A DNA stretch of 64,000 nucleotides, taken from contig NC_092678.1 of NCBI RefSeq assembly GCF_964355755.1, positions 9,564,422 to 9,628,421 on the forward strand. The letters are read 5' to 3'. This document shows positions 1 to 64,000 of the stretch, one piece after another (position 1 is the first letter of the stretch; each line of letters opens with the position of its first letter). This stretch comes from Antedon mediterranea. Taxonomy: Eukaryota; Animalia; Echinodermata. The position numbers and the translations under genes are program-made. Under the pieces are notes generated by a model, which was given only the letters and a program-made list of their open reading frames with translations, searched no databases and was not told the origin of the DNA.

Positions 1-555
1 TGGATGATGTTAATATGAAAGTGTATGCCACATCAGGATTTGAACCCGAGACCTTCGACAAGAGTGCCGATGCTCTACCAGCTGAGCTATGATAGCATTC
101 TATAAAAGAAATAGATTTTAGTGATTAGCATGGATTAACACATTCTATAAACTACTAAACAAATAAACATGCATGCAGTTATCTGGTGGATGATGTTAAT
201 ATGAAAGTGTATGCCACATCAGGATTTGAATCTGAGTGATTAGCATAGATTAAATTAAAGTAAAATAAACACACAAACACATTCTATAAACTACTAAACA
301 AAAAAAAAACATGCATGCAGTTATCTGGTGGATGATGTTAATATGAAAGTGTATGCCACATCAGGATTTGAACCTGAGACTTTCAACAAGAGTGCCGATG
401 CTCTACCAGCTGAGCTATGATAGTATTCTATAAAAGAAATAGATTTTAGTGATTAGCATGGATTAACACATTCTATAAACCACTAAAACAAAATATTAAA
501 AATTAAATACACAGTTATTGAGTGGATGATGTATGACACATCAGGATTTGAACTA
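1..555 (-). repeat. tRNA-derived tandem repeat family A (186-bp long and ~140-bp short units), intronic, truncated by window edge
   Basis: Anchor TGGATGATGTTAATATGAAAGTGTATGCCACATCAGGATTTGAA recurs at 1, 187 and 329, with a degenerate copy at ~523. Confidence 0.95.
26..96 (-). pseudogene. tRNA-like sequence (pseudo-tRNA / SINE head)
   Basis: Minus strand reads GCTATCATAGCTCAGCTGGTAGAGCATCGGCACTCTTGTCGAAGGTCTCGGGTTCAAATCCTGATGTGGCA: A box TAGCTCAGCTGG, D stem GCTC/GAGC, anticodon stem TCGGC/GTCGA with a 6-nt loop, T stem TCGGG/CCTGA with loop TTCAAAT, bulged acceptor stem. Other full copies at ~354-424, 2690-2760, 3014-3084 and 3617-3687. Confidence 0.85.
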
Positions 556-1095
556 GATGTAAATGTTCAGAAATAAGGTTATTTATTTATTATAAAATTA
601 TGTGTGAATATTTTTGCCTTTAAAATAGTTTACTTTTCCCATTCTCCTAGTTTAATTTAATAAAATTAAAATTGCCAATCATCCAATGCCTGAAATAAAA
701 GGTAACATACTACATTTTTATATATCAATAGTAAAAGTAAAAGGATAGCCAGCCAGACAACCATAATAATATTGTGCAAGAATGCACCCAGATAGATTAA
801 GGGTACTTGGAAATCAATTAACTACTACTGTACTTAGTTTAGTAAAAGGATTTTGATCATTTACATAGTGACCTTGTCCTGGTAAATACAGGTGAACCTT
901 AGAACAATATCATAATTAACATTTTACCTATACCTAATTACCTTTACTAACACAATGACTAAATAAGCTAGGATTAAGGTTAGTTTTAGTTATTTCTCCT
1001 AGTTTCTCCTAGTCTTTACCTAATAACATACAATATGATAAATCTTATGATTATCAATACATTTTATGGATAAAGAAATAATATAAAAAACATAC

Positions 1096-1167
1096 CAACT
1101 ATGCTTTTAATTGTTTTCTCAGATTTTCTGAGATAATGGGATTGTTCGTCCGCCGAAACTAGATCAC
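1096..1167 (-). CDS. Exon of putative tyrosine-recombinase-like gene (GDLVSADEQSHYLRKSEKTIKSIV); gene continues beyond the left edge
   Basis: cttttaag| acceptor, |gtatgt donor, 72 nt, phase 1-1, in frame with exon 1270-1484. Confidence 0.75.
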
Positions 1168-1269
1168 CTTAAAAGAAAATTAAAACATATTATTATTATT
1201 ATTTCAATTTAAATAATATGACTTTCAAACATTTGATGAAAAGAAAAACTTTAATTCAGTAGATGTTAC

Positions 1270-1484
1270 CTTCAATTTCTTCGTGCTTTTTGGCCTTCTC
1301 TTCAGAAATGCGTTTTCTGAGAGCTTTGCTCAGGCCTTTGCATGCATCTTTGCACTTGTATATTTCGGCAAGCGAAACAGATTTAGATTCGTATATTGAA
1401 ATGTAGTCCAATATTTTCACAAAGGAGCACAGGTAGTGTCTTAACGTGGAGCCAGCAAGCTTCAATTGTAAATGGCTAACAGCA
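1270..1484 (-). CDS. Exon of putative tyrosine-recombinase-like gene (helical core-binding-like region, AGSTLRHYLCSFVKILDY...LSKALRKRISEEKAKKHEE)
   Basis: Lies within ORF 1256..1492; tgtttag| acceptor, |gtaaca donor, 215 nt, phase 2-1, in frame with both neighbouring exons. The STLRHYL..F motif and SK.LRK helix recall the region preceding the catalytic domain in animal YR proteins (recognition from memory). Confidence 0.75.
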
Positions 1485-1799
1485 CTAAACAATTATTTTT
1501 AAAAAAATGAAAAGAAGAGTACAATACACAAAAATCAAATATTAAAATATGTAATATCTTCATTATAGTAATTAGGATCGAGTGATTCATGGTAACTTCA
1601 CATGGTTTAAAATTCAATTCAAATTCAACTTAACATTTATTTCTTCCTTCAAGAAAATGAAGGTAGCAGGCAATAATACATTATACTCACAATCTATAGC
1701 TGACATTTAAGAAAACTTTTTATTTTAATGCTAAATGAAATTTAAATTGTTTGGCTTCTTCCTTTTTCTATTAATATAATTGTAATAAAAAAATGTTAC

Positions 1800-1947
1800 G
1801 TCTTTAATATCTTTGGAGAATATCCCTTCTCCCCTGCTTCACTCCAAATTCCCTCTATCCCCTTTATGACCTGTGCTGCATGCTTTGCCGGTATTTTTAA
1901 AGTTTCTAACATGTAGGCCTTGAACCGGCTCATTGTTGTAGATGGCT
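1800..1947 (-). CDS. Exon of the same gene (EPSTTMSRFKAYMLETLKIPAKHAAQVIKGIEGIWSEAGEKGYSPKILK)
   Basis: Lies within ORF 1796..2005; ttctatag| acceptor, |gtaaca donor, 148 nt, phase 1-2. Confidence 0.75.
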
Positions 1948-2312
1948 CTATAGAAGTTAAAAAGACTTTAATGACATTAAAAATAAGTCCATTCTTGGAA
2001 AACAAAGTTCAGGATCCGAAAGTTGACCCATGACATAATTATTATTATATTACAATTGTTATTACAGTAATTTTATTTATTAGTGTCTGGGATTGGTTAT
2101 CTAAATTAATAGTAATTATTTGGGATAAAGAGAACTTTGTATTTGACCTAAATGTAGTAGTTAGTAGTAGAAATTAGGTAATTATAATTCTCCAGCATAG
2201 ATAAAATGAATTGTTTTTGTCAATAAAAGGTACACATTTATTTTTAAATTGAAACTATTAATTATCTATCGAAAAATGAAACTTTATAATAATTTTATAA
2301 ATAAAAGGTTAC

Positions 2313-2359
2313 CTGCAAATTTACAGACTTTTTGTTGTCTGAACTTAATATATTCAGGA
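2313..2359 (-). CDS. Small exon of the same gene (PEYIKFRQQKVCKFA)
   Basis: Poly-T ...ttggcag| acceptor, |gtaacc donor, 47 nt, phase 2-1, joins exon 1800-1947 in frame. Confidence 0.65.
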
Positions 2360-2429
2360 CTGCCAACCAAAAAAAAAATGTAAATGTATAACTTACCTAT
2401 ATAACTTTGATTTGCATCACAATTAAGCT

Positions 2430-4700
2430 AAGAAATTAGCATGGATTAAGACTTACAGCGAAAATTAAAGTATTTAAAAACAATTACAAAGTAAATAAAA
2501 AATAAACATGCATGCAGTAATCTGGTGGATGATGTTAATATGAAAGTGTATGCCACATCAGGAATTGAATCTGAGTGATTACCATAGATTAAATTAAAAT
2601 AAAATAAACACACAAACACATTCTATAAACTACTAAACAAATAAACATGCATGCAGTTATCTGGTGGATGATGTTAATATGACAGTGTATGCCACATCAG
2701 GATTCAAACCCGAGACCTTCGACAAGAGTGCCGATGCTCTACCAGCTGAGCTATGATAGCATTCTATAAAAGAAATAGATTTTAGTGATTAGCATGGATT
2801 AACATATTCTATAAACTACTAAACAAAAAAACGTGCATGCAGTTATCTGGTGGATGATGTTAATATGAAGGTGTATGGCACATCAGGATTTGAATCTGAA
2901 AAATTAGCATAGATTAAACTAAAATAAAACAAAACACAAACACATTCTATAAACTACTAAACAAATAAACATGCATGCAGTTATCTGGTGGATGATGTTA
3001 ATATGAAAGTGTATGCCACATCAGGATTTGAACCCGAGATCTTCGACAAGAGTGCCGATGCTCTACCAGCTGAGCTATGATAGCATTCTATAAAAGAAAT
3101 AGATTTTAGTGATTAGCATAGATTAACACATTCTATAAACTACTAAACAAAAAAAACATGCATGCAGTTATCTGGTGGATGATGTTAATATGAAAGTGTA
3201 TGCCACATCAGGATTTGAATCTGAGTGATTAGCATAGATTAAATTAACAAAAATAAACACACAAACACATTCTATAAACTACTAAACAAATAAACATGCA
3301 TGCAGTTATCTGGTGGATGATGTTAATATGAAAGTGTATGCCACATCAGGATTTTAATCCGAGTGATTAGCATAGATTAAATTAAAGTAAAATAAACACA
3401 CAAACACATTCTATAAACTACTAAACAAAAAAACATGCATGCAGTTATCTGGTAGATGATGTTAATATGAAAGTGTATGCCACATCAGGATTTGAATCTG
3501 AAAAATTAGCATAGATTAAATTAAAATAAAACAAACACACAAACACATTCTATAAACTACTAAACAAATAAACATGCATGCAGTTATCTGGTGGATGATG
3601 TTAATATGAAAGTGTATGCCACATCAGGATTTGAACCCGAGACCTTCGACAAGAGTGCCGATGCTCTACCAGCTGAGCTATGATAGCATTCTATAAAAGA
3701 AATAGATTTTAGTGATTAGCATGGATTAACACATTCTATAAACTACTAAACAAAAAAAACATGCATGCAGTTATCTGGTGGATGATGTGAGATATGAAAG
3801 TGTATGCCACATCCGAATTTGAATCTGAAAAATTAGTATAGATTAAATTAAAAAAAACAAAAACTGAAACACATTCTATAAACTACTAAACAAATAAACA
3901 TGCATGCAGTTATCTGGTGGATGATGTTAATATGAAAGTGTATGCCACATCAGGATTTGAATCTGAAAAATTAGCATAGATTAAATTTTTTAAAAACAAA
4001 CACACAAACACATTCTATAAACTAGTAAACAAATAAACATGCATGCAGTTATCTGGTGGATGATGTTAATATGAAAGTGTATGCCACATCAGGATTTGAA
4101 TCTGAGTGATTAGCATAGATTAAATTAAAATAAAACAAACATACAAACACATTCTATAAACTACTAAACAAATAAACATTCATGCAGTTATCTGGTGGAT
4201 GATGTTAATATGAAAGTGTATGCCACATCAGGATTTGAATCTGAGTGATTAGCATAGATTAAATTAAAATAAAACAAACACACAAACACATTCTATAAAC
4301 TACTAAATAAATAAACATGCATGCAGTTATCTGGTGGATGATGTTAATATGAAAGTGTATGCCACATCAGGATTTGAATCTGAAAAATTAGCATAGATTA
4401 AATAAAAAAAAAACAAACATACAAACACATTCTATAAACTACTAAACAAATAAACATGCATGCAGTTATCTGGTGGATGATGTTAATATGAAAGTGTATG
4501 CCACATCCGAATTTGAATGTGGTGGATTTAAGCATAGATTAAAATAAAACAAACACACATTCTATTAAATACTAACAAAATAATAAATAATTTTAAAGTG
4601 TACTGCATGTACACCTCAAAATTTGGACCTGAGACAGAGTGGTGATACTCTACGAACTCTAAAAAATAGATTTTTGTAATTAACATACATATTTTAAAAA
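2430..4700 (-). repeat. tRNA-derived tandem repeat family A, ~14 units, intronic
   Basis: Mix of ~139-bp (3'-half only) and ~186-bp (full tRNA-like) units; anchors at 2526, 2665, 2851, 2989, 3176, 3314 and onward; degenerate unit at ~4600-4690. Confidence 0.95.
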
Positions 4701-4845
4701 AAAATAAACAATAAACAAACAATTATAATAGTTGGAAATACATTACTACTCTACACACTATTTCTTGGTCTGAAATAAAACAAAAAATTTAATTTAACAT
4801 TTGATTGAACATATATCTGCTAAAGTTGAAAGAATTTTAACTTAC

Positions 4846-4959
4846 AGGGAATTTATGCTTCCTTTGCAGATGCATGTCATACCTTGCCAGGTTTTTAGCC
4901 GAACATCCAGGCACACTGCAGGAATGTCTGGCCTTTTTTTCCCCCTTTATCATTAGTAT
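4846..4959 (-). CDS. Exon encoding C2H2-like zinc finger 2 (ILMIKGEKKARHSCSVPGCSAKNLARYDMHLQRKHKFP)
   Basis: ttttctag| acceptor, |gtaagt donor, 114 nt open, Cx4C-x10-Hx4H pattern. Phase 0-0 does not join the nearest confident exons directly, so microexons or a lesion are implied. Confidence 0.7.
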
Positions 4960-5307
4960 CTAGAAAACTTTAAATGATACACTCATGATAACTAGATAAA
5001 ACATACAAAACTGTTTATCATTTTTCAATAATCCAATCACAGTATTCAATTCACCCAAAAATAGAAACCATTGAGAATGTTTGGTTTTCAATACATTACA
5101 AGTGCAGTTTTCGGTTTCCAGTATTGGTAGAGTTAACTAGTAAAATATTCTATAAAAAAGAAACTGCAAACAAAACTAAGATAAATAAAAATATGTAATT
5201 TATTATATTTAGCTGAAGAAACTCCATGTTATACTTAACAATATGTTATTTATAATTTAGCTGGTAACCACATGAAAAAAATTGTTCATAATGAATGAAG
5301 TACTCAC

Positions 5308-5435
5308 CTTTTTCTAGCATCAGCAACCATGTTTTTAATTATTTCTCTATTTATTATTTTGTGGGCCTTTTCCAGATGGCTGGCAAGGTACCTGCTTATG
5401 CGGCCACACAGAATGCATGTTAACAATTTTCTGTT
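5308..5435 (-). CDS. Exon encoding C2H2-like zinc finger 1 (NRKLLTCILCGRISRYLASHLEKAHKIINREIIKNMVADARK)
   Basis: cctacag| acceptor, |gtgagt donor, 128 nt, phase 0-2, CxxC-x9-Hx4H pattern. Confidence 0.75.
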
Positions 5436-5758
5436 CTGTAGGCAATAATAAACCATGACTATTTTGAATGAATGCTTTAAGGTCTATTCATTATCAACAA
5501 CCAATATCAAAATATAAAATTTTATATTATTTGTATTCAATAAAAAAAACTATTTTAATGAAGTTAAATAATTTAAGACTTCAGTAACCACAGATGTAAA
5601 CTACAACTATCTACGGTAATTAGATTTTTGATGCTAATCTACAGGGAAAATTTAATCTAGCTAAATTGATAATAAAAAAAATGAGGAAACAAAGTTTAAG
5701 TTAATATTTTACTTCAAATTAAGTACAAAAGTATATTCAATATGCTACTTTCCCTTAC

Positions 5759-5783
5759 AGCTTTCTTCTTTTCTATGTCCTTC
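5759..5783 (-). CDS. Basic microexon (KKDIEKKKA)
   Basis: tttattag| acceptor, |gtaagg donor, 25 nt, phase 2-0, bridges 5977-6006 and 5308-5435 in frame. Confidence 0.65.
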
Positions 5784-5976
5784 CTAATAAAAACAAAATA
5801 CAACACATAGGTATTAAAGGAAAAGTACTGATAAAGTAATATAATATTTCATGTTAACTGTATATAACTACCATATTTTTATTTTTACATTATTTAATAA
5901 CATAGCATTTAGGGCCTAAGTGATCCATTGGCTGTTTATTTTAATTACAGTATTAGTCAAAAAATATTATATTTAC

Positions 5977-6006
5977 TTTTTTCCCTTCTTTTGAAAATCA
6001 CTATAC
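5977..6006 (-). CDS. Microexon (MYSDFQKKGK)
   Basis: ttgtttag| acceptor, |gtaaat donor, 30 nt, phase 2-2. Confidence 0.6.
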
Positions 6007-6194
6007 CTAAACAAATTAAAAAAATATTGTTATGGTTATAGTAATAACTAAAGTTAACACAAATAAGGATGCTCAATAGTATATGTTTTGCTACATAATA
6101 AGCTCAATCTAGAAAAATAATACTGGTAAATTTTAGAAAATGATAAACTATGTTCATTCTAGAATGTCTAAATACAAAACAGTTCATAACTTAC

Positions 6195-6404
6195 ATCTCA
6201 ACTACCTCCTCTTCTTTTTCCTCGTCTTCTTTCTCGCTTTCTTCTTCTTCTTCTTCCTCCTCCTCCTCCTCCTCCATCTCCTCCTCCTCCTCCATGTTTT
6301 CCTCTTCCTCCATTTCTTCTTCCTCGTCTTCTTTCTCATTTTCTTCCTCCTCCATGTTTTCCTCTTCCTTATTTTCTTTCTTCTCAAATTCTCCATCCTC
6401 ACTT
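6195..6404 (-). CDS. Glutamate-rich acidic exon (SEDGEFEKKENKEEENMEEEENEKEDEEEEMEEEENMEEE...EEVVE)
   Basis: taatag| acceptor, |gtaagt donor, 210 nt, phase 2-2, GAR-codon tract. The three listed ORFs here are alternative frames of this low-complexity exon. Confidence 0.75.
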
Positions 6405-6888
6405 CTATTAATAGTTCACAAAGTACACACAAATATTGTAGGTGTATTAAAATAAAAGTCGAAAAAAAAAAACTATTTATAGACCTACTATGAAATAATA
6501 TAGAAATTATATAAGCATGTATGTTTGCACAAATTAGAATAGATGTTTGGCTTTAGGTAAATAAACAACAGTATATATCCTATTCTTCGTTAACAAAATA
6601 ATTTCAAGTATTTATTTTTTAACAAAAATAAGTTTGAATTGTATGGTGTGAATAATAAAGTATAAATAATTACGTCAAAATAAAACAAAATTGTAAATTT
6701 ATGGCAAAAATGGTTTATCACAGATAACAAATCACCCGAGTTAACTAACTGGTTAATTATTGAACCGATTAATATTAAAATTTGCAAGGTAGGCTCAAAT
6801 TAAACCCTAGCCATCAGCGCAAGATCAGTAATCTGGATGTCGTGGTTCATACAAACACAACAGATTTATTCTCAAATTGGATACTTAC

Positions 6889-6918
6889 ACTTTGTCAGAC
6901 ATGTAGTCTTCTTTGCTA
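6889..6918 (-). CDS. Candidate upstream microexon (SKEDYMSDK)
   Basis: ttattag| acceptor, |gtaagt donor, 30 nt, phase 2-2, compatible with the acidic exon; contains a possible start ATG. Confidence 0.5.
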
Positions 6919-7864
6919 CTAATAATAAAATTAAACAAATATTGTTAGTTAATTTTTACTTTGAAAAACAAATACAGGCTCTAATTATTAACCTCTTTTA
7001 TTTCATTAAAGCAAATAATTAAAAAAATCATTTCAAACCCTTACTTTTTTATCATTATGAATAAAAATGAATAAAGGTTTGTTTATAACATGTCATTTTT
7101 CAAGAAGGCTGTACCAACGAAGATACAATATTGGAATTAAAAATAAAATACTTACCATCTAAATTTGTCATGGATGTAAAAATGGAGTAATTTATCAATA
7201 AATTTCTAACTATACTTACCAGTCTTTATGATTAAAAAAAATCGCTTTCAGTTAATTCATCAGGTTGCTATAAAAAAATAATGTTATTATTGTATATTTG
7301 TTAAAAATAATTAAACTAAAGTTATCCGTAACTATTATTACATAGTGCAGTATTATTATTACTTTTCTAAGGCTTAACCTTACTTTTATATACTGTACTT
7401 GAAAAAGTTGAATTCCATGACTAATTTAAGCTCTAGATAAATGGATTATTACATTTGTGATTCAGCCAAGGAGCATTATCAGTACGGGACATGTCAGCTC
7501 ATTTAGGAGATTAGATTAGTAATGACGTACATTTTATAAAAAGTCTGCTTTAGCGATAACATTTTATAAACTTAAAATACCAACAACTGACAACAACCAT
7601 TTGGTCCAGCATAAAATCTGGATGTTTCAGTATACAAAGCGAGTTGAATCGCTCCACCAAACCTGGAATAAATCATCCTGGATTCAGGTAAATTTAGGTA
7701 AATGAATTGTTTACTTACGGGTGAATTACAAAAACGGTCCATTTTGAAATAATCTGTGGAACAAATGATACATTTTTTGAAGAAAAAAAAAGCACTGAAG
7801 CCAGGGGTAGCATATACTTGCTAACGAGAAGGGCCTACTGTGGTCCAAATTTTAATACCCTCTC

Positions 7865-8375
7865 CTTTATGCTAGGCCTAGGGGCCTACTCTAACCTAGC
7901 TAGTGTGGTATGATTGATAGGCCTAGCTAGAGACTAGGCCTATACATGACATAGGCCTACACCTAACCTCCTATCTAGGCTACAGACAGATTCAGCCAAC
8001 TAGGCTAGGCCTAAACTATTATTAACCTAGCCTAGGCCTAGCTAGGTAGACCAGGCTAGTAGGCCCTATAGCCTGGCCCAAGGAGGTAGGTTTAGTTCCT
8101 ACCCTATCTAGGCCTATAATAATACTTTAATACGCAGGCCTAGGCCTAGCTAGGTAGGCTATGCCTCCTAGGCTAGGCCTAGCTAAGCTAGCTAGGACCT
8201 AGCCTAGCTAGGAGGGCTTATTAATTATTGTTAGGCATCTAGCTAGCTAGCTAGGCCTAGCCTAGCTAGGCCTAGGCCTAGCCCTCTAGGGCCTAGGCTA
8301 GTAGGCCTAAGCCTAACTAGGGGCCTCTAGGCTAGGCCTAGCCTAGGCCTAGCTAGGCCTAGCTAGGCTAGGCCA
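7865..8375. repeat. TAGGCCTA/CTAG-rich palindromic low-complexity tract
   Basis: Dense irregular repeats of TAGGCCTA, CTAGCTAG and GGCTAG; scattered copies also at 10880-11110. Confidence 0.9.
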
Positions 8376-8525
8376 CAATCATTTTATGGTGGTATTTTTT
8401 TATTTTGGCCATTTAAAACAAAAAATCTCTGTACTTTAGTACAGGGATTAAGGCACTTGGTTATGCAATAAAAATTTATGTTAGGATAATAAAATGTAAT
8501 AAAAGTACCTAGCTTATAGCCTTAC

Positions 8526-8616
8526 CTTTCTACAAACAGTCTGTTTTAACGATCAGATCAATACAGATGAATTTAAAAATTTAAAAAAACACCGCGTCCG
8601 GATGGGTTTATTTATA
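8526..8616 (-). promoter_or_regulatory. Candidate TATA promoter and short non-coding first exon of the minus-strand gene
   Basis: TATAAATA on the minus strand at 8609-8616; strong donor AAG|GTAAGG at 8526/8525; locally CpG-containing. Confidence 0.45.
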
Positions 8617-8767
8617 AAATTAGTGAAAGAGGCTGAATGCCAGTGATTACCTAACTGCTGAAAATTCTTCAATCGACGCGAGTGCATCTGAAATCAGCAT
8701 AATTGCACCCAAAAAACAGGTTGCATCGCGATATGCTGATCGGCCGCCGCTGATTAGCATTGAAAAG

Positions 8768-9092
8768 TTGCATTGTGCGCTCCCTCTCTGATCTATCTCT
8801 CTCTCTCGCTGATCTATCTCTCTCTTGATGATCTATCTCTCTCTCTCTCGCTGATCTATCTATCTCTCTCTCGCTGATCTATCTCTCTCTCGCTGATCTA
8901 TCTATCTCTCTCACGCTGATCTATCTCTCTCTCGCTGATCTATCTATCTCTGTCTCGCTGATCTATCTATCTCTCTCTCTCGCTGATCTCTCTCTCTCTC
9001 GCTGATCTAACTCTCTCTCTCTGATCTATCTCTCTCTCTCGCTGATCTATCTCTCTCTTGCTGATCTATCTCTCCTCAGAGCGCACATGCAA
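8768..9092. other. Inverted 14-15 bp arms flanking a minisatellite (candidate recombination half-sites / element termini)
   Basis: TTGCATTGTGCGCTC (8768-8782) and GAGCGCACATGCAA (9079-9092) are reverse complements with a 1-nt indel; CCTC lies at both inner borders (8783-8786, 9074-9077). Confidence 0.55.
8783..9078 (+). repeat. (GCTGATCTATCTCTCTCTCTC)n compound mini/microsatellite, ~14 units
   Basis: Directly visible; unit 19-25 bp with variable (TC)n/(TATC)n. Confidence 0.95.
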
Positions 9093-12000
9093 AAATGCAC
9101 ATCGGCCACCTACAGTTTTCAGTGAGAAACATGCACATTTGATGATAATCTAGGGGGACTTTCCACAGTAAGACATAGGCACAGGTGCATGTTTGCTCTC
9201 CGCGAGACTGTCACTATGAGAATTGCACATATGCTGATTTACATATAATTATTACTCTTTCTCTACCTATTCAATAAAAAGTCTGTAAAATATCGTTTTT
9301 CTGAGAGATTATTTAAGTCTCTAATTAACATTCATGTCTCTAATGATTTACACGTTATTTTCCTTGTTTTTTATGAAAAATATCGTTTTGGGGAAAAAAT
9401 TGAGTAATGTTCTAAGAACGATAGGTCGTCATATTTTTTATTTCACATTCACCAACATCGTCCTTTAAACATTTACTTTACATTGGAAACATATAACGTT
9501 TATATTTTTCCTATGTCAAAAAACACCAAAAGATCGTTTTTCCAGAGTTTCAACCCGATTTGACATCGGGAAAATGGTTTCCGCGGCGATTTTTATGTGT
9601 GTACTTAATGGTGCACATATGCTGATTTTACCAAAAATACGTTATTTTACACAAAAATTCATCGTTTTGTAAAAATTTTGAGTTTCATACACAATACATT
9701 TATATACTCTCTTTTTTTAATGAAGAAAACTAAAAAAAATATCGTGTCTTTTTTGAAAAAAATGTAAAAAACGCGTAATTTCTCAGACTCGAATGCACTT
9801 TTGATGATTTTTTAATTTTTTCATGACTTATAACTTGGTATGTATTTGATTAAATTGTATGAAGTATGCTTTTCTCTACTCACTTTTCAACAAAGAAAAT
9901 ATTCTCTTGGGTCAAAATCGATAATTTATCGTTTTTCGGCTATAATTAATTACCTTATAGGGCCTATGTAAAGAGCGCACGTCTAAATTGGGGTCGCCCT
10001 TTCACTGGAGGCTCGTTCGTTATTATATTTTTTAAATAGTTTTATAACTGTAGTTTGGTTATTTTAATAAAGTACATTTAATTAATAACTATGCTGATTT
10101 TTATTTATTTTTAGGAGTTGTTTGATTAAAATTCGACAATTTAATGTTGCCTTAATCGAATTTGTTAAAAATTAAACTAGTAAATAAATAAAATTAGCCG
10201 TTAGGGTTATGTCAACCCAATGTTTGTGAATGCTAAATTCCGTAATTTCTTCAAAATTACTACTTTACTTTATATGAAGCAATGCTTTGATTATATTTCT
10301 ATAACATATCAAAAGGATTTAATTGAAACTGTACAAAAAAGTGACAATTTATGCGATATTCTATACCATACAACAAAATTTGGAACGCGAAATATCCTTT
10401 TTGTAACATACAGAACGAAATTTTAATTTGTTTGCGGTTCAACACACATTGAGGTTATCGCGTCGTTCCGCAGACGTGACGGTATATTGGCAATTAGGTT
10501 TAGCGTAATTTCGCTATCGTAAACAGATATTTTTTTCTTATTTTGCTTCGATTTTATTTTAATTTGGCTGTTACACTTATTCTTTCCTTTTATTGGCGTC
10601 AGACACTGTGCATTTGTAAACCAAGGGAGATCAATTTAGTGACTTGGGAATGAGTAAATAGTGAATTATTGAGCATTATTCTGCGGACTTCAAATTCAAA
10701 AGTGGAACCCGGAGGTTCAGCGTGGATCAATTATCATAATATAAACAAACGGGACCAAACAAACATGTAGGATTGCTTTTTTCGGTAAACGATTAAACAA
10801 ATGACTAGACTATAATATGTAGTACTTTTTATTGTCTTATAATAAACAAGGGAGAGGTAGAGATCATAGCTATGTCTACGCTAGGCCGAAGTTTAAGCCA
10901 GGCTAGTTAGAGGGCCTCCAGTCGTATTGTAGTACTGTAGTAGTAGGCCTACTAGGCCTAGCCTATAGTTATATAGTTAATTGAAGTAGGTATGCCTAGA
11001 TAAAGTAGTCTAGGCCTAGTTTGAATGTTCAAGTACTTTAGTAATACTATCAAAGTATTCACAGCATTTAATCTGTAAAAGGCTATCTAGACTAGTTGCT
11101 AGCTAGGCGAAAATAACATTATTATTGTTATACTGCCCTTAATAACATGGAGTAATAATAAGGATAAGGTCTTGTTGGACGAGGCCATCGATCAAGTTTA
11201 CATTCCGTACAAGTTGTTCTGTTTTTCTGTTGTAAATTAGTATTTTCTATCAATCATCAACATTTTGTGTTGTGGCTATCGGGACATCAACCTCATTGGC
11301 TAATAAACAGCTCAATAAACAGCTCAGTGAATTTCGGCCACTGATCATGTCTGTTGCCGCATCCCTACTTACCAACAAAAAACACATCTCTTATAGACAA
11401 TTGTCAATAAAAACAATTTTCAGAAAAAAATTTACAAATTAGGTCAGCCGAAACCAAATCAAATTACTAGAAAAAAATAAAAAGTATTCATTTGATGCCT
11501 GGTAAACTGTGCCGATAGAAATGGTCATGGTGTACCCTAATGTAAAGAACATACTGTAAAGAAAATAATAAATCTTCTGAAACACCATTTTAAAAGCATT
11601 GCCTTCGATTTCATAAAAGGAAGACACTGTCGTATCTACCATAAATATCATTTGAGAGACAAAAAAAATTCAAGAGTGAAACAAAACACAATACAATATT
11701 TCAAATTTTATTGATTACATCACACAGAGAGTGTCAATATTCCATTACATGAAATGCTTAAATTTGACTGGGAATTATGCAATGAACAATAAATATTTAT
11801 TTAAATAAGAAATAATAATTAATTTGATTTGAATTTATTAGGAAAATCATAAAATATACATACAAAGTAATAACATAAATTAAGGCCACAGCTCAATCTT
11901 CTCATTCGGAAAAGTAAAGAACGCAAAAATAAATGGACAGAGGCATGTGGGGTCATTAAAACTGAATCGGACTGCCAGGTCATTAGATAATGAGGAAACT

Positions 12001-12789
12001 GGACAATTGACCAATGAAGCTAGCAGGTTTTGAATACCGGCAGACTAAAAACTGTCCATTTTAGAGGATTATCAAATGATCAAATGTATTAAATAAATAA
12101 AAATATTAAATAATATTAATATAAAATCCTTTCTTAAAAAAAATGTTAAATTCGACTACATATGTATGTTTTAATTGTTAGCTTTTTTAATATGACGAGA
12201 CATGTTTATCAAAAATATTAGAATTCGTGGAAGGAAATATTTGATTCATATTAAAATGAATTATAGTGGAATTACTCTTGAAATATAAAATACTCATGAC
12301 AAAATAGAAATCACAATTTAATGTACACATTTCATTGCAAAAGTTTCCCCTCTGCTTTTTTGTAAGGGCTTGGGATCTTCAAATACAAAGTGCAATGAAT
12401 GATTTAATGTAAATTATAATGCAATTATATAAACTTATTGTAATAATATAAAAATTACAAAATAATTCACTACATTAACCATTGCTCTTTGGATTTGGCA
12501 GCATTAAAAACTTTTTTTTTATTATTATTTTTATTAACTTTATTGCACATTCAGAAAACCATTAGATATGGTGGCCCAATGGCCAAATTGCATAAAATAA
12601 AAAATATTTTGTAAAAAGTGAAAATAAAATAACAGAACAAAACAAAAAATAGAAAATATATATATATGAAACAGTATAAACACTCTATTCATGGCTACAA
12701 AAATCATTTGGAATCATTCTTGTTGCTGTTTTTTTTTCCACTCTTGACGAAGGTGACGGGTGGCAACCAATAGCCGATTTCCATGCTTT

Positions 12790-13757
12790 ATCAGATGTTG
12801 CAGCACAATACCAATTTCCATAGTACTGAGTGTGGTTCTTATTTAACCTTGGTTGCTTACACTTTGAGCACACAATCACAGACATTCTTGGTTTGTACAT
12901 TTTGATCGGTTTCCAATGTCTTTAGCCACTCGTTTTCTGTACAAGAGGGTAGTTCTAGGAATGCGAGTACTACTAGCCGCAGGGACTGATGGTGGTGGGT
13001 TTGCTATCTCGCCTGGAACTGGGATCGACAGTCTGTGTTTCCTAGAGTTGCTCCGCCAGAAGTGTTTTTTGGTTGGACAAATGTGAAAGATGGAGCGCTT
13101 GCAGGATCGTTCAGCACCGCTGGATTGGTTAAAGGTTCAAGTAGGGTATTATCAGAGACAAGTTTGGGTATTGTTGCTGAGATGCCAGATTCCAACACTT
13201 GCCGCTCTTGCTTCTTTGATGTTCTGTTGTACCTATAATAACACCAATAACAAGTTAAAACTGACCGCTGGATGAGTGTCGTACGATTTATCTCCATCAA
13301 CAACAACATCAGATTAGCGGCCAGCGCTGGAAATGTTTCCCTCCGATATATACGGTAGACGGATACTCTTCACATAGTTTTGTAATAAGGCACTCCATAT
13401 ATCGATTGCAGTCCGGCCATTTGGCTGGTCCGGTGTTCTGACCTAAGAAGCATCTGTTAACCTACAAAGTGAAAAACGCAGGAAACTGCCTTACTGTCGA
13501 GTGCTTTCAACACCAGGTATTACAGCAGTCGTTTTACTTTTCTTGAACCTGCCTTTTGTGAGGTAATCGTGATGCCGTGCTTTGCGCTTAACGGTTTTGT
13601 CATACGCATCCAGGTTGTTCCACAACTTTGTGACATGTTCAGCATGACTTTGACTTATGACTTCACTGTCTTCCTTAAACTGCATAAGGTAGTCTGCCAG
13701 GGCTTCAACTTTGGCGTAGCCTGGAATGCTGTCCAGTCCAGTGGAATCCTCAAGTTC
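12790..13757 (-). pseudogene. C-terminal half of a DUF6729-type (possibly Sola3) DNA transposon protein, degenerate
   Basis: Exon 13495-13757 ELEDSTGLDSIPGYAKVEALADYL...KLWNNLDAYDK...KGRFKKSK...PGVESTR; then CFLGQNTGPAKWPDCNRYMECLITKLC; LMEINRTTLIQ; terminal CSKCKQPR...HTQYYGNWYC. Motifs recalled from this uncharacterised animal transposon family; frameshifts and deletions present. Confidence 0.65.
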
Positions 13758-15970
13758 CTAAATTTTGTTAAGAAAATATGAAAACAACATAAATAATAAG
13801 ACTTTATGCATTGTATTGCAAAACAGAAACAAAATTTATGAGGTAAATAATAATAATATTTATTCGGTCATCAATGTAAAAACAAGCACGAATGTGGGGG
13901 TACAGCGAAAGAAGCTGTAATGACGTCATAAGACCATAAAGAGAAAATGTTTTATAAGGGAAATAAGAATAAAGGTGGGCGATACCCACAAAAGAGAAGA
14001 AAAACAAATGCTTTAAATCTCAACCAAAGTTACATTAAGCAAGTCTTCAATGTATCAAGATTTGATTTGATCATCGGATGAGTTTTTAATTAATTTAATC
14101 CTGAGGATTCCATATAATTTGTAATTCTAACATGAAGCTATAAAATTAGATGATTCTACCATAGCATAACATAAATGGAGCATGATTGAGAAGAGACAGC
14201 TTTATGTTATTATATGACATTTTTTGCTTTAAAAGTGACAATTGCTAGTATACAACAGGGAAGACAGGCAGGCCCGAGGTGCTCTGAATCTCTGATGTAG
14301 AATTACATCTCTGTCGTAGAAAGTTCCAGGAAGACATATGACACTATACAAGGAAAACCAAAAATAAAATTGATTATAACGTAATGTGCAGGTGGTAATT
14401 GTGCCTTAATAACTTCTGTAGAAACTACCTTTCGATTGATCTGACCTTAGGTAGGTTGTCGGTGGTCGTCTGAAACTAGAATACATCAAAACTGCCAAGT
14501 TGAGGAGTGAGGGAGGACGTCCTAATATCTCTGCATGCACACAATGTTCTGAACACAACCTTATTTTAAGTATTATGGAATAAAAATGTATTTGATTGAT
14601 TAATGGATTACCTTGGGAATTACCTGAATACAGTAAATGCAACCAGTTACAATAGTTGTCATCATTAATGACTTCAACACCAACCCACATAGATGAAACT
14701 GAAAGTATAACAATGTAAATACAGTTGTTCTGAGTTCAGTAATGTGGGGGAAGTTAGTAATAACTAGCGTCAGAATAAACAACACAGGTACCAATAATAA
14801 AGCAGGAGTTCTCAACAGTTTTCAATCGTACGCCACATTGTAATTTACTAATAATGTTGTGTGCCAGAGATAGAATGTGAAGTCACAGGTGGGGGAACCA
14901 GCCGTGTAACAAGGGTGTTGTGTTGAATGTGTGAACAAAGCATTATAGTCAACACTCCTACTAGTAAACAAAACAGAAACAAAATATTTCATCTCATAAC
15001 ACAGTTCGTTAAGTTGTGCAGTATTATTATTAAATTTGACATTTAATTAAATAAAACACATGCATACAAAACATACGTATTGTAAACTCTTACTTTTAAA
15101 CTGCAAAAGGATGTTATGATGAAGAATATCCAGAATGTTAACAGCAACTAACTGTTGGTGGAAAATTAATGGTATATTAAAATATTAAAGTTTTCAGTTT
15201 ATATTTATTAGACAACTGATAGACAAACTATATATAGATAGATATTACACAAGTACAAATAATAATTCACTGTCAATTAATAATTTATAACTTTTCTTTT
15301 TTTCATTTATAACAATATCTTTAAAAATTATATTAAACCTTTTGTTTATATCAGCTTTTTGAAATAATGCCCTGCTATTTTAGGGTATTTAACATTATCG
15401 TATACTCAGAGTATACATACAGAAGAGTTGGTGTTAAAAAGGAGAAAGCAGAAACAAAAATAACCTATTACAAGTAAAATAGTTTTTGCAAACTAGCTAC
15501 AGTATGGTTATAACTTACCAGGTCTAAATGTGTTTGTTGTAATAATGACTGCTAAAAACCATGACTCTGAAAGAAACTCAAAGTAACTCAAACTACATGT
15601 TAATCAACATCAAAACATATGAAAATAATAAGGTAGCATGTTGTGGTGGCTTTATCATTAACTAAAATACTGCCATGTTAGGATATTCTTGGGATTGGCT
15701 TCACGTTCTATTTCTGCCAATTTTCTGAATAATCTATTAAGCTACAGAATGCTAGAATTATGTTTAACATGTCTGTGATTTGATGATCCATATATAACAT
15801 CTTGAAAGGTCTTTCCTTGCATAGAAGACAAAACTATTGTTTTCATTAATTACTTTATAGAATTTTCTTTTTCTTTTTTTGTAACTTAAATTAACATTTC
15901 CATTATTAAATCATTTAAAATAGTATAACATTTCAACAATTCATTATTAACACATGCTATGAATATAATA

Positions 15971-16414
15971 TAGTCGACTCTCCAAATACTGGACTCTGAA
16001 CTGAAAAAACCGAACACTCTCCCAATACCAGAATTGTCTTGAGGACCAGAAGACCCCAAATTCCTAAGCTTTTAATATTAAGAGAATTTTCCAAAGCATG
16101 TAGGGAAAGTTTTGTGCAACTGAGCAGACAGGTCTATTTTCAATAAGGTGATGGGACCAGGATAGCTTTATTTGCCAATTCATGCATAACATATCGTTTG
16201 AGGGGCTTCATAAGCAGCCGCACATGTGGTTTAATCTTTTGTTTTAATTTAGCTGACTGAGACAATCACTACATAGTTGCACGCTTATCCACTTTAGCGG
16301 ACTTCCTGCTATGCGGAACAGGATGTAAACTCGTTAAAAAACACATTCCGAATACCAAACCGTTACGGAATCCAACATATTCTGCCAGGTGTCCGGTATT
16401 AGGAAAGTTGACTG
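15971..16414. mobile_element. Non-autonomous Tc1/mariner(pogo)-type MITE
   Basis: Imperfect TIRs TAGTCGACTCTCCAAATACTGGAC and the reverse complement of the right end CAGTCAACTTTCCTAATACCGGAC; TA on both flanks (15969-70, 16415-16). Confidence 0.75.
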
Positions 16415-16539
16415 TACAATAATGAATAATTTATCAACTACATATGTTATTAAACCACCACACAAACAATTAATGTTAAATATTAAACGATGAGACATGT
16501 TTTGTCTAAATCAACTAACAATTACTTATTAAGGGTATG

Positions 16540-16726
16540 TTCAGACTCTTGACGTAAAAGTACTACTTCTCCCTACCATCCACAAACCGAGGAATTAGTG
16601 GAAAGCTTTAATGGCACTCTTAAGTGTATGGTTTGTTCAGGATGATCCCCGGGAATGGAATACATTGCTTCCATACCTATTATTTGCTTATAGGGAGATA
16701 CCGCAGGAGTCTACTGGGTTCTCCCA
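16540..16726 (+). mobile_element. Ty3/Gypsy integrase fragment
   Basis: TTSPYHPQTEELVESFNGTLK, frameshift, then DDPREWNTLLPYLLFAYREIPQESTGFS. Confidence 0.9.
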
Positions 16727-17745
16727 ACATGATACGTCCACCTAGGGATAGTATGAAATAAAGTTCATCAGTTTTTATATGAGAAAACAAATTTGTTATC
16801 CTTACTCTGTAGAGATAGTCAACTGAAGGCAAACAGACACAAGTGATTCTGCTAACTTTTCTAATCAGATGATCTATTAATTCTTTATCTTTGTTAAAAG
16901 CAATTTCTCCCCATCCCGTTAAGCAATAACTCCAAACCCCACAAACAACTGACGTATAAAAGATATTGATGGTTTTGTTACTCACATTAAAAGCATTTAC
17001 ATACGAGTATTTAATTTCTTACTAATATATTCTAAATATTCAGAAAAATTTAATCTATCTCTACATGATTACCATCAATAATGAATGAATAATATCAGTA
17101 GATGCCCTAAATTTATTACGAAAATCTATTACCATTTCTTTGGTCTTAGAATAGCAGTATTAAGTTTAAGATGGTTTTTATTACAAAAACCTTACAAACC
17201 GGTCAATTTCAGCTTTATAATTACCATAGTTGTCATGTTTGACCCAGGATGGCTGTGCCATCAGCTAATTTGATAACAGGACAATCTGGGTGATCGAACT
17301 TAAAGTCTGAAGTGAACACAGTGAATAGGAAAGGGGCTAAAACTGTGCCCTGTGGGGAACCTGCGTTACTAAACAATAATTTCATATTTAACTTCGCTGT
17401 TCAGTTTAATATATTGATATCTATGTGTCAAAAAAATTAAGTACAAGGCCATTCAACTTATTAGGTACGTTGGCATTTATCAAATTATTTGTCAACAGAT
17501 GAAGGCCGATGATAGATCAAAATACATTATTCTGACACTGTGTTGGTGTTTGTACCCTCTAAATGAGAATAATGTATAACGTTCGTGTAATATTTATCCA
17601 TTGCGATTGATTATTGCGATTAAAATCATCATTTATTATAATATAAGCATCAGCGTATTTGGCTTCAATATCTAAGATAACATCATTTATTTCACAAAGG
17701 ACCTCTTTTCCAAGATTAGTGTGCGGAATGTAGATGGAAATGTTC
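16727..17745 (-). mobile_element. Decayed non-LTR retrotransposon (Rex/Babar-like), internally deleted
   Basis: Endonuclease remnant SIYIP...IIINDDFN (17559-17747), DLSSAF (~17500-17518), AGSPQGTVLAPFLFTVFTSD...IKLADGTA (~17250-17365), C-terminal FYTSVVCGVWSYCLTGWG...IRKVSRI (16727-16985). Confidence 0.85.
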
Positions 17746-17749
17746 ATAA

Positions 17750-18070
17750 TAACTGAAAATTCGCATGGAAAAACTACTGTAATAAAGCATGACGTACACC
17801 CAGTTAGACAAAAAGCTTATCCAATTCATCAGGCTAAGTTAGGCAAAGTAAAAGAAGAGTCTCACTGTCCAAAACGGGACGGTACAGCTCGCTTTAACAT
17901 GAATTACAAAAAAATGCATATCCAATGCCACGGATAAATGAAATAATAGGCAGGGTTGGTACTACTAAATTTATAACGAAATTAGATTGATGTAGAAGGT
18001 TCCTAACTGAACGGTCAAAACCATATACAGCTTTTTCAACACCAATGGTTTTGTAACAATTTAAGTGTTA
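17750..18070 (+). mobile_element. Ty3/Gypsy reverse transcriptase fragment
   Basis: GKTTVIKH...PVRQKAYPI...PKRDGTARFNMNYKK, then AYPMPRINEIIGRVGTTKFITKLD, then SKPYTAFSTP; contains stops and deletions. Confidence 0.85.
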
Positions 18071-18099
18071 GGCCAAGAGTCTGGACATACCCTAAATAA

Positions 18100-19110
18100 C
18101 CACAGTACATATGTTGTTTAAATCAGTTCAACAATTCTGATTAAACCATGACACATGTTTTGTTTAAATCAGGTCAGCAATTACTGATTAAACTATGACA
18201 CATGTTTTGTTTAAATCAACTAAGCAACTAATGTCTAAAAAACCACACATGTTTTGTTTAAACATGGAGTAAATATAACTCTATGGTTTAAATCAGTTCA
18301 ACAATTACTGATTAAACCAGGACACATGTTTTGTTTAAATCAACTAAGCAAACTGATTAAACCACCATACATGTTTTGTTTAAATCAGATCAACAATTAC
18401 TGATTAAACCATGACATATGTTTTGTTTAAATCAGGTCAACAATTACTTATCCATGACACATGTTTTGTTTAAATCAACTAAGCAACTAATGTCTAAAAA
18501 ACCACACATGTTTTGTTTAAACATGGAGTAAATATAACTCTATGGTTTAAATCAGTTCAACAATTACTGATTAAACCTTGACACATGTTTTGTTTAAATC
18601 AACTAAGCAACTAATGTCTAAAAAACCACACATGTTTTGTTTAAACATGGAGTAAATATAACTCCATGGTTTAAATCAGTTCAACAATTACTGATTAAAC
18701 CATGACACATGTTTTGTTTAAATCAACTAAGCAAACTGATTAAACCACAACACATGTTTTGTTTAAATTAGGTCAACAATTAATGATTAAACCATGACAT
18801 ATGTTTTGTTTAAATCAGGTCAACAATTACTGATTAAACCATGACACATGTTTTGTTTAAATCAGTTCAACACTTACTTGTTAAACCATGACACATGTTT
18901 TGTTTAAATCAACTAAGCAACTAATGTCTAAAAAACCACACATGTTTTGTTTAAACATGGAGTAAATATAACTCCATGGTTTAAATCAGTTCAACAATTA
19001 CTGATTAAATCATGACACATGTTTTGTTTAAATCAACTAAACAACTAATGTCTAAAAAACCACACACGTTTTGTTTAAACATGGAGTAAATATAACTCCA
19101 TGGTTTAAAT
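18100..19110 (+). repeat. ~47-bp minisatellite with an embedded palindromic cassette
   Basis: ACACATGTTTTGTTTAAATCAGGTCAACAATTACTGATTAAACCATG repeats (18151, 18198...). Five units carry CATGGAGT-AAATATA-ACTC(C/T)ATG. A related degenerate unit is at ~16430-16530. Confidence 0.93.
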
Positions 19111-19633
19111 GGTGATTTGTTTATGAAAAGTAAAAAACAAAAAGTAATACTACTAAAACATGGGGGAATTATAAATAGTATTCTTAAAGGCAAAAGTCAG
19201 ACTGTTCATGAAATTATTCCAGATAAACTTAAAGAATCATTAAATGATGTTAATATTGAATGTAATTCCAATGAACAAAAAGCCGACTTGTTTAATGATT
19301 ATTTTGTAAATATCGGCAGAAATTAGCAAGCAAGATTGATTGTTCTCAAAAAAGTTCCAATGATTATTTGAAAAATTCAATTAGTTCCTCTTTTATTTTG
19401 GAAACCTGTTTTAGAATTTAAAGAATTATTAAGAAATATAGATATAAAAAAGTCCACTTGACATGACCAGTTATCTGCTAGATTAATTAAGGATTCATCT
19501 ATTGTTATTGCAAAGCCATTAACATATATTATTAACTTATAACTTGTCACAGGTGTTTTTCATGATGACTTGAAGGTGGCACAAGTGACTCCAATTTTTA
19601 AAAAGGGTTATAAGGATATCCTTGGAAATTATC
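19111..19633 (+). mobile_element. CR1/L2-clade LINE ORF2 fragment (region preceding the RT core)
   Basis: IINSILKGK...KADLFNDYFVNIG, HDQLSARLIKDS...IAKPLTYIINL, TGVFHDDLKVAQVTPIFKKG...GNY; contains stops and frameshifts. Confidence 0.88.
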
Positions 19634-22600
19634 TAAACTGTTACTGACTACATTTTGACTATACAGTCCATTGATTATTCTACTATGTATTTGCAGTTTA
19701 AATTCTCTAAACTGTTACTGACTAATCAACTACATTTTGACTAGACAATTCACTGATTATTCTACTATGTAGGCCTATTTGCAGTTTAAATTCTCTAAAC
19801 TGTTACTGAATAATCAACTGTCTTTTGACTAAACAATTCACTGATTATTCTACTATTTACACACAGTTTAAATTCTCTAAACTGTTCCTGAATAATCAAC
19901 TGTATTTTGACTAAACAATTCACTGATTATTCTACTATGTATTTGGAGTTGAAATTCTCTAAACTGTTACTGAATAATCAACTGTCTTTTGACTAAACAA
20001 TTCACTGATTATTCTACTATGTATTTGCAGTTTAAATTCTCTAAACTGTTACTGACTAATCAACTACATTTCGACTAGACAATTCACTGATTATTCTACT
20101 ATGTATTTGCAGTTTAAATTCTCTAAACTGTTACTGACTAATCAACTACATTTTGACTAGACAATTCACTGATTATTCTACTATGTATTTGCAGTTTAAA
20201 TTCTCTAAACTGTTACTGAATAATCAACTGTCTTTTGACTAAACAATTCACTGATTATTCTACTATTTACACACAGTTTAAATTCTCTAAACTGTTCCTG
20301 AATAATCAACTGTATTTTGACTAAACAATTCACTGATTATTCTACTATGTATTTGCAGTTTAAATTCTCTAAACTGTTACTGAATAATCAACTGTCTTTT
20401 GACTAAACAATTCACTGATTATTCTAGTGTATTTGCAGTTTAAATTCTCTAAACTGTTACTGACTAATCAACTACATTTCGACTAGACAATTCACTGATT
20501 ATTCTACTATGTATTTGCAGTTTAAATTATCTAAACTGTTACTGATTAATCAACTACTTTTGACTAGACAATTCACTGATTATTCTACTATGTATTTTCA
20601 GTTTAAATTATCGAAACTGTTACTGACTAATCAACTACATTTCGACTAGACAATTCACTGATTATTCTAATATGTATTTGCAGTTTAAATTCTCTAAACT
20701 GTTAAGTGTTACTGAATAATCAACTGTCTTTTGACTAAAAAATTCACTGATTATTCTACTATGTATTTGCAGTTTAAATTCTCTAAACTGTTACTGAATA
20801 ATCAACTGTATTTTGACTAGACAATTCATTGATTATTGTACTATTTAGACACAGTTTAAATTCTCTAAACTGTTACTGAATAATCAACTGTCTTTTGACT
20901 AGACAATTCACTGATTATTCTACTATGTATTTGCAGTTTAAATTCTCTAAACTGTTACTGAATAATCAACTGCCTTTTGACTAAACAATTCACTGATTAT
21001 TCTACTATGTATTTACAGTTTAAATTATCTAAACTGTTACTGACTAATCAACTACTTTTGACTAGACAATTCACTGATTATTCTACTATGTATTTTCAGT
21101 TTAAATTATCTAAACTGTTACTGACTAATCAACTACATTTCGACTAGACAATTCACTGATTATTCTAATATGTATTTGCAGTTTAAATTCTCTAAACTGT
21201 TACTGAATAATCAACTGTATTTTGACTAGACAATTCATTGATTATTGTACTATTTACACACAGTTTAAATTCTCTAAACTGTTACTGAATAATCAACTGT
21301 CTTTTGACTAGACAATTCACTGATTATTCTATGTGTTTGCAGTTTAAATTCTCTAAACTGTTACTGAATAATCAACTGTCTTTTGACTAAAAAATTCACT
21401 GATTATTCTACTATGTATTTGCAGTTTAAATTCTCTAAACTGTTACTGAAAAATCAACTGTATTTTGACTAGACAATTAATTGATTATTGTACTATTTAC
21501 ACACAGTTTAAATTATCTAAACTGTTACCGACTAATAAACTACTTTTGACTAGACAATTCACTGATTATTCTACTATGTATTTGCAGTTTAAATTATCTA
21601 AACTGTTACTGATTAATCAACTACATTTCGACTAGACAATTCACTGATTATTCTACTATGTATTTGCAGTTTAAATTATCTAAACTGTTACTGATTAATC
21701 AACTACATTTCGACTAGACAATTCACTGATTATTCTACTATGTATTTGCAGTTTAAATTATCTAAACTGTTACTGACTAATCAACTACATTTTGACTAGA
21801 CAATTCACTGATTATTCTACTATGTATTTGCAGTTTAAATTATCTAAACTGTTACTGAATAATAAACGGTCTTTTGACTAGACAATTCACTGATTATTCT
21901 ACTATTTACACACAGTTTAAATTCTCTAAACTGTTACTGAATAATCAACTGTATTTTGACTAAACAATTCACTGATTATTCTACTATGTATTTGCAGTTT
22001 AAATTCTATAAACTGTTACTGAATAATAAACGGTCTTTTGATTAAACAATTTACTGATTATTCTACTATGTATTTGCAGTTTAAATTATCTAAACTGTTA
22101 CTGACTAATCAACTACTTTTGACTAGACAATTCACTGATTATTCTACTATGAATTTGCAGTTTAAATTATCTAAACTGTTACTGACTAATCAACTACTTT
22201 TGACTAGACAATTCACTGATTATTCTACTATGTATTTGCAGTTTAAATTATCTAAACTGTTACTGACTAATCAACTACATTTCGACTAGACAATTCATTG
22301 ATTATTCTAATATGTATTTGCAGTTTAAATTCTCTAAACTGTTACTGAATAATCAACTGTATTTTGACAAGACAATTCATTGATTATTGTACTATTTACA
22401 CACAGTTGAAATTCTCTAAACTGTTACTGAATAATCAACTGTCTTTTGACTAGACAATTCACTGATTATTCTACTATGTATTTGCAGTTTAAATTCTCTA
22501 AACTGTTACTGAATAATCAACTGTCTTTTGACTAAAAAATTCACTGATTATTCTACTATGTATTTGCAGTTTAAATTCTCTAAACTGTTACTGAATAATC

Positions 22601-25600
22601 AACTGTATTTTGACTAGACAATTCATTGATTATTGTACTATTTACACACAGTTTAAATTATCTAAACTGTTACTGACTAATCAACTACTTTTGACTAGAC
22701 AAATAACTGATTATTCTACTATGTATTTGTAGTTTAAATTATCTAAACTGTTACTGATTAATCAACTACATTTCGACTAGACAATTCACTGATTATTCTA
22801 CTATGTATTTGCAGTTTAAATTATCTAAACTGTTACTGACTAATCAACTACATTTCGACTAGACAATTCACTGATTATTCTAATATGTATTTGCAGTTTA
22901 AATTCTCTAAACTGTTACTGAATAATCAACTGTATTTTGACTAGACAATTCATTGATTATTGTACTATTTACACACAGTTGAAATTCTCTAAACTGTTAC
23001 TGAATAATCAACTGTCTTTTTACTAGACAATTCACTGATTATTCTACTATGTATTTGCAGTTTAAATTCTCTAAACTGTTACTGAATAATCAACTGTCTT
23101 TTGACTAAAAAATTCACTGATTATTCTACTATGTATTTGCAGTTTAAATTCTCTAAACTGTTACTGAATAATCAACTGTATTTTGACTAGACAATTCATT
23201 GATTATTGTACTATTTACACACAGTTTAAATTATCTAAACTGTTACTGACTAATCAAATACATTTTGACTAGACAATTCACTGATTATTCTACTATGTAT
23301 TTGCAGTTTAAATTATCTAAACTGTTACTGAATAATAAACGGTCTTTTGACTAGACAATTCACTGATTATTCTACTATTTACACACAGTTTAAATTCCCT
23401 AAACTGTTACTGAATAATCAACTGTATTTTGACTAGACAATTCATTGATTATTCTACTATTTACACACAGTTTAAATTATCTAAACTGTTACTGACTAAT
23501 CAACTACTTTTGACTAGACAATTCACTTATTATTCTACTATGTATTTGCAGTTTAAATTCTCTAAACTGTTACTGAATAATCAACTGTATTTTTACTAGA
23601 CAATTCATTGATTATTCTACTTTTTACACACAGTTTAAATTCTCTAAACTGGTACTGAATAATCAACTGTATTTTGACTAAACAATTCACTGATTATTCT
23701 ACTATGTATTTGCAGTTTAAATTCTATAAACTGTTACTGAATAATAAACGGTCTTTTGACTAAACAATTCACTGATTATTCTACTATGTATTTACAGTTT
23801 AAATTGTCTAAACTGTTACTCAATAATCAACTGTCTTTTGACTAGACAATTCACTGATTATTCTACTATGTATTTGCAGTTTAAATTATCTAAACTGTTA
23901 CTGATTAATCAACTACATTTCGACTAGACAATTCACTGATTATTCTACTATGTATTTGCAGTTTAAATTATCTAAACTGTTACTGACTAATCAACTACAT
24001 TTTGACTAGACAATTCACTGATTATTCTACTATGTATTTGCAGTTTAAATTATCTAAACTGTTACTGAATAATAAACGGTCTTTTGACTAGACAATTCAC
24101 TGATTATTCTACTATTTACACACAGTTTAAATTCTCTAAACTGTTACTGAATAATCAACTGTATTTTGACTAAACAATTCACTGATTATTCTACTATGTA
24201 TTTGCAGTTTAAATTCTATAAACTGTTACTGAATAATAAACGGTCTTTTGATTAAACAATTTACTGATTATTCTACTATGTATTTGCAGTTTAAATTATC
24301 TAAACTGTTACTGACTAATCAACTACTTTTGACTAGACAATTCACTGATTATTCTACTATGAATTTGCAGTTTAAATTATCTAAACTGTTACTGACTAAT
24401 CAACTACTTTTGACTAGACAATTCACTGATTATTCTACTATGTATTTGCAGTTTTAATTATCTAAACTGTTACTGACTAATCAACTACATTTCGACTAGA
24501 CAATTCACTGATTATTCTAATATGTATTTGCAGTTTAAATTCTCTAAACTGTTACTGAATAATCAACTGTATTTTGACAAGACAATTCATTGATTATTGT
24601 ACTATTTACACACAGTTGAAATTCTCTAAACTGTTACTGAATAATCAACTGTCTTTTGACTAGACAATTCACTGATTATTCTACTATGTATTTGCAGTTT
24701 AAATTCTCTAAACTGTTACTGAATAATCAACTGTCTTTTGACTAAAAAATTCACTGATTATTCTACTATGTATTTGCAGTTTAAATTCTCTAAACTGTTA
24801 CTGAATAATCAACTGTATTTTGACTAGACAATTCATTGATTATTGTACTATTTACACACAGTTTAAATTATCTAAACTGTTACTGACTAATCAACTACTT
24901 TTGACTAGACAATTCACTGATTATTCTACTATGTATTTGTAGTTTAAATTATTTAAACTGTTACTGATTAATCAACTACATTTCGACTAGACAATTCACT
25001 GATTATTCTACTATGTATTTGCAGTTTAAATTATCTAAACTGTTACTGACTAATCAACTACATTTCGACTAGACAATTCACTGATTATTCTAATATGTAT
25101 TTGCAGTTTAAATTCTCTAAACTGTTACTGAATAATCAACTGTATTTTGACTAGACAATTCATTGATTATTGTACTATTTACACACAGTTGAAATTCTCT
25201 AAACTGTTACTGAATAATCAACTGTCTTTTTACTAGACAATTCACTGATTATTCTACTATGTATTTGCAGTTTAAATTCTCTAAACTGTTACTGAATAAT
25301 CAACTGTCTTTTGACTAAAAAATTCACTGATTATTCTACTATGTATTTGCAGTTTAAATTCTCTAAACTGTTACTGAATAATCAACTGTATTTTGACTAG
25401 ACAATTCATTGATTATTGTACTATTTACACACAGTTTAAATTATCTAAACTGTTACTGACTAATCAAATACATTTTGACTAGACAATTCACTGATTATTC
25501 TACTATGTATTTGCAGTTTAAATTATCTAAACTGTTACTGAATAATAAACGGTCTTTTGACTAGACAATTCACTGATTATTCTACTATTTACACACAGTT

Positions 25601-28600
25601 TAAATTCCCTAAACTGTTACTGAATAATCAACTGTATTTTGACTAGACAATTCATTGATTATTCTACTATTTACACACAGTTTAAATTATCTAAACTGTT
25701 ACTGATTAATCAACTACTTTTGACTAGACAATTCACTTATTATTCTACTATGTATTTGCAGTTTAAATTCTCTAAACTGTTACTGAATAATCAACTGTAT
25801 TTTTACTAGACAATTCATTGATTATTCTACTTTTTACACACAGTTTAAATTCTCTAAACTGGTACTGAATAATCAACTGTATTTTGACTAAACAATTCAC
25901 TGATTATTCTACTATGTATTTGCAGTTTAAATTCTATAAACTGTTACTGAATAATAAACGGTCTTTTGACTAAACAATTCACTGATTATTCTACTATGTA
26001 TTTACAGTTTAAATTCTCTAAACTGTTACTCAATAATCAACTGTCTTTTGACTAGACAATTCACTGATTATTCTACTATGTATTTGCAGTTTAAATTATC
26101 TAAACTGTTACTGATTAATCAACTACATTTCGACTAGACAATTCACTGATTATTCTACTATGTATTTGCAGTTTAAACTATCTAAACTGTTACTGACTAA
26201 TCAACTACATTTTGACTAGACAATTCACTGATTATTCTACTATGTATTTGCAGTTTAAATTATCTAAACTGTTACTGAATAATAAACGGTCTTTTGACTA
26301 GACAATTCACTGATTATTCTACTATGTATTTGCAGTTTAAATTATCTAAACTGTTACTGAATAATAAACGGTCTTTTGACTAGACAATTCACTGATTATT
26401 CTACTATTTACACACAATTTAAATTCCCTAAACTGTTACTGAATAATCAACTGTATTTTGACTAGACAATTCATTGATTATTCTACTATTTACACACAGT
26501 TTAAATTATCTAAACTGTTACTGACTAATCAACTACTTAATTTTGACTAGACAATTCACTTATTATTCTACTATGTATTTGCAGTTTAAATTCTCTAAAC
26601 TGTTACTGAATAATCAACTGTATTTTTACTAGACAATTCATTGATTATTCTACTTTTTACACACAGTTTAAATTCTCTAAACTGGTACTGAATAATCAAC
26701 TGTATTTTGACTAAACAATTCACTGATTATTCTACTATGTATTTGCAGTTTAAATTCTATAAACTGTTACTGAATAATAAACGGTCTTTTGACTAAACAA
26801 TTCACTGATTATTCTACTATGTATTTACAGTTTAAATTCTCTAAACTGTTACTCAATAATCAACTGTCTTTTGACTAGACAATTCACTGATTATTCTACT
26901 ATGTATTTGCAGTTTAAATTATCTAAACTGTTACTGATTAATCAACTACATTTCGACTAGACAATTCACTGATTATTCTACTATGTATTTGCAGTTTAAA
27001 TTATCTAAACTGTTACTGACTAATCAACTACATTTTGACTAGACAATTCACTGATTATTCTACTATGTATTTGCAGTTTAAATTATCTAAACTCTTACTG
27101 AATAATAAACGGTCTTTTGACTAGACAATTCACTGATTATTCTACTATTTACACACAGTTTAAATTCTCTAAACTGTTACTGAATAATCAACTGTATTTT
27201 GACTAAACAATTCACTGATTATTCTACTATGTATTTGCAGTTTAAATTCTCTAAACTGTTAATGAATAATAAACGGTCTTTTGACTAAACAATTCACTGA
27301 TTATTCTACTATGTATTTACAGTTTAAATTCTCTAAACTGTTACTGACTAATCAACTACATTTTGAATAAACAATTCACTGATTATTCTACTATGTATTT
27401 GCAGTTTAAATTATCTAAACTGTTACTGATTAATCAACTACATTTCGACTAGACAATTCACTGATTATTCTACTATGTATTTGCAGTTTAAATTATCTAA
27501 ACTGTTACTGACTAATCAACTACATTTTGACTAGACAATTCACTGATTATTCTACTATGTATTTGCAGTTTAAATTATCTAAACTGTTACTGAATAATAA
27601 ACGGTCTTTTGACTAGACAATTCACTGATTATTCTACTATTTACACACAGTTTAAATTCCCTAAACTGTTACTGAATAATCAACTGTATTTTGACTAGAC
27701 AATTCATTGATTATTCTACTATTTACACACAGTTTAAATTATCTAAACTGTTACTGACTAATCAACTACTTTTGACTAGACAATTCACTTATTATTCTAC
27801 TATGTATTTGCAGTTTAAATTCTCTAAACTGTTACTGAATAATCAACTGTATTTTGACTAGACAATTCATTGATTATTCTACTATTTACACACAGTTTAA
27901 ATTCTCTAAACTGTTACTGAATAATCAACTGTATTTTGACTAAACAATTCACTGATTATTCTACTATGTATTTGCAGTTTAAATTCTATAAACTGTTACT
28001 GAATAATAAACGGTCTTTTGACTAAACAATTCACTGATTATTCTACTATGTATTTACAGTTTAAATTCTCTAAACTGTTACTGAATAATCAACTGTCTTT
28101 TGACTAGACAATTCACTGATTATTCTACTATGTATTTGCAGTTTAAATTATCTAAACTGTTACTGATTAATCAACTTCATTTCGACTAGACAATTCACTG
28201 ATTATTCTACTATGTATTTGCAGTTTAAATTAGCTAAACTGTTACTGACTAATCAACTACATTTTGACTAGACAATTCACTGATTATTCTACTATGTATT
28301 TACAGTTTAAATTCTCTAAACTGTTACTGACTAATCAACTACATTTTGAATAAACAATTCACTGATTATTCTAATATGTATTTGCAGTTTAAATTATCTA
28401 AACTGTTACTGATTAATCAACTACATTTCGACTAGACAATTCACTGATTATTCTACTATGTATTTGCAGTTTAAATTATCTAAACTGTTACTGATTAATC
28501 AACTACATTTCGACTAGACAATTCACTGATTATTCTACTATGTATTTGCAGTTTAAATTATCTAAACTGTTACTGACTAATCAACTACATTTTGACTAGA

Positions 28601-28633
28601 CAATTCACTGATTATTCTACTATTACTGAATAA
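19626..28633 (+). repeat. 82-bp satellite array (~110 units) with higher-order repeats
   Basis: Unit AATTCACTGATTATTCTACTATGTATTTGCAGTTTAAATTCTCTAAACTGTTACTGAATAATCAACTGTCTTTTGACTAGAC; period measured 20001, 20083, 20165; 81-bp variants create the repetitive ORFs at 22038 and 24248. Confidence 0.98.
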
Positions 28634-28847
28634 TATATACATACAGTTTATTTAGTGATATTTTCCCCGACGATCTATTTCTGTAAACAATAAATAAACA
28701 TGTATAATTAATTTATGTATGATAGCACTGTATTTCACTTACTTTGAAAGAAGACAGGCAAATCTTGATAGTTCTATAGAAAACTTGCAATGCTTTTAAA
28801 TAATTTCTTGCTACTGCATGCCACTGAAATTAAAAACATAAACCTAC

Positions 28848-28934
28848 CTTTGGATACATCCTCCTCATTTTGTCATATAACTGTTGAAATTCATAGTAAT
28901 GGAGAACTGGATTTTTGTTATAGACTTCTCTTGC
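28848..28934 (-). CDS. Exon, C-terminal helical domain (AREVYNKNPVLHYYEFQQLYDKMRRMYPK)
   Basis: ttttgtag| acceptor, |gtaggt donor (or read-through to TAA at 28830-28832), 87 nt, phase 0. Confidence 0.6.
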
Positions 28935-29018
28935 CTACAAAAAAAAATAAAAATTGTATTTAATAATGTGATGGTGATTATTACAATTAAATAGATAATA
29001 CATAAACATTAAACATAC

Positions 29019-29141
29019 TGTTCTTTTTGGCAGATGACCCTCTTCTATTTGTCTGCCAAACAATTTAAATACAGCGTCCATAACGTCTTGGTTGTCGAAT
29101 TTCGACTTTGGGCCATGTTTGCTTAGAGGATGGCTTACAGA
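29019..29141 (-). CDS. Exon (SVSHPLSKHGPKSKFDNQDVMDAVFKLFGRQIEEGHLPKRT)
   Basis: aactag| acceptor, |gtatgt donor, 123 nt, phase 0-0, joins 28848-28934. AV...F...I..G.LP.......P.L......DK.R resembles the Myb/SANT-like C-terminal domain of animal YR-element proteins (from memory). Confidence 0.6.
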
Positions 29142-29299
29142 CTAGTTATATTGAAAGTAGAAAAATAATAAAGTCAAATTAATAGGTGAAATAAGTTTTA
29201 CAGAAAATGTACTTTAAGTATTTGAAATGAGAATTGTATTGATGTTTTAGATAACAATAATAATGACAATAATACCAGGAGTAATTAAAGTGCTTGTAA

Positions 29300-30180
29300 G
29301 ATTATCTGGTGGATGATGTTAATATGAAATTGTATGCCACATATGGATTTGATTATGGGTGATTAGCATAGATTAAATTAAAATAAAATAAACACATTCT
29401 ATAAACTCAGTACTACACAAAACTAAAAATGCATGCAGTTATTTGGTGGTTGATGTTAAAATAAAAGTGTAGGCCTATGCCACATCAGGATTTCAACCCG
29501 AGACAAGAGTGTCGATGCTCTACCAGCTGAGCTATGATAGCATCCTATAAAAGAAATAGATTTTAGTGATTAGCATGGATTAACACATTCTATAAACCAC
29601 TAAACAAACAAAAAACGTGCATGCAGTTATCTGGTGGATGATGTTAATATGAAAGTGTATGCCACATCAGGATTTGAACCCGAGACCAGAGTGCCGATGC
29701 TCTACAAGCTGAGCTATGATAGCATCCTATAAAAGAAATAGATTTTAGTGATTAGCATGGATTAACACATTCTATAAACCACTAAACAAACAAAAAACGT
29801 GCATGCAGTTATCTGGTGGATGATGTTAATATGAAGGTGTATGCCACATCAGGTTTTGAATCTGAAAAATTAGCATAGATTAAACTAAAATAAAACAAAC
29901 ACACAAACACATTCTATAAACTACTAAACAAATAAACATGCATGCAGTGGATGATGTGAGATATGAAAGTGTATGCCATATCAGGATTTGAATCTGAAAA
30001 ATTAGTATAGATTAAATAAAAAAAAAAGCATCAACACATTATATAAACTACTAAGCTACCAACTGAGCTATGATAGCATTCTATAACAGAAGAAGATGTT
30101 GATATTTAGTATGGAAAAATCATTCTGAAAACTACTACATTTAAACAGTATACAACTGCAAAGTGAGGATTTGAACAATT
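29300..30180 (-). repeat. tRNA-derived tandem repeat family A, second locus
   Basis: Same anchors as 1-555 and 2430-4700; tRNA-like units at ~29478-29541 and ~29660-29723 lack ~7 nt of the anticodon 3' stem/variable region. Confidence 0.93.
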
Positions 30181-30681
30181 ACTTTAGAAACTACAGAAGT
30201 TATCTTGGGGAGGCCTCAAATTAGTTTGTATAAATAAATTAACTAAGCATACAAACTAGAGAATACAAAGAGTAATGTGCAAATTTAAAAAGTAAACATT
30301 TTCCTGTTTTTTGAGATACCAAGACCTGATAAAAACAGTTAAAGAATGTCCATACAAGTACAAAGGACATTTTGCTGACCTGAAATAAAAACTAATTAAA
30401 CAAGTACAGTAAAGCAAAATATACCAGGAAACTTTGCTGACCTGGTAAAAACATTAGTGCAATATATTGGGAGACTCAAAATCCTACCATCACCCAAGGA
30501 ATCATACTGCAGTACTAAAACGATAATGTACAGTACTCATACAAATTGTTTAAAAATACTACATCAACGTTGACCATATATTGCAGTACCAATTAAAAAG
30601 AGTGTGGTCTGGAGTGTGGTCTGGCAATATTAGTTTGATGCTTTACAAATGTGTCCTTATTAACAATTATTGAATACTTAC

Positions 30682-30720
30682 AGATGATGGCGCTTCATTC
30701 GCATGTGCTTGAGAAATTTC
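30682..30720 (-). CDS. Candidate microexon (EISQAHANEAPSS)
   Basis: caccag| acceptor, |gtaagt donor, 39 nt, phase 0-0. Confidence 0.5.
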
Positions 30721-30875
30721 CTGGTGAATGTAAAATAATATTGTACATAATACCATTACTTGTTTCATTATTCGTAAAGAGGTAAACAAGAAAATAATAA
30801 TGATTACATAGAATTCAGTCCTGTAAATAAATGGACACTGGAAAAATATATATTTATGTGAAAATTGTATCTTAC

Positions 30876-30917
30876 CAGCATTTCATCTATGGTGTCCTCC
30901 ACACTTGAAAATGCAAC
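30876..30917 (-). CDS. Candidate microexon (VAFSSVEDTIDEML)
   Basis: ttttctag| acceptor, |gtaaga donor, 42 nt, phase 0-0. Confidence 0.5.
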
Positions 30918-30960
30918 CTAGAAAAGATATACCTTAAAGTGAAGTATGTATTGCATTTGC

Positions 30961-31551
30961 TACTAAACAAATAAACATGCATGCAGTTATCTGGTGGATG
31001 ATGTTAATATGAAAGTGTATGCCACATCAGGATTTGAATCTGAGTGATTAGCATAGATTAAATTAAAATAAAACAAACACACAAACACATTCTATAAACT
31101 ACTAAATAAATAAACATGCATGCAGTTATCTGGTGGATGATGTTAATATGAAAGTGTATGCCACATCAGGATTTGAATCTGAAAAATTAGCATAGATTAA
31201 ATAAAAAAAAACAAACATACAAACACATTCTATAAACTACTAAACAAATAAACATGCATGCAGTTATCTGGTGGATGATGTTAATATGAAAGTGTATGCC
31301 ACATCCGAATTTGAATGTGGTGGATTTAAGCATAGATTAAAATAAAACAAACACACATTCTATTAAATACGAACAAAATAATAAATAACTTTAAAGTGTA
31401 CTGCATGTACACCTCAAAATTTGGACCTGAGACAGAGTGGTGATACTCTACGAACTCTAAAAAATAGATTTTTGTAATTAACATACATATTTAAAAAAAA
31501 AATAAACAATAATCAAACAATTATAATAATTGGAAATACATTACTACTCTA
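30961..31551 (+). repeat. Direct, near-identical duplicate of 4162-4753 (three family-A short units plus unique flank)
   Basis: Shares diagnostic text such as CCACATCCGAATTTGAATGTGGTGGATTTAAGC and GGACCTGAGACAGAGTGGTGATACTCTACGAACTC; offset ~26.8 kb; identity ends at CATTACTACTCTA. Confidence 0.93.
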
Positions 31552-31827
31552 GTTAGTTTATAATGATAGATAAATTGAACATGAATCAAAATGGTTTATA
31601 ATTTATTATCAGTTTTTTTATACAACCCCTTGTGTCTTGTTTACTTTGTGTGGAGGGAATTGGAGGTGAGTGAGACATCATTATAATTATGATTGATATC
31701 AATTATGATAACAAATTAAAAGAAAATAGGGCCTATTTATAGATAATAAAGCGGTAACTACCATAGACTCACAAACATAAACATTGTAATTACTTTCTAT
31801 CTATAATTAATGTTGCCGCAAGGTCCA

Positions 31828-33551
31828 CCTGAGCATTACCCGTAACGCCACAAACAAGGAGATGACTGAAGAGCTGATAATAGTCTATTTATATGAAATG
31901 AATGATCAATCAATAAAAAATAATGCCATGCAACTTTGTTTCTGATTTTAAAAAAGGTCCACTTGTTTAGGCCTGACATTTACAACCATAAAAATATCTC
32001 ACTTTCAAAAACAATATTTATTTTCAGTTAAAAAAAAAGAGAAAAAATATCCCTAGAGGTTCGAACCCACTGCTGAGAGCACTCAAACCTGAGCATTACC
32101 CGTTACGCCACAAACCAGTAGATGACTGAAGAGCTGATAATAGTCTATTTATGTGAATGAATGATCAATCAATGAAAAATAATGCTATGCAACTTTGTTT
32201 CTGATTTTAAAAAAGGTCCACTTGTTTAGGCATGACATTTACAACCATAAAAATATCTCACTTTCAAAAACAATATTTATTTTCAATTAAAAAAAAAAGA
32301 AAAAAAAAATACCCGTATAGGTTCGAACCCACTGCTGAGAGCACTCAAACCTGAGCATTATCCGTTACGCCACAAACCAGTTGATGACTGAAGAGCTGAT
32401 AATAGTCTATTTATATGAAATTAATGATCAATCAATGAAAAATAATGTCATGCAACTTTGTTTCTGATTTTAAAAAAGGTCCACTTGTTCGGGCCTGACA
32501 TTTACAACCCTCAAAATATCTCACTTTCAAAAATCATATTTTAAAAAAAAAGAAAAAAAAATCCCTAGAGGTTTGACCCACTACTCAGAGCACTCAAACC
32601 TGAGCATTACCCGTTACGCCACAAACCAGTAGATGACTGAAGAGCTGATAATAGTCTATTTATATGAAATGAATGATAAATCAATGAAAAATAATGTTAT
32701 GCAACTTTGTTTCTGATTTAAAAAAAGGTCCACTTGTTTAGGCCTGACATTTACAACCATAACAATATCTCACTTTCAAAAAAAATATTTATTTTCCGTT
32801 AAAAAAAAAAGAGACAAAATATCCCTAGAGGTTCGAAAACACTATTGAGAGCACTAAAATCTGAGCATTACCCGTTACGCCACAAACCAGTAGACGACTG
32901 AAGAGCTGATAATAGTCTATTTATATGAATGGATGATCAATCAATGAAAAAGAATGCTATGCAACTTTGTTTCTGATTTTAAAAAAGGTCCACTTGTTTA
33001 GGCATGACATTTACCACCATAAAAATATCTCACTTTCAAAAACAATATTTATTTTCAATTATAAAAAAAAATAAAAAAAAATACCCGTATAGGTTCGAAC
33101 CCACTGCTGAGAGCACTCAAACCTGAGCATTACCCGTTACGCCACAAACCAGTAGATGACTGAAGAGCTGATAATAGTCTATTTATATGAAATGAATGAT
33201 CAATCAATGAAAAATAATGCCATGCAACTTTGTTTCTGATTTAAAAAAAGATCCGTTTGTTTAGGCCTGACATTTACAACCCTCAAAATATCTCATTTAA
33301 AAAAAAAATATTTATTTTCAATAAGAAAAAAAAGCAATATCCCTAGAGGTTGGAACACGCTACTGAGAGCACTCAAACCTGGGTATTACCCGTTACGCCA
33401 CAAACCAGTAGATGACTGAAGAGCTGATAATATGAAATTAATGATCAATCAATGAAAAATAATGCCATGCAACTTTGTTTCTGATTTTAAAAAAGGTCCA
33501 CTTGTTTAGGCCTCACATTTACAACCCTCAAAATCTCTCACTTTCAAAAAC
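31828..33551 (-). repeat. ~260-bp tRNA-derived satellite family B, ~6.5 units in reverse orientation
   Basis: Reverse complement of the monomer downstream, e.g. GGTTCGAACCCACT...CCTGAGCATTACCCGTTACGCCACAAACC. Confidence 0.97.
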
Positions 33552-36500
33552 TTTTTTTTTTAATTGAAAATAAATATTGTTTTTGAAAGTGAGATATTTT
33601 GAGGGTTGTAAATGTCAGGCCTAAACAAGTGGACCTTTTTTAAAATCAGAAACAAAGTTGCATGGCATTATTTTTCATTGATTGATCATTCATTTCATAT
33701 AAATAGACTATTATCAGCTCCGCAGTCATCTACTGGTTTGTGGCGTAACGGATAATGCTCAGGTTTGAGTGCTTTCAGTAGTGGGTTCGAACCTCTAGGG
33801 ATTTTTTTTTTTTTAAATTGAAAATAAATATTGTTTTTGAAAGTGAGATATTTTGAGGGTTGTAAATGTCAGGCCTAAACAAGTGGACCTTTTTTAAAAT
33901 CAGAAACAAAGTTGCATGGCATTATTTTTCATTGGTTGATCATCCATTTCATATAAATAGACTATTATCAGCTCTTCAGTTATATACTGGTTTGCAGCGT
34001 AACGGGTAATGCTCAGTTTTGAGTGATTTCAATAGTGGGTTCGAACTTCTAGGGATATTTTTTTTTTTTTTATTTGAAAATAAATATTGTTTTTGAAAGT
34101 GAGATATTTTGAGGGTTGTAAATGTAAGGCCTAAACAAGTGAACATTTTTTTCAATCAGAAACAAAGTTGCATGGCATTATTTTTCATTGATTGATCATT
34201 CATTTCATATATATAGACTATTATCAGCTCCTCAGTCATCTACTGGTTTGTGGCGTAACGTGTAATGCTCAGGTTTGAGTGCTATCAGTAGTGGGTTCGA
34301 ACCTATACGGGTATTTTTTTTTTCTTTTTTTTTTAATTGAAAATAAATATTGTTTTTGAAAGTGAGATATTTTGAGGGTTGCAACTGTCAGGCCTAAACA
34401 AGTGAACCTTTTTTAAAATCAGAAACAAAGTTGCATGGCATTATTTTTCATTGATTGATCATCCATTTCATATAAATAGACTATTATCAGCTCTTCAGTC
34501 ATATACTGGTTTGCGGCGAACGGGTAATGCTCAGGTTTGAGTGATTTCAATAGTCGGTTCGAACTTCTAGGGATATTTTTTTTCTTTTTTTTTTATTTGA
34601 AAATAAATATTGTTTTTGAAGGTGAGATATTTTGAGGGTTGTAAATGTCAGGCCTAAACAAGTGAACCTTTTTTAAAATCAGAAACAAAGTTGCATGGCA
34701 TTATTTTTCATTGATTTATTATTCATTTCATATAAATAGAGTATTATCAGCTCTTCAGTCATCTACTGGTTTGAGGCGTAACGGTTAATGCTCAGGTTTG
34801 AGTGCTCTCAGTAGTGGGTTCGAACCTCTACGAATTTTTTTTTTACTTTTTTTTTAATTGAAAATAAATATTGTTTTTGAAAGTGAGATATTTTGAGCGT
34901 TGTAAATGTCAGGCCTAAACAAGTGGACCTTTTTTAAAATCAGAAACAAAGTTGCATGGCATTATTTTTCATTGATTGATCATTTATTTAATATAAATAG
35001 ACTATTATAAGCTCCTCAGTCATCTACTGGTTTGTGGCGTAACGGATAATGCTCAGGTTTGAGTGCTTTCAGTAGTGGGTTCGAACCTCTAGGGATTTTT
35101 TTTTTTTTTAAATTGAAAATAAATATTGTTTTTGAAAGTGAGATATTTTGAGGGTTGTAAATGTCAGGCCTAAACAAGTGGACCTTTTTTAAAATCAGAA
35201 ACAAAGTTGCATGGCATTATTTTTCATTGGTTGATCATCCATTTCATATATATAGACTATTATCAGCTCTTCAGTCATATACTGGTTTGCGGCGTAACGG
35301 GTAATGCTCAGTTTTGAGTGATTTCAATAGTGGGTTTGAACTTCTAAGGATATTTGTTTTCTTTTTTTTAATTTGAAAATAAATATTGTTTTTGAAAGTG
35401 AGATATTTTGAGGGTTGTAAATGTCAGGCCTAAACAAGTGAACCTTTTTTAAAATCAGAAACAAAGTTGCATGGCATTATTTTTCATTGATTGATCATTA
35501 ATTTCATATAAATAGACTATTATCAGCTTTTCAGTTATCTACTGGTTTGTGGCGTAACGGGTAATACCCAGGTTTGAGTGCTCTCAGTAGCGGGTTCCAA
35601 CCTCTAGGGATATTGCTTTTTTTTTCTTATTGAAAATAAATATTTTTTTTGAAAATGAGATAATTTTTAGGGTTGTAAATGTCAGGCTTAAACAAATGGA
35701 TCTTTTTTAAAATCAGAAACAAAGTTGCATGGCATTATTTTTCATTGATTGATAATTCATTTCATATAAATAGACTATTACCAGCTCTTCAGTCATCTAC
35801 TGGGTTGTGGCGTAACGAGTAATGCTCAGGTTTGAGTGCTCTTAGTAGTGGGTCGAACCTCTAGGGATACTTTTTTTCTTTTTTTTTTAAATTGAAAATA
35901 AATATGGTTTTTGAAAGTGAGATATTTTGAGGGTTGTAAATGTCAGGCCTAAACAAGTGGACCTTTTTTAAAATCAGAAACAAAGTTGCATGGCATTATT
36001 TTTCATTGATTGATAATTCATTTCATATAAATAGACTATTATCAGCTCTTCAGTCATCTACTGGTTTGAGGCGTAACGGGTAATGCTCAGGTTTGAGTGC
36101 TCTCAGTAGTGGGTTCGAACCTATACGGGTATTTTTTTTCTTTTTTTTTTTAATTGAAAATAAATATTGTTTTTGAAAGTGAGATATTTTGAGGGTTGCA
36201 ACTGTCAGGCCTAAACAAGTGAACCTTTTTTAAAATCAGAAACAAAGTTGCATGGCATTATTTTTCATTGATTGATCATCTATTTCATATAAATAGACTA
36301 TTATCAGCTCTTCAGTCATATACTGGTTTACGTCGTAACGGGTAATGCTCAGGTTTGAGTGATTTCAATAGTGGGTTCGAACTTCTAGGGATATTTTTTT
36401 TTCTTTTTTTTTTTATTTGAAAATAAATATTGTTTTTGAAAGTGAGATATTTGTATGGTTTTAAATGTCAAGCCTAATCAAGTGGACCTTTTTTTTAAAT

Positions 36501-39500
36501 CAGAAACAAAGTTGCATAACATCATTTTACATTGATGGATCATTCATTTCATATAAATAGACTGTTATCAGCTCTTCAGTCATCTACTGGTTTGTGGCGT
36601 AACCGGTAGTGCTCAGGTTTGAGTTCTCGCAGTAGTGGGTTCGAACCTCTACGAATTTTTTTTTCTTTTTTTTTTAATTGAAAATAAATATTGTTTTTGA
36701 AAGTGAGATATTTTGAGCGTTGTAAATGTCAGGCCTAAACAAGTGGACCTTTTTAAAAATCAGAAACAAAGTTGCATGGCATTATTTTTCATTGATTGAT
36801 CATTTATTTAATATAAATAGACTATTATCAGCTCCTCAGTCATCTACTGGTTTGTGGCGTAACGGATAATGCTCAGGTTTGAGTGCTTTCAGTAGTGGGT
36901 TCGAACCTCTAGGGATTTTTTTTTTTTTAAATTGAAAATAAATATTGTTTTTGAAAGTGAGATATTTTGAGGGTTGTAAATGTCAGGCCTAAACCAGTGG
37001 ACCTTTTTTAAAATCAGAAACAAAGTTGCATGGCATTATTTTTCATTGGTTGATCATCCATTTCATATATATAGACTATTATCAGCTCTTCAGTCATATA
37101 CTGGTTTGCGGCGTAACGGGTAATGCTCAGTTTTGAGTGATTTCAATAGTGGGTTTGAACTTCTAAGGATATTTGTTTTCTTTTTTTTTATTTGAAAATA
37201 AATATTGTTTTTGAAAGTGAGATATTTTGAGGGTTTTAAATGTCAGGCCTAAACAAGTGAACCTTTTTTAAAATCAGAAACAAAGTTGCAAGGCATTATT
37301 TTTCATTGATTGATCATTAATTTCATATAAATAGACTTTTATCAGCTCCGCAGTCATCTACTGGTTTGTGGCGTAACGGATAATGCTCAGGTTTGAGTGC
37401 TTTCAGTAGTGGGTTCGAACCTCTAGGTTTTTTTTTTTTTTTTTAAATTGAAAATAAATATTGTTTTTGAAAGTGAGATATTTTGAGGGTTGTAAATGTC
37501 AGGCCTAAACAAGTGGACCTTTTTTAAAATCAGAAACAAAGTTGCATGGCATTATTTTTCATTGGTTGATCATCCATTTCATCTAAATAGACTATTATCA
37601 GCTCCTCAGTTATATACTGGTTTGCGGCGTAACGGGTAATGCTCAGTTTTGAGTGATTTCAATAGTGGGTTCGAACTTCTAGGGCTATTTTTTTTTTTTT
37701 TTTATTTGAAAATAAATATTGTTTTTGAAAGTGAGATATTTTGAGGGTTGTAAATGTCAGGCCTAAACAATTGAAAATTTTTTTCAATCAGAAACAAAGT
37801 TGCATGTCATTATTTTTCATTGATTCATCATTGATTTCATATATATAGACTATTATCAGCTCCTCAGTCACCTACTGGTTTGTGGCGTAACGTGTAATGC
37901 TCAGGTTTGAGTGCTCCCAGTAGTGGGTTCGAACCTATACGGGTATTTCTTTTTTCTTTTTTTTTTAATTGAAAATAAATATTGTTTTTGAAAGTGAGAT
38001 ATTTTGAGGGTTGCAACTGTCAGGCCTAAACAAGTGAACCTTTTTTAAAATCAGAAACAAAGTTGCATGGCATTATTTTTCATTGATTGATCATCCATTT
38101 CATATAAATAGACTATTATCAGCTCTTCAGTCATAAAATGGTTTGCGGCGAACGGGTAATGCTCAGGTTTGAGTGATTTCAATAGTGGGTTCGAACTTCT
38201 AGGGATATTTTTTTTCTTTTTTTTTTTATTTGAAAATAAATATTGTTTTTGAAGGTGAGATATTTTGAGGGTTGTAAATGTCAGGCCTAAACAAGTGAAC
38301 CTTTTTTAAAATCAGAAACAAAGTTGCATGGCATTATTTTTCATTGATTTATTATTCATTTCATATAAATAGAGTATTATCAGCTCTTCAGTCATCTACT
38401 GGTTTGAGGCGTAACGGGTAATGCTCAAGTTTGAGTGCTCGCAGAAGTGGGTTCGAACCTCTAGGGATATTTCTTTTCTTTCTTTTTTTTATTGAAAATA
38501 AATATTTTTTTTGAAGGTGAGATATTTTGAGGGTTGTAAATGACAGGCCTCAACAAATGAACCTTTTTTAAAATCAGAAACAAAGTTGCATGGCGTTATT
38601 TTTCATTGATTGATCATTAATTTCATATAAATAGACTATTATCAGCTCTTCAGTCATCTACTGGTTTGTGGCGTAACGGGTAATGCTCAAGTTTGAGTGC
38701 TCTCACTAGTGGGTTCGAACCTCTACGGATATTTTGTTTCTTTTTTTTTTTCATTTAAAATAAATATTTTTTTTGAAAGTGAGATATTTTGAGGGTTGTA
38801 AATGTCAGGCCTAAACAAGTGAACCTTTTTTAAAATCAGAAACAAAGTTGCATTGCATTATTTTTCATTGATTTATTATTAATTTCATATAAATAGAGTA
38901 TTATCAGCTCTTCAGTCATCTACTGGGTTGTGGCGTAACGGGTAATGCTCAAGTTTGAGTGCTCTCACTAGTGGGTTCGAACCTCTACGGATATTTTGTT
39001 TCTTTTTTTTTTTCATTTAAAATAAATATTGTTTTTGAAAGTGAGATATTTTGAGGGTTGTAAATGTCAGGCCTAAACAAGTGAACCTTTTTTAAAATCA
39101 GAAACAAAGTTGCATTGCATTATTTTTCATTGATTGATTAATTTCATATAAATAGAGTATTATCAGCTCTTCAGTCATCTACTGGTTTGAGGCGTAACGG
39201 GTAATGCTCAGGTTTGAGTTCTCGCAGTAGTGGGTTCGAACCTCTACGAATATTTTTTTTTTTTTTTTTTTTTATTGAAAATAAATATTGTTTTTGAAAG
39301 TGAGATATTTTGAGGGTTGTAAATGTCAGGCCTAAACAAGTGGACCTTTTTTAAAATCAGAAACAAAGTTGCATGGCATTATTTTTCATTGATTTATTAT
39401 TTATTTCATATAAATAGAGTATTATCAGCTCTTCGGTCATCTACTGGTTTGTGGCGTAACGGGTAATGCTCACGTTTGAGTGCTCTCACTAGTGGGTTCG

Positions 39501-42500
39501 AACCTCTACGGATATTTTGTTTCTTTTTTTTCTTTTTTTTAAAATAAATATTGTTTTTTAAAGTGAGATATTTTGAGGGTTGTAAATGTCAGGCCTAAAC
39601 AAGTGAACCTTTTTTAAAATCAGAAACAAAGTTGCATGGCATTATTTTTCATTGATTTATTATTAATTTCATATAAATAGAGTATTATCAGCTCTTCAGT
39701 CATCTACTGGTTTGAGGCGTAACGGGTAATGCTCAGGTTTGAGTTCTTGCAGTAGTGGGTTCGAACCTCTAGGGATATTGCTTTTTTTTTCCTTATTGAA
39801 AATAAATATTTTTTTTGAAAATGAGATATTTTTTAGGGTTGTGAATGTCAGGCCTAAACAAATGGATATTTTTTAAAATCAGAAACAAAGTTGCATGGCA
39901 TTATTTTTCATTGATTGATCATTCATTTCATATAAATAGACTATTATCAGCTCCTCAGTCATCTACTGATTTGTGGCGTAACGGGTAATGCTCAGGTTTG
40001 AGTGCTCTGAGTAGTGGGTCGAACCTCTAGGGATATTTGTTTTCTTTTTTTTTTAAATTGAAAATAAATATGGATTTTGAAAGTGAGATATTTTGAGGGT
40101 TGTAAATGTCAGGCCTAAACAAGTGGACCTTTTTTAAAATCAGAAACAAAGTTGCATGGCATTATTTTTCATTGATTTATTATTAATTTAATATAAATAG
40201 AGTATTATCAGCTCTTCAGTCATCTACTGGTTTGAGGCGTAACGGGTAATGCTCAACTTTGAGTTCTCGCAGTAGTGGGTTTGAACCTCTACGAATATTT
40301 TTTTTTTTTTTTTTTTATTGAAAAAAATATTGTTTTTGAAAGTGAGATATTTTGAGGGTTGTAAATGTCAGGCCTAAACAAGTGGACCTTTTTTAAAATC
40401 AGAAACAAAGTTGCATGGCATTATTTTTCATTGATTGATCATTGATTTCATATAAATAGACTATTATCAGCTCTTCAGTTATCTACTGGTTTGTGGCGTA
40501 ACGGGTAATACCCAGGTTTGAGTGCTCTCAGTAGCGGGTTCCAACCTCTAGGGATATTGCTTTTTTTTTTCTTATTGAAAATAAATATTTTTTTTGAAAA
40601 TGAGATATTTTTTAGGGTTGTAAATGTCAGGCCTAAACAAATGGATCTTTTTTAAAATCAGAAACAAAGTTGCATGGCATTATTTTTCATTGATTGATAA
40701 TTCATTTCATATAAATAGACTATTACCAGCTCTTCAGCCATCTACTGGTTTGTGGCGTAACGAGTAATGCTCAGGTTTGAGTGCTCTGAGTAGTGGGTCG
40801 AACCTCTAGGGATACTTTTTTTCTTTTTTTTTTAAATTGAAAATAAATATGGTTTTTGAAAGTGAGATATTTTGAAGTTGTAAATGTCAGGCCTAAACAA
40901 GTGAACCTTTTTTAAAATCAGAAACAAAGTTGCATGGCATTATTTTTCATTGATTGATCATCCATTTCATATAAATAGACTATTATCAGCTCTTCAGTCA
41001 TAAAATGGTTTGCGGCGAACGGGTAATGCTCAGGTTTGAGTGATTTCAATAGTGGGTTCGAACTTCTAGGGATATTTTTTTTCTTTTTTTTTTTATTTGA
41101 AAATAAATATTGTTTTTGAAGGTGAGATATTTTGAGGGTTGTAAATGTCAGGCCTAAACAAGTGAACCTTTTTTAAAATCAGAAACAAAGTTGCATGGCA
41201 TTATTTTTCATTGATTTATTATTCATTTCATATAAATAGAGTATTATCAGCTCTTCAGTCATCTACTGGTTTGAGGCGTAACGGGTAATGCTCAAGTTTG
41301 AGTGCTCGCAGAAGTGGGTTCGAACCTCTAGGGATATTTCTTTTCTTTCTTTTTTTTATTGAAAATAAATATTTTTTTTGAAGGTGAGATATTTTGAGGG
41401 TTGTAAATGACAGGCCTCAACAAATGAACCTTTTTTAAAATCAGAAACAAAGTTGCATGGCGTTATTTTTCATTGATTGATCATTAATTTCATATAAATA
41501 GACTATTATCAGCTCTTCAGTCATCTACTGGTTTGTGGCGTAACGGGTAATGCTCAAGTTTGAGTGCTCTCACTAGTGGGTTCGAACCTCTACGGATATT
41601 TTGTTTCTTTTTTTTTTTCATTTAAAATAAATATTTTTTTTGAAAGTGAGATATTTTGAGGGTTGTAAATGTCAGGCCTAAACAAGTGAACCTTTTTTAA
41701 AATCAGAAACAAAGTTGCATTGCATTATTTTTCATTGATTTATTATTAATTTCATATAAATAGAGTATTATCAGCTCTTCAGTCATCTACTGGGTTGTGG
41801 CGTAACGGGTAATGCTCAAGTTTGAGTGCTCTCACTAGTGGGTTCGAACCTCTACGGATATTTTGTTTCTTTTTTTTTTTCATTTAAAATAAATATTGTT
41901 TTTGAAAGTGAGATATTTTGAGGGTTGTAAATGTCAGGCCTAAACAAGTGAACCTTTTTTAAAATCAGAAACAAAGTTGCATTGCATTATTTTTCATTGA
42001 TTGATTAATTTCATATAAATAGAGTATTATCAGCTCTTCAGTCATCTACTGGTTTGAGGCGTAACGGGTAATGCTCAGGTTTGAGTTCTCGCAGTAGTGG
42101 GTTCGAACCTCTACGAATATTTTTTTTTTTTTTTTTTTTTATTGAAAATAAATATTGTTTTTGAAAGTGAGATATTTTGAGGGTTGTAAATGTCAGGCCT
42201 AAACAAGTGGACCTTTTTTAAAATCAGAAACAAAGTTGCATGGCATTATTTTTCATTGATTTATTATTTATTTCATATAAATAGAGTATTATCAGCTCTT
42301 CGGTCATCTACTGGTTTGTGGCGTAACGGGTAATGCTCACGTTTGAGTGCTCTCACTAGTGGGTTCGAACCTCTACGGATATTTTGTTTCTTTTTTTTCT
42401 TTTTTTTAAAATAAATATTGTTTTTTAAAGTGAGATATTTTGAGGGTTGTAAATGTCAGGCCTAAACAAGTGAACCTTTTTTAAAATCAGAAACAAAGTT

Positions 42501-45500
42501 GCATGGCATTATTTTTCATTGATTTATTATTAATTTCATATAAATAGAGTATTATCAGCTCTTCAGTCATCTACTGGTTTGAGGCGTAACGGGTAATGCT
42601 CAGGTTTGAGTTCTTGCAGTAGTGGGTTCGAACCTCTAGGGATATTGCTTTTTTTTTCCTTATTGAAAATAAATATTTTTTTTGAAAATGAGATATTTTT
42701 TAGGGTTGTGAATGTCAGGCCTAAACAAATGGATATTTTTTAAAATCAGAAACAAAGTTGCATGGCATTATTTTTCATTGATTGATCATTCATTTCATAT
42801 AAATAGACTATTATCAGCTCCTCAGTCATCTACTGATTTGTGGCGTAACGGGTAATGCTCAGGTTTGAGTGCTCTGAGTAGTGGGTCGAACCTCTAGGGA
42901 TATTTGTTTTCTTTTTTTTTTAAATTGAAAATAAATATGGATTTTGAAAGTGAGATATTTTGAGGGTTGTAAATGTCAGGCCTAAACAAGTGGACCTTTT
43001 TTAAAATCAGAAACAAAGTTGCATGGCATTATTTTTCATTGATTTATTATTAATTTAATATAAATAGAGTATTATCAGCTCTTCAGTCATCTACTGGTTT
43101 GAGGCGTAACGGGTAATGCTCAACTTTGAGTTCTCGCAGTAGTGGGTTTGAACCTCTACGAATATTTTTTTTTTTTTTTTTTTATTGAAAAAAATATTGT
43201 TTTTGAAAGTGAGATATTTTGAGGGTTGTAAATGTCAGGCCTAAACAAGTGGACCTTTTTTAAAATCAGAAACAAAGTTGCATGGCATTATTTTTCATTG
43301 ATTGATCATTGATTTCATATAAATAGACTATTATCAGCTCTTCAGTTATCTACTGGTTTGTGGCGTAACGGGTAATACCCAGGTTTGAGTGCTCTCAGTA
43401 GCGGGTTCCAACCTCTAGGGATATTGCTTTTTTTTTTCTTATTGAAAATAAATATTTTTTTTGAAAATGAGATATTTTTTAGGGTTGTAAATGTCAGGCC
43501 TAAACAAATGGATCTTTTTTAAAATCAGAAACAAAGTTGCATGGCATTATTTTTCATTGATTGATAATTCATTTCATATAAATAGACTATTACCAGCTCT
43601 TCAGCCATCTACTGGTTTGTGGCGTAACGAGTAATGCTCAGGTTTGAGTGCTCTGAGTAGTGGGTCGAACCTCTAGGGATACTTTTTTTCTTTTTTTTTT
43701 AAATTGAAAATAAATATGGTTTTTGAAAGTGAGATATTTTGAAGTTGTAAATGTCAGGCCTAAACAAGTGGACCTTTTTTAAAATCAGAAACAAAGTTGC
43801 ATGGCATTATTTTTCATTGATTGATAATTCATTTCATATAAATAGACTATTACCAGCTCTTCAGTCATCTACTGGTTTGTGGCGTAACGAGTAATGCTCA
43901 GGTTTGAGTGCTCTGAGTAGTGGGTCGAACCTCAAGGGATATTTTTTTTCTTTTTTTTAAATTGAAAATAAATATGGTTTTTGAAAGTGAGATATTTTGA
44001 GGGTTTTAAATGTCAAGCCTAACCAAGTGGACCTTTTTTTAAAATCAGAAACAAAGTTGCATGGCATTATTTTTCATTGATTTATTATTAATTTCATATA
44101 AATAGAGTATTATCAGCTCTTCAGTCATCTACTGGTTTGTGGCGTAACGGATAATGCTCATGTTTGAGTGCTCTGAGTAGTGGGTCGAACCTCAAGGGAT
44201 ATTTTTTTTCTTTTTTTTAAAATTGAAAATAAATATGGTTTTTGAAAGTGAGATATTTTGAGGGTTTTAAATGTCAAGCCTAACCAAGTGGACCTTTTTT
44301 TAAAATCAGAAACAAAGTTGCATAACATCATTTTACATTGATGGATCATTAATTTCATATAAATAGACTGTTATCAGCTCTTCAGTCATCTACTGGTTTG
44401 TGGCGTAACCGGTAGTGCTCAGGTTTGAGTTCTCGCAGTAGTGGGTTCGAACCTCTGCGAATATTTTTTTTTTTTTTTTTTAATTGAAAATAAATATTGT
44501 GTTTGAAAGTGAGATATTTTGAGGGTTGTAAATGTCAGGCCTAAACAAGTGGACCTTCTTTAAAATCAGAAACAAAGTTGCATGGCATTATTTTTCATTG
44601 ATTGATCATTCATTTCATATAAATAGACTATTATCAGCTCTTCAGTCATCTACTGGTTTGTGGCGTAACGGGTAATGCTCAGGTTTGAGTGCTCTGAGTA
44701 GTGGGTCGAACCTCTAGGGATGTTTTTTTTTCTTTTTTTTTTAAATTGAAAATAAATATGGTTTTTGAAAGTGAGATATTTTGAGGGTTGTAAATATCAG
44801 GCCTAAACAAGTGGACCTTTTTTAAAATCAGAAACAAAGTTGCATGGCATTATTTTTCATTGATTTATTATTTATTTCATATAAATAGAGTATTATCAGC
44901 TCTTCAGTCATCTACTGGTTTGTGGCGTAACGGGTAATGCTCAAGTTTCAGTGCTATCACTAGTGTGTTTGAACCTCTACTGATATTTTATTTCTTTTTT
45001 TTTTAATTGAAAAAATATTGTTTTTGAAAGTGAGATATTTTGAGGGTTGTAAATGTCAGGCCAAAACAAGTGAACCTTTCTTAAAATCAGAAACAAAGTT
45101 GCATGGCATTATTTTTCATTGATTGATCATTCATTTCATATAAATAGACTATTATCAGCTCCTCAGTCACCTACTGGTTGGTGGCGTAACGGATAAGGCT
45201 CAGGTTTGAGTTCTCTCAGTAGTGGGTTCGAACCTCTAGGGATTTTTTTTTTTAAATTGAAAATAAATATTGTTTTTGAAAGTGAGATATTTTTAGGGTT
45301 GTAAATGTCAGGCCTAAACAAGTGAACCTTTTTTTAAATCAGAAACAAAGTTGCATGGCATTATTTTTCATTGATTGATCATTCATTTCATATAAATAGA
45401 CTATTATCAGCTCTTCAGTCATCTACTGGTTTGTGGCTTAATGGGTAATGCTCAGTTTTGAGTGCTCTGAGTAGTGGGTCGAACCTCTAGGGATATTTTT

Positions 45501-48500
45501 TTTCTTTTTTTTTTAAATTGAAAATAAATATGGTTTTTGAAAGTGAGATATTTTGAGGGTTGTAAATATCAGGCCTAAAGAAGTGGACCTTTTTTAAAAT
45601 CAGAAACAAAGTTGCATGGCATTATTTTTCATTGATTTATTATTTATTTCATATAAATAGAGTATTATCAGCTCTTCAGTCATCTACTGGTTTGTGGCGT
45701 AACGGGTAATGCTCAAGTTTGAGTGCTTTCAGTAGTGGGTTCGAACCTCTGGGGATTTTTTTTTTTTAATTGAAAATAAATATTGTTTTTGAAAGTGAGA
45801 TATTTTTTAGGGTTGTGAATGTCAGGCCTAAACAAATGGATCTTTTTTAAAATCAGAAACAAAGTTGTATGGCATTATTTTTCATTGATTGATAATTCAT
45901 TTCATATATATAGACTATTATCAGCTCTTAAGTCATATACTGGTTTGCGGCGTAACGGGTAATGCTCAGTTTTGAGTGATTTCAATAGTGGGTTTGAACT
46001 TCTAGGGATATTTTTTTTCTTTTTTTTTTTATTTGAAAATAAATATTGTTTTTGAAAGTGAGATAATTTGAGGGTTGTAAATGTCAGGCCTAAACAAGAG
46101 AACCTTTTTTAAAATCAGAAACAAAGTTGCATGGCATTATTTTTCATTGATTGATCATTAATATCATATAAATACACTATTATCAGCTCTTCAGTTATCT
46201 ACTGGTTTGTACCGTATCGGGTAATACCCAGGTTTGAGTGCTCTCAGTAGCGGGTTCCAACCTCTAGGGATATTGCTTCTTTTTTTCTTATTGAAAATAA
46301 ATATTTTTTTTGAAAATGAGATATTTTTTAGGGTTGTAAATGTCAGGCCTAAACAAATGGATCTTTTTTAAAATCAGAAACAAAGTTGCATGGCATTATT
46401 TTTCATTGGTTGATCATCCATTTCATATAAATAGACTATTATCAGCTACTCAGTTATATACTGGTTTGCGGCGTAACGGGTAAAGCTCAGTTTTGAGTGA
46501 TTTCAATAGTGGGTTCGAACTTCTAGGGATATTTTTTTATTTTTTTTTTATTTGAAAATAAATATTGTTTTTGAAAGTGAGATATTTTGAGGGTTGTAAA
46601 TGTCAGGCCTAAACAAGTGAACATTTTTTTCAATCAGAAACAAAGTTGCATGGCATTATTTTTCATTGATTGATCATTCATTTCATATATATAGACTATT
46701 ATTAGCTCCTCAGTCATCTACTGGTTTGTGGCGTAACGTGTAATGCTCAGGTTTGAGTGCTCTCAGTAGTGGGTTCGAACCTATACGGGTATTTTTTTTT
46801 CTTTTTTTTTTAATTGAAAATAAATATTGTTTTTGAAAGTGAGATATTTTGAGGGTTGCAACTGTCAGGCCTAAACAAGTGAACCTTTTTTAAAATCAGA
46901 AACAAAGTTGCATGGCATTATTTTTCATTGATTGATCATTCATTTCATATAAATAGACTATTATCAGCTCCGCAGTCATCTACTGGTTTGTGGCGTAACG
47001 GATAATGCCCAGGTTTGAGTGCTTTCAGTAGTGGGTTCAAACCTCTAGGGATTTTTTTTTTTTTTAAATTGAAAATAAATATTGTTTTTGAAAGTGAGAT
47101 ATTTTGAGGGTTGTAAATGTCAGGCCTAAACAAGTGGACCTTTTTTAAAATCAGAAACAAAGTTGCATGGCATTATTTTTCATTGGTTGATCATCCATTT
47201 CATATAAATAGACTATTATCAGCTCCTCAGTTATATACTGGTTTGCGGCGTAACGGGTAATGCTCAGTTTTGAGTGATTTCAATAGTGGGTTCGAACTTC
47301 TAAGGATGTTTTTTTTTTTTTTTTTTTATTTGAAAATAAATATTGTTTTTGAAAGTGAGATATTTTGAGGGTTGTAAATGTCAGGCCTAAACAAGTGAAC
47401 ATTTTTTTCAATCAGAAACAAAGTTGCATGGCATTATTTTTCAGTGATTGATCAATCATTTCATATATATATAGACTATTATTAGCTCCTCAGTCATCTA
47501 CTGGTTTGTGGCGTAACGTGTAATGCTCAGGTTTGAGTGCTCTCAGTAGTGGCTTCGAACCTATACGGGTATTTTTTTTTATTTTTTTTTTAATTGAAAA
47601 TAAATATTGTTTTTGAAAATGAGATATTTTGAGGGTTGCAACTGTCAGGCCTAAACAAGTGAACCTTTTTTAAAATCAGAAACAAAGTTGCATGGCATTA
47701 TTTTTCATTGATTGATCATCCATTTCAAATAAATAGACTATTATCAGCTCTTCAGTCATATACTGGTTTGCTGCGAACGGGTAATGCTCAGGTTTGAGTG
47801 ATTTCAATAGTGGGTTCGAACTTCTAGGGATATTTTTTTTCTTTCTTTTTTTATTTGAAAATAAATATTGTTTTTGAAGGTGAGATATTTTGAGGGTTGT
47901 AAATGTCAGGCCAAAACAAGTGAACCTTTTTTAAAATCAGAAACAAAGTTGCATGGCATTATTTTTCATTGATGTATTATTCATTTCATATAAATAGAGT
48001 ATTATCAGCTCTTCAGTCATCTACTGGTTTGAGGCGTAACGTGTAATGCTCAGGTTTGAGTGCTCTCAGTAGTGGGTTCGAACCTATACGGGTATTTTTT
48101 TTTTCTTTTTTTTTTAATTGAAAATAAATATTGTTTTTGAAAGTGAGATATTTTGAGGGTTGCAACTGTCAGGCCTAAACTAGTGAACCTTTTTTAAAAT
48201 CAGAAACAAAGTTGCATGGCATTATTTTTCATTGATTGATCATCCATTTCATATAAATAGACTATTATCAGCTCTTCAGTCATATACTGGTTTGCTGCGA
48301 ACGGGTAATGCTCAGGTTTGAGTGATTTCAATAGTGGGTTCAAACTTCTAGGGATATTTTTTTCTTTCTTTTTTTATTTGAAAATAAATATTGTTTTTGA
48401 AGGTGAGATATTTTGAGGGTTGTAAATGTCAGGCCAAAACAAGTGAACCTTTTTTAAAATCAGAAACAAAGTTGCATGGCATTATTTTTCATTGATTTAT

Positions 48501-51500
48501 TATACATTTCATATAAATAGAGTATTATCAGCTCTTCAGTCATCTACTGGTTTGAGGCGTAACGTGTAATGCTCAGGTTTGAGTGCTCTCAGTAGTGGGT
48601 TCGAACCTATACGGGTATTTTTTTTTTCTTTTTTTTTTAATTGAAAATAAATATTGTTTTTGAAAGTGAGATATTTTGAGGGTTGCAACTGTCAGGCCTA
48701 AACAAGTGAACCTTTTTTAAAATCAGAAACAAAGTTGCATGGCATTATTTTTCATTGATTGATCATCCATTTCATATAAATAGACTATTATCAGCTCTTC
48801 AGTCATAAAATGGTTTGCGGCGAACGGGTAATGCTCAGGTTTGAGTGATTTCAATAGTGGGTTCGAACTTCTAGGGATATTTTTTTTCTTTTTTTTTTAT
48901 TTGAAAATAAATATTATTTTTGAAGGTGAGATATTTTGAGGGTTGTAAATGTCAGGCCTAAACAAGTGAACATTTTTTAAAATCAGAAACAAAGTTGCAT
49001 GGCATTATTTTTCATTGATTTATTATTCATTTCATATAAATAGAGTATTATCAGCTCTTCAGTCATCTACTGGTTTGAGGCGTAACGGGTAATGCTCAAG
49101 TTTGAGTGCTCGCAGTAGTGCGTTCGAACCTCTAGGGATAGTTCTTTTCTTTTTTTTTTTATTGAAAATAAATATTTTTTTTGAAGGTGAGATATTTTGA
49201 GGGTTGTAAATGACAGGCCTAAACAAATGAACCTTTTTTTAAAATCAGAAACAAAGTTGCATGGCGTTATTTTTCATTGATTGATCATTAATTTCATATA
49301 AATAGACTATTATAAGCTCTTCAGTCATCTACTGGTTTGTGGCGTAACCGGTAGTGCTCAGGTTTGAGTTCTCGCAGTAGTGGGTTCGAAACTCTACGAA
49401 TATTTTTTTTCTTTTTTTTTAATTGAAAATAATATTGTTTTTGAAAGTGAGATAGTTTGAGGGTTGTAAATGTCAGGCCTAAACAATTGAACCTTTTTTA
49501 AAATCAGAAACAAAGTTGCATGGCATTATTTTTCATTGATTTATTATTCATTTCATATAAATAGATTATTATCAGCTCTTCAGTCATCTACTGGTTTGAG
49601 GCGTAACGGGTAATGCTCAAGTTTGAGTGCTCGCAGTAGTGGGTTCGAACCTCTAGAGATATTTCATTTCTTTTTTTTTTAATTGAAAATAAATATTTTT
49701 TTTGAAAGTGAGATATTTTGAGGTTTGTAAATGTCAGGCCTAAACAAATGAACCTTTTTTAAATCAGAAACAAAGTTGCATGGCATTATTTTTCATTGAT
49801 TGATCATTAATTTCATATAAATAGACTATTATCAGCTCTTCAGTTATCTACTGGTTTGTGGCGTAACGGGTAATACCCAGGTTTGAGTGCTCTCAGTAGC
49901 GGGTTCCAACCTCTAGGGATATTACTTTTTTTTTCTTATTGAAAATAAATATTTTTTTTGAAAATGAGATTTTTTTTAGGGTTGTGAATGTCAGGCCTAA
50001 ACAAATGGATCTTTTTTAAAATCAGAAACAAAGTTGCATGGCATTGTTTTTCATTGATTGATCATTTATTTCATATAAATAGACTATTATCAGCTCCTCA
50101 GTCACCTACTGGTTTGTGGCGTAACGGATAATACTCAGGTTTGAGTGCTCTCAGTAGTGGGTTCGAACCTCTAGGGATTTTTTTTTTTTTTAAATTGAAA
50201 ATAAATATTGTTTTTGAAAGTGAGATATTTTGAGGGTTGTAAATATCTGGCCTAAACAAGTGGACCTTTTTTAAAATCAGAAACAAAGTTGCATGGCATT
50301 ATTTTTCATTGATTTATTATTTATTTCATATAAATAGAGTATTATCAGCTCTTCGGTCATCTAGTGGTTTGTGGCGTAACGGGTAATGCTCAAATTTGAG
50401 TGCTCTCACTAGTGGGTTCGAACCTCTACGGATATTTTTTATTTTTTTTTTAATTTAAAATAAATATTGTTTTTGAAAGTGAAATATTTTGAGGGTTGTA
50501 AATGTCAGGCCTAAACAAGTGAACCTTTTTTAAAATCAGAAACAAGGTTGAATGGCATTATTTTTCATTGATTTATTATTAATTTCATATAAATAGAGTA
50601 TTATCAGCTCTTCAGTCATCTACTGGTTTGAGGCGTAACGGGTAATGCTCAAGTTTGAGTGTTCGCAGTAGTGGGTTCGAACCCCTAGGGATATTTCTTT
50701 TCTTTTTTTTTTAATTGAAAATAATTTTTTTGTTTAAAGTGAGATATTTTGAGGGTTGTAAATGTCAGGCCTAAACAAATGAACCTTTTTTAAAATCAGA
50801 AACAAAGTGGCATGGCATTATTTTTCATTGATTGATCATTAATTTAATATAAATAGACTATTATCAACTCATCAGTTATCTACTGGTTTGTGGCGTAACG
50901 GGTAATACCCAGGTTTGAGTGCTCTCAGTAGCGTGTTCCAACCTGTAAGGATATTTTTTTTTTAATTGAAAATAAATATTGTTTTTGAAAGTGAGATATT
51001 TTGAAGGTTGTAAATGTCAGGCCTAAACAAGTGAACATTTTTTTCAATCAGAAACAAAGTTGCATGGCATTATTTTTCATTGACTGATCATTCATTTCAT
51101 ATATATAGACTATTATCAGCTCTTCAGTCATCTACTGGTTTGTGGCGTAATGGGTAATGCTCAAGTTTGAGTGCTCTCACTAGTAGGTTCTACGGATATT
51201 TTGTTTCTATTTTTTTTTTAATTTAAAATAAATATTGTTTTTGAAAGTGAGATATTTTGAGGGTTGTAAATGTCAAGCCTAAACAAATGAACCTTTTTTT
51301 AAATCAGAAACAAAGTTGCATGGCATTATTTTTCATTGATTTATTATTTATTTCATATAAATAGAGTATCTTCAGTCATCTACTGGTTTGTGGCGTAGCG
51401 GGTAATGCTCAAGTTTCAGTGCTCTCACTAGTGGGTTCGAACCTCTACTGATATTTTATTTCTTTTTTTTTTTTTAATTGAAAAAATATTGTTTTTGAAA

Positions 51501-54500
51501 GTGAGATATTTTGAGGGTTGTAAATGTCAGGCCAAAACAAGTGAACCTTTTTTAAAATCAGAAACAAGGTTGCATGGCATTATTTTTCATTGATTGATCA
51601 TTCATTTCATATAAATAGACTATTATCAGCTCCTTAGTCACCTACTGGTTGGTGGCGTAACAGATAATGCTCAGGTTTGAGTTCTCTCAGTAGTGGGTTC
51701 GAACCTCTAGGGATTTTTTTTTAAAATTGAAAATAAATATTGTTTTTGAAAGTGAGATATTTTTAGGGTTGTAAATGTGAGGCCTAAACAAGTGAACCTT
51801 TTTTTAAATCAGAAACAAAGTTGCATGGCATTATTTTTCATTGATTGATCATTCATTTCATATAAATAGACTATTACCAGCTCTTCAGTCATCTACTGGT
51901 TTGTGGCGTAACGAGTAATGCTCAGGTTTGAGTGCTCTGAGTAGTGGGTCGAACCTCTAGGGATACTTTTTTTCTTTTTTTTTAAATTGAAAATAAATAT
52001 GGTTTTTGAAAGTGAGATATTTTGAGGGTTGTAAATGTCAGGCCAAAACAAGTGGACCTTTTTTAAAAATCAGAAACAAAGTTGCATAACATCATTTTAC
52101 ATTGATAGATCATTCATTTCATATAAATGGACTATTATCAGCTCCGCAGTCATCTACTGGTTGGTGGCGTAACGGATAATGCTCAGGTTTGAGTTCTCTC
52201 AGTAGTGGGTTCGAACCTCTAGGGATTTTTTTTTAAAATTGAAAATAAATATTGTTTTTGAAAGTGAGATATTTTTAGGGTTGTAAATGTGAGGCCTAAA
52301 CAAGTGAACCTTTTTTTAAATCAGAAACAAAGTTGCATGGCATTATTTTTCATTGATTAATCATTCATTTCATATAAATAGACTATTACCAGCTCTTCAG
52401 TCATCTACTGGCTTGTGGCGTAACGAGTAATGCTCAGGTTTGAGTGCTCTGAGTAGTGGGTCGAACCTCTAGGGATACTTTTTTTCTTTTTTTTTAAATT
52501 GAAAATAAATATGGTTTTTGAAAGTGAGATATTTTGAGGGTTGTAAATGTCAGGCCAAAACAAGTGGACCTTTTTTAAAAATCAGAAACAAAGTTGCATA
52601 ACATCATTTTACATTGATGGATCATTCATTTCATATAAATGGACAATTATCAGCTCCGCAGTCATCTACTGGTTTGTGGCGTAACGGATAATGCTCAGGT
52701 TTGAGTGCTTTCAGTAGTGGGTTCGCCCCTCTAGGGAATTTTTTTTTTTAAATTGAAAATAAATATTGTTTTTGAAAGTGAGATATCTTGAGGGTTGTAA
52801 ATATCAGGCCTAAACAAGTGGACCTTTTTTAAAATCAGAAACAAAGTTGCATGGCATTATTTTTCATTGGTTGATCATCCATTTCATATAAATAGACTAT
52901 TATCAGCTATTCAGTTATATACTGGTTTGCGGCGTAACGGGTAATGCTCAGTTTTGAGTGATTTCAATAGTGGGTTCGAACTTCTAGGGATATTTTTTTT
53001 TTTTTTTTTTATTTGAAAATAAATATTGTTTTTGAAAGTGAGATATTTTGAGGGTTGTAAATGTCAGGCCTAAACAAGTGAACATTTTTTTAAATCAGAA
53101 ACAAAGTTGCAAGGCATTATTTTTCATTGATTGATCATTCATTTCATATATATAGACTATTATCAGCTCCTCAGTCATCTACTGGTTTGTGGCGTAACGT
53201 GTAATGCTCAGGTTTGAGTGCTCTCAGTAGTGGGTTCGAACCTATACGGGTATTTTTTTTTCTTTTTTTGTTAATTGAAAATAAATATTGTTTTTGAAAG
53301 TGAGATATTTTGAGGGTTGCAACTGTCAGGCCTAAACAAGTGAACCTTTTTTAAAATCAGAAACAAAGTTGCATGGCATTATTTTTCATTGATTGATCAT
53401 CCCTTTCATATAAATAGACTATTATCAGCTCTTCAGTCATAAAATGGTTAGCGGCGAACGGTTAATGCTCAGGTTTGAGTGATTTCAATAGTGGGTTCGA
53501 ACTTCTAGGGATATTTTTTTCTTTTTTTTTTATTTGAAAATAAATATTGTTTTTGAAGGTAAGATATTTCGAGGGTTGTAAATGTCAGGCCTAAACAAGT
53601 GAACCTTTTTTAAAATCAGAAACAAAGTTGCATGGCATTATTTTTCATTGATTTATTATTCATTTCATATAAATAGAGTATTATCAGCTCTTCAGTCATC
53701 TACTGGTTTGAGGCGTAACGGGTAATGCTCAAGTTTGAGTGCTCGCAGTAGTGGGTTCGAACCTCTAGGGATATTTCTTTTCTTTCTTTTTTTTATTGAA
53801 AATAAATATTTTTTTTGAAGGTGAGATATTTTGAGGGTTGTAAATGACAGGCCTAAACAAATGAACCTTTTTTAAAATCAGAAACAAAGTTGCATTGCAT
53901 TATTTTTCATTGATTTATTATTAATTTCATATAAATAGAGTATTATCAGCTCTTCAGTCAGCTACTGGTTTGAGGCGTAACGGGTAATGCTCAGGTTTGA
54001 GTTCTCGCAGTAGTGGGTTCGAACCTCTACGAATATTTTGTTTCTTTTTTTTTTTTTTTATTTAAAATAAATATTGTTTTTGAAAGTGAGATATTTTGAG
54101 GGTTGTAAATGTCAGGCCTAAACAAGTGAACCTTTTTAAAAATCAGAAACAAAGTTGCATGGCATTATTTTTCATTGATTTATTATTAATTTCATATAAA
54201 TAGAGTATTATCAGCTCTTCAGTCATCTACTGGTTTGAGGCGTAACGGGTAATGCTCGGGTTTGAGTTCTCGCAGTAGTGGGTTCGAACCTCTACGAATA
54301 TTTGTTTTCTTTTTTTTTTTTATTGAAAAAAATATTGTTTTTGAAAGTAAGATATTTTGAGGGTTGTAAATGTCAGGCCTAAACAAGTGGACCTTTTTTA
54401 AAATCAGAAACAAAGTTGCATGGCATTATTTTTCATTGATTGATTGATCATTCATTTCATATAAATAGACTATTATCAGCTCTTCAGTTATCTACTGGTT

Positions 54501-57500
54501 TGTGGCGTAACGGGTAATGCTCAAGTTTGAGTGCTCTCACTAGTGGGTTCGAACCTCTACGGATATTTTTTTTTTTTTAATTTAAAATAAATATTGTTTT
54601 TGAAAGTGAGATATTTTGAGGGTTGTAAATGTCAGGCCTAAACAAGTGAACCTTTTTTAAAATCAGAAACAAAGTTGCATGGCATTATTTTTCATTGATT
54701 TATTATTTATTTCATATAAATAGAGTATTGTCAGCTCTTCAGTCATCTACTGGTTTGTGGCGTAACGGGTAATGCTCAAGTTTGAGTGCTCTCACTAGTG
54801 GGTTCGAACCTCTACGGATATTTTGTTTCTTTTTTTTTTTATTTAAAATAAATATTGTTTTTGAAAGTGAGATATTTTGAGGGTTGTAAATGTCAGGCCT
54901 AAACAAGTGAACCTTTTTTAAAATCAGAAACAAAGTTGCATGGCATTATTTTTCATTGATTGATCATCTATTTCATATAAATAGACTATTATCAGCTCTT
55001 CAGTCATATACTGGTTTGCGGCGTAACGGGTAATGCTCAGGTTTGAGTGATTTCAATAGTGGGTTCGAACTTCTAGGGATATTTTTTTTTCTTTTTTTTT
55101 TTATTTGAAAATAAATATTGTTTTTGAAAGTGAGATATTTTGAGGGTTTTAAATGTCAAGCCTAACCAAGTGAACCTTTTTTTTAAAATCAGAAACAAAG
55201 TTGCATAACATCATTTTACATTGATGGATCATTCATTTCATATAAATAGACTGTTATCAGCTCTTCAGTCATCTACTGGTTTGTAGCGTAACCGGTAGTG
55301 CTCAGGTTTGAGTTCTCGCAGTAGTGGGTTCGAAACTCTACGAATATTTTTTTTCTTTTTTTTTTAATTGAAAATAAATATTGTTTTTGAAAGTGAGATA
55401 TTTTGAGGGTTGTAAATGTCAGGCCTAAACAAGTGGACCTTTTTTAAAATCAGAAACAAAGTTGCATGGCATTATTTTTCATTGATTGATCATTCATTTC
55501 ATATAAATAGACTATTATCAGCTCCGCAGTCATCTACTGGTTTGTGGCGTAACGGATAATGCTCAGGTTTGAGTGCTTTCAGTAGTGGGTTCGAACCTCT
55601 AGGGATTTTTTTTTTTAAATTGAAAATAAATATTGTTTTTGAAAGTGAGATATTTTGAGGGTTGTAAATGTCAGGCCTAAACAAGTGGACCTTTTTTAAA
55701 ATCAGAAACAAAGTTGCATGGCATTATTTTTCATTGGTTGATCATCCATTTCATATAAATAGACTATTATCAGCTCTTCAGTTATATACTGGTTTGCGGC
55801 GTAACGGGTAATGCTCAGTTTTGAGTGATTTCAATAGTGGGTTCGAACTTCTAGGGATATTTTTTTTTTTTTTTTTTTTATTTGAAAATAAATATTGTTT
55901 TTGAAAGTGAGATATTTTGAGGGTTGTAAATGTCAGGCCTAAACAAGTGAACATTTTTTTCAATCAGAAACAAAGTTGCATGTCATTATTTTTCATTGAT
56001 TGATCATTCATTTCATATATATAGACTATTATCAGTTCCTCAGTCACCTACTGGTTTGTGGCGTAACGTGTAATGCTCAGGTTTGAGTGCTCCCAGTAGT
56101 GGGTTCGAACCTATACGGGTATTTTTTTTTTCTTTTTTTTTTAATTGAAAATAAATATTGTTTTTGAAAGTGAGATATTTTGAGGGTTGCAACTGTCAGG
56201 CCTAAACAAGTGAACCTTTTTTTAAATCAGAAACAAAGTTGCATGGCATTATTTTTCATTGATTGATCATCCATTTCATATAAATAGACTATTATCAGCT
56301 CTTCAGTCATAAAATGGTTTGCGGCGAACGGGTAATGCTCAGGTTTGAGTGATTTCAATAGTGGGTTCGAACTTCTAGGGATATTTTTTTTCTTTTTTTT
56401 TTTATTTGAAAATAAATATTGTTTTTGAAGGTGAGATATTTTGAGGGTTGTAAATGTCAGGCCTAAACAAGTGAACATTTTTTAAAATCAGAAACAAAGT
56501 TGCATGGCATTATTTTTCATTGATTTATTATTCATTTCATATAAATAGAGTATTATCAGCTCTTCAGTCATCTACTGGTTTGAGGCGTAACGGGTAATGC
56601 TCAAGTTTGAGTGCTCGCAGTAGTGGGTTCGAACCTCTAGGGATAGTTCTTTTCTTTTTTTTTTATTGAAAATAAATATTTTTTTTGAAGGTGAGATATT
56701 TTGAGGGTTGTAAATGACAGGCCTAAACAAATGAACCTTTTTTAAAATCAGAAACAAAGTTGCATGGCGTTATTTTTCATTGATTGATCATTAATTTCAT
56801 ATAAATAGACTATTATCAGCTCTTCAGTCATCTACTGGTTTGTGGCGTAACCGGTAGTGCTCAGGTTTGAGTTCTCGCAGTAGTGGGTTCGAAACTCTAC
56901 GAATATTTTTTTTCTTTTTTTTTAATTGAAAATAATATTGTTTTTGAAAGTGAGATAGTTTGAGGGTTGTAAATGTCAGGCCTAAACAAGTGAACCTTTT
57001 TTAAAATCAGAAACAAAGTTGCATGGCATTATTTTTCATTGATTTATTATTCATTTCATATAAATAGATTATTATCAGCTCTTCAGTCATCTACTGGTTT
57101 GAGGCGTAACGGGTAATGCTCAAGTTTGAGTGCTCGCAGTAGTGGGTTCGAACCTCTAGAGATATTTCATTTCTTTTTTTTTTTAATTGAAAATAAATAT
57201 TTTTTTTTGAAAGTGAGATATTTTGAGGTTTGTAAATGTCAGGCCTAAACAAATGAACCTTTTTTAAATCAGAAACAAAGTTGCATGGCATTATTTTTCA
57301 TTGATTGATCATTAATTTCATATAAATAGACTATTATCAGCTATTCAGTTATCTACTGGTTTGTGGCGTAACGGGTAATACCCAGGTTTGAGTGCTCTCA
57401 GTAGCGGGTTCCAACCTCTAGGGATATTACTTTTTTTTTCTTATTGAAAATAAATATTTTTTTTGAAAATGAGATTTTTTTTAGGGTTGTGAATGTCAGG

Positions 57501-60500
57501 CCTAAACAAATGGATCTTTTTTAAAATCAGAAACAAAGTTGCATGGCATTGTTTTTCATTGATTGATCATTTATTTCATATAAATAGACTATTATCAGCT
57601 CCTCAGTCACCTACTGGTTTGTGGCGTAACGGATAATGCTCAGGGTTGAGTGCTCTCAGTAGTGGGTTCGAACCTCTAGGGTTTTTTTTTTTTTTAAATT
57701 GAAAATAAATATTGTTTTTGAAAGTGAGATATTTTGAGGGTTGTAAATATCAGGTCTAAACAAGTGGACCTTTTTTAAAATCAGAAACAAAGTTGCATGG
57801 CATTATTTTTCATTGATTTATTATTTATTTCATATAAATAGAGTATTATCAGCTCTTCAGTCATCTAGTGGTTTGTGGCGTAACGGGTAATGCTCAAATT
57901 TGAGTGCTCTCACTAGTGGGTTCGAACCTCTACGGATATGTTTTTTTTTTTTTTTAAATTTAAAATAAATATTGTTTTTGAAAGTGAAATATTTTGAGGG
58001 TTGTAAATGTCAGGCCTAAACAAGTGAACCTTTTTTAAAATCAGAAACAAGGTTGAATGGCATTATTTTTCATTGATTTATTATTAATTTCATATAAATA
58101 GAGTATTATCAGCTCTTCAGTCATCTACTGGTTTGAGGCGTAACGGGTAATGCTCAAGTTTGAGTGTTCGCAGTAGTGGGTTCGAACCCCTAGGGATATT
58201 TCTTTTCTTTTTTTTTTAATTGAAAATAATTTTTTTTTTTAAAGTGAGATATTTTGAGGGTTGTAAATGTCAGGCCTAAACAAATGAACCTTTTTTAAAA
58301 TCAGAAACAAAGTGGCATGGCATTATTTTTCATTGATTGATCATTAATTTCATATAAATAGACTATTATCAACTCATCAGTTATCTACTGGTTTGTGGCG
58401 TAACGGGTAATACCCAGGTTTGAGTGCTCTCAGTAGCGTGTTCCAACCTGTAAGGATATTTTTTTTTTTAATTGAAAATAAATATTGTTTTTGAAAGTGA
58501 GATATTTTGAGGGTTGTAAATGTCAGGCCTAAACAAGTGAACATTTTTTTCAATCAGAAACAAAGTTGCATGGCATTATTTTTCATTGACTGATCATTCA
58601 TTTCATATATATAGACTATTATCAGCTCTTCAGTCATCTACTGGTTTGTGGCGTAACGGGTAATGCTCAAGTTTGAGTGCTCTCACTAGTAGTTTCTACG
58701 GATATTTTGTTTCTATTTTTTTTTAAATTTAAATAAATATTGTTTTTGAAAGTGAGATATTTTGAGGGTTGTAAATGTCAAGCCTAAACAAATGAACCTT
58801 TTTTTAAATCAGAAACAAAGTTGCATGACATTATTTTTCATTGATTTATTATTTAATTCATATAAATAGAGTATTATCAGCTCTTCAGTCATCTACTGGT
58901 TTGTGGCGTAGCGGGTAATGCTCAAGTTTCAGTGCTCTCACTAGTGGGTTTGAACCTCTACTGATATTTTATTTCTTTTTATTTTTTAATTGAAAAAATA
59001 TTGTTTTTGAAAGTGAGATATTTTGAGGGTTGTAAATGTCAGGCCAAAACAAGTGAACCTTTTTTAAAATCAGAAACAAAGTTGCATGGCATTATTTTTC
59101 ATTGATTGATCATTCATTTCATATAAATAGACTATTATCCGCTCCTCAGTCACCTACTGGTTGGTGGCGTAACGGATAATGCTCAGGTTTGAGTTCTCTC
59201 AGTAGTGGGTTCGAACCTCTAGGGATTTTTTTTTTTAAATTGAAAATAAATATTGTTTTTGAAAGTGAGATATTTTTAGGGTTGTAAATGTGAGGCCTAA
59301 ACAAGTGAACCTTTTTTTAAATCAGAAACAAAGTTGCATGGCATTATTTTTCATTGATTGATCATTCATTTCATATAAATAGACTATTATCAGCTCTTCA
59401 GTCATCTACTGGTTTGTGGCGTAACGGGTAATCCTCAGTTTTGAGTGCTCTGAGTAGTGGGTCGAACCTCTAGGGATATTTTTTTTCTTTTTTTTTTAAA
59501 TTGAAAATAAATATGGTTTTTGAAAGTGAGATATTTTGAGGGTTGTAAATGTCAGGCCTAAACAAGTGGACCTTTTTTAAAATGATAAACAAAGTTGCAT
59601 GGCATTATTTTTCATTGATTGATCATTCATTTCATATAAATAGACTATTATCAGCTCTTCAGTCATCTACTGGTTTGTGGCGTAGCTGGTAATGCTCAGG
59701 TTTAAGTGCTCTGAGTAGTGGGTCGAACCTCTAGGGATATTTTTTTTCTTTTTTTTTTAAATTGAAAATAAATATGGTTTTTGAAATTGAGATATTTTGA
59801 GGGTTGTAAATATCAGGCCTAAACAAGTGGACCTTTTTTAAAATCAGAAACAAAGTTGCATGGCATTATTTTTCATTGATTTATTATTTATTTCATATAA
59901 ATAGAGTATTATCAGCTCTTCAGTCATCTACTGGTTTGTGGCGTAACGGGTAATGCTCAAGTTTGAGTGCTCTCACTAGTGGGTTCGAACCTCTACGGAT
60001 ATTTTGTTTCTTTTTTTTTTATTTAAAATAAATATTGTTTTTGAAAGTGAGATATTTTGAGGGTTGTAAATGTCAGGCCTAAACAAGTGAACCTTTTTTA
60101 AAATCAGAAACAAAGTTGCATGGCATTATTTTTCATTGATTTATTATTAATTTCATATAAATAGAGTATTATCAGCTCTTCAGTCATCTACTGGTTTGAG
60201 GCGTAACGGGTAATGCTCAGGTTTGAGTTCTCGCAGTAGTGGGTTCGAACCTCTATGAATATTTTTTTTTCTTTTTTTTTTAATTGAAAATAAATATTGT
60301 TTTTGAAAGTGAGATATTTTGAGGGTTGTAAATGTCAGGCCTAAACAAGTGGACCTTTTTTAAAATCAGAAACAAAGTTGCATGGCATTATTTTTCATTG
60401 ATTGATCATTCATTTCATATAAATAGACTATTATCAGCTCCGCAGTCATCTACTGGTTTGTGGCGTAACGGATAATGCTCACGTTTGAGTGCTCTCACTA

Positions 60501-63500
60501 GTGGGTTCGAACATCTACGGATATTTTGTTTCTTTTTTTTTTTTTATTTAAAATAAATATTGTTTTTGAAAGTGAGATATTTTGAGGGTTGTAAATGTCA
60601 GGCCTAAACAAGTGGACCTTTTTTAAAATCAGAAACAAAGTTGCATGGCATTATTTTTCATTGATTGATCATTAATTTCATATAAATAGACTATTATCAG
60701 CTCTTCAGTTATGTACTGGTTTGTGGCGTAACGGGTAATACCCAGGTTTGAGTGCTCTCAGTAGCGGGTTCCAACCTCTAGGGATATTGCTTTTTTTTTT
60801 TCTTATTGAAAATAAATATTTTTTTTGAAAATGAGATATTTTTTAGGGTTGTAAATGTCAGGCCTAAACAAATGGATCTTTTTTAAAATCAGAAACAAAG
60901 TTGCATGGCATTATTTTTCATTGATTGATAATTCATTTCATATAAATAGACTATTACCAGCTCTTCAGTCATCTACTGGTTTGTGGCGTAACGAGTAATG
61001 TTCAGGTTTGAGTGCTCTGAGTAGTAAATCGAACCTCTAGGGATACTTTTTTTCTTTTTTTTTTAAATTGAAAATAAATATGGTTTTTGAAAGTGAGATA
61101 TTTTGAGGGTTGTAAATGTCAGGCCTAAACAAGTGGACCTTTTTTAAAATCAGAAACAAAGTTGCATGGCATTATTTTTCATTGATTGATAATTCATTTC
61201 ATATAAATAGACTATTATCAGCTCTTCAGTCATCTACTGGTTTGTGGCGTAACGGGTAATGCTCAGGTTTGAGTGCTCTGAGTAGTGGGTCGAACCTCAA
61301 GGGATATTGTTTTTCTTTTTTTTTAAATTGAAAATAAATATGGTTTTTAAAAGTCAGATATTTTGAGGGTTTTAAATGTCAAGCCTAACCAAGTGGACCT
61401 TTTTTTAAAATCAGAAACAAAGTTGCATATCATCATTTTACATTGATGGATCATTCATTTCATATAAATAGACTGTTATCAGCTCTTCAGTCATCTACTG
61501 GTTTGTGGCGTAACCGGTAGTGCTCAGGTTTGAGTTCTCGCAGTAGTGGGTTCGAACCTCTACGAATATTTTTTTTCTTTTTTTTTTAATTGAAAATAAA
61601 TAATGTTTTTGAAAGTGAGATATTTTGAGGGTTGTAAATGTCAGGCCTAAACAAGTGGACCTTCTTTAAAATCAGAAACAAAGTTGCATGGCATTATTTT
61701 TCATTGAATGATCATTCATTTCATATAAATAGACTATTATCAGCTCTTCAGTCATCTACTGGTTTGTGGCGTAACGGGTAATGCTCAGGTTTGAGTGCTC
61801 TGAGTAGTGGGTCGAACCTCTAGGGATATTTTTTTTCTTTTTTTTTTAAATTGAAAATAAATATGGTTTTTGAAAGTGAGATATTTTGAGGGTTGTAAAT
61901 ATCAGGCCTAAACAAGTGGACCTTTTTTAAAATCAGAAACAAAGTTGCATGGCATTATTTTTCATTGATTGATCATTTATTTCATATAAATAGATTATTA
62001 TCAGCTCTTCAGTCATCTACTGGTTTGTGGCGTAACGGGTAATCCTCAGGTTTGAGTGCTCTGAGTAGTGGGTCGAACCTCAAGGGATATTTTTTTTCTT
62101 TTTTTTTTAAATTGAAAATAAATATGGTTTTTGAAAGTGAGATATTTTGAGGGTTGTAAATATCAGGCCTAAACAAGTGGACCTTTTTTAAAATCAGAAA
62201 CAAAGTTGCATGGCATTATTTTTCATTGATTTATTATTTATTTCATATAAATAGAGTATTATCAGCTCTTCAGTCATCTACTGGTTTGTGGCGTAACGGG
62301 TAAAGCTCAAGTTTGATTGCTCTCACTAGTGGGTTCGAACCTCTACGGATATTTTGTTGCTTTTTTTTTTTTTATTTAAAATAAATATTGTTTTTGAAAG
62401 TGAGATATTTTGAGGGTTGTAAATATCAGGCCTAAACAAGTGAACCTTTTTTAAAATCAGAAACAAAGTTGCATTGCATTATTTTTCATTGATTTATTAT
62501 TAATTTCATATAAATAGAGTATTATCAGCTCTTCAGACATCTACTGGTTTGAGGCGTAACGGGTAATGCTCAGGTTTGAGTTCTCGCAGTAGTGGGTTCC
62601 AACCTCTACGAATATTTTTTTTTTTTTTTTTTTTTATTGAAAATAAATATTGTTTTTGAAAGTGAGATATTTTGAGGGTTGTAAATATCAGGCCTAAACA
62701 AGTGGACCTTTTTTAAAATCAGAAACAAAGTTGCATGGCATTATTTTTCATTGATTTATTATTTATTTCATATAAATAGAGTATTATCAGCTCTTCAGTC
62801 ATCTACTGGTTTGTGGCGTAACGGGTAAAGCTCTCACTAGTGGGTTCGAACCTCTACGGATATTTTGTTGCTTTTTTTTTTTTTATTTAAAATAAATATT
62901 GTTTTTGAAAGTGAGATATTTTGAGGGTTGTAAATATCAGGCCTAAACAAGTGAACCTTTTTTAAAATCAGAAACAAAGTTGCATTGCATTATTTTTCAT
63001 TGATTTATTATTAATTTCATATAAATAGAGTATTATCAGCTCTTCAGTCATCTACTGGTTTGAGGCGTAACGGGTAATGCTCAGGTTTGAGTTCTCGCAG
63101 TAGTGGGTTCGAACCTCTACGAATATTTTTTTTTTTTTTTTTTTATTGAAAATAAATATTGTTTTTGAAAGTGAGATATTTTGAGGGTTGTAAATGTCAG
63201 GCCTAAACAAGTGGACCTTTTTTAAAATCAGAAACAAAGTTGTATGGCATTATTTTTCATTGATTTATTATTTATTTCATATAAATAGAGTATTATCAGC
63301 TCTTCAGTCATCTACTAGTTTGTGGCGTAACGGGTAATGCTCAAGTTTGAGTGCTCTCACTAGTGGGTTCGAACCTCTACGGATATTTTGTTTCTTTTTT
63401 TTTTTTATTTAAAATAAATATTGTTTTTGAAAGTGAGATATTTTGAGGGTTGTAAATGTCAGGCCTAAACAAGTGAACCTTTTTTAAAATCAGAAGCAAA

Positions 63501-64000
63501 GTTGCATGGCATTATTTTTCATTGATTTATTATTAATTTCATATAAATAGAGTATTATCAGCTCTTCAGTCATCTACTGGTTTGAGGCGTAACGGATAAT
63601 GCTCAGGTTTGAGTTCTCGCAGTAGTGGGTTCGAACCTCTACGAATATTTTTTTTCTTTTTTTTTTTTTATTTAAAAAAATATTGTTTTTGAAAGTGAGA
63701 TATTTTGAGGGTTGTAAATGTCAGGCCTAAACAAGTGGACCTTTTTTAAAATCAGAAACAAAGTTGCATGGCATTATTTTTATTGATTGATCATTCATTT
63801 CATATAAATAGACTATTATCAGCTCTTCAGTTATCTACTGGTTTGTGCCGTAACGGGTAATGCTCAAGTTTGAATGCTCTCACTAGTGGGTTCGAACCTC
63901 TACGGATATTTTTTTTTTTTTTTTTTAAATAAATATTGTTTTTGAAAGTGAGATATTTTGCGGGTTGTAAATATCAGGCCTAAACAAGTGAACCTTTTTT
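33552..64000 (+). repeat. ~260-bp tRNA-derived satellite family B, ~117 units, continues past the window end
   Basis: Period 254-263 bp (T-run length varies). Core TGGTTTGTGGCGTAACGGGTAATGCTCAGGTTTGAGTGCTCTCAGTAGTGGGTTCGAACCTCTAGGGATA followed by oligo-T; A-box-like TGGCGTAACGG, B box GGTTCGAACC. Confidence 0.98.

What the first reader, a model, noticed from the sequence alone, without database searches (positions are those of the whole stretch)
8691..9628. Two facing lox-like half-sites separated by a TC-rich minisatellite: candidate microsatellite-targeting YR element inserted in tandem
Seen: inverted arms TTGCATTGTGCGCTC and GAGCGCACATGCAA sit exactly at the two edges of the minisatellite, each next to CCTC. 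Collapsing the minisatellite gives TGTGCGCTC-CCTCA-GAGCGCACA, an arm-spacer-arm site. Established: tyrosine recombinases act on inverted arms around a short spacer; some CryptonV elements are, as I recall, microsatellite-specific. Inference: the left arm is the end of the element carrying the 1-8.6 kb gene, and the right arm is the opposite end of a second head-to-tail copy whose 3' exons appear at 28.8-30.9 kb in the expected orientation. The minisatellite would be the host target.
Basis: partly seen in the sequence, partly recalled or inferred. Interest (0 to 1): 0.85.

Follow-up and report, generated by a model that had tools for sequence, protein, structure and literature searches.

The report
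Minisatellite-homing transposon ends, feather star
Two short mirror-image sequences sit exactly at the edges of a 296-base repeat array in a likely feather-star genome; they are likely the tail of one copy and the head of the next copy of a large jumping element that would insert at a fixed spot in this abundant repeat using a recombinase not visible here, a strategy already known from CryptonV elements.

Summary
Observation confirmed. Inverted arms (8768-8782, 9079-9092; 9 nt exact, one 1-nt indel) abut a 296-nt TC/GATC minisatellite; a match that good at both edges arose in 48 of 200,000 trials. Public contigs support 'ends in a host repeat'. Both flanks, and the DNA out to 18 kb, lie at similar depth in organism A and mostly in B. 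Contigs end or diverge just outside the arms. The minisatellite is vastly more abundant than the arms in A and differs in B. A named Antedon gene model joins the 30.7/28.9-kb exons to 13.7 kb, linking the right arm to a second, deleted copy. Not shown: the recombinase (no catalytic domain in the window; all homology searches blank), any circle junction, absolute copy number, and whether the tandem came from two insertions or unequal crossover. A nested Dada-like fragment lies at 11.8-13.9 kb. The scan noted similar repeat-homing CryptonV-like elements in other genomes. Verdict: likely a new member of a known kind.

The parts
8768..8782 (+). Left arm; end of copy 1 on the promoter side of its gene
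   Evidence: organism-B contig runs 8384-8786 and ends there
8783..9078 (+). TC/GATC minisatellite, 13 full and 2 partial units of 19-25 nt; begins CCTC, ends CCTCA; likely host target
   Evidence: summed contig depth 8.6-48 million in X2 against about 1,100-2,600 in the nearest flank bins, at most 37 in X6
9074..9078 (+). CCTCA core next to the right arm, not a minisatellite sequence; likely the crossover (overlap) segment
   Evidence: contigs of X1 and X5 match from 9065, of X6 and X7 from 9070
9079..9092 (+). Right arm; opposite end, belonging to copy 2
   Evidence: single contigs 9065-11848 (X1) and 9070-11846 (X7)
8693..8707 (-). Subterminal motif, inverted relative to the two right-end copies; shares GCTGAT with the minisatellite unit
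9224..9238 (+). Subterminal motif
9612..9626 (+). Subterminal motif
9973..9980 (+). Third copy of the 8-nt arm core, same orientation as the right arm; role unknown
1096..6918 (-). Copy 1 gene, 5' part: two AG/GT-bounded exon chains open over 140 and 185 codons (acidic tract, two C-x2/4-C...H...H fingers, helical region); the chains meet out of phase; gene continues left of the window
11820..13940 (-). Nested high-copy Dada-like (DUF6729) deletion derivative; 3' coding fragment 12688-13757, frameshifted; boundaries approximate
14612..14665 (-). Stretch used as first exon by Antedon model P0151, recorded on two contigs, spliced to the 13757 exon
19652..28623 (.). 82-bp satellite array (109 copies) inside copy 2
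28848..30917 (-). Copy 2 gene, four 3' exons, AG/GT-bounded, open over 97 codons
   Evidence: two of them are in Antedon model P0002
30960..31551 (.). Intron block 586/593 identical to 4161-4753 (192/198 in its non-repeat part); homology stops at 31551, and a 260-bp satellite follows from 31827

Best explanation
The two arms are likely the opposite ends of two head-to-tail copies of one large (over 22 kb here) Crypton-like DNA transposon, and the 296-nt array between them is likely a remnant of its host target. Shown: arms, cores, subterminal motifs, similar contig depth along both flanks, contigs that end or diverge just outside the cores, and a second deleted gene copy downstream of the right arm. 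Inferred mechanism: the element's protein (zinc fingers, helical domain, presumed tyrosine-recombinase core, helical C-terminus) binds the arms and subterminal GCTGAT-containing motifs. It joins the two ends into a circle whose junction is arm - 5 or 6 nt spacer - arm, and recombines that site into a fixed position of the minisatellite unit, within the TC tract after TCTATCTCT, with no target duplication beyond the short core. The tandem then arose either by a second insertion into the same array or by unequal crossover between the minisatellite flanks of one insertion. Copy 2 later lost its middle and far end.
For: Arms and their chance level. X1 contigs at depth 140-151 over 5503-8236, 171 over 9065-11848 and 212-228 over 13907-17858; X7 at 68, 59 and 68-71 over 5022-5634, 9070-11846 and 14522-17772. 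Left junction varies right outside the core: the X6 contig ends at 8786 (depth 237) and the one listed continuation has depth 88 and lacks base 8787; X5 continues into a different unit phase (joint 8783 to 8885). Right junction is constant for 9-14 nt outside the arm, where contigs begin. Minisatellite mass per unit of flank depth is at least about 43 kb (X1), 135 kb (X2) and 300 kb (X5) after a worst-case 31-fold correction, against 0.3 kb between the arms. X6 has an internally deleted derivative sharing the right end (depth 210), as non-autonomous derivatives do. Antedon model P0002 joins exons matching 30720-30682, 28934-28848 and 13757-13494 and differs from the window at 3 of 29 residues in the middle one; P0151 is on two contigs. 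6 of the 11 GCTGAT hits outside the array in 1-19.6 kb lie within 8698-10093. Cryptons have 4-6 bp terminal direct repeats and YR sites are inverted arms around a 6-8 bp spacer (PMC3212892, passages); some CryptonV families insert in microsatellites (PMC8869645, passage).
Against: No recombinase motif is in the window and no search tied any exon to a YR family; the CryptonV likeness of the domain order is recalled and echoed only by unchecked AI notes. No joint across the array was listed for X2, X5, X6 or X9 (X2 not fully counted) or among the 15 joints shown of 107. No single-copy baseline was laid, and the tool warns that contig depth is not copy number, so organism B could be low-copy and junction variants could be partly allelic. 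In B, 6.5-7.9 kb is poorly covered at 85% (depth 8-66 in X6), so the link from left arm to exons is shown in A only. The X2 left contig breaks at 8774, inside the arm, which I cannot explain. PMC3212892 reports no terminal repeats in animal CryptonA/I elements. The 19-28 kb link rests on one automatic gene model.
Confidence: 0.6

Rival explanations
1. The arms are terminal inverted repeats of a cut-and-paste DDE transposon (Mutator/P/hAT-like, with subterminal repeats) that prefers this minisatellite; two copies lie head to tail and no recombinase is involved.
For: 14-15 nt imperfect inverted ends plus subterminal motifs in inverted orientation are typical TIR anatomy (recalled); no YR was demonstrated; a DDE-family fragment lies in copy 2.
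Against: The DDE fragment is a separate nested element at roughly 7-fold higher depth with its own boundaries. A constant non-target CCTCA lies outside the right arm in two organisms, which variable target duplications would not give. The visible exons show no transposase match.
Confidence: 0.14
2. Arm - minisatellite - arm is a linker inside a head-to-tail macro-repeat or segmental duplication spread passively in satellite-rich chromatin; all copies are in such arrays and the element no longer, or never, targeted the minisatellite.
For: The window is dominated by satellites. Left and right flanks have similar depth, which a fixed block also predicts. Two independent hits 0.3 kb apart in a repeat this abundant would be unlikely by chance. 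No contig can span the array.
Against: Sequence changes begin at the first base outside the left core in B, and the window's array is nearly absent in B at 85% although the flanks are about 96% alike. Right-side depth exceeds left in A (171 vs 140-151 in X1; 1407 vs 1066 in X2). A deletion derivative keeps the right end.
Confidence: 0.18
3. The arms face inward as the ends of a 325-bp miniature element whose body is the minisatellite.
For: Geometry alone: inverted repeats enclosing a tandem array.
Against: Contigs continue outward from the arms for 0.3-2.8 kb at one depth and break on the minisatellite side, the reverse of what a miniature element predicts; no target duplication outside the arms.
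Confidence: 0.03
4. The two arms end two unrelated elements, or match by chance.
For: Only 9 nt are exact; the 19-28 kb link rests on one gene model.
Against: 48 of 200,000 trials; shared subterminal motif on both sides; second gene copy in the expected orientation.
Confidence: 0.05

Closest known systems
CryptonV DNA transposons (Kapitonov and Jurka 2012, Repbase Reports 12:2034; not seen, known only from one sentence and the reference in PMC8869645)
   Same: Element ends embedded in a simple host repeat; intron-rich single gene with zinc fingers and a helical C-terminus (domain order recalled, not tested).
   Different: Target is a 19-25 nt minisatellite unit entered at a fixed phase rather than a 2-6 nt microsatellite; unit is over 22 kb with nested cargo; crinoid host, whereas the cited report title names cnidarians; recombinase not demonstrated here.
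Crypton F/S/A/I (PMC3212892, passages) and active CryptonF-1_cRei (PMC9977147, passages)
   Same: Short 4-5 nt core at both termini (CCTC here; 4-6 bp direct repeats there; CACCG end recombining with a CAYCG target in Chlamydomonas); internally deleted derivatives.
   Different: Those elements are described as lacking terminal inverted repeats, and animal CryptonA/I as lacking any terminal repeat; here there are 9-15 nt inverted arms and subterminal motifs. The core here is not present in the array's internal units.
Endogenous nimaviruses with telomere-specific tyrosine recombinases (PMC10871703, passages)
   Same: Large elements entering a host tandem repeat; their YRs carry a C2H2 finger and an N-terminal SAM-like domain.
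   Different: Those are viral genomes with many viral genes; no viral gene was recognised here, and the paper says their YRs are not close to Cryptons.
Dada DDE transposons (PMC3706591, parts 1-2 of 4 read)
   Same: The nested 11.8-13.9 kb fragment: its full-length relative P0156 has D472/D540/E730 with DxxH, a CCCC and a C-terminal CCHC finger at Dada-like spacings. Dada ends carry short motifs also found in their targets, as GCTGAT may be here.
   Different: Dada has no terminal inverted repeats and targets small-RNA genes; no tRNA or snRNA was found here. It is a passenger, not the owner of the arms.

Membership tests
Crypton / CryptonV | Encodes a tyrosine recombinase with R-H-R-Y catalytic residues | not testable with these tools
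   The expected region is left of the window in copy 1 and apparently deleted in copy 2; no genome held; exon searches blank.
Crypton / CryptonV | No reverse transcriptase or DDE transposase of its own | tested here: inconclusive
   The DDE fragment is nested and of different depth; a weak RVT_1 fragment at 17.2-17.4 kb (E 0.004, under the curated cut-off) looks like debris; part of the element is unseen.
Crypton / CryptonV | Short (4-6 bp) direct repeat at both termini | tested here: met
   CCTC at 8783 and 9074, the only CC in the array; the two come from different copies.
Crypton / CryptonV | No terminal inverted repeats (as described for CryptonF/S/A/I) | tested here: not met
   9-15 nt inverted arms are present; whether CryptonV has them could not be read.
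Crypton / CryptonV | Insertion into a simple host repeat (some CryptonV families) | tested here: met
   Both ends abut the repeat in organisms A and B with variable continuation; no empty site was compared.
Crypton / CryptonV | Multicopy, with non-autonomous derivatives | tested here: inconclusive
   Second copy in the window, models on other contigs, deletion derivative in X6; no depth baseline.
Crypton / CryptonV | Circular intermediate or clean excision | tested here: inconclusive
   No joint across the array; contigs drop rare forms and no raw reads were offered.
DDE TIR transposon (Mutator/P/hAT) | Own DDE transposase and 8-9 bp target duplication | tested here: inconclusive
   No transposase match in the visible exons; only one end of each copy is present, so no duplication can be read.
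Dada (nested fragment only) | DDE with DxxH, N-terminal CCCC and C-terminal CCHC fingers | tested here: met
   Full set in relative P0156; the window fragment holds only the CCHC finger.
Dada (nested fragment only) | Insertion in a small-RNA gene with 6-7 bp duplication | tested here: not met
   No tRNA or snRNA at its edges.

The most novel reading that the evidence does not exclude
The element and the minisatellite are a co-evolved pair. The GCTGAT core of the element's subterminal motifs is repeated in nearly every minisatellite unit, so the recombinase reads each 19-25 nt unit as a ready-made attachment site. Recombination at those units drove head-to-tail multiplication of the element and possibly the species-specific explosion of the satellite itself, which is enormous in organism A and nearly absent in this form in organism B although both carry the element. 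This would be an animal site-specific recombinase with a fully defined natural arm-spacer-arm donor and a minisatellite target.
Probability: 0.13. Interest if true: 0.72.

Novelty: new member of a known kind. Interest (0 to 1): 0.42.

Why it matters
CryptonV elements are named in Repbase, but their ends and mechanism are barely in print: the term occurs in 3 papers of the library. This locus gives a candidate donor site (arms, core, subterminal motifs) and a target at base resolution, so circle formation and target choice become testable by one PCR or one read search. If confirmed it extends repeat-targeting recombinase elements from microsatellites and telomeres to a minisatellite unit, and to crinoids. 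The strategy itself is known and this scan has noted it in other genomes, so surprise is moderate.

Tried and rejected
Three word-based protein searches with single exons, limited to longer proteins, found nothing (weak evidence). Pfam and PHROGs gave nothing above curated cut-offs. The ESM Atlas gave no usable hit. A single-sequence model of exon 1256-1489 was a two-helix hairpin with no Foldseek match at E 0.001; the PDB sequence search was uninformative. Metagenome scan with the left-arm pattern: 0 matches. With exon 1256-1489: 2 confirmed of 348 candidates, both in bacterial genes, rejected as chance. Viral scan with exon 1799-2005: 0 of 56. An arm-gap-arm pattern hit 91 viral stretches; none of 93 stored loci resembled the flanks and none had the predicted spacer. 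Rfam over 4.5-19.7 kb gave only sub-threshold microRNA matches to the TAGGCC tract; no tRNA. No RNA holder listed, so expression was not assessed. No single open splice path through all copy-1 exons was found; two open chains were. Rejected: miniature inverted-repeat element; DUF6729/Dada element as owner of the arms; the direct repeat at 9079/9973 as a target duplication (no inverted ends inside it). Look-ups of earlier findings by sequence, by place and by one word set were empty. Paper searches for DUF6729 (0 papers), Antedon repeats (1, unrelated by listing) and Crypton targeting or tandem copies showed no description of this element in listings; Repbase Reports is not in the library, and no supplements were opened.

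Full report
Observation. Between them lie 296 nt made of 13 full and 2 partial units of 19-25 nt, TGATCTA(TC)nGC. The array starts with CCTC and ends with CCTCA, and these are its only two CC dinucleotides. A match this good within 5 nt of both edges arose in 48 of 200,000 resampled pairs. A 15-nt subterminal motif occurs once on the left, inverted, and twice on the right, against 0.05 expected. Its core GCTGAT is also in nearly every minisatellite unit, and 6 of the 11 hits outside the array in 1-19.6 kb lie within 8698-10093. A third 8-nt arm core is at 9973.

Host. The window is about 31% GC and satellite-rich. The nearest proteins, 92-100% identical over the exon searched, are named Antedon mediterranea, so it is likely a feather star. 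No genome was held, so I used public contigs. Ten runs hold the stretch, from organisms coded A, B and C and one unlabelled; six were laid. The best holders may be the window's own source, and the tool warns that contig depth is not copy number.

Do the arms behave as ends? In one search (8380-10400; X2, X5, X6, X9) the flanks continue outward on long contigs and break on the minisatellite side. In X6 (organism B) the left contig ends at 8786, just after CCTC, at depth 237; the one listed continuation has depth 88, lacks base 8787, matches to 8807 and then runs on in 33 other letters. In X5 (organism A, second study) the left arm is followed by another unit phase (joint 8783 to 8885). On the right, contigs match from 9065 in A and 9070 in B, so 9-14 nt outside the arm are constant. 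This puts the junction at a fixed place in the unit, after TCTATCTCT, followed by the non-target CCTCA. The array drew 173,975 laid contigs and bin depths of 8.6-48 million in X2, against 1,066 and 1,407 for the main flank contigs. Even divided by 31 for contig overlap, that is at least about 43 kb (X1), 135 kb (X2) or 300 kb (X5) of minisatellite per unit of flank depth, against 0.3 kb here. In X6 the array at 85% has depth 37 or less while the flanks are about 96% alike. So the array is a host repeat that differs between species, not a conserved internal block. X6 also holds an internally deleted contig that shares the right end (depth 210). Against: the X2 left contig breaks at 8774, inside the arm, unexplained; no single-copy baseline was laid; variants may be partly allelic.

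Do both arms belong to one family? In one search (4760-18090; X1, X5, X6, X7) X1 has contigs at depth 140-151 over 5503-8236, one contig at 171 over 9065-11848, and 212-228 over 13907-17858. X7 has 68, 59 and 68-71 over 5022-5634, 9070-11846 and 14522-17772. In B the 6.5-7.9 kb part is poorly covered. A nested element at roughly 7-fold higher depth in X1 occupies about 11.8-13.9 kb. Its coding fragment is the 3' third of a DUF6729 protein, whose full-length relative P0156 has catalytic and zinc-finger spacings like those given for Dada transposases (PMC3706591, parts 1-2 of 4 read). An earlier AI note gave me that lead. Beyond the 82-bp satellite (19652-28623) lie four AG/GT-bounded exons open over 97 codons and an intron block 586/593 identical to 4161-4753. 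Antedon model P0002 joins exons matching 30720-30682 and 28934-28848 to the 13757 exon and differs from the window at 3 of 29 residues in the middle exon; P0151 joins 14665-14612 to the same exon and is recorded on two contigs. One of these loci could be this window's own counterpart. The chain right arm - 18 kb - 3' exons - shared intron - 5' exons - left arm is thus supported link by link, with the 19-28 kb link resting on one automatic model. Copy 2 has lost everything beyond 31551 and the exons between its shared intron block and 30917.

The gene. Copy 1 has two AG/GT exon chains, open over 140 and 185 codons, which meet out of phase: an acidic tract, two C-x2/4-C...H...H fingers and a helical region. 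From recall this order, with a helical C-terminus, resembles CryptonV proteins, and unchecked notes on other genomes describe similar layouts. I could not test it. The recombinase core would lie left of the window, and twelve searches with exons or a model gave nothing informative.

Mechanism. Tyrosine recombinases act on inverted arms around a 6-8 bp spacer, and Cryptons end in 4-6 bp direct repeats thought to be recombination substrates, with a proposed circular intermediate (PMC3212892, passages). An active Chlamydomonas Crypton recombines a CACCG end with a CAYCG target and excises cleanly (PMC9977147, passages). Some CryptonV families insert in microsatellites (PMC8869645, passage; the original Repbase report was not seen). 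I infer that the joined ends form arm-spacer-arm and recombine into the TC tract of a unit. If the target is the plain unit, the spacer is CCCTCA, 6 nt, with no duplication. No joint across the array was listed, but contigs drop rare molecules, X2 was not fully counted and one search showed 15 of 107 joints. Two independent insertions 0.3 kb apart in so abundant a repeat seem unlikely by chance, so unequal crossover between the flanks of one insertion, or local re-insertion, explains the tandem at least as well.

Verdict. Best reading, 0.6: head-to-tail ends of a large CryptonV-like element homing to a minisatellite. Rivals: passive macro-repeat linker 0.18, DDE inverted-repeat element 0.14, unrelated or chance ends 0.05, miniature element 0.03. 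It works like a repeat-targeting Crypton; membership is unproven because the defining recombinase could not be tested, and the inverted arms depart from the published description of other Cryptons. Seven paper searches showed no description of this element in their listings, but Repbase Reports is not held and no supplements were read. The scan has 15 notes mentioning CryptonV in at least 10 genomes, of which I saw 8, several describing telomere- or microsatellite-homing elements. New member of a known kind; interest 0.42.

Noticed in passing
window 11820-13940: High-copy deletion derivative of a Dada-like (DUF6729) transposon nested in copy 2, apparently at the same place in organisms A and B (contigs of X1, X6 and X7 all stop at 11846-11848). 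TCTTCTCAT at about 11897 resembles the Dada-U6 subterminal repeat. No small-RNA target at its edges.
   Followed up: partly
window 1-530, 2496-4553, 29302-30054, 30960-31380: 139-bp intronic tandem repeat inside the element's gene; some units carry a stretch that looks like a reversed tRNA/SINE fragment by eye (ARAGORN found no tRNA).
   Followed up: no
window 31827-64000: 260-bp satellite whose orientation flips at about 33551 (about 7 units one way, 117 the other); it lies just beyond the point where copy 2 ends.
   Followed up: no
window 19652-28623 and 18098-19110: 82-bp satellite (109 copies) and a 47-bp-based array inside copy 2; the 82-bp array starts inside a LINE-like fragment at about 19.2-19.65 kb (by eye).
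   Followed up: no
window 9973-9980: Third arm core in the same orientation as the right arm, 894 nt inside; could be an accessory site or an older end. The window has about 7 extra bases just before it relative to all four runs laid.
   Followed up: partly
window 8783-9078: This minisatellite is extremely abundant in organism A and nearly absent in this form in organism B, although the flanks are about 96% alike: fast satellite turnover.
   Followed up: partly
window 15885-17430: Retroelement debris at raised depth, with a weak RVT_1 match at 17236-17400.
   Followed up: no
window 7860-8375 and 10860-11110: TAGGCC/CTAG-rich, self-complementary low-complexity tracts about 0.4 kb and 1.8 kb inside the two ends; they draw spurious microRNA matches.
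   Followed up: no
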